Origin: Torpedo marmorata
Lineage: Eukaryota
NCBI GenBank assembly: GCA_977017645.1
Contig: OZ360238.1
Span: 1,488,001-1,552,000, forward strand
Reading direction: 5' to 3'
Length of the DNA: 64,000 nucleotides
Shown here: in pieces, positions 1-64,000 of the stretch
Numbering within the stretch: position 1 is the stretch's first letter
How the letters are laid out: each line of letters begins with the position of its first letter
Made by a program: the position numbers and the translations under genes
Notes under the pieces: model-generated
The model's database searches: none
Told to the model about the DNA's origin: nothing
Seen by the model: only the letters and a program-made list of their open reading frames with translations

Positions 1-770
1 CCCATGGTTTTTAACATAATTCTTGATTTTCTTCCTTGAATATTAAGTTTATTCATTAGTCCTTCCGTGCAAAAAGATGCAGTGCTACCTGGGTCTAGAA
101 ATGCATATGTTTTTACTATTGCATCCCCTTTCTTGGCCTTAACTTGTACAGGCACTATTGAAAGTTTGCAGTTATTCACCCCGGCCCCAGTAAGACCACT
201 TGTCTGAACCGAGGTTATAACATTATTTTCTGTTGTTTCCTTTGTTTCTGTTTGCTCCTTTTCCAATTCCTTGTTTCTGTTATGGACATGCAAAATTCTA
301 GGATGTTTAAAATTGCATATGTCACAATTAATTTGCTTCTCGCAGTTTTTACTGATGTGCCCTTTACACAGACAGCTAAAACATATTCCATTTTCCTTTA
401 AGAAAGTGATCCTTTCTTTATGTTCCTTCCTTTCCAATTGTAAACACATTTCCAAAGCAAGTCCACCTTTACAGAACAAACAACTCTTTTCATTAGGCAA
501 ACTTTCCTTTTCCTTATTTATTTTGTCCTTTTCTTTACTTATAACTTGCACATTAGTAGCAAAAGTACTCCTTTTCACTTTCGGACTAGACTGTGAATTA
601 GACTTCCTTACATCTTTGCTCATTGAATTATCTCTGGTATTTCCATATAGTGGATCTGTTTCAACATACACTTGTCGTTCAAGAAAATTTACCAAATCCT
701 TTAAAGTAATTCTTCGACCATAATTTACTTGTAAATCACAAGCCAAATTTCTCCATCTATCCCATACCTT

Positions 771-2444
771 TTAAGGTAATTTTTCTAAAATGATTCGCAT
801 ATTACTATGCACATCAAGCTCACGAATACCATCGATTTCTTCCATAGCATTACAACATCCTCTTAAAAACAAAGTATATTCTTGCAAAGCCTTTACATCA
901 TTTTGTTTTATTGATGTCCATTTAAGAGCTTTATCCATATAAGCTAAAGCAATTCGATGTTTGTTGCCAAAATATTGTTCCAATAAAGCCTTAGCTTTGT
1001 CTAATCCTCTTCCTGAAGACATTTGGTTACAACTTTTTACCAGTTCTTTTGGATGTCCCTTTGTGAACATTTCCAAATAATAAAGACATTCATCTCGATC
1101 TTGGCATTTATCTTCAATATTGCGTTTGAAAGATCTCATAAACGATTGATATTGAAGTGGATCACCATCAAAAGTTTGTATCTCTTTCTTGGGTAAAGAA
1201 GAGAGAGACTGTAACTGAAACAATGATGCAGCAATTTCATTTTGTCTTTCCTTGGATTTCAATACATTACTCTGTTCACTGTCTCGTGTTGTATGCAATG
1301 TATCTGGAAACCTTACTGGTGTAGTTTCTTCCATATTTCTGATGCTTGGCTCATATAACAAAGAAGCTGCTTCGTTCGACCGTACCCAATCCGCAGCTTT
1401 GCTTTCAGATGTTATTATTGGTACATGTGACTCGATACCAATATGCTCTTGAAAGGTTTGTCCTTGTATACGTAAGTTTTGTATCCTTGGTTCTAAAATA
1501 TCTATCCTTTTGGTTGGTTTCTTTTCCTGTGACTCCTTTTTTAAATATGACCTTTTATTATCAGACAATTTAGATGATTTACTGCTAACACCAGATACCA
1601 TTGAGCCTTCTATTGCTTTCTTTTCTGCCTTGGCAATAGCAATGTTTGCTTCCAGCTCCTGCTGTTCTTTTCTCTGTCTTAGCTGCTCCTTCTCTTGTCT
1701 TAGCTGCTCCTTTAGCTGCTCCTCCTTTTGTCTTAGCTGCTCCTTATTTTGTCTTAGCTGCTCCTCCTCTTGTCTTAGCCGCTCCTTTAGCTGATTCTCA
1801 TTTTGTCTTAGCTGCTCCTCCTCTTGTCTTAGCCGCTCCTCCTCTTGTCTTAGCCGCTCCTTTAGCTGATTCTCATTTTGTCTTAGCTGCTCCTCCTCTT
1901 GTTCTAAAATAAATTTATCCTTAAGCGTTTTTTGTTGTGCAAGAAGAGCGGCCAATTTAACATCAATCTTTGTACGTGACGATGCAGAACTTGAAGTACG
2001 AGAAACTCTGAAGCTCGAACCAGAACTTCTTTTGCTTCTCCTGCTTTCAGCATTTGAGACACTGTCACTTGCTTGTATTTCGTCCTGCAGTTCATATGTT
2101 GTCTTCATACTTACCTCTTTATCCAATTCAAATTGTTCATCATTTGTTGACACAATTTCAGCCATTTCCAAGTTATCTTCTTGTTCAACTAATAAAGCTG
2201 CCTCTTCATCCTTTGCCTGCTTCAATCTTTCAATAAGAACCTTTTTATTTCCACTTATGTCCTTATTCAGTCGCTTCAATTCTTCTTTAATATCCGCAAC
2301 CTTCATGTCTTCAATACGTTGGTCCTCAACAGCAACATCAGCGGTTGCTGCGTCAGCTGCTGATAAATCAGTAGCTGCTGTATCAGTGGCTGCTGCGGCC
2401 ATTTTACTCGTCTTGTTCCTCTTTCCTTCAAGCATACACAACAC
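771..2444 (-). pseudogene. gag: BEL/Pao gag with N-terminal SAP-like domain and coiled coil; premature TAA at 771-773, homology continues to position 1
   Basis: 557-aa ORF; MKVADIKEELKRLNKDISGNKKVLIERLKQA fits the SAP pattern; reading continues LP*KVWDRWRNLACD after the stop. Confidence 0.85.
1675..1900 (-). repeat. 21-bp coding tandem repeat (heptad EQLRQEE-like) in BEL gag
   Basis: Repeated TCTTAGCTGCTCC units on the plus strand; translation EEQLRQNENQLKERLRQEEERLRQ. Confidence 0.9.
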
Positions 2445-2796
2445 TAGTCAAACAACAGTCCCCAATGGACCAGCGGCAGCAATTCCAATCTGTGTTCTTA
2501 CTTGCTAAAGATACACAGAAGGAGTCCACAGACTTATGCCTACCACTTCTAATGACTGTAATGTGCTGCAATCCTTAAACGAGTTTCAACCACAACATCC
2601 GTCACTAATATCACTGATTTTCCAAAAATAGTTTCTCCAACGTATTTATAGGACACTTTATTATAAGATTTGAAGCTTTAAATCCCTCTCTGGCTGTTAT
2701 TCACCCCGGCCCCAATTTATATCAGTCCAAAGCACAGAGTTTTTTCTATCTTCTTTCTTTCAAACTTCTGTTCCAAACAGCCAGCCCTTTATTGAC

Positions 2797-3427
2797 TATA
2801 AGTAACGGTGACTTCGCTCCACCAATAGTCACCTGGAGGCTAAGTGTGGTCCTTGCTTTTGACGCGTTTTAATTAATTTACTAACAAAGTCCAATATGTT
2901 CAAAACCTTTATTTTCACACATGACTTGCAGTAATCTTCAATGACTTTAATATAAACAGTTCTTGTAAACGATGTATGATGAGTTCCTTTAAATTATTCC
3001 TTAAACAACTCCAAAACGATATGAAACACTGTAGATGATGTTAAAGTTATAAAAACATTATAAAACGATATAAAACGGTCAATAAAGATGTGGAGACCTC
3101 ACTCACCCTCCATACATCTTTTCCTTTCCTTCTCTCTCTCTCTCTAATGTCTCTGCGCATCCTACCCCGCGCATACTACAACTCCCAGCCTCCCACGCGC
3201 ACAATGACGTCACTCCATACTGCGCATGCGCCCGTCGGCACTCCCGCGCATGCGCATATCAAAGAACGGGCCGACGACGGCCCACAGAACAACGCAAGCG
3301 CTCCAAGGCCCGACGTGGCCTCGGAGCGCTCCGAGGACAGCCTGGTGAACAACGCGAGCGCTCCAAGGCCCGACTAGACATCGGAGCGCCGCAACAACGG
3401 TAAGTTAATGAGCCTACGGCTCTTACA
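2797..3427 (-). repeat. Putative 5' LTR of the BEL/Pao element (~630 bp)
   Basis: Minus strand begins TGTAAG and ends CTTATA (near-inverted termini), with AATAAA at ~2910 and an internal 60-bp duplication at ~3288-3390. Partner LTR is outside the window. Confidence 0.6.
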
Positions 3428-5322
3428 ATGGGAAGAACACATCTCTGCGTTAGAGAAAATGTTTGATAAACTTTTGAAAGCCAATCTTACTGTTAATTTA
3501 GCCAAAAGTGAATTTTGTCATGCTAAGGTGACTTATCTTGGTGATGTTGTTGGCCAAGGAAAAGTGGCGCCTGTTCAAGCTAAAGTTCAGACAATTATTG
3601 AATTTCCTGTGCCCACGGGTAAGAAAGCTGTGAGGAGATTTTTAGGATTGGTTGGGTACTACCGAAAGTTCTGTAAAACTTTTGCGCATATTGCCATTCC
3701 TCTGACTAATCTTTTGAAAAAGGGTGAAAAGTTTATTTGGACAACAATTTGTCAGAAAGCTTTTGACAAACTGAAACCATTTTATGTCACACACCTGTGC
3801 TTAGGTCACCTGACTTTGGAAAGCCATTCTCTTTAGCAGTAGATGCTAGTGATGACGCGACAGGAGCAGTTTTATTACAGAAGAGTGAAAATGATGGTGG
3901 CTTATGTACGGTATCTAAAAAATTCAATCAACACCAAAAGAATTATTCTACTATTGAAAAGGAATTATTGTCTCTTGTATGGGCTTTGCAACACTTTGGG
4001 GTTTATATTTGCAATGCTATGAGATCAATTGTGGTTTACACCGACCATCATCCATTGGTGTTTTTGAGTAAAATGAAACTTAAAAATAGACGGTTATTGA
4101 ACTGGAGTTTAATTTTACAAGAATATGACTTAGTAATAACTCATATTAGGGGCAGAGACAATGTTGTTGCTGATTGCCTGTCCAGATGTTGAATTTACAT
4201 ATTATTTCTGCAATATTTGTTTGTATCATGTGTGAAATCTATTAAATAAATGGTAGATTGTAATTTAAAATTTTGACCTTTTAGAAGTTCAACATTTTCT
4301 CTGTGGAACGGAAGTGTAACGGATGTGTTAATGTTAATATTAATATTTAGTTATAGAATTATATATCTTAGTAAGGTTAGTTGTGGTCTGGTACAGGGTC
4401 ACACACAGGTCACAGCACATTTGCAGGAAAAACCCATTACTCAGAGAGAGAGTTCAGTTTGGAGTCGCCACGTCTAAGAAGACAACAGCCAATAATGAAA
4501 CAGAAGTGCATTTAAGTGATTTAAGGACAATGTGTGGTTTTTAAAAGCCTTATGATAGCAGCTGTTGCAAACTCAAGTGCCATTTGAGTGACATGTGCCA
4601 GACTATTCTAAGTTGTAATCATTTATAATCTTGGAACAGAGATGAGGTCAGATGTTTTTGTGGATGGAAGTGATTTTGAAGAAAGGCATGAGGTAATGCT
4701 TTTGAAAATGAAACAAAAAATGTGGTGATGTAATGTCACATGATGTGAGAAATATATAATGAAAGGAGAGGGATATTTTGGAAAGAAGCAGACTGCACCA
4801 GACTGAAGAAATAAGACCACTTTTAAATTGTTTCTAAGAAAAGAGGACATCACCGTATGTTACTCCTGATTAAGAAAGAAATCATCATAAAGATCACAGT
4901 TCCGTAACCCTAACAAGATAGGGGAAACTTGTGAACACACTCGTATGAAGAGTATCTCTGAAAGACCACTCATCAACAGACGTGTGAGTTTGAAAGGCAT
5001 TGAATACTCCATTCTGGCTTTATAATAACTTCTGAATCACAATAAAAAAGGATCCTGAAGTTCAACAAAAGAAGTTGGAAACTGGACTTCAAAAATTGAC
5101 TTTTGCAGATTTAAGTTGAAATTGAAATAGTTTGGACTTTAACACACACACATTTACATTTGCGCGTAGTGGGGTTTAAGTTAGAGTTAAGTTTAGAGAT
5201 AAGTAAGATATGTTATGTTATTAATAGTTTAAATAAAATCTATTTTTGAATTTACCATTGTCTGGTGCATATTCCATTGCTGTTCCTTTGTTAGTACTAA
5301 CAGGGTTTGTTAGTTCGTAACA
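3428..5322 (+). mobile_element. pol: Gypsy (Gmr1-like) LTR retrotransposon, 3' part: RT C-terminus, RNase H, PPT, 3' LTR
   Basis: ORFs 3408-3836 (WEEHISALEKMF...RRFLGLVGYYRKF) and 3797-4192 (LAVDAS, YSTIEKEL, YTDHHPL, DNVVADCLSRC*). No integrase follows RNase H; a purine tract precedes the LTR. Confidence 0.85.
4315..5322 (+). repeat. 3' LTR of Gmr1-like Gypsy
   Basis: TGTAAC...GTAACA termini, preceded by GGAACGGAAG, AATAAA at ~5232; 3' part resembles the LTR at 24611-25493. Confidence 0.7.
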
Positions 5323-5454
5323 GTTCAGCCTGACTGCCTTTTCAAAGTTGCTCAGCTTTGAAGTTAATGTGGAATAAGTTTGAGGAAACATGTTTCCCTG
5401 CTGAACCAAACCCCTTCATTTGCCTTCCCACAAGTTGGCTTCCAAAGTACTAGC

Positions 5455-5520
5455 CATTTCCTTGAAGAAGGGCTCAGGCCCAAAACGTCGGCAATATATC
5501 TTTGTCTCCTATATGTTATG
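5455..5520 (+). mobile_element. Short Penelope-like relic
   Basis: CTTGAAGAAGGGCTCAGGCCCAAAACGTCGG nearly matches the motif downstream of the GIY-YIG ORF at 49660-49690. Confidence 0.6.
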
Positions 5521-6041
5521 CTTGTTCTTTCAAGAAGAATGACTTTACGTGGGTTAAACACTTAACTGACTTTATTTTCCTTGAGCTGCTTCAAACGACT
5601 TCCAACCACAACCAACTGACTTCCAACCGACAACCCCTGTTATCTGTCACTCCCGGTTTCCGTCCAACAGCACGCATTGCATGCTGGGAAATGTAGTTAT
5701 TATTTCCCTCCCTGATGGAATGTTTGTGAATAAAAAATTGACCACATATTGTAAGCAAATGCAATGATCTGCTTAGTACAATGAATGAAGACGTTGCACT
5801 GTCCCCCATATTGTTTAACTGTATATTTTTACTGCATAGGTAGGAATAATCTAAATACAGGAATTCCCAAGTATGACAAAACGTTAAGCATGCCCTTTTG
5901 ACTGATTTAATGGCCCAAGTAACCAAAACTTCGGTAACTTTCATAAGTCACAGGAGACGCGTGAATTTCCTTATCCGAATGAGAGGAAAGAATTTTCTAT
6001 TTCAATCAAAAATGTACATATATTTTCTTTTAATATTGGCC

Positions 6042-6413
6042 TGTAGACGACTGCTACAAAGAAACACACACACACGCAGTGTGGAAGGTTAAGCTCTCTG
6101 CTTAATTGAGGCTGGAAATGCTTCTTTTATACAGTTGGAGTTCCCATTGATTGGTTGACATCAGCCGCATGAATAACAATAGCGGGCGGGAACGTTCTTC
6201 CATATGAATACCCTTCTTCCCCAGCCTGGTATTGATCTGTTAGCTGGGCAGCTTGGCCAGCGCCATTTTAGGGCTGCTGGTCTTGTACTGCTCCAGCTTT
6301 CAACCACGCCAGTTCGCTATGCTAAGGGTCGTGTTACAGTGTGTTATGCCGCTGTTTACTACCGCATGATGTGCCGGCTCGATCTCCGCGGTGGAGATCA
6401 AACCGGCGCTACA
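6042..6413 (-). repeat. 3' LTR of CsRn1-like Gypsy
   Basis: Direct repeat of 10079-10441; about 11 substitutions and one CA indel counted by eye, many at CpG; inner end differs. Confidence 0.9.
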
Positions 6414-6429
6414 GTTCATAGTGTCCGTG

Positions 6430-9372
6430 GATGCAGTCCCCATTGTCTTTGGTGGTCTGCCTCTGCGCCGAGGTGCTGGCATCTCCACGTGTTGTGTCGG
6501 GTCCGTGTGTGCCGGCTTGAGCCTGTCTGCGGTGAAGACCTCTGGTTTGCCACCGATGTCCAGTTCGAAGGTGACGACTCGGAAGGGGCCTTTGTAGCGG
6601 TGGACGGTGTGGCCCTCTGCATACGGACACATACTCACAGTCTTGGAGTTCTTTAGGGATGTTGAACTTGGCTTGCCCGTGTCTGGAGGGTGGGATCGGA
6701 GCCAGGTTACCGACCTTTTCCCGCAGCCTGTCCAGGAAGGTGGTTGTATCCTCCTGTTGACCTCTGGCTGATGGGACGAAATCCCCTGGGACCATGAGTG
6801 GAGCTCCATAGACGAGCTCGGCGGAGGATGTGTGGAGGTCTTCCTTCAGGGCTGTACGAATCCCCAGCAGTGCCCATGGCAGTTCTTCAACCCAGTTGGG
6901 GCCCTTGAGTGGTCATAAGGGCGGCCTTGAGGTGCCTGTAGAAGCGCTCAACCAGCCCGTTAGACTGCGGGTGGTATGCTGTTGTGTGGTGCAGCTGAGC
7001 GCCCCACAGGTTGGCAACATTGGTCCACAGGCTGGAGGTAAATTGTGCGCCTCTGTCGGAGGTTATGTGGCGTGGTAGCCCGAACCTTGCTACCCAGGAC
7101 GAGACGAGTGCCTTGGCGCAGGACCTGGTGGATGTGTCAGCCAGGGGGATTGCTTCTGGCCACCGGGTGAAACGGTCGACCACCGTGAACAGGTAGCGGA
7201 AACCCTGTGAGACTGGTAAGGGTCTCAATATGTCCACATGAATGTGGTCAAACCTTCGCTCTGTTGGCATGAAAGTCTGCGGGGGGACCTTGGTGTTTGT
7301 GCTGTACCCGTTTGGCACTGTGTGCATGTTTTGGCCCACCCGCTGACTTGTTTCCACAATCCATGCCACGCATACTTGCTGGCCACCAACCGGACCGTGG
7401 TCCTGATTGATGGATGTGCCAGCCCGTGGATGGAGTCGAAAACTCGTCGCCTCCATGACGTTGGGACGATAGGTCGAACCTGCCCGGTGGCCACGTCGCA
7501 CAGGAGGGTAGTGTTACCTATGCCGACTGGGATGTCCTGAAGCTGCAGCCCCGTGACGGCGGTCCTGTACTGAGGCATCTCGTCGTCCTGCTGCTGTGCC
7601 TCCGCCAGTGCCATGAAATCCAGTCCGTTAGCCAGAGAGTGGATGCTCTGTCTGAACAGGCGACCACGACCACGTTGTCTTTTCCAGAGATGTGCCTTAC
7701 GTCAGTGGTGTACTCTGAGACGTAAGACAAGTGTCTCTGCTGGCGGGCTGACCAGGGATCGGAGATCTTGGCCAGGGTGAACGTCAGTGGCTTGTTGTCC
7801 GTGAAAGCCCTTCCCTCTAGGAAGTACCGTAAGTGGCGGATGGCTAAGTACAGCGCCAGTAGCTCTCTGTTGAAAGCACTGTACTTTAGCTCAGGGGGCC
7901 GCAGATGTTTGCTGAAGAAAGCTAGTGGATGCCAACTTCCTTCTATCTGCTGCTCCAGAACTCTACCAATCGCCGTTCCTGAGGCATCGACCGTGAGGGC
8001 TGTGGGTGCGTCTGACCTGGGGTGGGCCAGGAGTGCGGCATTAGCCAGGGCTTCCTTCGCTTCCACGAACGCTCGTGCGGAGTCATCGTCCCAGGTTAAG
8101 TCCTTCATCAGGGTGAAGAGTGGGCGCATGGTTCGAGCAGCTGCAGGGATGAATCTGCAATAAAAGTTGACCATCCCCACGAACTCCTGCAGTCCTTTGG
8201 TCATACTGGGCCTCGGGAAGTTGCGGATAGCCTCCACCTTGCTGGGTAGTGGCGTGGCCCCGCATTTGGTAATCCTGTGGCCCAGGAAGTCAATCGTGCT
8301 CAGCCAGAACTGGCATTTAGCCAGGTTGATAGTAAGGCCGAACTCACGTAGGCGACTGTAGAGGCTTCAGAGGTGTTGTAGATGTTCCTGCCGGGTTCTG
8401 CTCGCCACCAGGATATCGTCTAAGTGGACGAAGGTGCCCACCGCGTCAATCAGTCGCTGGAAGGTCTGTGCCGCGTTCTTGAGCCCGAATGGCATCCTCA
8501 GGAACTCGAACAGCCCGAATGGAGTGATGATGGCCGTCTTGGGGATGTCGTCAGGGTGCACCGCGATTTGATGGTACCCTCGCACCAAGTCCACTTTGGA
8601 GAAGTTCGTCGCTCCGTGCAGGTTTTCCGCAAAGTCCTGGATATGCGGCCCGGGTAACGATCTCTAGTGGTGGCCTCGTTAAGCCGGCGGTAGTCGCAGC
8701 ACGGTCTCCTGCCCCCAGTTGCTTTGGGCACCATGTGCAGGGGAGAAGCCCATCGCCGAACGATGCCTAACTCCTCGAGCTTGCGGAACTCCTCCTTGGC
8801 CAGTTGAAGCTTCTCCGGGGGAAGTCGTCTCACCCTTGCGTGGAGAGGTGGACCCTTGGTAAAGATGTGATGCCTGACGCCGTGTCAGGGCACATCCACC
8901 ATGAACTGAGGGGAAAGGATTGCCGGGAACTCAGCCAGCACTTTGAAGAACTCATCGTCCAAGCTGTGGACAGAGTCCAGGTGCAGTGCCGGGAGCCCAG
9001 CGCCCCTCAGTGCGAAGGATTGGAACGTTTCCGCGTGCACGAGTCTCTTGCCCTTGAGGTCCACTAGAAGTCCGCTCCGAGAAGTGGCTGTTCCACCGCA
9101 GCCAGCGTGAACTCCCACGAGAAGTGACTGCCTCCGAACTGCAGCTCGGCCCTACGCTTGCCATAGGTCCGTATGCTGCTGTTGTTGGCAGCCCTCAACG
9201 TGGGGCCCGCTTGCCTGCATCTAGTGTCCAAACCTGTAGGGGGCATCACACTGACCTCCGCTCCTGTATCCACCAAGAATCGTCTACCGGAAAGGCGATC
9301 CCATACGTACAGGAGGCTCTCTCGATGGACAGCCGCCGTGGCCATCAGTGACGGCTGGCCTTGTCGTTTCCC
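6430..9372 (-). pseudogene. pol: Gypsy pol (PR, RT, RNase H, integrase), several frameshifts
   Basis: LVDTGAEVS; DLVRGYHQ...MPFGLKNA...HLDDILVAS; TVDASG...ELLA...TDNKPL; H..HP..C..C and ITSDRGAQF...YHPQSNGLVER. Confidence 0.92.
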
Positions 9373-10037
9373 TGGAAATTGCAGGGCGACTGGCATCGGC
9401 GGGCCTCGGAGCCCCATCTTTGGTGGTAGAAGCACCATCTCTCCTTGGACTCGTCCTTGCCTCTTGCCTACCGCTCCTTTCCAGGGCCTGCCTTGGTCTG
9501 GTTGTGAGACTTAGTGACGAGCCTCACGGTAGGCGAGCACTTCTGTTTCTGCTTCCACAGAATATCTGCCCGTGCTGCGACTTTCCGGGGGTCGCTGAAA
9601 TCCGCGTCAGCCAGGAGCAGTTGGATGTCCTCGGGCAGCTGCTCCAAGAACGCCTGCTCGAACATGATGCAGGGCTCGTGGTCTCCCAGGAGGGCTAGCA
9701 TCTCGTTCATGAGCGCTGATGGGTATCTGTCCCCGAGCCCATCCAGGTGGAGCAGCCGTGCCCCTCCCTCTCGCCGCGAGAGCCTGAAGGTCTCAGTCAA
9801 TAGCTCTTTGAAGGCAGGGTAAGTGCCTTCCGATGGTGGCCTCTGGATGAAGTTGGCCCCCCTGTCTGCAGTCTCTGGATCCAGGGCGCTGACCACATGG
9901 TAGTACCGTGTGGTCTCAGCTGTGATGCCCCGAATCTGGAGCTGAGCCTCAGCCTGGTCGAACCACACGCAGTGTCGAACTGTCCAGAAGGTCGGGAGCT
10001 TGAGGCCGACTGCGCTGATCGCTGCTTCGCTATCCAT
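9345..10037 (-). pseudogene. gag: Gypsy gag (premature TAG at 9468-9470)
   Basis: MDSEAAISAVGLKLPTFW N-terminus; the frame continues past the stop into the CHCC knuckle and ends at TGA 9345. Confidence 0.85.
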
Positions 10038-10064
10038 CGCTGGGTTTAGATGCCGTCTAAACCA

Positions 10065-10076
10065 TCGGGGTCACCA
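10065..10076 (-). promoter_or_regulatory. Primer binding site, tRNA-Trp
   Basis: Minus strand TGGTGACCCCGA 2 nt after the LTR; equals the first 12 nt of the known tRNA-Trp PBS. Confidence 0.85.
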
Positions 10077-10078
10077 AT

Positions 10079-10441
10079 TGTAGCCGACTGCTACGAAGAA
10101 ACACACACACGCAGTGTGGAAGGTTAAGCTCTCTGCTTTATTGAGGCTGGAAATACTTCTTTTATACAGTTGGAGTTCCCGTTGATTGGTTGACATCAGC
10201 CGCATGAATAACAATAGCGGGCGGGAACGTTCTTCCATATGAATACCCTTCTTCCCCAGCCTGGTATTGATCTGTTAGCTGGGCAGCTTGGCCAGCGCCA
10301 TTTTAGGGCTGCTGGTCTTATACTGCTCCAGCTTTCAACCACGCCGGTTCGCTATGCTAAGGGTCGCGTTACAGTGTGTTATGCCGCTGTTTACTACCGC
10401 GCGATGTGCCGGCTCGATCTCCACGGTGGCGGGCCGCCACA
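10079..10441 (-). repeat. 5' LTR of CsRn1-like Gypsy
   Basis: TGT...ACA termini, adjacent to the PBS and the GGCC TSD. Confidence 0.95.
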
Positions 10442-11929
10442 GGCCATTGTTATTGAATCCTTTTGGATCAAGAGCTTTCCAGGTTTTTGATTTGATTCAT
10501 TATATTTAAAATATAATTAGTATTTAAAGGAAGGACAGCTGGAAAAGCTCCCAAGATTTTGCTCCAGGTTGGTTCTGACTTGACTAATTTCAGCCAGTAC
10601 AGCTAAAATTAATTTTAGTGTCACCAAGAAGGGGAGGGTAAAGTTCAGCTGTTGTTCCTTCACCTGACTGAAATTCATTGAGTGCTTTTGAATGCAGTTC
10701 AGGAGACCTGTATCTTAGACTGAGTGCAGGCAGCAGATTTCCTTCCCCAGTGGACATTTTTGAACTAGATGTTGTAAAACAACCTGGTCGTTCACAGTCA
10801 TGATCACTGTTCTATTACAGCTTCACTACATGAATAAAGCTGCTGTGATAGGAGCTGAGCTTGTGGCTGCAGATCACGAGTGCCTCAGGATATGAATAAC
10901 CTAATACCCATGCCCCTGCATCTCAAAGATTACGAATGAAATTTCCTGCCCTGTGTCCCATTATCACTTATGCTTTTTACACAGCCCTTTCCTTCCAGGA
11001 CATTTCCTCCTTTTAAACGGAACGACTGCTGTCTAAAAAGCACCGAGATGGAATGGGGGGGGTGAGGGTGTCATTCCAGTCCCGGCTTTTTCCCAGCAGC
11101 AGATCTAGTAACAGTCCCGGAACGCCGGCTGTGTAAAAGGCGCTTCTAGCATTCTGGGACCAACTCAGGTAAGTAATATGACGTTTTGATGATGCGTAAC
11201 GTGTGCGATGTTTCAGCGCGAGATTTGAAAATTTTAAACCAACAGTCAGGAGTCAGCATCTAACGGCCACGATGTCTGCGAACTGGGGTGATGCAGAGAT
11301 CCGCGAGCTCCTCACCATCCGAGCTGAGAACGAAATTAACCGCCACATAACGGGTACGGTGAGGGATGGCCCGATATTAGAGAGGCTTTACTCGGGACAA
11401 GTCCCAGGTCATAAGCAAACTGAAATGCCTGCGTAAGAAATACCACCAGGTAAACGACCACAACGGCAGGAGTGGAAGCGGGCGTTTGGACTGGCCGTAT
11501 TTTGATCTGTGCTATTCCATCTGGGGTACAAGTCACTCAGCACACCCGGTTGCTCTTCTGAGCAACATGGAGGATCCATCGTCCCCTGATATTGTTCCAG
11601 CTGCGTCTCCCTCCTCCAGCAGCAGTCCTGATGCAGGGTTCCCAAGCGGCATGGATACAGAGGCCAGCAATACAGAATCTGCGCCTCACGATCGACTAGG
11701 TAAAAACGTATTTCTTTTCGTGATCAACAATTTTTGTTGTGTGTTTTGTAAGTGTGTCTGCCCATAAAGAGCGGTCTCGCTAATGTAGCTTGTGCTCCAT
11801 TGTTCTCTAGGGTACCAGCTGCCTAAGAAAAAACAGAGACCTACCAAAGCCCAGGTGGTGACCCAGGAGATGAAGGACATGTTACTGTCTATGGACCGAG
11901 AGGATGTGGAGAGGGAGCGTCTTTGGCAG

Positions 11930-12120
11930 GAGGTGCAGAAGGCCCATGAGGAGCAGCTGAGGGGAGAGGTGCAGAGGGACCATGAGGAGCAGCCGAGGGG
12001 AGAGGTGCAGAGGGACCATGAGGAGCAGCCGAGGGGAGAGGTGCAGAGGGACCATGAAGAGCAGCTGAGGGGAGAGGTGCAGAGGGCCCATGAGGAGCGG
12101 CTGAGGGGAGAGGCGCAGGA
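11930..12120 (+). repeat. 36-bp coding tandem repeat, ~5 copies (EVQRDHEEQPRG)
   Basis: Repeats of GAGGTGCAGAGGGACCATGAGGAGCAGCYGAGGGGA. Confidence 0.95.
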
Positions 12121-12264
12121 GGCGGAGATGGCAGCACGGGAGGCCGATAGACGTGAGCGGTCAGAAGAGATGAAAGGGTTTGGCCACATGTTTAAAGACT
12201 TCCAAAATGGAATGTAGAACCAGGACTCACTCATGCGGGAGATGATTACTCTCATGTCATCTGC

Positions 12265-13137
12265 GCCTGATCACGGAGCAAATGGCGGCGCTGCCGGGGC
12301 CACTGTAGCGGCAGCGCTGCCGCTGGTGCGGACCCGCAGGGAGCGAGGGAGCGGAGATGCAGCGCTCCCGCGGGGTCCAGCCGCCCAGTCGACGGCCGTA
12401 GGTTCCGCACGGGCTTTGAATGGCCCGTTAAAGGAGCCGACGGTGGTTTTATTTGAGATCCCGCGACCGCGGGGTCTGCGCCCAAGATGGCAGCACCTTT
12501 TAATCGGCAGCAGCCACGAGGGGCTGCAGACTCCGGGGAAGTGGGGGACTGGAGCAGGGCACCAGAGGACAGGAAGATCAACCCCCGTCTGAGAAGGAGA
12601 AGCGGAGGAGATGACCCATGGGACGGTGACCACAGTGGCGGACCAGTGAGGGGCTCTGAGGCTGAAGGACCAGTGCATGCAGCGGGCTGCTGGCGACTCG
12701 AGGCGAGGAACCCGCGGAGGCTGTGGGCTGCTGGAGACTGCTGTCGGGGGACTCACGCCGGGCTGCGGACTGCTGGAGGCTGGCTCAAACTGGCTGGAGG
12801 AGTACCAGCTATCGGAACCGGGATGCGAGGGGGTGCCAAGGGCGCCCTGACCGTGTTGGAGGTTCAGATCTGGAGCTCGGGTTGCCGATGGTTTGGACTG
12901 GACTCTGTGTGGCTGCGGAGGCTGCGGAAGCGCTGGAGGCGAATCTACGGACACTCGGTGACTCTGGGGGGACTCTCTTTTGCTTCTCTTTCTCTGACTG
13001 TAAGGAATGTTAGAGGCGCTTAGGCAATTTCTGCCGGTGGCGAATCTGTCTGCCTTGCAGCAGGCAAAAAGAAATTTCATGGAATATGACACTGTCTTAT
13101 TACTATGACAATAAATTGAATCGTGAATCTTGAATCT
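12265..13137 (+). mobile_element. GC-rich non-autonomous retroposon (family X), longest copy
   Basis: TCTGC TSD (12260-12264 and 13138-13142), tail CAATAAA(TTGAATC)n, five further copies in the window. Confidence 0.85.
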
Positions 13138-13479
13138 TCTGCACGACAGCACCATGCTCCCGCTGCACTGCAACAAACTCCCTTACGACAGTACCACACT
13201 CCTGCACCCCATAGCCAGTATGATTCTCCGCACCACAGCAGAATGACTTCATGCAACATTCAGACGAGGCACCTTCTTCCTCCTCCTTCCTCCAGCCGCT
13301 GGAGTGATGTGACTTTTGCAAATGGTTCTTGGTGTTTTGTTTATTTGCACTGTTGTAAATAGTTATACGCAGTTGAAATAAATGTTTTTATTTTCATTTA
13401 CGTGTCTCCTGTTCACTACAATTCTCTGACAAGTGCAATATACATTTACTAAAAGTTGTCATTTACCAGCTTAAATTGC

Positions 13480-15075
13480 TTACAGAAGGGACATAATTGC
13501 GTCACGGATCGCCTGGTGACTGTGTGCTTGTGCACCCTGATCAGACTGCTCAGGGATATCGAGTAGATCAGTGTTCCACTCAGGCAAGAAGTGTTCCTTG
13601 TTGATCTCAGGGAGATCGGGTAGATCAGTGTTCCACTCTGGCAAGAAGTGTTCCTTGTTGATCTCAGGGAGATCGGGTACATCAGTGTTCCACTCAGGCA
13701 AGAAGTGTTCCTTGTTGATCTCACATATATTGTGTAGAACACAACAGGCAACAACAATGTCCGATACAAAAGTGGTACAAATATCAAGTCGCTTGGCCAG
13801 GCACCACCAGCGACCTTTGAGATGTCCGAAAGCATTTTCCACCACCATCCTTGCTGAGCTCTAATGGAAGTTAAAGCTACGCTGCCGTTGATCGAGTGTG
13901 TGGTGGTTAGTGAACCCCTTCATCAACCACTTCCTGAGGGGGTAAGATGGGTCTCCGATTAGATGCACGGGGATTTCCACTCCGTTAACAGTTTTGGATT
14001 TCTGTGGGCAGAGCAAGGTAGATGTATAAGTACTTTATGCAACCTCTGAGATCACAAACAATCAGTTAACTAATGTTTTCTAGTGGCCGTTTTACATTAA
14101 CAGGATTGAACCTGACCCTTCGACATCATGAATCTCATTTGAAGTCGACTTAGTCAGCCATTCATTGAATTTAAACATATAAACATTTCACTGTCATTGT
14201 ATCCTATATGGTTACATGTGACAAAAAACACGTTTGATTGATTGTCTGATCCACACATAAACTACTGTACAGTGGGGTATATAAACGTACTTCACTTGGG
14301 AAGAGGTACCCGCCTTGATCCTCGGCCTTTCTGTAGATGGGCGAGTTGGCTAAAACTCGAGCATCGTGGGTGTGACCAGGCCAACCCACATACACATCTG
14401 TGAAGCTGGAACAACAAAATGTCTGTGTTTAGATAGACATATGAAACACATTAATTGATAAAGACAAATAATTGTAACTCAGGGCATGATCCTTATCAGT
14501 AGTTGTGGTCTACAACAGCCTGAAGAACAATGGAGTGCCAGCCTTTCCGATTGTAGTAGGCTAATGGGACCTCATGGGAATATGTGTACCATCAATGGCA
14601 CCAGCATACATTGGATACCCTCGTTCTGCAAATCCGTCCATTGTCTCCTGAAGTCGTGCACCACTCGGCAGGTAAACAAAACGTTTAAATAGGGCCCTCT
14701 TAAATGTTCCAGTAACTTGGTGTACCAACACACACAAAGTGACCACACCGACACCAAAAATACAATTTATGGATCAGTATTCTCTCTCCTCCACATCTTT
14801 CTATCCGAGAGCAGCGTGAATTGACTCACAAGAATGAAACGTCTCTGTCTACGTTGTCTTAAGGTCTGCGCGCTTTTCTGCATCAAACATCTGTCTGCTC
14901 CTCTTCAAATTCTCCTTCAATGTATTTCTGATCGCACGAATACGTTGCTCGCACTAATTCTGCGTCCATCTGCGCATCATGAAGTCGTGTATGATGCACA
15001 GGAAATTAGCCTGCACTCGAAGAGTGGTATACATGTTCACGGCTAGTACCATAAGCACATCAAGATCTACTGCCA
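13480..15075 (-). pseudogene. Harbinger (HARBI1-like, DDE_Tnp_4) transposase, spliced, disrupted
   Basis: GAIDGTHIP, YYNRKGWHSIVLQAVVD, GWPGHTHDARVL, LIGDPSYPL and [13 protein letters not shown] motifs; exons 14291-14405 and 13480-14001 bounded by GT/AG. Confidence 0.9.
13555..13722 (-). repeat. 57-bp tandem triplication in transposase C-terminus
   Basis: [14 protein letters not shown](V/L)PDLP three times; unit starts at 13568, 13625, 13682. Confidence 0.95.
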
Positions 15076-16644
15076 TTTTTGTTTTGAAGGATATGTCCGA
15101 CGCGCATGTTATACATCACACTAGGCGCCGATGCAGTAGAGTTACACATCCCGCCTCTTTTGCTCACGCAATGCCGCCTTGTAAAAAGACACAATGACCT
15201 GGAAAAATGCAGGCTTTGCTCGTTTCAGTGTAAACGACCAAAGCCGGCTTAATGGCGGGTCTTCCTTACGGAAATATCGCGGAATTTCTGTGTAAAAAAA
15301 AAAACAAAAAAAAACTGTTTACTTGTGTTGAGGTAAAAGAATTTGCCAGCATTAGTAAAAATGTAGGAAGAAAGGGGCTGACTGGAGCAACTGTCCCGTG
15401 TATTGAGCAAGAGGGAAAATGAGCAATTATTAAAATGAAAACTGAAAGAAATTTTCCTTCTAATTTGTTGGTTTTATAAACTCCTCCAGTTGACCAGAGA
15501 AATGCTTATTATTCTGATTCATGATTTAAGTTCCTTTGTAATACAAAATATTCTTCTCTAACAATTACAGTTGGATTCCAAAATAGTTGGAAGTATTAGA
15601 GCAGTTGCAGAGGATTTATGCATTCCAGGTGTGTTTGCAAATGGGAAATTAAGCAGATTTTAATCATGGGAATTGCATTTTTTAATAGTACTTTGTGAAT
15701 AATAAAATTCCTTTACCGTTGTGGATTTATCTTCGAGCTGGTACAGGACAAGCTTTTGTTTTGTAATTTATTTTTACTATTGTTACGTGCACTGTTCTGA
15801 TTGAGTAATTATTTAGCAATGTCCTGTGTGATGAATTTATAAGGAAAGCCTAATTTGAGCTCGAGATGATGGCTGCTATCACCATCCTGAATCACAATAG
15901 CTTCTAATTTAATGCACACTGGGCAAGTAAGTTGCTGCACAACTGACAGATTAGAGGTACTAACTGTGCGTTGTGGGCATCCAACTCATTCAATCACATT
16001 ATTAATGTGCGCTGTCAGTACTGGAGGTATTAGTTACAGTCATGCAGTAACGCCTATTGCCATCAATTCCACCTCAAATCTCAATCGCCATGTGTAATTT
16101 GGAGTTATAATACTCCATGCAAACCATTTTGAATGAAGCGTTGAACAATAGTCCTTCTTGGTTTATTCTAACACAGTATGCTGGGCACACACACTGTCTT
16201 CCCAAACATCAGATTGTTATCACAGTGGTGCAATTAACAGTGTGACAGTGACTGTCACAATTGGAGCGAGATGGCCACCTGGAAGCTGAAGGTTCCGATT
16301 ACAGTGTCAGAGCAGTGAGAAATGAACAAAGCACTGATGCTTGGCAAGCTCACTGGCTGAGATAAAGGGGTTACAACAAACAACAAAACAAAGATGCACG
16401 TCTAAAAAATAGATTCATTCACGCTGGTTCTTCGTGCAGAAATTACATATCAAAGCTTTTAAATTGAGTTGGATCCTCATCAATTCTTGGTGAAATCATG
16501 CCTGACGAGAAATTGGACTGAGCAGCTCTGCACAGCTCAGCATCAGACGTGTTTCTATTCCCCATTGTGACTTTGCTATTGACACAATGGCCACTCCTGC
16601 CCTTGTCAGTAGGAATTGAAACTCCTGGATATGACTCATGACTG

Positions 16645-17930
16645 TTCTTTTTTAAAAAATATTTTATTTAAAATTTTAAATCACACAATACACTGTATAA
16701 AATGCAAAATTATTAAAATACATGTGATATATTTTCTCCCCCCCAGCCTCCCTCCCCACCCTAACCCTCCCACCTCTACTAATCTATAAAATAGAAAATA
16801 AAGAATGAAAAAGATATAAGGAGAATGTCAATCTGAAAAAAAGAACAACTATAAACTAATTTTATTGTGGAAAATAGGATCACCAGTCAGATCTGATATC
16901 CAGAGATCTTCAAATCCTTAAACCAACCGTTTTTATATATGGGCTCCATGTTTTCAAAAAGAAATGATATTTATTACGTAAATTGTAAGTAATTTTTTCA
17001 AGTGGTATACACGAACGAAGTTCTGCATGCCACCTTTCTAAACCTCAGTCTACATCAGATTTCCAAGTAATAGCAATACATTTCTTAGAAACAGCTAAAG
17101 CAATTTGCAAAAATTCTATTTGATACATATTTAATTTCATCTTGGTACTAATTCTTTTAATATCTCCAAATAAAAATATCATAGGATCCATTGGGAGTAT
17201 AATTCTTAATACTTTATCTAAAAACTTCTTAACTTTCAACCAAAAATCATATATCTTTGGACAAAGCCATGTAGAATGTATAAAATAACCTTCCTCTCTA
17301 TTACATCTAAAACATAAACCAGATAGTGTCGGATTAAATTTCTTTAATTTTTTAGGTGCTAAATATAATTGATGGAAAAAATTATATTGCACTAGTCTAT
17401 ATCTGACATTAATAATGTTAGTCATACTTAATTTACATACCGGTAATTCTTTCCAATGTTCTTCATCTATTATTACATTCAAATCTGATTCCCATTTTAA
17501 TCTTGATTTGTGAATTCCTACTTTAGGCATTTTTCTCTGTAATAATCTATACATTTGAGAAATAAATTTATTTACACCTCCATTAGTAACTAATAATTCC
17601 AGTTCACTTTGTCTTGATAAAGTCAAACTATAACCCAACCTTTCAACTAAGAATGCTCTGATTTGATAATAAGCAAAAAATGTATTATTTAATACATTAA
17701 ACTTATCTTTCATTCTTTGAAAAGTAATAAATTTACCAGCTTCAAAACAATCATTTATTTTCTTAATTCCCTTTTGAAACTAAATTTTAAATAATTGATT
17801 ATCGACAGTAAATGGAATAAGTTTATTTTGGTATAAAGGCATTCTTCGCGAAATTAACCCTTTCCCTCCTATCTCCTTATCCACTCTATTCCATATTTCT
17901 AACAAATGTTTAAAAATACTCATGACTGTT
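16645..17930 (-). mobile_element. L1-clade LINE, 5'-truncated (ORF2 C-terminus and 3' UTR)
   Basis: ORF 17045-17713 with CFRC...H..W.C zinc finger; A-rich tail at 16645; highly similar to 35503-37790. Confidence 0.9.
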
Positions 17931-18030
17931 CTTGCAAATTTAAGTTCTTGGGAGTCACTATCTTGGAGGTTCTTTCCTGGACCCAACACACTAATGGCAT
18001 CGTGAAGAAAGTACGTCAGCGCCTCTACTT

Positions 18031-18349
18031 GGATAAGATGAAGGAGGAGATCCTGAAGAGGGACTACCGTGAGCTCGGAAGGAGGTTAAGAAGCAGGACC
18101 TCCAGGATTGTAATCTCAGGGCTGCTACCTGTGCTGTGCGTGGGTGGGGGCAAAAATAATAAAATCAGGAGGTTAAATGTGTGGCTGAAGGAATGGTGCA
18201 GAGTGCAGGGATTCAGGTTCATAGACCATTGGGATCTCTTCTGGGGGAGACAAGACCTCTACAGGAGGGATGGTTTACACCTGAATACAAAGGGGGCCAA
18301 TATACTGGCAGTTACGTTTAATAATGCTGTTGGATTTGATTTAAACTAA
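18031..18349 (+). pseudogene. CR1 ORF1 C-terminal SGNH/GDSL esterase-like domain
   Basis: IVISGLLP...LNVWLKEWC...FIDHW...DGLHLN.KG. Confidence 0.8.
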
Positions 18350-18396
18350 TTTGGCAGGGGGAAGGGAACAGGACTGATAGGGAAGCAGATAGGAGA

Positions 18397-21357
18397 GTGA
18401 ATATAGGGGTGGTTCCGATAGACGGTGAAACCATAAGGAAAAAGGGAACTAAAAGTGATAGGAGAGTAGGGGCAAGTGCATCAGGAACAAAGGTGGAGGA
18501 AGAAGGGAGATATGGTATCAAGGTATTGTATATGATGAATGCACGGAGTGTAAGGAATAAAATGGATGAGCTTGAGGCGCAAATGGCAATGGGAGGTTAT
18601 AACATTATCGGAGTTACGGAGACATGGCTGCAGGAGGGACAGGATTGGGAAATAAATGTTCCAGGGTACAGGTCCTATAGAAAGGACAGAAAGTTAGGAA
18701 GAGGTGGTGGGGTAGCTCTGTTGGTAAGTAATGAAGTTCAGGCGTTTGAAAGGAAAGATATTGAAACAGGTGGGGTAGAGTCTGTTTGGATAGAATTAAG
18801 AAATTGCAAAGGCATGAAGACCATAATGGGGGTCATTTACAGGCCTCCGAAAAGTAGCTCAGATATAGGAAGTAGTATAAATCAGGAATTAAGAGTGGCA
18901 TGTCAAAGTGGTAGCAATACGGTAGTTATGGGGAACTTCAACATGAAGGTGGACTGGGAAAATCAGACGGGGGCAGGAAAACAAGAGAGTGAGTTTATAG
19001 AATGTCTACGAGAGACATTCATGGAGCAGCTAGTGGAGAAACCTACCAGAGGGAAGTCGATTCTGGACTTGGTGCTGTGCAGCGACGCAGAGTTAATTAG
19101 TGACCTTGAAGTAGGGGTGCCATTAGGGAATAGTGACCATGGTATGGTTACTTTTGATCTGCAATTGGAAAGGGAAAAAGAAAGGAAGTCGGAAGCATCT
19201 ATACTGCAGTTAAATAAAGGGGATTATGCAGCTATGAGGGATGAGCTAGCCAAAATAAAATGGAAAGATACACTAGCTGGGAGGACAACTGGGGAAAAAT
19301 GGCAGGTATTTTTGGACATGTTTCACAGGATTCAGGACAAATTCATTCCAAAGTGGAGGAAAGGCTCAAGGAGATGCAAATGGCAGCCGTGGCTAACTAA
19401 TGAAATCAAGGGCATTATCAAGTCCAAAGGGAGTAAGTATAAGATAGCGAAGCAGAGTGGGAAGCTAGAGGATTGGGAAACCTTCAAAGAACATCAGAGG
19501 GTAACTAAGAAAGTCATACGAGAGGGGAAAATGAAGTACGAGAGGAAATTAGCAAGTAATATAATAGAGGATAGCAAAAGCTTTTTTAAATATGTGAAGA
19601 GGAAGAAATTGGTTCGGTCTAAAATTGGTCCATTAAGAATGGAAAAGGGTGGAATTATTACTGGAAACAAGGAAATGGCTGAGGAATTTAACAAGTACTT
19701 TGCATCTGTCTTCACCAAGGAGGATATAGGTTATGGTCAGTTAGGGGGTAGTGGTCATGCAGTATCAAGAGACTTGGGGAACTTTCCTGGGGAAGTAGGG
19801 AATCTGATAGATATTCGGATCCAGAAGCAGGAGGTTGTGAGTAAATTGTTGGGACTGAGGGCTGATAAATCCCCAGGGCCTGATGGGCTGCATCCCAGGG
19901 TGCTTAAAGAGGTTGCTCTGGAAATTGTGGAGGCACTGGTCGACATTTTCCAAAGCTCCATAGATTCGGGGGAGGTCCCTGTGGATTGGAGAGTGGCTGA
20001 TGTGGTGCCGCTTTTTAAGAAGGGAGGGAGGGAGAAAACGGGAAATTATAGACCGGTCAGCCTGACGTCAGTGGTGGGGAAGATATTGGAATCTATCATA
20101 AAAGGAGTAATAGCAGAACACTTAGGCAGAAATAATAGTATAAGGGCTAGTCAGCATGGATTCCTTAAGGGTAAGTCATGCTTGACTAACCTTCTGGAAT
20201 TTTTCGAAGATGTGACAAAAAGGGTGGACTTGGGAGAGCCAGTGGATGTGGTGTATTTGGACTTCCAGAAGGCCTTTGATAAGGTACCACACGGGAGACT
20301 AGTGGGCAAGATCAGGGAGCATGGTATTGAAGGTAAGGTGCTGACATGGATAGGAAGTTGGTTAAGAAATAGGAAACAAAGGGTTGGGGTAAGCGGGTCT
20401 TTTTCAGGATGGCAGGATGTGACGAGTGGAGTGCCGCAGGGATCGGTGTTGGGTCCTCAGTTGTTTGTCATTTATGTAAATGATTTGGATGATGGGATTA
20501 TTAATAACACGAGCAAATTTGCAAATGACACTAAACTGGGTGGCGGTGTAAAGTGTGAAGAGGATGTCAGGAAAATGCAGAGGGACTTGGACAGGTTGGG
20601 GGAGTGGGCTGAAGAATGGAAGATGAAGTTCAATGTGAGCAAATGTGAGGTTATCCATTTTGGGGGCAGTAATAGGAAAGCTGAGTATTATTTAAATGGA
20701 GACAAGCTAGGGAGTGGGGAAGTGCAAATGGATCTGGGTATACTTGTTCACTGGTCACTGAAGGCTAACATGCAGGTTCAGAAAGCTGTGAAGAAGGCAA
20801 ATGGCATGTTGGCTTTCATAAAGAGGGGATTGGAGTATAGGAGCAGAGTCGCCCTTCTGCAGTTGTACAGGGCCCTGGTGAGACCCCACCTGGAGTATTG
20901 CGTCCAGTTCTGGTCTCCAAATTTGAGGAAGGACATACTAGCTATAGAGGGTGTGCAGCGCAGATTTACAAGGTTAGTTCCAGGGATGGCAGGGTTGACA
21001 TATGCTGAAAGGTTAGAAAAACTGGACTTATATCCGATGGAGTTTAGAAGGATGAGGGGGGACATGATTGAGGTATACAAAATTATCAAGGGGATAGACA
21101 GGGTGAAGTCAGATTACTTGTTCCCAATGATGGGAGAGACGAGGACTAGAGGGCATAGTTTAAGAATACGGGGAAGGCCCTTTAGGACGGAGATGAGGAA
21201 AAATTTTTTTACCCAGAGAAGTGTGAATCTGTGGAATGCTCTGCCACAGAGGGTGGTAGAGGCAGATTCGCTGATTATGTTCAAAAGAGAGTTAGATAAG
21301 ACTCTAGTGGGCAGAGGAGTTAAGGGTTATGGGGATAAGGCTGGTAAGGGGTACTGA
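18397..21357 (+). CDS. CR1 ORF2 (AP endonuclease plus reverse transcriptase), open but probably inactive
   Basis: 986 aa; NARS, VTETW, SDH, YRPVSLTS, YLDFQKAFD, GVPQGSVLGP; GDFN changed to GNFN and FADD changed to FAND. Confidence 0.9.
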   Translation: MNIGVVPIDGETIRKKGTKSDRRVGASASGTKVEEEGRYGIKVLYMMNARSVRNKMDELEAQMAMGGYNIIGVTETWLQEGQDWEINVPGYRSYRKDRKLGRGGGVALLVSNEVQAFERKDIETGGVESVWIELRNCKGMKTIMGVIYRPPKSSSDIGSSINQELRVACQSGSNTVVMGNFNMKVDWENQTGAGKQESEFIECLRETFMEQLVEKPTRGKSILDLVLCSDAELISDLEVGVPLGNSDHGMVTFDLQLEREKERKSEASILQLNKGDYAAMRDELAKIKWKDTLAGRTTGEKWQVFLDMFHRIQDKFIPKWRKGSRRCKWQPWLTNEIKGIIKSKGSKYKIAKQSGKLEDWETFKEHQRVTKKVIREGKMKYERKLASNIIEDSKSFFKYVKRKKLVRSKIGPLRMEKGGIITGNKEMAEEFNKYFASVFTKEDIGYGQLGGSGHAVSRDLGNFPGEVGNLIDIRIQKQEVVSKLLGLRADKSPGPDGLHPRVLKEVALEIVEALVDIFQSSIDSGEVPVDWRVADVVPLFKKGGREKTGNYRPVSLTSVVGKILESIIKGVIAEHLGRNNSIRASQHGFLKGKSCLTNLLEFFEDVTKRVDLGEPVDVVYLDFQKAFDKVPHGRLVGKIREHGIEGKVLTWIGSWLRNRKQRVGVSGSFSGWQDVTSGVPQGSVLGPQLFVIYVNDLDDGIINNTSKFANDTKLGGGVKCEEDVRKMQRDLDRLGEWAEEWKMKFNVSKCEVIHFGGSNRKAEYYLNGDKLGSGEVQMDLGILVHWSLKANMQVQKAVKKANGMLAFIKRGLEYRSRVALLQLYRALVRPHLEYCVQFWSPNLRKDILAIEGVQRRFTRLVPGMAGLTYAERLEKLDLYPMEFRRMRGDMIEVYKIIKGIDRVKSDYLFPMMGETRTRGHSLRIRGRPFRTEMRKNFFTQRSVNLWNALPQRVVEADSLIMFKRELDKTLVGRGVKGYGDKAGKGY

Positions 21358-22210
21358 TAGTAGTGATCAGCCATGATCTATAAAATGGCGGTGCTGGCTC
21401 GACGGGCCGAAGGGCCTACTCCAGCTCCTATTGTCTACTTCCTCAGGAGTTTGGGGAGGTTTGGTATGACATCGGAAACCCTGGCAAATTTCTACAGAGG
21501 TGTGGTGGAAAGTGTGCTGACCGGCTGCATCACGGTCTGGTATGGGGGCACCAATACCCCTGAGTTGGAAAGCCCTGCAAAAGGTCGTGGACATAGCCCA
21601 GGACATCACAGGCAAAACCCTCCCCACCATCGAGAACATCCACAGGGAACGCTGCCGTTGGAGGGCAGCAGCAATCATCAAGGATCCACACCACCCAGCA
21701 CATTATCTGTTCTCTCAGGAAAGAGGACTAGGTGCCACAAGACTCGCACCACCAGGTTCAGGAACACCGAGCCTCCACCATCAGACACCTCAACAATAAA
21801 CTCAATCAGAGACTCATTTAAGGATTCTTACTTTTGCACTTTATTGATTTTTTTCTCTCTGTAGTGCAGTTTATTTACATTTCTTTATTTGTTCACATGT
21901 ATATGTATCTTCTTGAGTCCAGTTTTTTGCACTACCGATATGTGGTAATTTGCCTCGCCCACAGGAAAAAGAATCTCAGGGTTGTATGTGATGTCAAGTA
22001 TGTACTCTGACAATAAATCTGAACTTTGAACAGTGTATCCAGGACCACTTTGTTTAATTTAAGTCTATTAAAGGGGAAGTCTACTTGCATCAGAAAATCA
22101 AACTGAGTAATTCCTGAATGAACTACAGGTTGCTGAAACATCTTCCAGTTCAGTATCTTACAACTATGTTCCCTTTCATTTACCTGTGGATGTACTAATT
22201 CAGTGCATGT

Positions 22211-22345
22211 AAACAAGGAATCTGCAGATGCTGGAGAACGAAAACAATGCATAAATGTACTGGAGGAACTCAGCAGGTTACACAGCATCCATTCAAAAGC
22301 GATAGGCAGTTGATGTTTTGAACCTCAGCCCTTCATCAGGATGTC
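22211..22345 (-). mobile_element. Penelope-like terminal relic
   Basis: TCTGCAGATGCTGG...CTGGAGGAACTCAGC is similar to 49565-49630; minus strand CTGATGAAGGG motif. Confidence 0.6.
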
Positions 22346-22634
22346 AAAATTGGAGCATTCGCCCAAGTAACAAGGCTGGTGGGTGGGTGGGGGGGAGGGG
22401 GGGAATGAAAAGGGGAAGGTACGTGAGAGGGGGAAGGGAGCAGAGGGGTGAGAAAGATGTTCTCTGTTAGGAGAAAAGAAGGGAAGGGAGTGGGGAGCTG
22501 GATGGAGGAAGGGAGAGGTGGGTGATAGGCAGGGGAAAGAGCAAGGTCGGGTGATTTCTGTTCCCAAGCATTCCCCACTATTACGTGCTCCCAGTTAATT
22601 TTCATTTGAGTGTGACTGTCACTTTAAGAGAACA

Positions 22635-24341
22635 TATGGAAGGGCATTCAAGGTATCTCCAACCACAAGACTACACCATCTGACTGTGCTGGTGATGCCT
22701 CCCTCCCAGATGCACTGAACAACTTCTACGCGCATTTTGAGGCGAAAAATTATGTGGCAGCGAAGAAGACCACCTCCTCCAAATGATCAGGTGCTGTGTC
22801 TTACAGTGGCCGATGTGAGGAGAGTGTTAGGCAAGGTCAACCCACAGAAAGCTGCTGGTCCGGATAACATTCCCGGCAGAGTGCTCAGGGGATGTGCGGC
22901 TCAGCTGGCAGATATTCTTACCGACATCTTTAACATCTCCCTGAGCAGTTCTGTGGTTCCAACGTGCTTCAAAGCCGCCACCATCGTCCCCGTGCTGAAG
23001 AAGTCATCAGTGTCCTGCCTCAATGAATACCGCACTGTCGCACTCACGTCTACCGTCATGAAGTGCTTCGAGAGGCTCGTCATGGGGCACATCAAGCTCT
23101 TGCTGCCCCTCTCATTGGACCCCCTGCAGTTTGCATATAGATCCAACCGCTCTATGGACGATGCCATCACCACTACCCTCCATCTAGCTCTCACCCACCT
23201 GGAAAATAAGGACACGTATGTTCGAATGCTGTTTATTAACTTCAGTTCGGCATTCAACACGATCATACCTCAGTACCTGATAGGGAAGTTGAGCCGGCTA
23301 GGCCCAAACACCACCCTCTGCAATTGGATTCTTGTCTTCCTGACAGGGAGACCTCAGGCAGTCCAGATCGGAAACAGCACTTCCAAGACCATTACACTAA
23401 GCATGGGGCCCCCCAGGGCTGTGTGCTTAGTCCATTGCTGTTCACTCTGCTGACTCATGACTGTGCAGCAAAACACAGCTTGAACCACATCATCAAGTTC
23501 GCTGACGATACGACCATGGTGGGCCTTATCAGCAAGAACGATAAGTCAGCGTACAGAGATGAGGTGCAGTCGCTAATGGACTGGTGCAGAGCCAACAACC
23601 TGTATCTGAATGTTAATAAAACAAAAGAGATTGTTGTCGACTTCAGGAGGGCCCGGGGAGATCACTCTCTGCTAACCATTGACGGCTCTACCGTTGAGGT
23701 TGTCAAGAGTACCAAGTTTCTTGGAGTGCGCTTGGCGGAGAATCTTACCTGGTCCCTCGACACCAGCTTCATAGCCAAGAAAACCCAGCAGCACCTCTAC
23801 TTCCTGCGAAGGCTGAGGAAAGTTAATCTCCCACCCTCCATCCTCACTACATTCTACAGAGGATGTATTGAGAGTATTCTGAGCAATTGCATCACTGCCT
23901 GGTTTGGAAACTGTACCATCTCAGACCGTAAGACCCTGCAGAGGATAGTGGAGTAAGTGGAGAAGATCATTGGGGTCTCTCTTCCTACCATGACGGACAT
24001 CTACAACACACGATGCATGTGGAAGGCAAATAACATTGTGAAGGACTTCTCACACCCCTCTTGTAAACTTTTCTCCCTTCTGCCATCTGGAAGGAGGTAC
24101 CATAGCATTCGGGCCCACGCGTCCAGATTGTGCAATAGTGTTTCCCCCAAGCCATCAGGCTCCTCAATTCCTAGAACATATGTGTACGAGTATATCATGG
24201 ATTTTTATTGTATTATAACTTAATATTTAACTCCTATTTATGTAAATATGTTCCATGGTCCTGGAGAAACGCTATCTCGTCTTTACTGTGCACTGCATTA
24301 GTAGTTATGGTATGAACAACAAATAAAGGTGACTTGACTTG
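22635..24341 (+). mobile_element. Rex1/Babar LINE, 5'-truncated, inserted into an LTR
   Basis: [45 protein letters not shown]; tail AATAAAGGT(GACTT)n; host LTR sequence resumes at 24342. Confidence 0.9.
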
Positions 24342-24610
24342 AAATCAAGCTGCAAATGCTGCAAGCTTTGGAGATTGACTGTGGGCTGACAGGCTGGGGA
24401 TGATTTTAGAACTGGAGTCTAATTGTACAGGAATATGATTTAAGGACAAGGATAATGTAATTGCTGATTGCCTTTCAAGATGTTAAGTTTGCAACGTTAC
24501 TGAAATGTTATATTTGTCTGTATTATATCATGTAAATGGTGAATGTGTTATTTCAAACATCATAGTTTGCAGTTAAAATTTTGCTCTTACAGCTCTTTGT
24601 TGGTGGGAGG

Positions 24611-25493
24611 TATTACGTGCTCCCAGTTCATTTTCATTTGAGTGGGACTGTCACTTTAAGAGAACAAATCAAGCTGCAAACCCTGCAAACTTTGGAGATT
24701 GACTGTGGGCTGACAGGCTAGGGACAGCGTGTACTCAAATTCACTACTTCTGAAGAGAGAGGTAGTGCCTGGAACACAGGTGCAGAGACCATGTGACCAA
24801 CATATTAAAGAAACAGTCCACTGTTTGATCGGGGGCCATTTTAAGGAAGCAGCACAGGAGCAGGAGCTCTCTGAAGTAATACTGTGCTGAAGTGGCCTCG
24901 TGTGGTAATGGACAATTTGTCTGATTTCTTCCTGTAAGGAGGATGAGTGTGCCCCACCGTGGCCAAAGGAAAAGTCACTTTTGAAGGGGACTTAGTGTAC
25001 CACACCGTGACCAGAAAGGGAAGGTCACATTTCGGCTGACCCACAAAAGGGTTCTAAAAGCTTTGTGAAAATCACTCGCTTTGTTTCCCCTAGAAAAGGA
25101 AAAGGGGAGTTTTGACTACCACTCGTCTGAAAGGACATTTCTCGCGAAGCAACTCAACAAGGATTTTGTGAGTTTACAACAGTCTGTTAACTTGGTCTCT
25201 CCCACCTCATTCGTAAACACTTCTTTGCATCAATTTAAGAGTCTTCGTGTCAACATTGGATTTCTGAGTCTGGACTTTGAACTGACTTTCCAGAATTGGG
25301 CCTGAACTGTAATGGTTTGGGATATTTCACACACATATACGTAAGTATATTTGCGCATAGTTGGGGGTTAAGTTAGATAAGTTTAGATAAGTTAGATAAG
25401 GTGTTATATTATTGGTAATTAATAATAAGAATATTATTTTAAATATAACACAGTCTTGGCTAATTTCTATTGGCTGCTGTCTGAGTACATAAC
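24611..25493 (+). repeat. Complete internal LTR of the tandem element
   Basis: TATTAC...ATAACA, preceded by purine-rich GGTGGGAGG and followed by the PBS. Confidence 0.8.
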
Positions 25494-25497
25494 AAAA

Positions 25498-25516
25498 TTG
25501 AGGGCTCGTCTGGGAT
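25498..25516 (+). promoter_or_regulatory. Primer binding site, tRNA-Pro-like
   Basis: TGAGGGCTCGTCTGGGAT matches the known tRNA-Pro PBS TGGGGGCTCGTCCGGGAT at 16 of 18 positions. Confidence 0.75.
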
Positions 25517-25617
25517 CACACCAAATTGGGAGCTTAGTGATCGAATAATTTTCAATTTGATTGATTAGAGTTTTTTTTGAGCCAATTAAAAGGCTTGTGT
25601 CTGGAACGACAGCAGCG

Positions 25618-25932
25618 ATGGACATTGAGAAGTTTGTGGGATCGCCCATCCTTGCAGAATTGCAGGGGGCGAAAAAGAGTGAGTTGTTGACTATCGCACA
25701 AAAGTTGGAACTGGCGGTGGTTAGACAATCGATGAAAAAGGCAGAGATCCAGAAAGTTATAGGTGACTATTATGTAATAAAGGGGAAGCTTGGAGAGGAG
25801 GAGGTGAAACAATTTCTCCAGAGTGAATCCCGTGAGCAGAGGTCACCAGCAGAACAAATTGAGTTGGAAAAACTTAGATTGGAGTTTGAGACAGAAAAAC
25901 TTAGAATGGAGGAAGCCGAGAGACAAAGGCGG
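25618..25932 (+). pseudogene. gag: gag N-terminus of Gmr1-like element, truncated by an LTR insertion
   Basis: MDIEKFVGSP...KKSELLTIAQKLEL...ELEKLRLEFE coiled coil just after the PBS. Confidence 0.7.
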
Positions 25933-26658
25933 TGTTACAAATTCAAACCAGCAACGACAGAAGACGCAATGCAAAAGGGGCAAAATTGAAATTTGTATTT
26001 ATTAAAGACAATTAAACATATAATGTGACAACAATTAACCCCACTATAAACGTCTATAAACACTATTCTTATCTAAAGAGTGTGTGTGTGTGTAAAGCCC
26101 AGACCATTACAGTATGTGCCCAACCCTCAAGAAAAAAAAATAGAAAACCTTCCCCAAAACCCCAGGTCAGTCATAAAAATAAGTCAGTCCCAAAAATACA
26201 GTCCACAAAAATCACTCTCTATGTTCAGGGTCCAAATTCAGCTCTGGCTGGCACGAAGGACTTCTTAATGAACATTGGAGAGAGAGAAATGACTGTTTAA
26301 GCTTACGAATGCTTGGCCTGCTTTTCTTCTCTGATGACTTTCCCTTTTGGTAGATACATGAGGATTGCGACTCCAAATCAGTATACCACTGATTGAGGCG
26401 TGTACTTGGATATCACAGCCGGTCTCGCTGATCTCACGCCGGTTCTTCACAAAAGTTGTTTTAACTCAGAATTTTGCTGATACAGGAGGCCATGTGCTAT
26501 TCTCCCAGCCTTTTCCCCTGGGATGCACAAGCCTGGATTTTTCTGTGTTCTCCAGCCTTTGCAACTCCAAACACAACTGAATCTCAATGCTTTTTGCAGA
26601 GGTTTGCACCTGCTTTTGCAAAAGTGCAACAAAGTATCTTTCCACAGCCTGTCTCTCT
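25933..26658 (-). mobile_element. LTR family Y, truncated copy
   Basis: Near-identical to 61807-62530; starts TGTTACAAATTCAAACC on the plus strand. Confidence 0.85.
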
Positions 26659-28754
26659 AATTTCTATTGCTACTGTCTGAGTACGTAACACCCACTGACT
26701 CACGATCCTACCATTGTACCTGAGCGCAGCTACAATGAGAACAGCACAAGCGTTAGAATTGTAACAGAAACTTCCATTAACCTGAGAGCCAATGTCTGCA
26801 TCAGTCAAGTGGTATCCTGCAGGAATACGCTGGCAGGTTGTGCATTACATTGAGCAGGCAGTGGTAGCAGAAGAAAAGCATGCAAACCTGGACCTGAAGA
26901 ATATAACAAGCAAACTGAAGCACAGCAGAAGTAAGAACAGCAGGGAGAGGGAAGTACCGGCAGAACATTTACCAGCAGAGCAGAAGAGGAAGGCTTTGAC
27001 AGCACAGGTATTAATACACTTACTGATATAGGGACAGCCTGCAAAATTCCTAATCCAGACAATCTCTACATTCCATTCCTTAACACTGACATATTTCACC
27101 ACTAAGCAGCCAAGTGAACCTAGATAACATACTAATTCTACACATCCTACACTGCAGGACCATGAATACTCCTTACAGGTTGGTAAGAAATTATTCCCTG
27201 ACCCGATAATGGCAGTGGCTTGAGACCAATAATCGGTATTTCAGATTGAGCAGTAATTTGCTTAAAGAACTGTAACTTATTCACAAAATACATTTTCCTT
27301 GGATCAGTTCAAATCTGCAAATGTTTAGAATTGGTTGAGGTCTTTATCCCTTCAGACTGTTGTAACTGCCCCATCAGCATTGCTGCAACAGCACCTGAGA
27401 GTAATGTATATAACAACCTCCTGATTAGATTGTCATTAAGTGGGCTGCGAGACTCATTGAAGGGCTAACATTTAAAATCAGTTAAAAAAAATCACTGGTT
27501 CAATGAGATATCCCTAATGACAGTAGTTCATATTGTTATTAGGTGTTTTAAGGTATACAATAGTGTTCAGCTGATGAAGCAATAACAGGAGAAGACATTT
27601 TTTCAGTCAGCAGCTCAAAATAGTTGAAATTGATCAATGTATTGTTAAACTTTCCTCTGTACGACATCATCTCACTAACACTTTTTCACATCCTGTCTCT
27701 CTCTGTCCCCCACATAAAGCAGGAGCGGGGGTGTCCCAGAGAAAGGACAAGGTAGGGACCTCAACATGTGAACTTCCTCAAATGTTTCCATTTCTCTAGG
27801 AAATTCCTGTTAGAAATTGTAAGAACAAACAAGCAGGGAAAAGAACCACTGTAGGTCAGATGTGTGAGAGGCAGAACTACATGGCAGTTGCAGCATCAGT
27901 TCAAATATTTTGCATCTGATTTTGTTATAATTTTTAAGGAAATGTGTGAACACAATTGTGAATATTTACACAACAGACAAAACTTTTAACAGCCATTTTA
28001 GTTGAGACATGGTAGGTTATGCAGCAATGAAAGCAAATAAACAAAATTTAGCTTGGTATCATTAAATATGTTATTGCCACTGAACAGCAAATTGTTTTGG
28101 TAAGCCTGGCAAGAAAAACAGAGTTTTTAGACCAGAAAACCCCTGTGCCATCGAAAATTCATTTCCTATCAAAATAACTATACATCACTACTGAACAGTT
28201 TAACTGTTGACATTACAGTAGTTTATTGATGTGTTCACATTACAGTAGGCATTTCTGTATCTGCTGCTCTTAAATTTAATTTAAATTAATTCAATAAAAC
28301 TCTTTAAAACTCTCATTCAGTGCAAAATAAAAAGCTGGGTGCAAAATAAGAAAAGGAGAAAAGATCAAGGGACAAGGCCGTCTCCAACATTCCTCCACAA
28401 CTCAGTGAATACAGTTCATGGCCCAAGTGTCCACCCTAATGATTATGATGCAACATGTAAATCTGTAGATAGGTTATTAAAGTTAACAGATTCCTTGCGA
28501 ATGAAACAAACACACTTCCCCTTGACTTCTGTGAAAAAGTACCGTCTTCATTATGTCTGAAATTTTCGGCACTCCTTTGTTTTCCGTCTTTTCAGTTCCG
28601 CCGTGTTAAATCAACTGAGATAAACATTTTCATCGATGGTCTAGTCACTTGTTCAAAATGGCAGTGACATCTAGTGTTGAAACTAAGAAGTGTAATGTAC
28701 ATGCAGTGCAATTTGTTGTTAGAGACTATGTTCTAATTTTTATTTTTAAAATTC

Positions 28755-28822
28755 ACCTTGGGCCACTTAAAAATGGGCAACGGGCCGCAGTTGGCCCGGG
28801 GGTCGTAGTTTGGCCACCCCTG
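28755..28822. mobile_element. hAT-type DNA transposon/MITE terminus
   Basis: GGGCCGCAGTTGGCCC...TAGTTTGGCCACCCCTG; reverse complement CAGGGGTGGCCAAAC is a typical hAT TIR. Partner TIR not found. Confidence 0.5.
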
Positions 28823-30527
28823 CTTTAGCGATTCAAGTCAGGATGTGTATTTAATGTTGTTAGTGTACCTGCCTCTACCATGCCTTTCTTTATCTTCAGA
28901 TTCCAACCACCTCTGGGTGGAAAAAAGTCTTCCTCACACCTCTTCCCTTTGCCCTAAATATATGCTTTCTAGTTTTAGACAGCTCTGCAATGGGGAAAAT
29001 TTTCCTATTATCTAATCTATTAATTGCCCTGCATGAGAACATAAGAAAACAAAAGCTGGAGTAAGTCATCTCGTCCCCTCAATCTTAATGTTATTAATAT
29101 CGTCGTGGTTGACTCAATCAACCACAGGCAATGCCCCTGACCACTTCCAGGTGACTTGCAGTGAGAGGTCGAGGAGGAAATTTCAGCAGCAGGCCACCTG
29201 GATATAGTTGCAGTATGTCCCAGAGGAGCAGAGAATGGAAAGGAAAATATGAGCAGTATCTGCAGATGTAAAAGAAAATAATTTTTCACCCACATATGTG
29301 TGCTAGGAATTTGCCTCTGGTTAGTAATACTGAAGCCACTCTGCAGCAGCAAAAATATGTTCAACTCTTCCTTTGAGTTTTGCTATAGAGTACACTGTGG
29401 CTATGATAAAATGCTTGTAGTGCTACTGACCAAGGAATATTTTCTATGCAATGAACTTTAACCATCAACAAAAATGATTACCATATTACTGCTTTCACTT
29501 TTTCATTTTACTTAGAATGGCACTTGATATAATCTTAGTGTTGGTGTTAGGATTACAGTGGAGTGTAAAACTTTAATGCTACATTCATTTGGATATTTAG
29601 GAGGCTGTGTCTCAAGCAGTTCAGTGATTTCACCTGAGTGTCCAAGGTCCATGAAAGTTTTGTCACATGCTACGTCGTACCAACTGCCTGACTCTGTTTA
29701 TGTGAAGCATTCATATAGTTAATCTCGCCCTCGCACATTTAACATAGATGAAAATTTCATACCCACAATTCACATTTCAGTCACACTGACAGGTAATAAA
29801 CATTAATGGACAAATCAGGCTAACACAGTGCATGATCTCCCCTCTTAAGCTGGGCAAGGTGGTGCTGAAATGGAGACAGCAGGAATGACTGTTCTCATAA
29901 GCAGATGATTCAAGGAGTAGGAGGCACAGATTTTAACTTCAGGGTGAAAAATACAAATTGTAAGGAAACCTTTGTGTAGTGTGGTTTGGAGCTAGAACTC
30001 GTGACGTGTTACAGATGGAAACAGTTGGTCAAGGCTTTCAAAGTTAATTTGGACAAGCATGAGGGAGAGTTACTGGGAACGGTGAAGCCAATGAATGACA
30101 AAATTCCTCCGCCGAGCCAGTAACACCTCCATGGGCAGAATGGCCTACTTCTATGCCATAACGCTTCTCTGATTCAATTCTCTGATTTCATGACAGGCAC
30201 ATCTGCCTATCTTAACCCCCATACAGGTGGTGGTATTGGCCTTGATTGGTATGACTGTTGGAGAGGACATTGCTAGTGGCCAGCCAAAACAATTGTTGAT
30301 GAAAGTATCCTTGCATCTAATCCACCTCGCATTTCACTTCCCCAAAATCCATACCTGCTTCCTTTTCACAAGTTGTAGATGCTATAGGAAAGAAAGACTT
30401 GTACATTTTCAGAACATGCCTATGTTCTTTACAATCAATGCACTTCTGTTGACATTGAAGCTGCCAATTTGCACACATCTTACTCCAGGCAGGAAAATGG
30501 CTGCAAAATCTTTTTTTCGTTTCATAA

Positions 30528-30727
30528 GCGCTGGAGGCGAATCTACGGACACTTGGTGACTCTGGGGGGACTCTCTTTTGCTTCTCTTTCTCTGACTGTA
30601 AGGAATGTTCGAGGCGCTTAGGCAGTTTCTGCCGGTGGCGAATCTGTCTGCCTTGCAGCAGGCAAAAAGAAATTTCATGTAATATGACACTGTTTTATTA
30701 CTATGACAATAAATTGAAAATTGAAAT
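30528..30727 (+). mobile_element. Family X retroposon, 3' fragment
   Basis: Matches 12928-13120; tail CAATAAATTGAAAATTGAAA. Confidence 0.9.
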
Positions 30728-31494
30728 TAAATATTTTTTGGAAAAGAAACATGAAGGCATCAGGAATAATTCCCCAATACTTCATTTCAGCAGTGGATTC
30801 ATTACTGTGCTCAGCATGAGACTTATAACCCAAAATCTACAGAGCTGAAGGCAACATTGCTGGCATCTAAGACACAAAGGTAATTTCATTACCTCCTCTC
30901 ACCATTCCTAGTAGCTAGAACTTCACCACAAATTGGACAAAGATTAAGAAGGCAGTGATGAATATCCATCTCTCCCCAATTTCACTTTTACAGCCATCAA
31001 TCCAGATACAGACTGTGCACAAAATGTGAAGAAAAGTGGAGAGGAAGAATTTGAGATTTGCATAATAGGAAAAAATGTATGCTGCAGGCAAGGCAGAAGG
31101 CTGGAATAACCACATTGCAAGCTAAGATTTGCCAGCTTTCAGCAACTGCAGTGGACCAAACTACAAAACAAAACTTGAAGGCATGCACACAATGTTGGAG
31201 AACGTGCCAGAATGCATGAGGACAATGTGATTGAGTGTCGAGCACAGCTTGGCACACAGCATTAGGAGAGCTTAAAAATCCTGGTTTCCAGCTGGATCTG
31301 GTGCCTGACTACGTCAACACATTTGAGGAACCAAGCGCAGTTTCTCATGGCTGGCAGTTCAGTTTCCTCTCCAGTATTGGTAGAAGCAACCTTTTGTTTG
31401 GGTGCTGCCACGTAAGTACAGGCTGCTTCCATCTTACCACTGCAGAGTTCAAAGTAGCTTTTATGGTATAACAGCAATTCAGTAATCTGTCCTT

Positions 31495-32376
31495 CAGAAT
31501 CAGAATCAGAATTTATAGTCATGAACAAGTCATGAAATTCGGTGTTTTGCGGCAGCATCGTAGTGCAAACATTCATATTATTACCATCTTACGACATTAC
31601 TATAAAAAATATATAAATAATAGTGTACAAAAAGTAAGACAGTGTCTTTGGTTCATTGATTATTCAGGAATCTGATGGCAGTGGGGAAGAAGCTGTCCTT
31701 GTGCCGCTGAGTGCTCGTCTTCATGCTCCTGTACTTTTTTTCCCGATGTTAGCAGAGTGAAGAGGGCATGGCCTGGGTGGTGGGGGTCCTTGAGGATCGA
31801 GGCTGCTTTCTTAAGACACCGCCTCGTGTAGATGTCCTCGATGGAGTGAAGTCTGGTGCCTGTGATGTCACAGGCCGAGTTAACAACCCTCTGGAGTTTA
31901 CTCTTGTCCTGAGAGTTGGCGCCTCCATACCAGGCAGTGATGCAAACAGCCAGAATGCTCTCCACGGTACACCTGTAGAAGTTTATGAGAGTCTTCGGTG
32001 ACATACCGAATCTCCTCAGACACCTCACAAAGTATAGCCGCTGGCGAGACGTCTTTGTGATGGCATCAACGTGGAGGCTCCAGGACAGATCCTCGGAGAT
32101 TTTGACACCCAGGAATTTGAAGTTCTTGACCCTCTCCATGACTGAGCCCTTGATGAGGACTGGGTCGTGTTCCCCTGACTTCCTCCTGAAGTCCACAATC
32201 ATCTCCTTGGTTTTGCTGACGTTGAGCTCAAGGTTGTTGTCGTTACACCATTCAACGAGCTGATCTATCTCCCTCCTGTACGCTTCCTCATTGCCGTTTG
32301 TGATTCTGCCGACAACTGTGGTGTCATCGGCAAACTTGTAGGTGGCATTGGAATTGTGCCTGGCCACACAGTCATG
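31495..32376 (-). mobile_element. Rex1/Babar LINE 3' fragment
   Basis: ORF 31660-32367 with KFADDTTVVG and YRCTVESIL; (TTCTGA)n tail at 31495. Confidence 0.9.
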
Positions 32377-32554
32377 GGACTCCTAACATTTCTGGGGAAC
32401 TGCTCTCGGGAAATAGTAAAAGCAGTACGGAGCACAAAACTTTGGTCCTCTCTGAGTGCTAAAACCCATACACCCATTGTTGTCCTGGCTCATGCCAGCC
32501 AGTTTACTGCCGATTATGTCTGCTAAAGGAGCAGCTTTACTGGCGGGAATAGTT

Positions 32555-35095
32555 AGACTGTCAGTGGAAGTACATTTTGGAGATCATGACCAAAACTCTG
32601 AAGTTGTTATTGGAAAGAGATAAAGGATGGACGAGAAATTAAGGTCCTGAATTAGGAGATGATAGATTTCAATATCATAAGACAGGATCTGGCGAAATTG
32701 GACCAAGAACAAATGCTGTAGGTAAGTCTGCATCCACAAGTAGGAGTCATTCAAAAGTGAAATAGTGAATGATTCAATGTGTTTGTGTAAAGGTTAAGCA
32801 TAGGATAGCAAGTCCAATGGACACTGGATATCAAGGGGCATTGAGAGTTGAATTGGAAATGAAACAATGTAGCAGGTATAGAAATTGAAAACTGGGAGAC
32901 CTGTCAAGAGTATAGAAATCTGGGAAAAGGAATGGTGGGGAGAATACCTAAAAACAAAATTAGTAAGATGGAGAAGATTAATGAAACATCACTGACAGAC
33001 CACATTATGGAACAAAGGAGTATATTAAATGCAAAAGGGTAACTGGGGATTAGGGTTTGTTTAGAATCGAAGGAGCAGTCTGTGTGTGGAACAACAGGAT
33101 CAGGCCTTAACTGAATACTTCTCATCTGCATTCACCAGGGAGAGGAATAGTTTGTATAGGAGAATTCATGTGGGGGATGGTGAAATCTAGAATGGTAATA
33201 AGGAGACATTTGGTAAATTAGCAGGTGGATACATCCCAGAGGCCTGACAAGGTGAATCCCTGGTTGCTATGGCAGGCAAGGGAGAAGATTACTGGATACC
33301 AGCAGAGATCTTTAAATCTTCACTGGCCACAACTGAGATCCCAATCTATAACATACATTTATAGTAATTAACATACTATTCTGACACAATTCTGACCATA
33401 ATTCTTCATAAATTACTGTACCTAAGTCTGATTCCCATCTTATCCTGGACTTATTATGACCCAATTTAGGCTCTTGATCTTGTAACAATAAATACATTCT
33501 CAAAATAAATTTATACGTATTTCCTTCTTGAAGTATTTTATCCGCATCTGTCGATGAGGGTAGGACCATATCAGGTCCTAAAGTATTCCTAAGATATGAA
33601 CGTAACTGAAAATAGCAAAAAAAGTTCTATTAGGTAAATTATACCTCTCTCTCAGTCCTTCAAAAGACATAAGAAGTCCATTTTCATAACAGTCTTCTAT
33701 ATATCTAATTCCTTTACTATTCCAAATTTCCATTGCTCTTTTATTAAGAGTCATAGGTATAAGTTCATCCTTTCTTAAGGATGTTTTAGGTGACACTATC
33801 TTTTTAATTCCCATACCTTCATGGGTATCCCCTCAAATCTTAAGCAAATGTTTTAAAATTGGATTATTAGTTCTTTAAGTTATAGTTTTAAAATTCCATT
33901 TATATATAAAATCACTATAAACTTCCTCTTTCAAGGGATACAGACCAAGTTGTATCCAAGATGGTGTATTAACCCCTTCAAAAAAAGATATAATAAATCG
34001 CATCTGCACAGCTAAATAATAGTTTCTAAAGTTAGGTAAACGGAGACCCCCCAGTCTATAATCCCATGTTAATTTTTGTATAGCCCTTCTAGCTATTTTA
34101 TTTCTCCATATAAATCACCCAATAATTTTATCCAAATTTTGAAAAAAAGTTTTTGGTAAAAAAATAGGTAGAGACTGAAATAAATATTGTATTCTTGGTA
34201 GTATATTCATTTTAACACAATTAACCCTATCAATCAAGGTAATAGGTAATGACATCCATCTCATTAAATCTTCTTCAATCTTACTAAGAAGTGGAGAATA
34301 ATTAATCTTATATAAATTTTTAAAATCAGTATCTACCATTATACCAAGGTATTTTATACTCTCTTTAATCCATTTAAATTTAACCAATGGAATGATTTTG
34401 GATTTATCAAAGTTCACCTTGTATCCTGATGTGCTGTAAATTGAGACAATTTGGCATAATCTCTGTGACATCTATCTAAAATTATTGGAGTTACTCTAAT
34501 TTTAGATCCAGAGATATGCCTTTTGGGAAATTTTACTACTATTAAGGACACCTTAACCAGATATCAAATTATATTTTTGGGAATAGCTTTTTGTGTGGTA
34601 AGAAAGTGTATAATGACTACTTGGAAGTCAGATTCCCCATTGTCTATTGATAGATGGACCTCAGAAATAAATAGTTATATTCCATTGGAGAAAATTACGT
34701 ATAACTTTAAAAACAAACAGGTTATTTTTTATAAAATTTGGCAATCTTATTTAGATTATTTGGGGCCAGGGTAAATTAAATCAAAGAAGATTTGCTATTA
34801 ATTTGTTTTGGGTTCCTTCACGCGATAAGCCCTGTTGCCAGGAGTTTTTCTTTCTTTTATATATTTGAAATTCGTAATTATATAAACATTGTCGACCATT
34901 GTTTTGTTTAGTTTTTTTTTTCCTTTGGCGGGGGAGGTTTGGGGTAATTGTTTTTTTTTATTATCTATGTTACTTTTATTGTACTACTATCTAATGTGAT
35001 ATCTGTTTTTGAAGTATTTTGTTTTATTGTTTGTTAAAAATGAAAATAAAATATTTAGTAACAACTGAGATCCCAGATGATTGGAGGAAAGTGAA
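32555..35095 (+). mobile_element. Old CR1 relic interrupted by an L1
   Basis: HFGDHD near 32575; IFKSSLATTEIP|DDWRKVN continuous across the L1 insertion. Confidence 0.6.
33344..35060. mobile_element. 5'-inverted L1 (33344-34470 minus, 34471-35060 plus)
   Basis: 15-bp TSD ACAACTGAGATCCCA at 33329-33343 and 35061-35075; ORF2 pieces on opposite strands. Confidence 0.9.
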
Positions 35096-35502
35096 CATAT
35101 ACCTTATTCAACAAAGTTCATGTTTATTGACACATGTACCAAGGTTTGTTTTGCGAGCAGTCCAACCCATGCATTGTCCAGTGTTCCTTGGACTTGCTGT
35201 CCTACAGCAGTAAAAACACAGTACAGAGTGCAATTACAGAGAGTGATCTGTTAGTACAGAGCAACGGTAACATTATTTTACTGATGAGAGGTTGATTCAG
35301 GAGTCTAATAACAGTGGGTAAAAACTGTCCTTGAACCCAATGGTGCGTGAGGTGGTAGAAGAGAGTGTGACCAGGGTGGGATGAGACTTTTAATATATTG
35401 GCTGCTTTTCTTAGGCAGCGGAAAATGTGGATAGAGTCAGTGGAGGGCGAGGGGTTTCATGTGTTGGTCAGACTTGTGATCACAACTCTTTGCAGTTTTT
35501 GA

Positions 35503-37790
35503 TTGTCTTTGTTTTTAAATATTTTATTTAAAAAATTTTTAAATCACACATTACATAGTTTAAAATGCAAAATTATCAAATTACATGTGATACATTTTCA
35601 CCCTCACTCCCTAACCCTCCCGGAAAGAAAGAAAGAAGAAAAAGATAAAGTAAGGAGAATGTCACTCGAAAAAGAACAACTATAAACTGCATTTATTGTG
35701 GAACACAGGTTCGCCAGTCAGATCCAATATCCAGAGATTTTCAAATCCTTAAACCGACAGTTTTTATATATGGGCTCCATATTTTCAAAAAGAAATTATA
35801 TTTATTACGTAAATTATAAGTAATTTTTTCAAGTGGTATAGCTGAACGAAGTTCTGCATGCCATCTTTCTAATCCTAAATCTACATCAGATTTCCATGTA
35901 ATAGCAATGCATTTCTTAGAAACAGCTAAAGCAATACGTAAAAATTCTGTTTGATACATATTTAATTTCATCTTAACACTAATTCTTTTAATATCTCCAA
36001 ACAAAAATATCATAGGATCCATTGGGAGTGTAATTCTTAATACTTTATCTAAAAACTTTTTAACTTTCAACCAAAAATTATATATCTTTGGACAAAACCA
36101 TGTAGAATGTACAAAAGAACCTTCCCCTCTATTACATCTAAAACATAAACCGGATAATGACGGATTAAATTTCTTTAATTTTTTAGGTGTTAAATATAAT
36201 TGATGAAAAAAATTGTATTGCACTAATTTATATCTAACATTAATAATCTTCGTCATACTTTGTTTATATAATTCTTTCCATTGCTAAATGTGGATTATAA
36301 GATAATGGCGAAAATTTTAGCAAATAGAGTGGCTAAATATTTACCAGATTTAATCGACGTAGATCAAGCAGGTTTTATTAAGAATAGATATTCAAAAGAT
36401 AGTATAGCTGGATTAATTAGTTTAACAAATGTGGCACAAAAGAGAGAGGAATTAGCATTAGTATTAACATTAGATGCTGAAAAGGCTTTTGATAGATTAG
36501 AGTGGAATTATTTATTTAAAGTACTGGAAAAATTTGGTTTTGGAACTACATTTATTAATTGGATTAAAACTATATATAAAGAACCCTCTGCTAGAGTGGT
36601 AACAATTGGACAAATTTCTTCAAAATTTTCTTTGACTAGGTCAACCAGACAAGGATGTCCTTTGTCGCCAGCATTGTTTATTTTAGCAATAGAACCTTTA
36701 GCAGAATTAATTAGACAGGATATTAAGATTGTAGGTATTAAAGTTGGTAATGAAGAACATAAAATTAGTTTATTTGCAGATGACGTATTGATTTATATGA
36801 CAAAACCTATTAATTCTTTAATGCAATTGACTGTTTTATTGAGAGAATATGGGGAAATATCTGGTTATAAGATTAATTCTGATTAAAAGTGAAATTATGG
36901 CATTAACACAAGGGGATTATAGTAAATGTAAAGAAATTACACAATTTAAATGGTCAAAGGAAGGAATTAAATATTTGGGAATAAAGATTGAAGCAAAATT
37001 AACTAATCTATATAAATTAAATTATCTACCATTATTTATGAATATTAAAAAGGATTTGGAGAGTTGGAATGATTTACCTATAACTTTAATGGGAAGGGTA
37101 AATTGTATTAAAATGAATGTTTTTCCGAGAATTCAATATCTTTTTCAATCAATTCCTTATGAAATTCCTCAAAATTTTTTAAAGATTTAAATTTAATTAT
37201 TAGGAAATTCTTGTGGAAAGGAAAGTTGGCTAGAGTAGGTATGGAGAAATTAACTTGGAATTATGAAATGGATGGTTTACAACTTCCTAATTTTCAATAT
37301 TATTATAAAGCAGCCCAATTAAAATTTATTAATGAAATGTTTGATTTAGGAAAATTTTCTGCTTGGATTAGAATAGAATTAAATAATATAGGAGAAGATT
37401 TGAAAGAAGAAGTTATTTATAAATGGAATTCTAAATTATTATTAGCAAGAGGGAAAAACTCTCCTATTTTTAAGCATTTGTTAGAAATATGGAATAGAGT
37501 GGATAGAGAGATAGGAGCGAAAGGGCTAATTTCTCGAAAAATGCCTCTGTATCAAAATAAACTTATTCCATTTACTGTTGATAATCAATTATTTAAAATT
37601 TGGTTCCAAAGGGAATTAAGAAAATAAATGATTGTTTTGAAGCTAGTAAATTTATTACTTTTCAAAGAATGAAAGATAAGTTTAATGTATCAAATAATAC
37701 ACTTTTTGCTTATTATCAAATCAGAGCATTTTTAGTTGAAAGGTTGGGCTATAGTTTGACTTTACCAAGACGAAGTGAATTGGAATTATT
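35503..37790. mobile_element. 5'-inverted L1 (3' end 35503-36280 minus; RT region 36278-37790 plus)
   Basis: Plus strand LDAEKAFD, RQGCPLSP, LFADD; minus strand zinc finger and A-rich tail; junction at CCATTG. Confidence 0.85.
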
Positions 37791-38565
37791 CAAGATTCAA
37801 GATTCAATTTATTGTCATAGTAATAAGACAGTGTCATATTCCATGAAATTTCCTTTTGCCTGCTGCAAGGCAGACAGGTTCGCCACCGGCAGAAATTGCC
37901 TAAACGCCTCTAACATTCCTTACAGTCAGAGAAAGAGAAGCAAAAGAGAGTCCCCCCCAGAGTCACCGAGTGTCCATAGATTCACCTCCAGCACTTCCGC
38001 AGCCTCCGCAGCCACACAGAGTCCAGTCCAAATGATCGGCAACCCGAGCTCCAGATCCGAACCTCCAACACGGTCAGGTCGCCCTTGGCACCCCCTCGCA
38101 TCCCGGTTCCGATACCTGGTACTCCTCCAGCCAGTTCGAGCCAGCCTACAGCAGTCTCCAGCAGCCCACAGCCTCCGCGGGTTCCTCGCCTCGAGTCGCC
38201 AGCAGCCCACCGCATGCACTGGTCCTTCAGCCTCAGAGCCCCCTCACTGGTCCACCGCCGTGGTCACCGTCCCGTGGGTCGTCTCCTCTGCTTCTCTTTC
38301 TCGGTGGGGGGGGGGGTGATCTTCCCGTCCTCTGGTGCCCTGCTCCAGTCCTCCGCTTCCCTGGAATCTGCAGCCCCTCGTGGCTGCTGCCGGTTAAAAG
38401 GCGCTGCCATTTTGGGCGCAGACCCCGTGGTCGCGGGATCTTAAATAAAACCACCGTCGGCTCCTTTAACGGGCCGTTCAAAGCCCGTGTGGAACCGACG
38501 GCAGTCGACTGGGCGGTTGGACCCCGCGGGAGCGCTGTATCTCCGCTCCCACGCTCCCCGCGGGT
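37791..38565 (-). mobile_element. Family X retroposon
   Basis: Reverse complement of ~12330-13137; CAAGATTCAAGATTCAATTTATTG tail. Confidence 0.9.
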
Positions 38566-40293
38566 CTTGGATGTCATCTGCAAATTTATAGATGGAATAG
38601 GAACAGAGTTTGGCCGATGCAGTCCTAGGTGTACAGGAAGTGTAGTCGGGGGCTGACTTTGCAGTCTCACGGTGCATCAGCGTTGAGGATGATCGTGGAG
38701 GAGCTGATTGCAGCTGCAGGTCAGGATATCATGGATCCTGTACTCTCTGGAGTTTAGAAGGATGAGGGGGATCTCATCAGTCAGGAGATGGAAATTTGGA
38801 GTTCGAGGGTTAGTTTGGGGAATCAGGTGGTCAGGGTTAAGATTAGCTGGGGATTTGAAACTATAATTGCTCAGGAGCCTGTAGAAGCTCAATCATTGAA
38901 TGTGTTCAAAACTGAGCAATAGATTTTTAGATATTGAAGGAGGAAATCTTCATAGTATAAATTGACTGTAGAACAGTTTCCAAAGAAGCCAAGTATTTAG
39001 CTGATCTATAATTTGTTTATCGGTAGGGCATTTTGATTGTAGATGATATGGATTGAACAATATATTTTAACAAAAGCAATAGCCGTCTGGGCACACTGTA
39101 TAATAAACAGTTGAAGAAACACCATTATAAAGATGTCATGCTGGCCAAGAGGGTCGCTGCTCCTCCTGTTAAACAACAGTACTATTATTGATACTATATT
39201 GTCATAGAATTTGATACTGTTCCATTGTTGATGAGCAACATCAAAATGAGGCTTATCTTACTCTACATGCCCTCATTCTCCTGCTTGCACTGTAGTCCAA
39301 AAGGAGAATGTTTTCTCATGTCCATGGTTTGTGTAAGCCTTGAAATCAGCAATTGTCCCATATTTCCCTGTTGACCGTTGTAATTTGAAGCAACTATAGA
39401 AAGCATCACAGTTGGAGAATTCTACCCGCAACCAGAGAAATCGAATAACAATTAACACGTCACATAAAAACATAGGAAATTGAAGCAATGCTGGGCCATC
39501 CTTGTGCACCATTGATATTGTAATAGCTGATCATCTATCTCAGTATCTCTCCTGATACCCCTTGATGCCTTTTGTACCTAGGGATTTAACTATTGCTATT
39601 CTAAATATTTCTATTGAACTTAAAAGTATTCAGTAAATTTGCCTCTACAATGCTCCATGGCATGAATTCTACGTGTTCGACTTCCTTGGCATGAAGCAAT
39701 TTCTCCTTATCTCATTCCTAAATCTCTTGCACCAACCTGAAACTGGCTCCTTTTGGACATCCCAGCCAAGGAAAACATCCTCCCCACAATGTTTATTTGT
39801 TCATGGTTTATTGTTACGGGGACCATTTCGTTATGCATGCTACCCAGCCACCACAAAAAGGCACTGTGCTCTGGCACCATTTTGGATTCAGAAAATCACA
39901 TGGAAGAACAAAGTAACCAGTTTAATCATGACAATGGTCAAACTGGTTTTATACAATTTTAACATTGGCAAGCAAATGAATTTTATTCACATGGCTTCCT
40001 GTTACTCCAGGTCATCGACAAGTCGATGGGAATCCCGCACAGTTGCTCAGTGCCAACAGTCACATACCCTGTAATAGCAGCCTCTGTGGCCACAGTAACT
40101 GTCCTGCCAATAAACAGCTCACCCATACTTGTCTATTCTGTGTAGTCCTGGTAGAATTTTTAAAGTTTCAATTAAATCTCCTCCTATCCTTCTGAGTTAG
40201 TGAGCTAAATCATCGTCAATCTCATACTAGAACTGTTGAAAGATCCTTTAAACAGTGCTGATAGTAAAAAAGGGAGTGAACTAATGACCTAAT

Positions 40294-40545
40294 GTAAAGG
40301 TAAAAGGTAAAGGTTCCATTATTGTCACGTAATACTACATTTTAGAATGTAACATACATGAAATTCTTTAATTTTTGTCTACCGTAAAGCAGACAAGAGA
40401 GTCACTACTTTGTCCAGCGCCCCTCACAGAAACCTACAGCACCTGGTGTTCCTAGGCGGTCTCCCCTCCAAGTACTGACCGAATTGTGCCTGCTTAGCTT
40501 CCGAGATCAGACAATCCCAGTCGTATTCAGGCTATTGGTGCTGTA
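40294..40545 (-). mobile_element. 5S rRNA-derived SINE (SINE3-type), copy 1
   Basis: Minus strand GTCTGATCTCGGAAGCTAAGCAGG...AGTACTTGGAGGGGAGACCGCCTAGGAACACCAGGTGCTGTAGG matches 5S rRNA including the A and C boxes (40431-40545), followed by a LINE-like tail and (CCTTTA)n. Confidence 0.9.
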
Positions 40546-40558
40546 CATCACGTCCTTG

Positions 40559-40861
40559 CGAATCGGGATGCGAGGGGGTGCCGAGGGCGACCTGACCGTG
40601 TTGGAGCTCGGGATGCCGATGGTTTGGACTGGACTCTGTGTGGCTGCGGAGGCTACGGAAGCGCTGGAGGCGAATCTATGGACACTCAGTGACTCTGGGG
40701 GGACTCTCTCTTTTGCTTCTCTTTCTCTGACTGTAAGGAATGTTAGAGGCGCTTAGGCAATTTCTGCCGGTGGCGAATCTGTCTGCCTTGCGGAAGGCAA
40801 AAAAAATTTCATGGAATATGACACTGTCTTATTACTATGACAATAAATTGAATCTTCAATC
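40559..40861 (+). mobile_element. Family X retroposon, 3' fragment
   Basis: Matches 12818-13135 with a 14-bp internal deletion. Confidence 0.9.
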
Positions 40862-41324
40862 AAAGCAAGACTCCTTGGAATTTAAAGAAAATTACTTTTA
40901 TAATAATAGCTTCAAGTAAATATTTCTTGTCAAACAAAGTTCAAAATTAATATACAGATTTGTTTTAGTGAAGACATAATTGAGACATTATGCAATATAA
41001 TCCAATATAGAAATTCTGACAAATAAGCATCACACCCAGAATTCCTCACATTGCAAGGGGATGGCTACTTTATCATATTATTCAAAGATAATAATGAGAG
41101 CTTGACACTACTTAAAATGGCAGTGAGCAAGCTGGTCATCCCATTCCACTGTCATGTACCATCACCCTTTGACTACACATCAACCCAGGAGCAAACCTGC
41201 TTTTTTCCATCAGCCCAAAATTTAACTGCCAAAAGGCAAAACTTTATATGTACGACTGTTAGACTTAACAGAGTGATGTTAAAGGAAAACAGAAGTGCTG
41301 GAATGCAGCATCTTTCCTTGCATA

Positions 41325-41436
41325 CAGTTTTTTGCACTACTGATGAGTAGAAATTCTGCCTGGCCCGCAGGAAAGAGAATCTCAGGGTTGTATGTGATGT
41401 CATGCATGTACTCTGACAATAAATCTGAACTTTGAA
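41325..41436 (+). mobile_element. Rex1/Babar 3' tail fragment
   Basis: Near-identical to 21920-22030. Confidence 0.8.
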
Positions 41437-41614
41437 AGAGAAATCAGTTAACATTTCAGATCAGGGACCCTCCCTCAGAACAGAGGGATGAGTGGAGGAG
41501 TGTTAGTTTTCAAAGCAGAGCTGGGAGAAGGAGCAACAGTCCCTGTTTGGCAAGTATATCCTTTCTCAGAGAAGGAGACCAAAACTGCACGCAATAATCT
41601 TGTTGTGGCCTCAC

Positions 41615-43790
41615 TGTAGGGGTCCTCAATGATTTTGCGTGCCCTCTTCAGACAACGATACCAGTAGATCATGTCGATGGGGAGGAGGGATCCTCTCTGT
41701 TACTCTTATGATCCTGTGGATTGACCTCCGATCCAATCTCTGCAGCAACTGTACCACACTGTGATGCAGCCAGCCAGGACGCTCTTGATAGAGCTCCTGT
41801 CGAGACTGGACAGGATGGTGGCCGGTAGCCTTGCCTGCTTCAGTCTTCTCAGGAAGTGCAGTCGTTATTGCGCCTTCCTGACAAGTGAGGAGATATGTGT
41901 TCATGATTGGTCACTACTTAAGTGGACTCGGAGGAACTACTCTCTCTACTACCGAGCTATTAATGTGTAGTGGAGGGTGGTCGTCCCTGGTCCTCCTGAA
42001 GTCCACGATCATATCCTTTGTCTTGTCCATGTTGAGACTCAGGTTGTTATTCTCGCACCATTTCACGAGATTTTCCACCTCTTCCCTGTAGTGCGATTCA
42101 TTGTTGTTGCTGGCCAACTACTGTTGTGTCATCTGCAAACTACAGAGAGGGGTGTTGGGTCCCAGTAAGGACAGCTTCTCCATGAGTCTCTGAGGTATGA
42201 TTGTATTAGACACCGAGCTTAATTGTCAATGAACAACAGCCTGGCATATGAGGCTTTGTTCTCCAGGTGAGACAGGACGGAGTGGAAGGACAAGGCTATA
42301 GCATCATCAATAGAATGGTTCCATCTGTAGGCAAATTGAAATGGGTCTAGTGTCTCTGGGGAGTGCCTTTGATGCGTTCCATCACCAGACGCTCAAAGTA
42401 TTTCATAATGGTGGAGGTCAATGCCACTGGGCAGTAGTCATTGAGGCCTGTTACTGCCGCCCTATTTGGTACCCGGATAATGGTGGCCATCTTGAAACTT
42501 GCGGGGACGATGGATTGCTGCAATGACGTGTTGAAGATGTCCATAAGGACCTCTGTCAGTTGGTCTGCACAGTCCTTCAGTATCCAACTGGGTATGTTGT
42601 CTGGTTCTGCTGCCTTGTGAGGGTTCACCTTGGATAGGGTTCTCCTCACCTCGGCCACGGCAATGCAAGGGATCTATTCATCGGGGAGACGGAGCTTTCT
42701 TTGGCGTCAGCCTGTTCTCATCGAAGCGTGCGTAGATGTTGTTCAGGTTGTCCGGAATGGAGGTGTTGTTGTCTTTGACTCGCAAGGTTGGCTTGTGGTC
42801 TGTTATAGTTTTGATCCCTTGCCACGTGCGCCTTGTGTCACCAGTGTCGCATAGCTGACTGTGGATCTTCTGTGCATACCCACACTTTGGATTGCACAAG
42901 AGAGTTCAGCCCTGACTGATCTTAGTGCCACACTGTCTCCTGTTTTGAAGGCAGCATCACGAGCTCTGAGAACTGCACGGTCTTCTGCCTCCAACCATGT
43001 TTTCTGAACTCTCTTTTCCTTCTTTTTCTCTGACTGTAAGGAATGTTAGAGGCGCTTAGGCAATTTCTGCCGGTGGCGAATCTGTCTGCCTTGCAGCAGG
43101 CAAAAAGAAATTTCATGTAATATGACACTGTTTATTACTATGACAATAAATTGAATCTTGAATCTTGATTAGCCCTGGTTGCGTAGCATTTAATCTCTGT
43201 GACATCCTCTGCACTTGCTAACGTAGTCGGTCACTGAGCTTGTGTACTCCTCAATGTTTATATGGCCATTGTAGGTGGCTGTCTCCCTGAAACCGCTCCA
43301 GTCCGTAGTTTCAAAGCAATCCTGTAGCGCTGCTGTGCCCTCGCCCCACCCCGGCCATGTCCTGATCTCCCTGCAATCTAGCTTTGTTCTTTTTGCCAGC
43401 GGTCTGTATGCTGGGGTTAGCTGGATGGATATTATGTGAACCGAGTAACCAAGGTGAGGCGAGGGGCAGCAGGGACGTTGGTGTACACCTGATCTCAGGT
43501 GTAAGGTGTTCTCTCCTCTGGTGGCAAAGTCAACATGCTGTTGAAACTGTGGTAGAACTATTTTCATGTTGGCATGGTTGAAGTCGCCAGCTACAATCAT
43601 GGCACCATCAGGGTGGGAGGTCTGGGCTTCATAGATGGCACCATGAAGTTCCTTCATTGCTATACCCTTATTTGCTGAAGGCGGAATGTAAACTGCGGCA
43701 ATCAGCATGGCTGTGAACTCCCTGGGCAGATAGAAGGGTCTGCATTTCACCATCAGGTATCTCTGCTGAGCAGAATGTCTTTACAGCAAC
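41615..43790 (-). mobile_element. Rex1/Babar LINE, decayed (EN and RT)
   Basis: CRPFYLPREF...AVYIPP...AGDFNHA (43190-43753); NPHKAAEPDNIP...DYCPVALTS; WCENNNLSLN. Confidence 0.88.
43008..43168 (+). mobile_element. Family X retroposon, 3' fragment inserted in Rex1
   Basis: Same 3' sequence and (TTGAATC)n tail. Confidence 0.9.
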
Positions 43791-44546
43791 CTACCTTGGA
43801 GTTTGTTATAATTGCATTCAAAATATGGCATCTCTAACAGTGTAACATTTCCAAATTAATGCAGCGAAATGCAGTACTTATTGCATACTCAAATCCTGGA
43901 TTCAGGTTTGCACTTTTATGAATCAGCAAAATGATGCATTATTATAGAGCCAACAGTAAACTGGCGTCAACATTTTCCACTTCCCAAGAGATAAATGAGC
44001 TCCGAGTATTTGCCTCATTTTTAACTCTGTTAGCACAGAGCTGGCCTGTGTGCCTGGTGAATTGCCTTTAATGTTTAGCAGGAGTCTTCTGTCAAGTGAA
44101 GGTTGTTGCCATAGTTACAGGGCAGTCAGGCTTCTAAAGAGAATTTCTGCAGCAGAATGCTTGTCTCCATGGGGTAAAGGGAAAACAGTACTGGTCAGAG
44201 TCAGTGCAAGGATAAAAGGGGATGGTTGGAGTTGATCATCACAGCCCCAGGAGTTCCTCAGAGCAGTGTTCTTGGTTCAAACAACTTCAGCTGATGCATC
44301 ATTGACCCTCCATCATTCAAAGTGTGAATTGTTATTGATGATTCACAATGATTAATTCAATTTTCATTTCCTATATCCAGAAAGAGCGAGACGATAATTA
44401 GTCTTGGGCTGATAACTGATGACACTGATCTTTTCAATTGCCAGGCTTTGGAAATCTTCAGCAAGAGATGGTCAAACTAATTCCTCTTGATGTTCAGTGT
44501 TTGTACAATCGCTAAATCCCCAATTATTTACATTCTGAGAGTAAAC

Positions 44547-44868
44547 TGATTTCAGATTTCAGATTTATTGTCAGAGTACATACATGACATCACATACAAC
44601 CCTGAGATTCATTTTTCCTGCGGGCGCAGCAGAATTACCACTAATTGGTAGTGCAAAAAATAAACTGTACACAGCGTAAACATGTAAACAAACAAAGAAC
44701 TGTAAAAAGATAACGAATGTAAACAAACTGACTGTGCAATACAGAGAGAACAAAAGGAAAATCAATAAAGTGCACAAGTAAGAGTCCTTAAATGAGTCTC
44801 TGATTGAGTTTGTTGCTGAGGAGTCTGAGGGTGGAGGGGTAGCAGCTGTTCCTGAACCTGGTGGTGCA
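44547..44868 (-). mobile_element. Rex1/Babar 3' end
   Basis: Reverse complement of the 21750-22025 sequence; (CTGAAAT)n tail. Confidence 0.85.
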
Positions 44869-47792
44869 ATAGCCAAAGACTTACCTGGACCAGCAATAGA
44901 AATACTGTGACTGCGAGAGCAAGCCAGGAGGTGAGGATCCTGGGCACATGACTCAAATCCTAGCTTCCCAAATTCCTTCCATCATTATAACACGCCTGAT
45001 ATATGCCCATCACGTGGAATAAATCTCTGTATGATGAAACAAATGGCTTTCAACAGCACTTGAATCTTCATGCCATGTTGGACAAAGCAGTCTGCTGGAT
45101 TAGCACCTCAGTTCATCATCCTAATCATTAATTCTTTCCACCACCAGCATGACTGCGATGCATTTCGTTTCTAGAATGAAGTTCTACAAGTTGCTGTCAC
45201 ACCCAAACTGTCAGCCTTCAACACTTTGAAAAACAAGTACTGCAAGTACACAGGAACGCTTCTACTCCATGTTCCCCTCCAAGGTGCACAACATATCGAC
45301 TTTAAAGTAAATCACCATTCTTTCATTGTCACTGCGTCAAAATCCTGGGACACCTCTCAAACAGCATTGTAGGAATGCCTTTAGCAGGTGGACCTCAGTA
45401 TGATGCATCTCCACCAACTTCAGAAGGCTGCATAAGTATAGTCGTTAATCCTGCATTTGCCAATTATGCCCACATTCCATTGATTAACAACAAAAATAAA
45501 TCTTTCAGACCTGTGCATTTTTTAAATCTTGGAAGAAAGAAAGGTTTTAATGCATAGGGATTAACAAGTTGTGCCACAAAACCTGACTTGTTTTTGTGAT
45601 ATAGTTTGCCATCTAATGTCAGCTGACTGTTGGGATTGATTATATGCAGTTTAATGACCTATGTTACATGCAGAATTAGAGCAGGGGTGAGGCTCCAAAA
45701 CAAACCCACATGTGACAACGCTTGGGTATATTCAGTTCAGAAGACATGACATGGAAAGTAAATGGGTTCATGCTGAGCAGAAATGTATGAGTCTGACTGA
45801 AAATGACCTGAGAGAAATTGCACAGTGAGTAGAGGCTAAAGGCTTAGAATGGAACCATTTTGAATCTCTACCATCCCTAGTTAAAGTTATGCATTTATAT
45901 TTATAATTACATGAATCATGCCTGCAGTTTAGTTACTCACCCACTTCACTGTCACAGTTATATTCACCAATTTCAGGGTGCATTTCCAACTTCCTGCCTC
46001 AAACCATCCAACCTCACTTTCCTCCTTTAGCCTGTACTCCAGATGTATTCCCTTGTCAACGTGAACAGTGTTGTATCTTAACCTGTGTCGTGCCCACATT
46101 TCCTTGGTGTTACTCAATTGAATTATACTTCATCTTTTACTGGTGCAGCTTTTTACCTCATCTGCAATATTTCTACAACTAATTAAAAAGTATTTAAATG
46201 GACAACCTTACTTAATGTTTCCTTTATTCCACCCCCACCCCACCCCCGCGTTTCCAAGAGTTTCCTGAGATTAATCTTCAGTTTCTGAAGACTGTTGAAC
46301 AATTCTGCAGGGTGATCAACCTTGGTTGCAATACATGGGCTTGGTATTTACCCTTTTTATCCCCTGTAGTTAACCTTTTGCCTCTTTTCCTTGCTGTCTC
46401 TTTTACTCTGTATGGTTCTTGGCAATAGTTTCCAGTACGTGGCGATTGTTTAGAGAGTGCTGGCATCTTTACAGCCACAAAAAAAAAATCCTGATCCTAT
46501 TTTCAAAGTATGTCCACACATGCATTCCAGGGTCACCAAGACTCGAGGATCCTGGTGAGGCCAATTGTATCCGCACAGCTGCTACACTGATTGAAACGCC
46601 AACTCATCATGGATTAGAAATTCATCTTTGGGGCCATGGGGTACAGCAATTTACTAAATGAACTCACTTTCTGTGGGACTAGAAATAATATTTTAATTAT
46701 CATTTTTGGTTACAATTACAAGAAAGATATTCTTGCAACCAGATTGCACTTCGTGTAGATCAATTAGAGTTGGTAGAACAGTCAGCAAGGATTACATTCA
46801 TGTTGAACAAATTATAGTTAGAAAACACCAAGATAGTGTCGACTGAATAGTCCAGCGTCGAGCAACAGTTTGAATTTTAAGCTCACTTGGACAATTGCCT
46901 TTGAGAATGATACTTAACTTTTCCACTCAGTTATTTGCCTGTGTATTGTGAACCATAACAGTTACTTGCCTGTGGGTTGTGACCTCGAGAGGGATCAATG
47001 TCTTTGCGAGCAGGTTTGCTAGAGCGTTAGGGAAAGTTTAAGTTAACTAGGCAGGGGTGGGAACCAGAGTGTGAGGTCAGATGATGGAGCAGTTGGCGGT
47101 AAGATGGGTAGAATGTGCAGAGAGACTGTGAGGAAGTACAGGCAGTGGAGAGAGGATAAATGCAGTCAATTGGATGGGTCGAAATGTATTTACTGTAATG
47201 CTGGAAGTATTAAGAAAAAGAATGGTGAACGTTGCGACAGGCCACAACATCATAATTCTACATCAGTGGAATTATGATGTTGTGACCTGTCGCAACGGCA
47301 GGATTGGCTACTTGATATTTAGATGTTTCTAAAGGGATAGGGAAGGAGGTAAAAAGAAGGGGAGAGAGGCATTGCTATTCAGGGATAGTATAACAGCTGC
47401 AGAAAGGGAGGATGTTGTGGAGAGATCATCTACTGTCAGTGTGGGTGAAAGTCAGAAACAAGAAGGTAGCAATCAATCTATTGGGAGTATTCAAAAGGCT
47501 CCACAATTGCCAGCGGGACACTGAAGAACACATAAGTAGGCAGATTTTGGAATGATGAAAAATTAACAGGATTGTTGTCATGGAAAACATCAACTTCCCC
47601 AATATTGACTGGCACCTTTCTTATGTAAAAGGTTTAGATGGGGCAGAATTTGTTAGGTGTGTCCAAGAAGGATTCCTGACACAGTACGTGGACAGGCCAA
47701 CTAGACAAGAAGACATACTGGATATAGTACTGGGTATGAACCTGGTCAGGTGACAGAGCTCTCGGTGGGTGAGCATTTCGGAGACAATGACC

Positions 47793-49068
47793 ATAACCAT
47801 ATAACCATATAACAATTACAGCACAGAAACAGGCCAGTTCGGCCCTTCTAGTCCATGCCGAACACCTTCTCCCACCTAGTCCCACTGACCTGCACCCGGC
47901 CCATAACTCTCCACACCTCTCTCGTCCATATACCTATCCAACCTTTCCTTAAACATTACAATTGAACCTGCATCTACCACTTCGGTCGGAAGCTCGTTCC
48001 ACACTCCCACCACCCTCTGAGTGAAGAAATTCCCCCTCATGTTTCCTCTAAACTTTTCCCCCTTCAATCTCAATCCATGCCCTCTTGTTTGAATCTCCCC
48101 CACTCTCAATGGAAAAAGCCTGTCCACATTGACTCTATCTGTCCCCTTCATAATTTTAAATACTTCTTTCAAATCACCCCTCAACCTTCTACGCTCCAGG
48201 GAATAAAGTCCTAGCCTGCTCAACCTTTCCCTGTAGCTCAAACCCAGAAACCCTGGCAGCATTCTTGTAAATCTCCTCTGCACTCTCTCTATTCTGTTTA
48301 TATCCTTCCTATAATTCGGCGACCAAAACTGCACACAATATTCCAAATTTGGCTTCACCAATGCCTTATACAACTTCAACATGACATCCCAACTCCTGTA
48401 ATCAATACTCTGATTTATGAAGGCCAACATACCAAATGCTTTCTTCACCACCCTATCTACGAGTGACTCAACTTTCAGGGAATTATGTACCAGAATTCCT
48501 AAATCTCTCTGTTCTACTGCACTTCTCAATTGTCTTCCATTTAACATGTATGACCTTTGCTGATTAATCCTACCAAAATGTAGCACCTCACATTTATCAG
48601 TATTAAATTCCATCTGCCATGTTTCCGCCCACTCTTCTAACTGTCCTATATCCCCCTGCAAGCTTTGATAACCATCTTCACTGTCCACAACACCACCAAT
48701 CTTCGTATCATCTGCATACTTACTAATCCAATTTACCACCCTATCATCTAGATCATTAATATATATGACAAACAACAATGGACCCAGTACCGATCCCTGA
48801 GGCACTCCACTAGTCACCGGCCTCCAATTTGACAAACAATTTTCCACCACTACTCTGGCATCTCCTATCCAAACATTGTTGAATCCATTTCACTACTTTG
48901 ATGTTAATACCTAATGCTTGAACATTCCTAACTAGCCTCTTATGCAGAACCTTGTCAAATGCCTTACTAAAGTCCATATAGACAACATCCACAGCCTTCC
49001 CCTCGTCAACCTTCTTAGTAACCTCCTCGAAAAACTCTATAAGATTTGTCAAACATGATCTGCCACGA
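47793..49068 (-). mobile_element. Young CR1 3' fragment
   Basis: ORF 47876-48850 with GVPQGSVLGP and KYADDTK; (TTATATGG)n tail. Confidence 0.92.
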
Positions 49069-49550
49069 TCTAACTTCCTGATCTTTGGCATAGCCATGGA
49101 CAAGGATAGAAGCAAAGTATTAAATTGGGGAAGAGCTAATTATGATGGCACTGGGCAGAGCGTTAACTGAGAGCAGATGTTCTCAGGGAAAGGCACAACA
49201 AAATATGAAGGTTGTTTAGGGACCACTTGTGGAGGGTTCTGGATAGGTTTGTTCCACTGAGAGAAAGAATGGTAGGATAAAGGAACCATTGCTTTACAAG
49301 AGAGGTGGATGAAGAGGATGAAGGAAGCAGACCTAAGGTTTATGAAGCAAAAATCAGACAGGGCTCTTGAGAATTATAAGATAGCCAGGAAGGAACTTAT
49401 AAAGGACGTAGAAGCTCTACAAGGGGACATGAGAAGATCATGGTAAATAGAATTAAGTAAAGCCCCAAGGCATTTCATATGCACAGGAGGATGACGAGAG
49501 TGAAGGGCAGACCACTCAGGGATAAAGGAGGAAATGTGCCTGGAGGCAGA

Positions 49551-50262
49551 AAAGAGAAACACGAAAGTCTGCAAACGCTGTGATTGTAATAAAAACACAC
49601 AGAAATGCTGGAGGAACTTAGCTGGTCTCGCAGCGTTCAAAGGAGGTTAAGATATATTACCAACGTTTTGGGCCTGAGCCCTACTTCAAGGTATAAGCAA
49701 AAAACAGGAAGGCATCTAAATAATGACTGAAGAAAGGCAGGGGGAGGAGTCCAGACCAACAATCAAAAGGTTTTAATTGGATATGATGAGAGGAAAAGTG
49801 AGAATTGATTTTGGATCTGTGAAAGGAGACAGAGGGAAAAGGGAAGAGAGAGAGAGAGCTGGGGGAAAGGCGACAGGGAGAAGAAGAAGGGGGTGTTTAA
49901 CGGAAACCGGAGAAGTTGATGTTGATGCTATCTGGTTGGAACGTGCCCAGACGGAACATGAGGTGCAGTTACTCCAATTTGCAGGTGGTCTCAGTCTGGC
50001 AGTGCATGAGACCACGGACAGACATGTCAACAAGGGAATGGGACGGGGAATTGAAATGGGTGGCCACTGGGAGATCCACGCTATTGCGACGACAGAGCTG
50101 AGGGGCTCATCAAAGTGATCTCCCAGTCTGCGTCCATTCTCTCCGATGTAGAGAAGACCACAACGGGAGCACCGGATGCAGTAGATGACCCCTACAGATT
50201 CACAATTGAAATGTTGCTTCACTTGGAAGGACTGTTTGGGGCCCTGAATGGTGGTGAGGGAG
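49551..50262 (-). mobile_element. Penelope-like element 3' fragment with GIY-YIG endonuclease
   Basis: FNCESVGVIYCIRCSRCGLLYIGENGRRLGDHF (ORF 49773-50222). Confidence 0.85.
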
Positions 50263-50799
50263 GAATACAGAGAAGTGGCAGATGGAGTTCAATCTGGAAA
50301 AGTATGAAGTGATGCACTTTGGAAGGGGGAAGTGCAAGGTTTATGGCAGGATTCTTAATAGTGTGGAGAACAGGGGATCTTGGGGTCTGAGCCCATAGAT
50401 CCCTCAAAGTTGCCGAGCAAGTTGATAGGGTGGTGGTCTGCTGGCCTTCATTAGTCAGGGATTGAGTTCAAGAGCCACAAGGTAATGTATAAAACTTTGG
50501 TTATGCCACACCTCAGAGTATCATGTTCCATTCTGGTGGCCTCGTTATAGGAAGCATTTGGAAACTTTGGAGAGGGTGCAGAGGAGGTTTATCAGGATGC
50601 TACCTGGATTAGAGAATGTGTCTCATGAAGAAAGGTTGAGTAAATGGGTTTTGCTCTTTGGAGCAACAGAGGATGAGAGGCGACTTAATAGAGGTGTATA
50701 AGACTATGAAAGACAAAGAGAGTGTGGACACCCAGCACCTTTATTCCAGGGCGGCAATGGCCAATGCCAGAGGACGTCTGTTTAAGGTGAGTGGAAGAT

Positions 50800-51375
50800 A
50801 GTTGATAATGAGTTTATTGTCATACACCTTGTAGAACGTGCATATGTCTGAAATTCTTCATAGCTGCAGCCAAACAGGTACTTGTAAAGAAAAAACCTAT
50901 AATAGTAAACTAATTTAATTAAATTAAAATAGACAATAAATAGATAAGATAGATAATAAATGTTCACAGTAATCCAAGTGCAAAAAAGTGACTTGCAATA
51001 GTGCAGACAGTCCATGATTATTGTACCAAGAGGAGTTTCAAGAGTCTTATAGCTGTTGGCTTCTGTATCTTCTGCCTGAAGGGAGCAGTGAGGAGGTTGT
51101 GACCAGGGTGGTGGGGTCCTTTGTGATGCTGACTGCCTTCTTGAGGCAGTGCCTCACATAGATGAATGCAATAGATGGGAAGATGGAGCCTGTGATGGAC
51201 CTGGGTATGTTTGTTACCTTCTGCAGCCTTCTGTGTTCCTGGGCCAAACCAGGCTGTATGATTTCTACAGTACACCTGTAGAAGTTTGATAAGAGTGTCC
51301 TACAAAATACCAAATTCCTTCAGACTCCTTTAAAGTAGAGATGCTGGTGTGCCTTCTTCATGGTTGCTTCGATGT
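50800..51375 (-). mobile_element. Rex1/Babar 3' fragment
   Basis: LSNFYRCTVE...CLKKAVSITKDP; CAATAAA tail at ~50815. Confidence 0.8.
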
Positions 51376-52039
51376 GATGTTAGTAGAGATGTCAGAGGTA
51401 AATTTTTACACAAACACATTGTCTGAGGTGGTGGTGGAGGCTAGTACAATAGAACATTTAAAAGACTCTTAGATAGGCACATGAGTGTAATAAAAATGGA
51501 GGGTTGTACGCTGTGAGGGAGCAAAGGGTTAGATAGATCATGGAGTAGGTTTATATAGGTTGACACATCATGGGTTGAAGGGCTTGTACTGTGCTGAACT
51601 GTTCTATGTTCTACATCCTGGTGTGGTGATCATTGGATATAAACATGATCAATTACATTTCTGATTGGTAAGTAAAAAGCTCATGATGGACATCATCATT
51701 GAACATGTCAATGCAATCTTATGCAAGTATAATATTTTTTTTTGTGCATTTAACCACTTGGCTGTCTACAATCCCTAAGTAGATGACATAGAACATAAAT
51801 TTCGTGGTATAATGGAAAGAAAAAGTCATCTGTCATTTTAAAGCTGCCTGTGTGTCATTCAGAGTGCTTAAGTTGTTAAATGAGTACTACATAAATGAGT
51901 GACAGGAATCTACAGCATTTGCTATATTGTGTAAATTGCGTAAATGTAAACGTTTCCTCCAAAAATTAGTGACTCTTTGTGGTTTTATAAAGTTGCCTGG
52001 AAAATGATTTCTATTAAGCAGTATTTTCTATTTTATATT

Positions 52040-53705
52040 CTATTCAGTATTTACAAAGGAAAGGAATATTGAGCCAGGTGAAGTAATGAAATCTGGCAGT
52101 GAGGTCATGGATAATATAAAGATTAATGAGGAGGTAGTATTAGCTATTTTAAAGAGTATAAAGGTGGATAAATCTCCAGGTCCTGACAGGATATTCCCGA
52201 GGTCCCTGAGGGAGGTTAGTGTACAAATAGTGGGGGCTCTGACAGAAATATTTAAAATGTCACTGGCCACGGGGGAGGTGCTGGAGGATTGGAGGGTAGC
52301 TCATGTTGTCCCGCTGTTTAAGAAGGGCTCCAAAAGTAAACCTGGAAATTATAGGCCTGTGAGTCTGACATCGGTGGTGGGTAAATTAATGGAGAGTGTT
52401 CTTAGAGATGGTGTATACAGTTATTTGGAAAGACAAGCATTGATTAGGAGTAGTCAACACGGTTTTGTTTGTGGTAGATCATGTTTAACAAATCTCATAG
52501 AGTTTTTCGATGAGGTTACCAAGAAGGTTGACGAGGGGAAGGCTTTGGTAAGGACTTTAGTAAGGCATTTGACAAGGTTCTGCATAAGAGGCTAGTTAGG
52601 AAGGTTCAAGCATTAGGTATTAACGACGAAGTAGTGAAATGGATTCAACAATGGTTGGAGAGGAGATGCCAGAGAGTAGTGGTGGAAAATTGTTTGTCAA
52701 ATTGGAGGCCGGTGACTAGTGGAGTGCCTCAGGGATCGGTACTGGGTTCATTGTTGTTTGTCATATATATTAATGATCTAGATGATAGGGTGGTAAATTG
52801 GATTAGTAAGTATGCAGATGATTTGAAGATTGGTGGTGTTGTGGACAGTGAAGAGGGATATCAGAGCTTGCAGGGGGATATAGGACAGTTAGAAGAGTGG
52901 GCGGAAACATGGCAGATGGAGTTTAATACTGATAAATGTGAGGTGCTACATTTTGGTAGGATTAATCAGCAAAGGTCATACATGTTAAATGGAAGACAAT
53001 TGAGAAGTGCAGTAGAACAGAGGGATTTAGGAATTCTGGTACATAATTCCCTGAAAGTTGAGTCACACGTAGATAGGGTGGTGAAGAAAGCATTTGGTAT
53101 GTTGGCCTTCATAAATCAGAGTATTGAATATAGGAGTTGGGATGTCATGTTGAAGTTGTATAAGGCATTGGTGAGGCCAAATTTGGAATATTGTGCGCAG
53201 TTTTGGTCGCCGAATTATAGGAAGGATATAAACAGAATAGAGAGAGTGCAGAGGAGATTTACAAGAATGTTGCCTGGGTTTCTGGGTTTTGAGTTACAGG
53301 GAAAGGTTGAACAGGCTGGGACTTTATTCCCTGGAGCGTAGAAGGTTGAGGGGTGATTTGATAGAGGTATTTAAAATTATGAAGGGGACAGATAGAGTCA
53401 ATGTGGACAGGCTTTTTCCATTGAGAGTGGGGAAGATTCAAACAAGAGGGCACGGATTGAGATTGAAGGGGGAAAAGTTTAGAGGAAATATGAGGGGGAA
53501 TTTCTTCACTGAGAGGGTGGTAGGAGTGTGGAACGAGCTTCCGGCCGAAGTGGTAGATGCAGGTTCAATTGTAATGTTTAAGGAAAAGTTGGATAGGTAT
53601 ATAGACGAGAGAGGTGTGGAGGGTTATAGGCCGGGTGCGGGTCAGTGGGACTAGGTGGGAGAAGGTGTTATATGTTTTATATATATATATATATATGTTA
53701 TATGT
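52040..53705 (+). mobile_element. Young CR1, 5'-truncated (RT), frameshifted
   Basis: KSPGPD, NYRPVSLTS, KYADD; near-identical to 47793-49068; TA-rich tail. Confidence 0.92.
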
Positions 53706-54349
53706 AAGCAGCACGGTTCCAGGTTACTCAACTTCAGAAGCAACATTTTTGTTCAATTACACACTTCTATGTTTGTGTGCTTGAAACTGTACAAGTTTGC
53801 ATCTTTTGAACAATTGGATGTAAAATTTAACTTATCTAAAGCTCATTTTTTTAGATATTTACAAATTGGACATTTTGTTCAATAACAGATTCCTGATTTT
53901 CCTGGGACTCCTGAGGCGAATATTCTTGATACATTTTTTGAACTACATCCTCCCTATAAAGGCTTAATATCTCTTATTTATGACAAATTGGCTGATCTAA
54001 GACAAGCCCTGTTAATTAAAATCAAGAATGCCTGGGAACAGGATTTGAACCTTTCACTGTCCAATGAGGTTTGGAACTCTATTTTTAAACTGATTAACAC
54101 TACATCCCTTTGTGCTCAGCATTTTGCTGCAATTTAAAGTGGTTCACAGAGCACATATGTCTAAAGTTAAATTGTCTCATTTTTATTCGGACATAAATCC
54201 CCGATGTGATAAATGTAAAACAGGTGAGGGGGGTCACGTGATGCGGAGCAGCTAGAAGAACGTGGATTCTTGGGCTCTCCATTTAAAGTTGATTTAAAAC
54301 GAGTTAAACTACCCAGTTTGTGGATTTAAAGCCAAAAAGCGAAAATATA

Positions 54350-55093
54350 ATGGGAAAGAAAAATAAGTCCCAACTTTTGGCAGCAGGAGGATCTCCCAAA
54401 TCAACGGATTAGTCAACTGAAATTCCACACGGGAGCAGCGAAGTGGAAGCCTCTGCAATGGCGCTGGCAAAGAAGAAGGTGAGTGGGGAGTCGACACACA
54501 CATCGCCAGATACAGCGGAGGTTGTTGGAGTGGAAAGAGTGGAAGCTTGGCTTAAGGCGGTGCTGGATGGAATCAAAGAGCCTAAAGGCTCGATGGCGGT
54601 TCTGACCTCCCATGTGGAGAAGGTTCAACAGGCAACGGAGATGATGCAAGACAGGCCAGGAAGCCAGGAAAACAACAGAGAGTAAAGGGAGATCCTCGAA
54701 AAACTGGATCATATGGAGAACTTTAGCAGAAGGAATGATGTAAGGATAATTGGACTAAAAGAAGGGGTAGAGGGAAAAGACCTGGTGGGGCTCTTCGAAA
54801 GATGGAAAGAGAGATTTTAAAAACCTTTGATGGTGGAGAGAGCCCACCGGACCCTCGGCCCCCAGAGGGCACCAGATCAGCGACCGCGACCGGTTCTGTA
54901 TCTGAGTGCGGCCTTGGTGAAGCGTCGGAAGGAGTACAATGCGGTGAAGAGGCAACTGAGAACAAGGAACATCTTGTACGCAATGCTCTACCCCGTGACG
55001 CTGAGGCTGGAGTCGCCGGAGGGCGTGAGGAAGTTCTTCAATACACCCCGGGAGGTGGAAGATTTTGTCCTAGGTCTCAAGGGGGGATCTTAA
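54350..55093 (+). pseudogene. L1 ORF1 (Transposase_22-like), deleted and frameshifted
   Basis: KLDHMENFSRRNDVRIIGLKEGVEG; VERAHR; YAMLYPVTLRL. Confidence 0.8.
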
Positions 55094-56281
55094 GATCGGG
55101 TCTGGATGAGAAGAAGCAAAGATTGAAAATATCCAAGGAAGCACAATGAGAAGTTGGGTAAAGGGGATAGTGATGTTTAAGTTTTGTAAAAGGGATGTTG
55201 AGTTGAGTTATAATATATTATGTTGCAGGAATGTTGGGTTTATTTCTACTCGTTTTCATTTTAAGAGAACATTATAAAGATATAAGGGGAGCCCGGGAGT
55301 GGGTAGGGAGTTATGGTTGGGTGGGCACGAAGTGTACCCCGGTTTAAGGGGGTTGATGGCGCAAGGGGAGGAGTCGTTTTGCAAGATGGCGCTGGAAAAA
55401 AGGGGAGGGAGTTTCTTTTTGCTTCGCAATCTTTTTTCGCGGGCTTTTTGGGTTTTCTGTTTACGTCACCGTCAGTGCAGGGAAAACATACGGGATATAT
55501 TGTAATGGAGAACACATTATGTACGAAGAAATGTACGAAGGGGTTATGAAAACAATATATTACAGTGTGAATATTATAATGAATAAGACTATAACATTTA
55601 TTAGTTTTAATGTTAACGGATTAAATGGACCCATAAAAAGGAAAAGAGTTTTGGCACACCTTAAAAAATTGCAGGTGGTTATAGTTTTTTTACAGGAAAC
55701 TCATCTTACGAATAAAGAACATAACAAATTGAAGAGGGAATGGGTGGGACAGGTGGTCGCATCTTCTTTCAATTCCAAGGCTAGGGGGGTGGCTATTTTA
55801 ATAAATAAAAATGTTCCGGTGACAGTGGAGGATGCGGTTATTGACTCAGCTGGGAGATTTGTGATGATACATTGTCCAATTTATTCGGAACCCTGGACAC
55901 TTCTGAACCTCTACGCACCAAATTTTGATGATGAGACTTTTATGAAAGATATATTTCTGAAAGTGGCAGGGTGAATGTGAATCTGTTAATTGGAGGGGAT
56001 TTTAACTTTTGTCTGGATCCCATTCTGGATAAGTCTGTAAAGACAGTAACGAAGGCCAGGGATGCTAAAACCACTCTGGCTTTTATGAAAGATTTAAACT
56101 TAATAGACGCATAGCGATGGTTGCACCCACAAGCTAGAGATTACTCCTTTTATTCTAAGCCCCATGATTCCTATACTAGAATTGACTACTTCTTAATGTC
56201 GGCACAGTTGGAAAGCAGAGTGATCGAATTGGAATATCTATCTAGACTATTATCAGATCATGCACCTTTGATTTTATCCAT

Positions 56282-56635
56282 ATGAAGGGGACAGATAGAG
56301 TCAATGTGGACAGGCTTTTTCCATTGAGAGTGGGGGAGATTCAAACAAGAGGGCATGGATTGAGATTGAAGGGGGAAAAGTTTAGAGGAATCATGAGGGG
56401 GAATTTCTTCACTCAGAGGGTGGTAGGAGGGTGGAACGAGCTTCCGGCCGAAGTGGTAGATGCAGGTTCAATTTTAATGTTTAAGGAAAAGTTGGATAGG
56501 TATATGGACGAGAGAGGTGTGCAGGGTTATGGGCCGGGTGCGGGTCAGAGGGACTAGGTGGGAGATGGTGTTCAGCATGGACTAGAAGGGCCGAACTGGC
56601 CTGTTTCTGTGCTGTAAATGTTATATGGTTATATA
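56282..56635 (+). mobile_element. Young CR1 3' end inserted in L1 ORF2
   Basis: Near-identical to 53379-53670; (TTATATGG)n tail. Confidence 0.9.
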
Positions 56636-58425
56636 GTAATGACAGAAAAACAGAGTAGCGCATATAGATGGTGCCTTAATTCTACGCTGTTGAAAAGGAC
56701 AGATTTTTGTAATTTTATAAGGGGTCAGATAAATTTGTTTTGTGAAACAAATTGCCCCTCTACTAATAATAGTTTTTTTAATATGGGATACTTTGAAGGC
56801 TTATTTGAGGGGGCAAATAATTTTGTACACTAAAAATGTTAAGAAAAAATATTTGGCGGAAGTAAACGATTTAGAACGAGAAATTCTAGAGTTGGAAAAG
56901 GAATATCAACAATCTGGCTCAAAGGAAAAATATCAAATTCTGGTAAACAAGAAACTTAAATATAACACTTTACAAACGTATCAAGTGGAGAAAGCTATTT
57001 TGAGATCTAAGCAAAAATAATATGAACTAGGCGAAAGGGTCCATAAGGTCTTGTCTTGGCAATTGAAGGCAGAAGAGACATCGAGCACAATTAACGCGAT
57101 TCAGTTGGGACCAGACAAGATATCACATAACCCAAAAGAGATAAATGATATTTTCAAGCAGTTCTATGCAGAACTATATAAATCAGAGTCACCCAAAGAT
57201 TTAACTAAGATAGACGATTTTTTGTTCAACATTGATCTGCCCAGATTGGACCAAGACGATCAGACGAAATTAAACTCCCCTTTCTCCAGAGAGGAGATCG
57301 AAGAAGCCTTGAGTTCATTACAAGCTAATAAATCATCGGGGGAGGATGGTTTCCTGCCCGAGTTCTACAGAGAATTTAAAGAACTTCTGATGCCCCTTAT
57401 TATGGATGTAGTTAATCGGGCAGCAGAAACACAGACTCTCCCGGAATCCTTTTCAACAGCTATTATTACGGTTATACCCAAGAAAAATAGAGATCCATTA
57501 AAGCCGTCTTCATATAGACCTATTTCATTGCTAAATGCTGATTATAAGATAATAGCTAAGGCATTAGCTAATAGATTAGGTCATTATTTACCAAGTCGGC
57601 TTTGTGAAGAGGAGATGCTCTGCTAACAACTTGGGTAGATTATTTAGTGTAATACATTTGGCACAATCCAAAATAGACCCGAGCATAGCCGTGTTTTTAG
57701 ACGCAGAAAAAGCCTTTGATAGGCTGGAATTACCTTTTTTATTTAAAGTACTTGAAAAGTTCGGACTGAGACAATCATTTGTCCAATGGGTAAAAACACT
57801 TTACTATAAACCTCGGGCTAAAATTATAATGAATGGTCAGATATCGTAGACATTCTCACTGAGTAGATCTAGTAGGCAGGGTTGTCCACTGTCTCCAGGA
57901 CTCTTTGTATTAGCAATTGAACCTTTAGCGGAAGTTATCAGGAGGGATCCAGAAATAAAGGGATTCAAGGTGGATCAGGTGGATCACAAGATTAACTTGT
58001 TTGCAGATGATGTATTGTTATATCTAACAGGCCCGGCTGAGTCGTTGACCAAATTGCGGACTACACTGGAGGATTACGGTATGATTTCAGGATATAAAAT
58101 AAATTTAGACAAAAGTGAAATCATGCCACTGACAAAATTTGATTATAAGAAATATCAACAGGGGAGTAGCTTTAGATGACAACCAGAAGGTATCAAGTAT
58201 CTCGGGATAATGACTGATAATAATCTACAGAATTTCTATAAACTCAATTACCTCCCGGTGCTTGGAAAGATTGATGACGATTTACTTAGATGGAGAAGCC
58301 TGCCCATCACATTAGTGGGCAGAGTTAATTGTATCAAAATGGCAGTGATGCCAAAATTGTAATACCTTTTTCAATCTTTACCTATCCCTTTGCCACAAAC
58401 TTTTTTCAAAACACTCAATGGATAT

Positions 58426-59322
58426 TGTTACAAATTCAAACCAGCAACGACAGAAGACGCAATGCAAAAGGGGTAAAATTGAAATTATTATTTATTAAAC
58501 ACAAGTAAACATATAATTTCACAACAATTAACCCCACTATAAACGTCTATAAACTCTATTCTTATCTAAAAGGTGTATGTGTGTGTGTGTAAAGCCCAGA
58601 CCATTACAGTCTGTGCCCAACCCTTATGTAAAAATGGAAAAACTTTCCCCAAAAACCCCAGGTCAGTCATAAAAAACAAGTCAGTCAAAAAAAAGGATAA
58701 TACAGTCGACAAAATCCACTCTCTAAGTTCAGGCTTCAACTTTTTCTCTGTGTCTGGTAGAAGTACTTCTGAATGAACGTTGGAGAGAGACAATGACTGT
58801 TTATGCTTACAAATACTTGTTTTCTTCTCTGATGACGTCCCCTTCTTGTAGGTTCATAAGGATTGCAAGTTCCAGATCAGTATACCACTGATTTAGGCGT
58901 ATGCTTGAATCTCACAGCTAGTCTCGCTGATCTCACGCCTGTTCTCCACAGAAGTTGCTTTTTCTCAGAATTTCTCTGAGACAGGAGGCCATGTGCTATT
59001 CTGTCAGTCTTTCTCTGACTTTGCACACACCTGGATTTGGCTGTGTCTTGTAGCCTTGCAACTCACAACTGTGTCTGCTTTGCAGAGATCTGCCCCTGCT
59101 TTTTGCAGAAGTGAAACAAATGTATCTTGTCTAGCCTGTCTCTCTCTCTCTGGTCTCTCTCTGTCTGGATACACCAAGAGTGCAACAATGTATCTTGTCT
59201 GGGTACACCAAGTAGCTGGGGAAGTTAACTCTTTCAGTACCTGGCCCTAGTGTATACTCCAAAAGACTTCATCCTTCCTGCTGACCGTCCGCAGTTCAAA
59301 TGGTCAGTCATGGTCCATAACA
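58426..59322 (-). mobile_element. Solo LTR family Y inserted in L1 ORF2
   Basis: TGTTA...TAACA termini and ATAT TSD; removing it restores the L1 frame NGY|VRQFIW. Confidence 0.9.
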
Positions 59323-61806
59323 ATATGTAAGACAGTTCATCTGGAATGGTACCGTTTCCAGAGTCTCCATGGAAAAGCTGACGTGGGATTATAAATTGGG
59401 GGGTTTACGATTACCAGATTTTAAGAAGTATTACTTAGCAGCCCAGTCGAGGTTTCTCTCATCCTTTTTTGAGGAGGGTGATATCTTTCCATGGGTCCAA
59501 ATTGGACTAAATACTAAAAGGGAGAAAATAGCTAAGGACTTTATTTACAAATGGAATACTAGTTAATATCAAAAAGAACGAACAACCCCATTCTGAAACA
59601 TATGATTAAAATTTGGCAAGAAACCAAAGAGTGTATTGGAGGAAAAGTTGGAATATCCCCCAAAACACCTCTGTTTCAAAATGAACTTATGCCCATGAAT
59701 TTGGGTAATAAAATATTGAACGTTTGGTATCAGAAGGGGATTCGGTATATTGAAGATTGTTATGATAATGGACAGCTTATGTCCTTTGAACAACTTAAAG
59801 ATAAATATGATTTGTCTAATAGAACCTTTCACTGTTTTCTCCAATTAAGATCCTTCCTGCGAGAAAGGTGGGGTCCTACATTGACTCCACCTACAAGCAA
59901 CGAGGTAGAACAGTTACTTCAACTGGGAAATGCACCCAAATTTATATCCAGAATATACTTTGTGCTCCAAGGCGAAAGCCCTAAGCCGGGTATACATAGA
60001 TCGAGGGAGAGGTGGGAGTCGGACCTGGGTACGACAATTCAGGAACGTTGCTGGTCAAATTGGTGTAGGAATAGTATGACGATGGTTATTAATGCTAGAT
60101 ACAGGTTGGTCCAGTATAATTTCTTGCACCAACTATATCTCACACCACAAAAGTTACACAAATCAAAATCCGAAATATCGGAAATGTGTTTCAGATGTGG
60201 TGGATAAATTGGAACTTTCCTGCACTCCACTTGGTCCTGTGCAAAGGTACGATCTTTTGGTATGATATATCTAATACACTAACCAGAATTATGGGAGTAG
60301 CCGTTCCACTGGACCCGGAGTTGTATCTCTTAGGAAATCTAATGGACATAAGCTACAAATTATCTAAATTCCAAATTCAATTTGTGCTAGTTGCTTTGTC
60401 CGTAGCAAAAAAATGCATAGTAGTCACTTGGAAGTCCGACTCCCCCCTTCTAATCACTCGATGGTCAGCAGAAATGCGCAGTTGTATTCCTATGGAGAAA
60501 ATCACATATAATCTTAGGAATAAATATGATACATTTGTTAAGGTGTGGCAACCATACCTAGAGTATATTGGTGTCCAGTTATAATTTAAACCCTAAAGTA
60601 CAGTACAATGTAATGTATAAATACTTAATGGTGTGACGTCTCCAAGGAGGTTGAAAAATCAATGTAAGCACTGACGGTACGTTTAGTTTTTTATTTTATT
60701 TTTCCTTTTCTTCTGTGTTTTTTTTTTAATGTTTTTTCTTTTCAGTTGGGGGAGGGAGGGAGAGTTTAATAATAATGTGTATAATTGGAAATTGTATATT
60801 TTTTGTTTATATTATGAACTTTTTTTTGAAAATTAAAAATAAAATATTTTTTTTTAAAATTTAAAAATGTAAAACAGGTGATGCTTCCTTAATTCATATG
60901 TTCTGGACCTGCCCTAGCTTAGAAAAATTTTGGAAGGAAGTTTTTCAAACATTATCGGCGATTCTAAATTTAAAATTGGAACCTAGCCCTTTAATTGCTC
61001 TTTTTGGAACATTCTGAGAATATGATGTGTTACTAACTTCAATTTAATGCCACATTTTATCTTTTACTTCGTTGATGGCCAGACGTGCAATTTTGATTAA
61101 GTGGAAAGATAATACTCCACCTACACATACACAATGGCTAAGGGACATTGTCTTGTTTCAATTTAGAAAAAATTAGATATGCAATCAATGATTCAAATAT
61201 TAAATTCTTGGACTGCTACCACAACCTTAAGATTTAATGTTAATCTGGAATCTTGGCGTTGTGTTATCCCTCTCTAAGGTTGTGCCACTTGGATTTATGA
61301 ATGTTAATCTTCAACCTTGTTTAGGGGAAGGGGTTTTGAAATGTATTTATTTTTTCTTTTGTTATGTTCTATTTTATTATCTTGAGTGTGCTTTGGAACT
61401 TGTACTTATGATCATTATTGTAACTTTTTTTCTGATCTTGTAGCACACTGTATAATTGTATTGTTCAACTTTTTATTGTAAAATATCAATAAAAATATTT
61501 TAAAAAGAAACTGTACATGTTTGTGATGAGAGTCCACATTGTATTTGTGTGCCTGTTATAGTTTTGTATATTTTGTGTTAGTACATATCCCAGCCAGGCA
61601 TGATATGTGTACACCCTTAGGGCCTGAGCATTGGATTTCCCAGAAAGAGATCCACAAGTGAGATTGGCAGTTAAAAACAATAGGAACCAAATGTATTCAT
61701 GCATGTGAAATTTCACTTTCATGTTCTTGTTCTTCACTTCCATTTCACAAACTGCTTATGATGCTGAACACGCTCTCCATTCGGTATTTTCTTTGATCAA
61801 TGATAT

Positions 61807-62669
61807 TGTTACAAATTCAAACCAGCAACGACAGAAGACGCGATGCAAATGGGGTAAAATTGAAATTTATATTTATTAAAGACAATTAAACATATAATTT
61901 CACAACAATTAACCCCACTATAAACGTCTATAAACACTATTCTTATCTAAAGAGTGTGTGTGTAAAGCCCAGACCATTACTGTCTGTGCCCAACCCTCAT
62001 GTAAAAATGGAAAACCTTCCCCAAAACCCCCAGGTCAGTCATAAAAATAAGTTAGTCCCAAAAATACAGTCCACAAAAATTCACTCTCTATGATCAGGGT
62101 CCAAATTCAGCTCTGTGTGCTGGCAAGAAGGACTTCTTAATGAATGTTGGAGAGAGAGACAATGACTGTTTAAGCTTACGAATGCTTGGCCTGCTTTTCT
62201 TCTCTGATGACTTTCTCTTTTGGGAGATTCACGAGGATTGCGACTCCAAATCAGTATACCACTGATTGAGGCGTGTACTTGGATCTCGCAGCCGGGCTCG
62301 CTGATCTCACGCCTGTTCTTCACAAAAGTTGTTTTAATTCAGGATTTTGCTGAGACAGGAGGCCATGTGCTATTCTCCCAGCCTTTTCCCCTGGGATGCA
62401 CAAGCCTGGATTTTGCTGTGTTCTCCAGCCTTTGTAACTCCAAACTGCTGAACCTCAATGCTTTTTGCAGAGGTTTGCACCTGCTTTTGCAAAAGTGCAA
62501 CAAAGTATCTCTCCACAGTCTGTCTCTCTCTGGTGTCTCTCTCTCTCTGAGTACAAGAAGTCCTGGGCAAGTTAACTCTTTCAGTACCAGGTCCCAGTGA
62601 GTACTCCAAAAGACTTCATCCTTCCTGCTGACCGTCCGCAGTCCAAATGGTCAGTCATGGTCCATAACA
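61807..62669 (-). mobile_element. Solo LTR family Y
   Basis: TGTTA...TAACA termini; ATAT TSD (61803-61806 and 62670-62673). Confidence 0.9.
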
Positions 62670-63051
62670 ATATTTAGGAGTGATTGCATGGTAGTAATCT
62701 TATAAAGTGTGTTCAGGTCAAGTCATAATCTTTGAGAGTGCTTTATTGAGTAGTTTGTAGATTTCATCTAATGCCCAACTGAAACAGCAGCCATGAAATT
62801 GTTCATGTTACTGGACATGATTTAACAACTGTTACTCCAGACAAAGTTAACTTTGGTTTAAGTTGCTTGAGTTGCTGATGATAGTTTCCAATAGTTAGAT
62901 GTATATTTGTTTCCTTGGAGAATTATTTCCCAAAAGCAAGATTAAATGAAATTTTCATATCCAATTAATTCTGTTGATAAATGTTTCCTTTTCAAATATT
63001 TTGGTTACTGCAACAAGGTAATTCACCAAGGTTTCTAAATTGCATCGACAT

Positions 63052-63590
63052 GGAGAACTGGAGCCTCCAAGTCGATGCAATCACGAAGAAGGCTCACCAG
63101 CAGCTATACTGTGTGAGGTGTTTGAGGTGATTCGGTATGTCACCGAAGACTCTCGTAAACTTCTACAGGTGTACTGTGGAGAGCATTCTGGCTGGTTGCA
63201 TCACTGCCTGGTATGGAGGCGCCAACGCTCAGGACAAGAAAACACTCCAGAGGGTTGTTAACTCGGCCTGTGACATCACGGGACCCAGTTTTCACTCCAT
63301 CGAGGACATCTACATGAGACGGTGTCTTAAGAAAGCAGCCTCTGTCCTCAAAGACCCCAGCACCCAGGCTATGCCCTCTTCACTCTGCTACCATCAGGAA
63401 AAAGGTGCAGGAGCCTAAAGACAAGCACTCAACGGCACAAGGACAGCTTCTTCCCCGCTGCCATCAGATTCCTGAATGATCAATGAACCACAGACACTGC
63501 CTTACTTTGTCTTTTTCTTGCCCTATTTTTTATTTATTTTGTCAGCTGGTTTATATAAATGTTTGCACTGTGATGCTGCCTCAAAACAAA
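63052..63590 (+). mobile_element. Rex1/Babar 3' fragment
   Basis: MSPKTLVNFYRCTVESILAGCITAWYGG; same subfamily as 31495-32376. Confidence 0.88.
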
Positions 63591-63591
63591 T

Positions 63592-63819
63592 CATTATTGT
63601 CACGTAATACTACATTTAGAATGTAACATACATGAAATTCTTTAATATTTGTCTACCGTAAGGCAGACAGAGAGTCGCTACTTTGTCCAACGCCCCTCAC
63701 AGAAACCTACAGCACCTGGTGTTCCTAGGCAGTCTCCCCTCCAAGTACTGACCAGTCTTGTGCCTGCTTAGCTTCCGAGATCAGACAATCCCAGTCGTAT
63801 TCAGGCTATTGGTGCTGTA
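63592..63819 (-). mobile_element. 5S rRNA-derived SINE, copy 2
   Basis: Highly similar to 40317-40545; 5S head at 63704-63819. Confidence 0.9.
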
Positions 63820-63943
63820 TTGTATGTGCTTTACATTCTTGTGTGAGTAATGTTGCAACATTGTGGGCAGTAACAGATATTCAACATGTGCTAGGATACT
63901 CATGTCAATCTCATTCTAGCTAATCAGTATTACCAAGATAGGT

Positions 63944-64000
63944 CAAGATTCAATTTATTGTCATAGTAATAAAACAGTGTCATATTACATGAAATTTCCT
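63944..64000 (-). mobile_element. Family X retroposon tail, runs off the right edge
   Basis: CAAGATTCAATTTATTGTCATAGTAATAAAACAGTGTCATATT. Confidence 0.85.

What the first reader, a model, noticed from the sequence alone, without database searches (positions are those of the whole stretch)
40294..40545. 5S-rRNA-headed SINE with a Rex1/Babar-like tail (second copy at 63592-63819)
Seen: a ~115-nt 5S head with internal Pol III A and C boxes, fused to a ~130-nt tail (GTCTGCYTTACGGTAGAC...AAAGAATTTCATG...TGACAATAA). The tail resembles local Rex1/Babar 3' ends (CTGCCT...CAGGAAAAAGAATCTCAG...TGACAATAAA at 21950-22020). Known: SINE3 elements are rare, and the ones I know of carry CR1/L2-type tails. 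Inference: a possibly undescribed SINE3 family mobilised by Rex1/Babar. Two dispersed copies with the same head-tail junction show it is a family, not a one-off 5S pseudogene.
Basis: partly seen in the sequence, partly recalled or inferred. Interest (0 to 1): 0.7.

Follow-up and report, generated by a model that had tools for sequence, protein, structure and literature searches.

The report
5S-headed SINE built on mini-Rex1
This is one copy of a young jumping-DNA family with more than 18,000 copies, in which a 5S ribosomal RNA gene copy is fused to a short tail that likely comes from the two extreme ends of a Rex1-type retrotransposon and likely lets it borrow that element's copying enzyme; the same tail also sits behind a tRNA head and a long GC-rich head in this genome.

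Summary
Confirmed: a ~240-nt 5S-headed SINE (SINE3). The head–tail junction 20-mer occurs 18,491 times in the 6.2-Gb genome (control 0). Copies are dispersed, about 2% diverged, end in (ACCTTT)n and lack long target duplications. The head matches the genome's own 5S gene at 93/119. Its closest relative (105/130) is the 3' end of an ~850-nt GC-rich non-coding repeat. A tRNA-Thr-headed sister family (1,566 junctions) shares it at 121/125. The tail has the Rex-type terminal architecture, found after 33/74 Rex, 1/61 CR1 and 0/56 Tx1-like ORF ends. Its first ~35 nt resemble Rex 5' termini, and five headless 5'+3' mini-Rex copies were found. The best reading is therefore a bipartite mini-Rex1 module under three heads, copied by Rex1 enzyme (inferred; no exact LINE partner, no RNA evidence). 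5S SINEs with non-CR1 tails and 5S/tRNA head pairs are known (CoeSINE4/5, Ped-1/2, HaSE1/3, OS-SINE1). Rex1 as a source of bipartite modules was not found in nine paper searches. Repbase, Dfam and SINEBase could not be checked. This scan noted the same family before, here and in other genomes.

The parts
40294..40545 (-). 5S-headed SINE, copy 1 (full length)
   Evidence: 230 matches and 7 mismatches to the family majority
40430..40545 (-). 5S rRNA-derived head (about 5S positions 4-119); the 5S terminator is cut to three T
   Evidence: Rfam 45.5 bits; majority 93/119 to the tandem 5S gene, which is followed by a T5 run
40485..40499 (-). Pol III type-1 A box
   Evidence: 13/15 to the own 5S gene; box limits 50-64 recalled
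40453..40470 (-). Pol III type-1 C box
   Evidence: 15/18 to the own 5S gene; box limits 80-97 recalled
40396..40429 (-). Middle ~35 nt, likely derived from a Rex1 5' terminus (GGCGC...GCGACT motif)
   Evidence: ranks first at the 5' terminus in 5 of 8 Rex-A copies (one tied; tRNA form 6 of 8); motif shared by four Rex 5' ends; profile search not significant
40376..40395 (-). First tail hairpin
   Evidence: predicted fold, z -3.6 for the tail
40319..40361 (-). Terminal hairpin and GACAATAA motif, Rex-type 3' architecture
   Evidence: architecture after 33/74 Rex, 1/61 CR1, 0/56 Tx1-like ORF ends
40294..40314 (-). (ACCTTT)n microsatellite end of variable length
63592..63819 (-). 5S-headed SINE, copy 2, lacking the microsatellite, tail-to-tail with a truncated Rex 3' end
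40560..40861 (+). 5'-truncated copy of the GC-rich non-coding family (subfamily A), head-to-head with copy 1; it ends in a related tail
   Evidence: subfamily-A tail 83/137 to the SINE tail
12278..13135 (+). Full-length (~855 nt) GC-rich non-coding element, same tail lineage; further copy at 37788-38566 (-)
   Evidence: fixed 5' start AAATGGCG in many copies
21367..22030 (+).
   Evidence: same 3' end as full-length ~3.2-kb copies

Best explanation
It is a young, high-copy 5S-headed SINE whose ~125-nt tail likely descends from an internally deleted Rex1-type LINE (about 30 nt of its 5' end joined to about 90 nt of its 3' end), and which is likely transcribed by Pol III from the 5S internal promoter and likely copied by a Rex1 reverse transcriptase that recognises the terminal hairpin. 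Shown: copy number, dispersion, fixed junction, 5S identity, sharing of the tail with a GC-rich family and a tRNA-Thr family, lack of T4 runs, lack of long target duplications, and the existence of headless mini-Rex copies. Inferred history: a mini-Rex module acquired a GC-rich head; a 5S RNA copy was joined to that module or a close relative by template switch; T-runs that would stop Pol III were lost; later a pre-tRNA-Thr replaced the 5S head at the shared TTT.
For: 18,491 exact junctions, control 0. 3 copies in 60 random 10-kb stretches, about 31,000 (95% 6,400-91,000). Mean divergence 2.2%; 21 of 30 copies reach the first 8 nt. T4 runs occur in 2 of 70 SINE bodies but in 26 of 30 GC-B ends at the homologous hairpin; the 5S gene's T5 is cut to T3. 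Same two-hairpin fold in the SINE, the GC element and a Rex end. The terminal hairpin closes just before ACAATAA in Rex families of different sequence. Tail similarity z>3 after 8/74 Rex, 1/61 CR1 and 1/56 Tx1-like ORF ends; architecture 33/74, 1/61, 0/56. The middle ranks first at Rex 5' termini. A pattern for a Rex 5' motif within about 100 nt of the 3' motif gave 10 hits, control 0; 5 are headless mini-Rex copies from at least two families. Shared words of 7 nt or more between flanks in 2/70 against 3.7% in controls; 14 rebuilt empty sites are blunt, 1-5-nt duplications or short deletions. tRNA head 71/73 to tRNA-Thr genes against 5S head 93/119, so the tRNA head is the newer one.
Against: No autonomous LINE with this exact tail was found: 0 of 30, 0 of 13, 0 of 30 and 0 of 30 loci viewed. 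Similarity to Rex ends is modest, and 66 of 74 Rex regions stay at or below z 3. Folds of two of the three Rex ends tested were no better than shuffles, z 0.3 and 0.2. Profiles of Rex 5' ends and of the middle segment gave no significant hit; best E 0.12 and 0.65. The middle ranked poorly in 2 of 8 Rex-A copies, and copy 1 ranked 31st on Rex B. The 5' motif was defined after seeing both sides. Higher conservation of the promoter than of the 5' head is not significant (42/48 against 32/45, p 0.07). The label Rex1/Babar rests on the recalled RVT_1 + ALKBH8_N layout; no listed homolog carried that name. The 70 copies were not de-duplicated.
Confidence: 0.68

Rival explanations
1. A Rex-mobilised SINE3 whose tail is simply the last 125 nt of the GC-rich element; only the last ~90 nt are Rex-derived and the likeness of the middle to Rex 5' ends is chance.
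For: Profile tests of the middle were not significant. The match covers only about 20 of 30 nt. The tail is colinear with the GC-B end at 105/130.
Against: First rank among 400-480 windows in most Rex-A copies and, for copy 2 and GC-B, on Rex B. Headless mini-Rex copies exist. The loose motif occurs only 6 times outside SINE copies in 1.2 Mb of strand-bases.
Confidence: 0.2
2. The SINE is mobilised by a non-Rex LINE (L2, CR1 or an unsampled clade) with a similar end.
For: No exact partner was found. Vertebrate SINE3 are said to be moved by the CR1 clade (PMC7245038). Blunt or short-deletion insertion is also typical of L2 and CR1 (recalled).
Against: CR1 and Tx1-like ends lack the architecture (1/61, 0/56). 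The RT hits in 1.3 Mb fell into Rex, CR1 and Tx1/L1 groups; no L2 was recognised among the 46 weak hits read by eye.
Confidence: 0.08
3. Independent 5S-plus-LINE chimeric retropseudogenes, or a family spread by segmental duplication, rather than a self-propagating SINE.
For: A small block of duplicated flanks exists on one contig (8 of 13 loci).
Against: One fixed junction in 18,491 places. Shared head substitutions absent from the 5S gene. Unrelated flanks in the 30 + 30 loci viewed.
Confidence: 0.01

Closest known systems
CoeSINE4 (tRNA head) and CoeSINE5 (5S head), coelacanth; Ped-1 (5S) and Ped-2 (tRNA), springhare; HaSE1 (tRNA) and HaSE3 (5S), moth; SINE-1_Pmo, python (PMC5786205 and PMC3747384, passages)
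   Same: 5S head directly on a bipartite LINE-derived module; 5S and tRNA heads on one tail; about 225-350 nt.
   Different: Their module comes from RTE. Here it is Rex-type. PMC5786205 says only RTE, Ingi, Vingi and R2 give bipartite non-autonomous LINEs, and only RTE and Vingi feed SINE middles.
OS-SINE1 of salmon and trout (5S head, Deu domain, RSg-1 tail; tail shared with tRNA-headed SlmI and HpaI) (PMC3747384 table, PMC5135761 passage)
   Same: 5S head; a LINE tail shared between 5S- and tRNA-headed SINEs. RSg-1 is, as I recall, Rex1-clade (not confirmed in any text read), which would make 5S + Rex1 tail a known pairing.
   Different: OS-SINE1 has a central Deu domain. This element has no room for one: head and a 125-nt tail only.
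SINE3-1 of zebrafish and AmnSINE1 (DeuSINEs)
   Same: 5S-derived head, dispersed vertebrate SINE.
   Different: Deu body and CR1/L2-type tail; not so here.
Bird SINEs with GC-rich heads upstream of bipartite RTE (PMC7245038 passage)
   Same: Parallels the ~850-nt GC-rich family that carries the same module.
   Different: RTE rather than Rex; origin of the GC-rich head unknown in both.
Described cartilaginous-fish SINEs: HE1, SacSINE1, SINEX-1_CM/SINE2-1_CM
   Same: Probable host group (inferred from recalled HE1/HER1-like repeats and ray homologs).
   Different: All listed with tRNA heads and CR1-type partners; no 5S head is listed.

Membership tests
SINE (SINEBase definition, PMC3531059) | Short (<1 kb), interspersed, non-tandem | tested here: met
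   238-nt majority; unrelated flanks on many contigs
SINE (SINEBase definition, PMC3531059) | At least 100 copies | tested here: met
   18,491 exact junctions
SINE3 | At least 60% identity to 5S rRNA over at least 60 nt | tested here: met
   93/119 global, 84% over 106 nt local, to the own 5S gene; Rfam hit
SINE3 | Type-1 internal promoter (A, IE, C) retained and no internal Pol III terminator | tested here: met
   13/15, 5/6, 15/18; T4 in 2 of 70 copies. Sequence only.
SINE3 | Transcribed by Pol III | not testable with these tools
   No RNA holder listed; only contigs were available
Rex1-mobilised SINE | 3' end shares the partner LINE's terminal structure | tested here: met
   Architecture 33/74 Rex, 1/61 CR1, 0/56 Tx1-like; folds
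Rex1-mobilised SINE | A specific autonomous LINE with a near-identical 3' end | tested here: inconclusive
   None among the loci viewed; only the first 13-30 loci of each search could be read
Rex1/Babar clade (for the LINEs) | RT phylogeny with named Rex1 references | not testable with these tools
   RVT_1 + ALKBH8_N; about 80% identical teleost and ray homologs without clade names; label recalled
Bipartite LINE-derived SINE (PMC5786205) | Middle from LINE 5' UTR, end from LINE 3' UTR | tested here: inconclusive
   Rank tests positive, mini-Rex copies found, profile tests not significant
DeuSINE (OS-SINE1, SINE3-1) | Central Deu domain of about 330 nt | tested here: not met
   Head and tail account for all 238 nt
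An already curated Repbase/Dfam/SINEBase entry | Match to a deposited consensus | not testable with these tools
   Databases not held; SINEBase supplement not readable

The most novel reading that the evidence does not exclude
Rex1 is a fifth LINE clade that yields bipartite (5' end + 3' end) non-autonomous modules. In these fish one such module has been fitted with three different heads (GC-rich, 5S, tRNA-Thr), and the steps can still be read in one genome: headless mini-Rex copies, loss of Pol III terminators, head swap. The 5S form is an undescribed SINE3 spread over several related species.
Probability: 0.5. Interest if true: 0.6.

Novelty: new variant of a known kind. Interest (0 to 1): 0.46.

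Why it matters
It would add Rex1 to the short list of LINE clades (RTE, Ingi, Vingi, R2; PMC5786205) known to give bipartite passengers, and it qualifies the statement that vertebrate SINE3 ride the CR1 clade (PMC7245038). One 125-nt module under three heads is a natural experiment on what a Rex1 enzyme needs in its RNA and on how a Pol II-type tail adapts to Pol III (T-runs in 26/30 donor ends, 2/70 SINE copies). A young family with species-specific variants is also a ready source of presence/absence markers.

Tried and rejected
Looking for an autonomous LINE with the same tail. Four patterns (1,070, 13, 412 and 2,389 matches; 30, 13, 30 and 30 loci read) gave only the tRNA sister, truncated SINEs and GC-family ends. 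A guessed 5S-end pattern found two SINE copies, not the gene; the Rfam search then found the tandem array (47 scored matches only, so a second 5S type is not excluded). HMMs of Rex 5' ends and of the middle were not significant. Long TSDs were not found. My first idea that the tRNA head came first was dropped, because that head is 71/73 to its gene while the 5S head is 93/119. The first similarity counts (15/95, 0/63, 0/86) included duplicates and one SINE copy; one search removed them (Rex 99 raw, 78 de-duplicated, 74 clean; CR1 69, 67, 61; Tx1 89, 57, 56). Expression: no RNA holder listed; contigs cannot show transcription. Runs X9, X11 and X16 covered the stretch but listed no junction-bridging piece. 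The clade of RSg-1 and a DUF1891-Rex link were not found in print. PMC3242629 and PMC1484453 are not held. The SINEBase table in its supplement, which may list partner clades and bear on novelty, could not be read.

Full report
Observation. Both copies are present on the minus strand. Rfam finds 5S at 40431-40548 and 63704-63822, the only two gathering-level hits in the window. They are 95.7% identical over 230 nt. Copy 1 ends in (ACCTTT)n. Copy 2 stops after the GACAATAA motif against a truncated Rex end.

Family status. The window lies in a 6.2-Gb genome. A DNA search scored 40 of 2,449 candidates; the 39 other than the window's own are 95-97% identical. Thirty loci show sharp ends and unrelated flanks. 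The 20-nt junction occurs exactly 18,491 times, reversed control 0. Three copies in 60 fixed-position 10-kb stretches give about 31,000 (95% 6,400-91,000). The first 30 junction hits on one contig differ from their 238-nt majority by 2.2% on average, a figure biased low by the exact-match selection; 21 of 30 are full at the 5' end. Shared flank words of 7 nt or more occur in 2 of 70 copies against 3.7% in shuffled pairs. Fourteen empty sites rebuilt from host repeats are blunt, have 1-5-nt duplications, or have deletions up to about 30 nt, often with microhomology to the tail repeat.

Head. The genome's tandem 5S gene matches the head at 93/119: A box 13/15, IE 5/6, C box 15/18, positions 1-49 32/49. 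The excess conservation of the promoter is not significant (p 0.07). The gene's T5 terminator is reduced to T3 at the junction, and only 2 of 70 copies hold a T4 run in the body.

Tail relatives. Asking for the tail behind anything but 5S gave 1,070 matches. 27 of 30 loci read carry a tRNA-derived head, and ARAGORN calls tRNA-Thr(TGT) in 10 of 12 tested. This sister family has 1,566 exact junctions, is 199 nt long and 2.2% diverged, and shares the tail at 121/125. Its head is 71/73 to true tRNA-Thr genes, one of which has a TATTT trailer like the SINE's CATTT, so the tRNA head is likely the later addition. The tail's closest older relative is the end of an ~855-nt GC-rich element with a fixed AAATGGCG start and several subfamilies. 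Subfamily B (2,389 exact end motifs) matches at 105/130; the window's subfamily A matches at 83/137. 26 of 30 subfamily-B ends have a T4 or longer run in the terminal hairpin where the SINE has none, as expected if Pol III read-through was selected (inference).

Partner. LINEs with RVT_1 + ALKBH8_N, called Rex1/Babar from recall, end in AATTTC-hairpin-GACAATAA-microsatellite across families of different sequence. The SINE tail folds into the same two hairpins (z -3.6 and -4.2); one Rex end did likewise (z -2.0) and two did not beat shuffles. After removing duplicates and SINE- or GC-containing regions, the architecture follows 33 of 74 Rex, 1 of 61 CR1 and 0 of 56 Tx1-like ORF ends; similarity z>3 in 8, 1 and 1. 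No L2 RT was recognised in 1.3 Mb. No autonomous LINE with this very tail appeared in four targeted searches.

Bipartite origin. Earlier scan notes on other genomes suggested that the middle is a Rex 5' end; I tested this. The 36-nt middle scores best at the extreme 5' terminus among 400-480 overlapping windows in 5 of 8 Rex-A copies (one tied), and in 6 of 8 for the tRNA form; it ranks poorly in two copies. On Rex B, copy 2 and two GC-B ends rank first of 208, copy 1 31st, GC-A 45th. Four Rex 5' ends share GGCGC...GGCGACT with the middle. Profile searches were not significant. A genome pattern for that 5' motif within about 100 nt of GACAATAA gave 10 hits, control 0. Five are headless 5'+3' mini-copies (three family B, one family A, one unassigned), two are longer family-B 5' ends, and three are GC-family ends. 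Rex LINEs here do therefore produce such modules; that this tail is one remains likely, not proven.

Distribution. Twenty runs of 10 studies hold part of the stretch. Of 8 runs laid, 5 (coded organisms A, B, C, G, H; five studies, one possibly the source) list contigs bridging the junction. In B, C, G and H at least 95% of depth has the tail variant seen in the tRNA sister and GC-B, which fits an older 5S form there. The host is likely a ray (recalled HE1/HER1-like repeats; ray homologs).

Mechanism. Likely Pol III transcription from the 5S boxes through the T-free tail, binding of the terminal hairpin by a Rex1 ORF protein, and target-primed reverse transcription starting in the (ACCTTT)n end, with blunt or slightly deleted targets. 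Transcription and mobilisation are untested.

Literature. I read passages of PMC3747384, PMC3531059, PMC5786205, PMC7245038, PMC5499810, PMC4824008 and PMC5135761; other papers were seen as search listings only. 5S heads on RTE-derived bipartite modules, and 5S/tRNA pairs on one tail, are described (CoeSINE4/5, Ped-1/2, HaSE1/3). OS-SINE1 joins 5S, Deu and an RSg-1 tail; RSg-1 as Rex1 is my recall. PMC5786205 lists only RTE, Ingi, Vingi and R2 as making bipartite LINEs. Nine searches showed no 5S SINE from cartilaginous fish and no bipartite Rex1. Repbase, Dfam, SINEBase and most subscription papers were out of reach. The scan's own notes record this family many times; a look-up by sequence showed nothing.

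Verdict. A real SINE3 family and a new variant of a known kind; interest 0.46.

Noticed in passing
G000 genome-wide; L031-L060: tRNA-Thr(TGT)-headed sister SINE, 199 nt, 1,566 exact junctions, with a fixed A-to-T change in the B box (tRNA position 58); 2 of the 7 intact-B-box hits are SINE copies.
   Followed up: yes
window 12278-13135, 37788-38566, 40560-40861, 30526-30718, 43008-43168, 63934-64000: Abundant ~855-nt GC-rich non-coding repeat with a fixed AAATGGCG start and subfamilies 65-95% alike; the origin of its first ~730 nt is unknown and no match to Rex-A 5' UTRs was found.
   Followed up: partly
L296, L299, L300, L303, L304: Headless mini-Rex insertions of 90-120 nt made of the 5' and 3' ends, with different breakpoints.
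   Followed up: partly
window 40546-40559: Copy 1 sits head-to-head, 14 nt from a 5'-truncated GC-rich element; chance or a coupled insertion.
   Followed up: no
window 40537-40545 and 40435-40443: The first 9 nt of the head are the exact complement of head positions near its 3' end, extending 5S helix I; other organisms show a 10-nt version.
   Followed up: partly
L015, L078, L086, L093: Short tandem re-copies of the SINE's first 13-20 nt at the 5' junction, like template jumps at the end of reverse transcription.
   Followed up: no
L116-L123 (contig C58): Eight near-identical loci in which a GC-rich element interrupts a SINE tail, spread over 17 Mb: a larger duplicated unit.
   Followed up: no
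window 18340-21357: Uninterrupted 1,005-aa CR1-type endonuclease-RT frame.
   Followed up: no
window 771-2447, 3378-3836, 6300-10070, 49773-50288, 55357-60584: Remnants that look like LTR retrotransposons, a GIY-YIG (Penelope-like) piece and L1/Tx1-like LINEs, by recalled motifs.
   Followed up: no
window 23240-23953: Rex-type RT about 80% identical to teleost proteins, as close as to ray proteins; could reflect horizontal transfer or slow change.
   Followed up: no
G000 C25:86.20-86.56 Mb: Tandem 5S rDNA array with units of about 3.2-3.8 kb; the 12 genes read are identical.
   Followed up: partly
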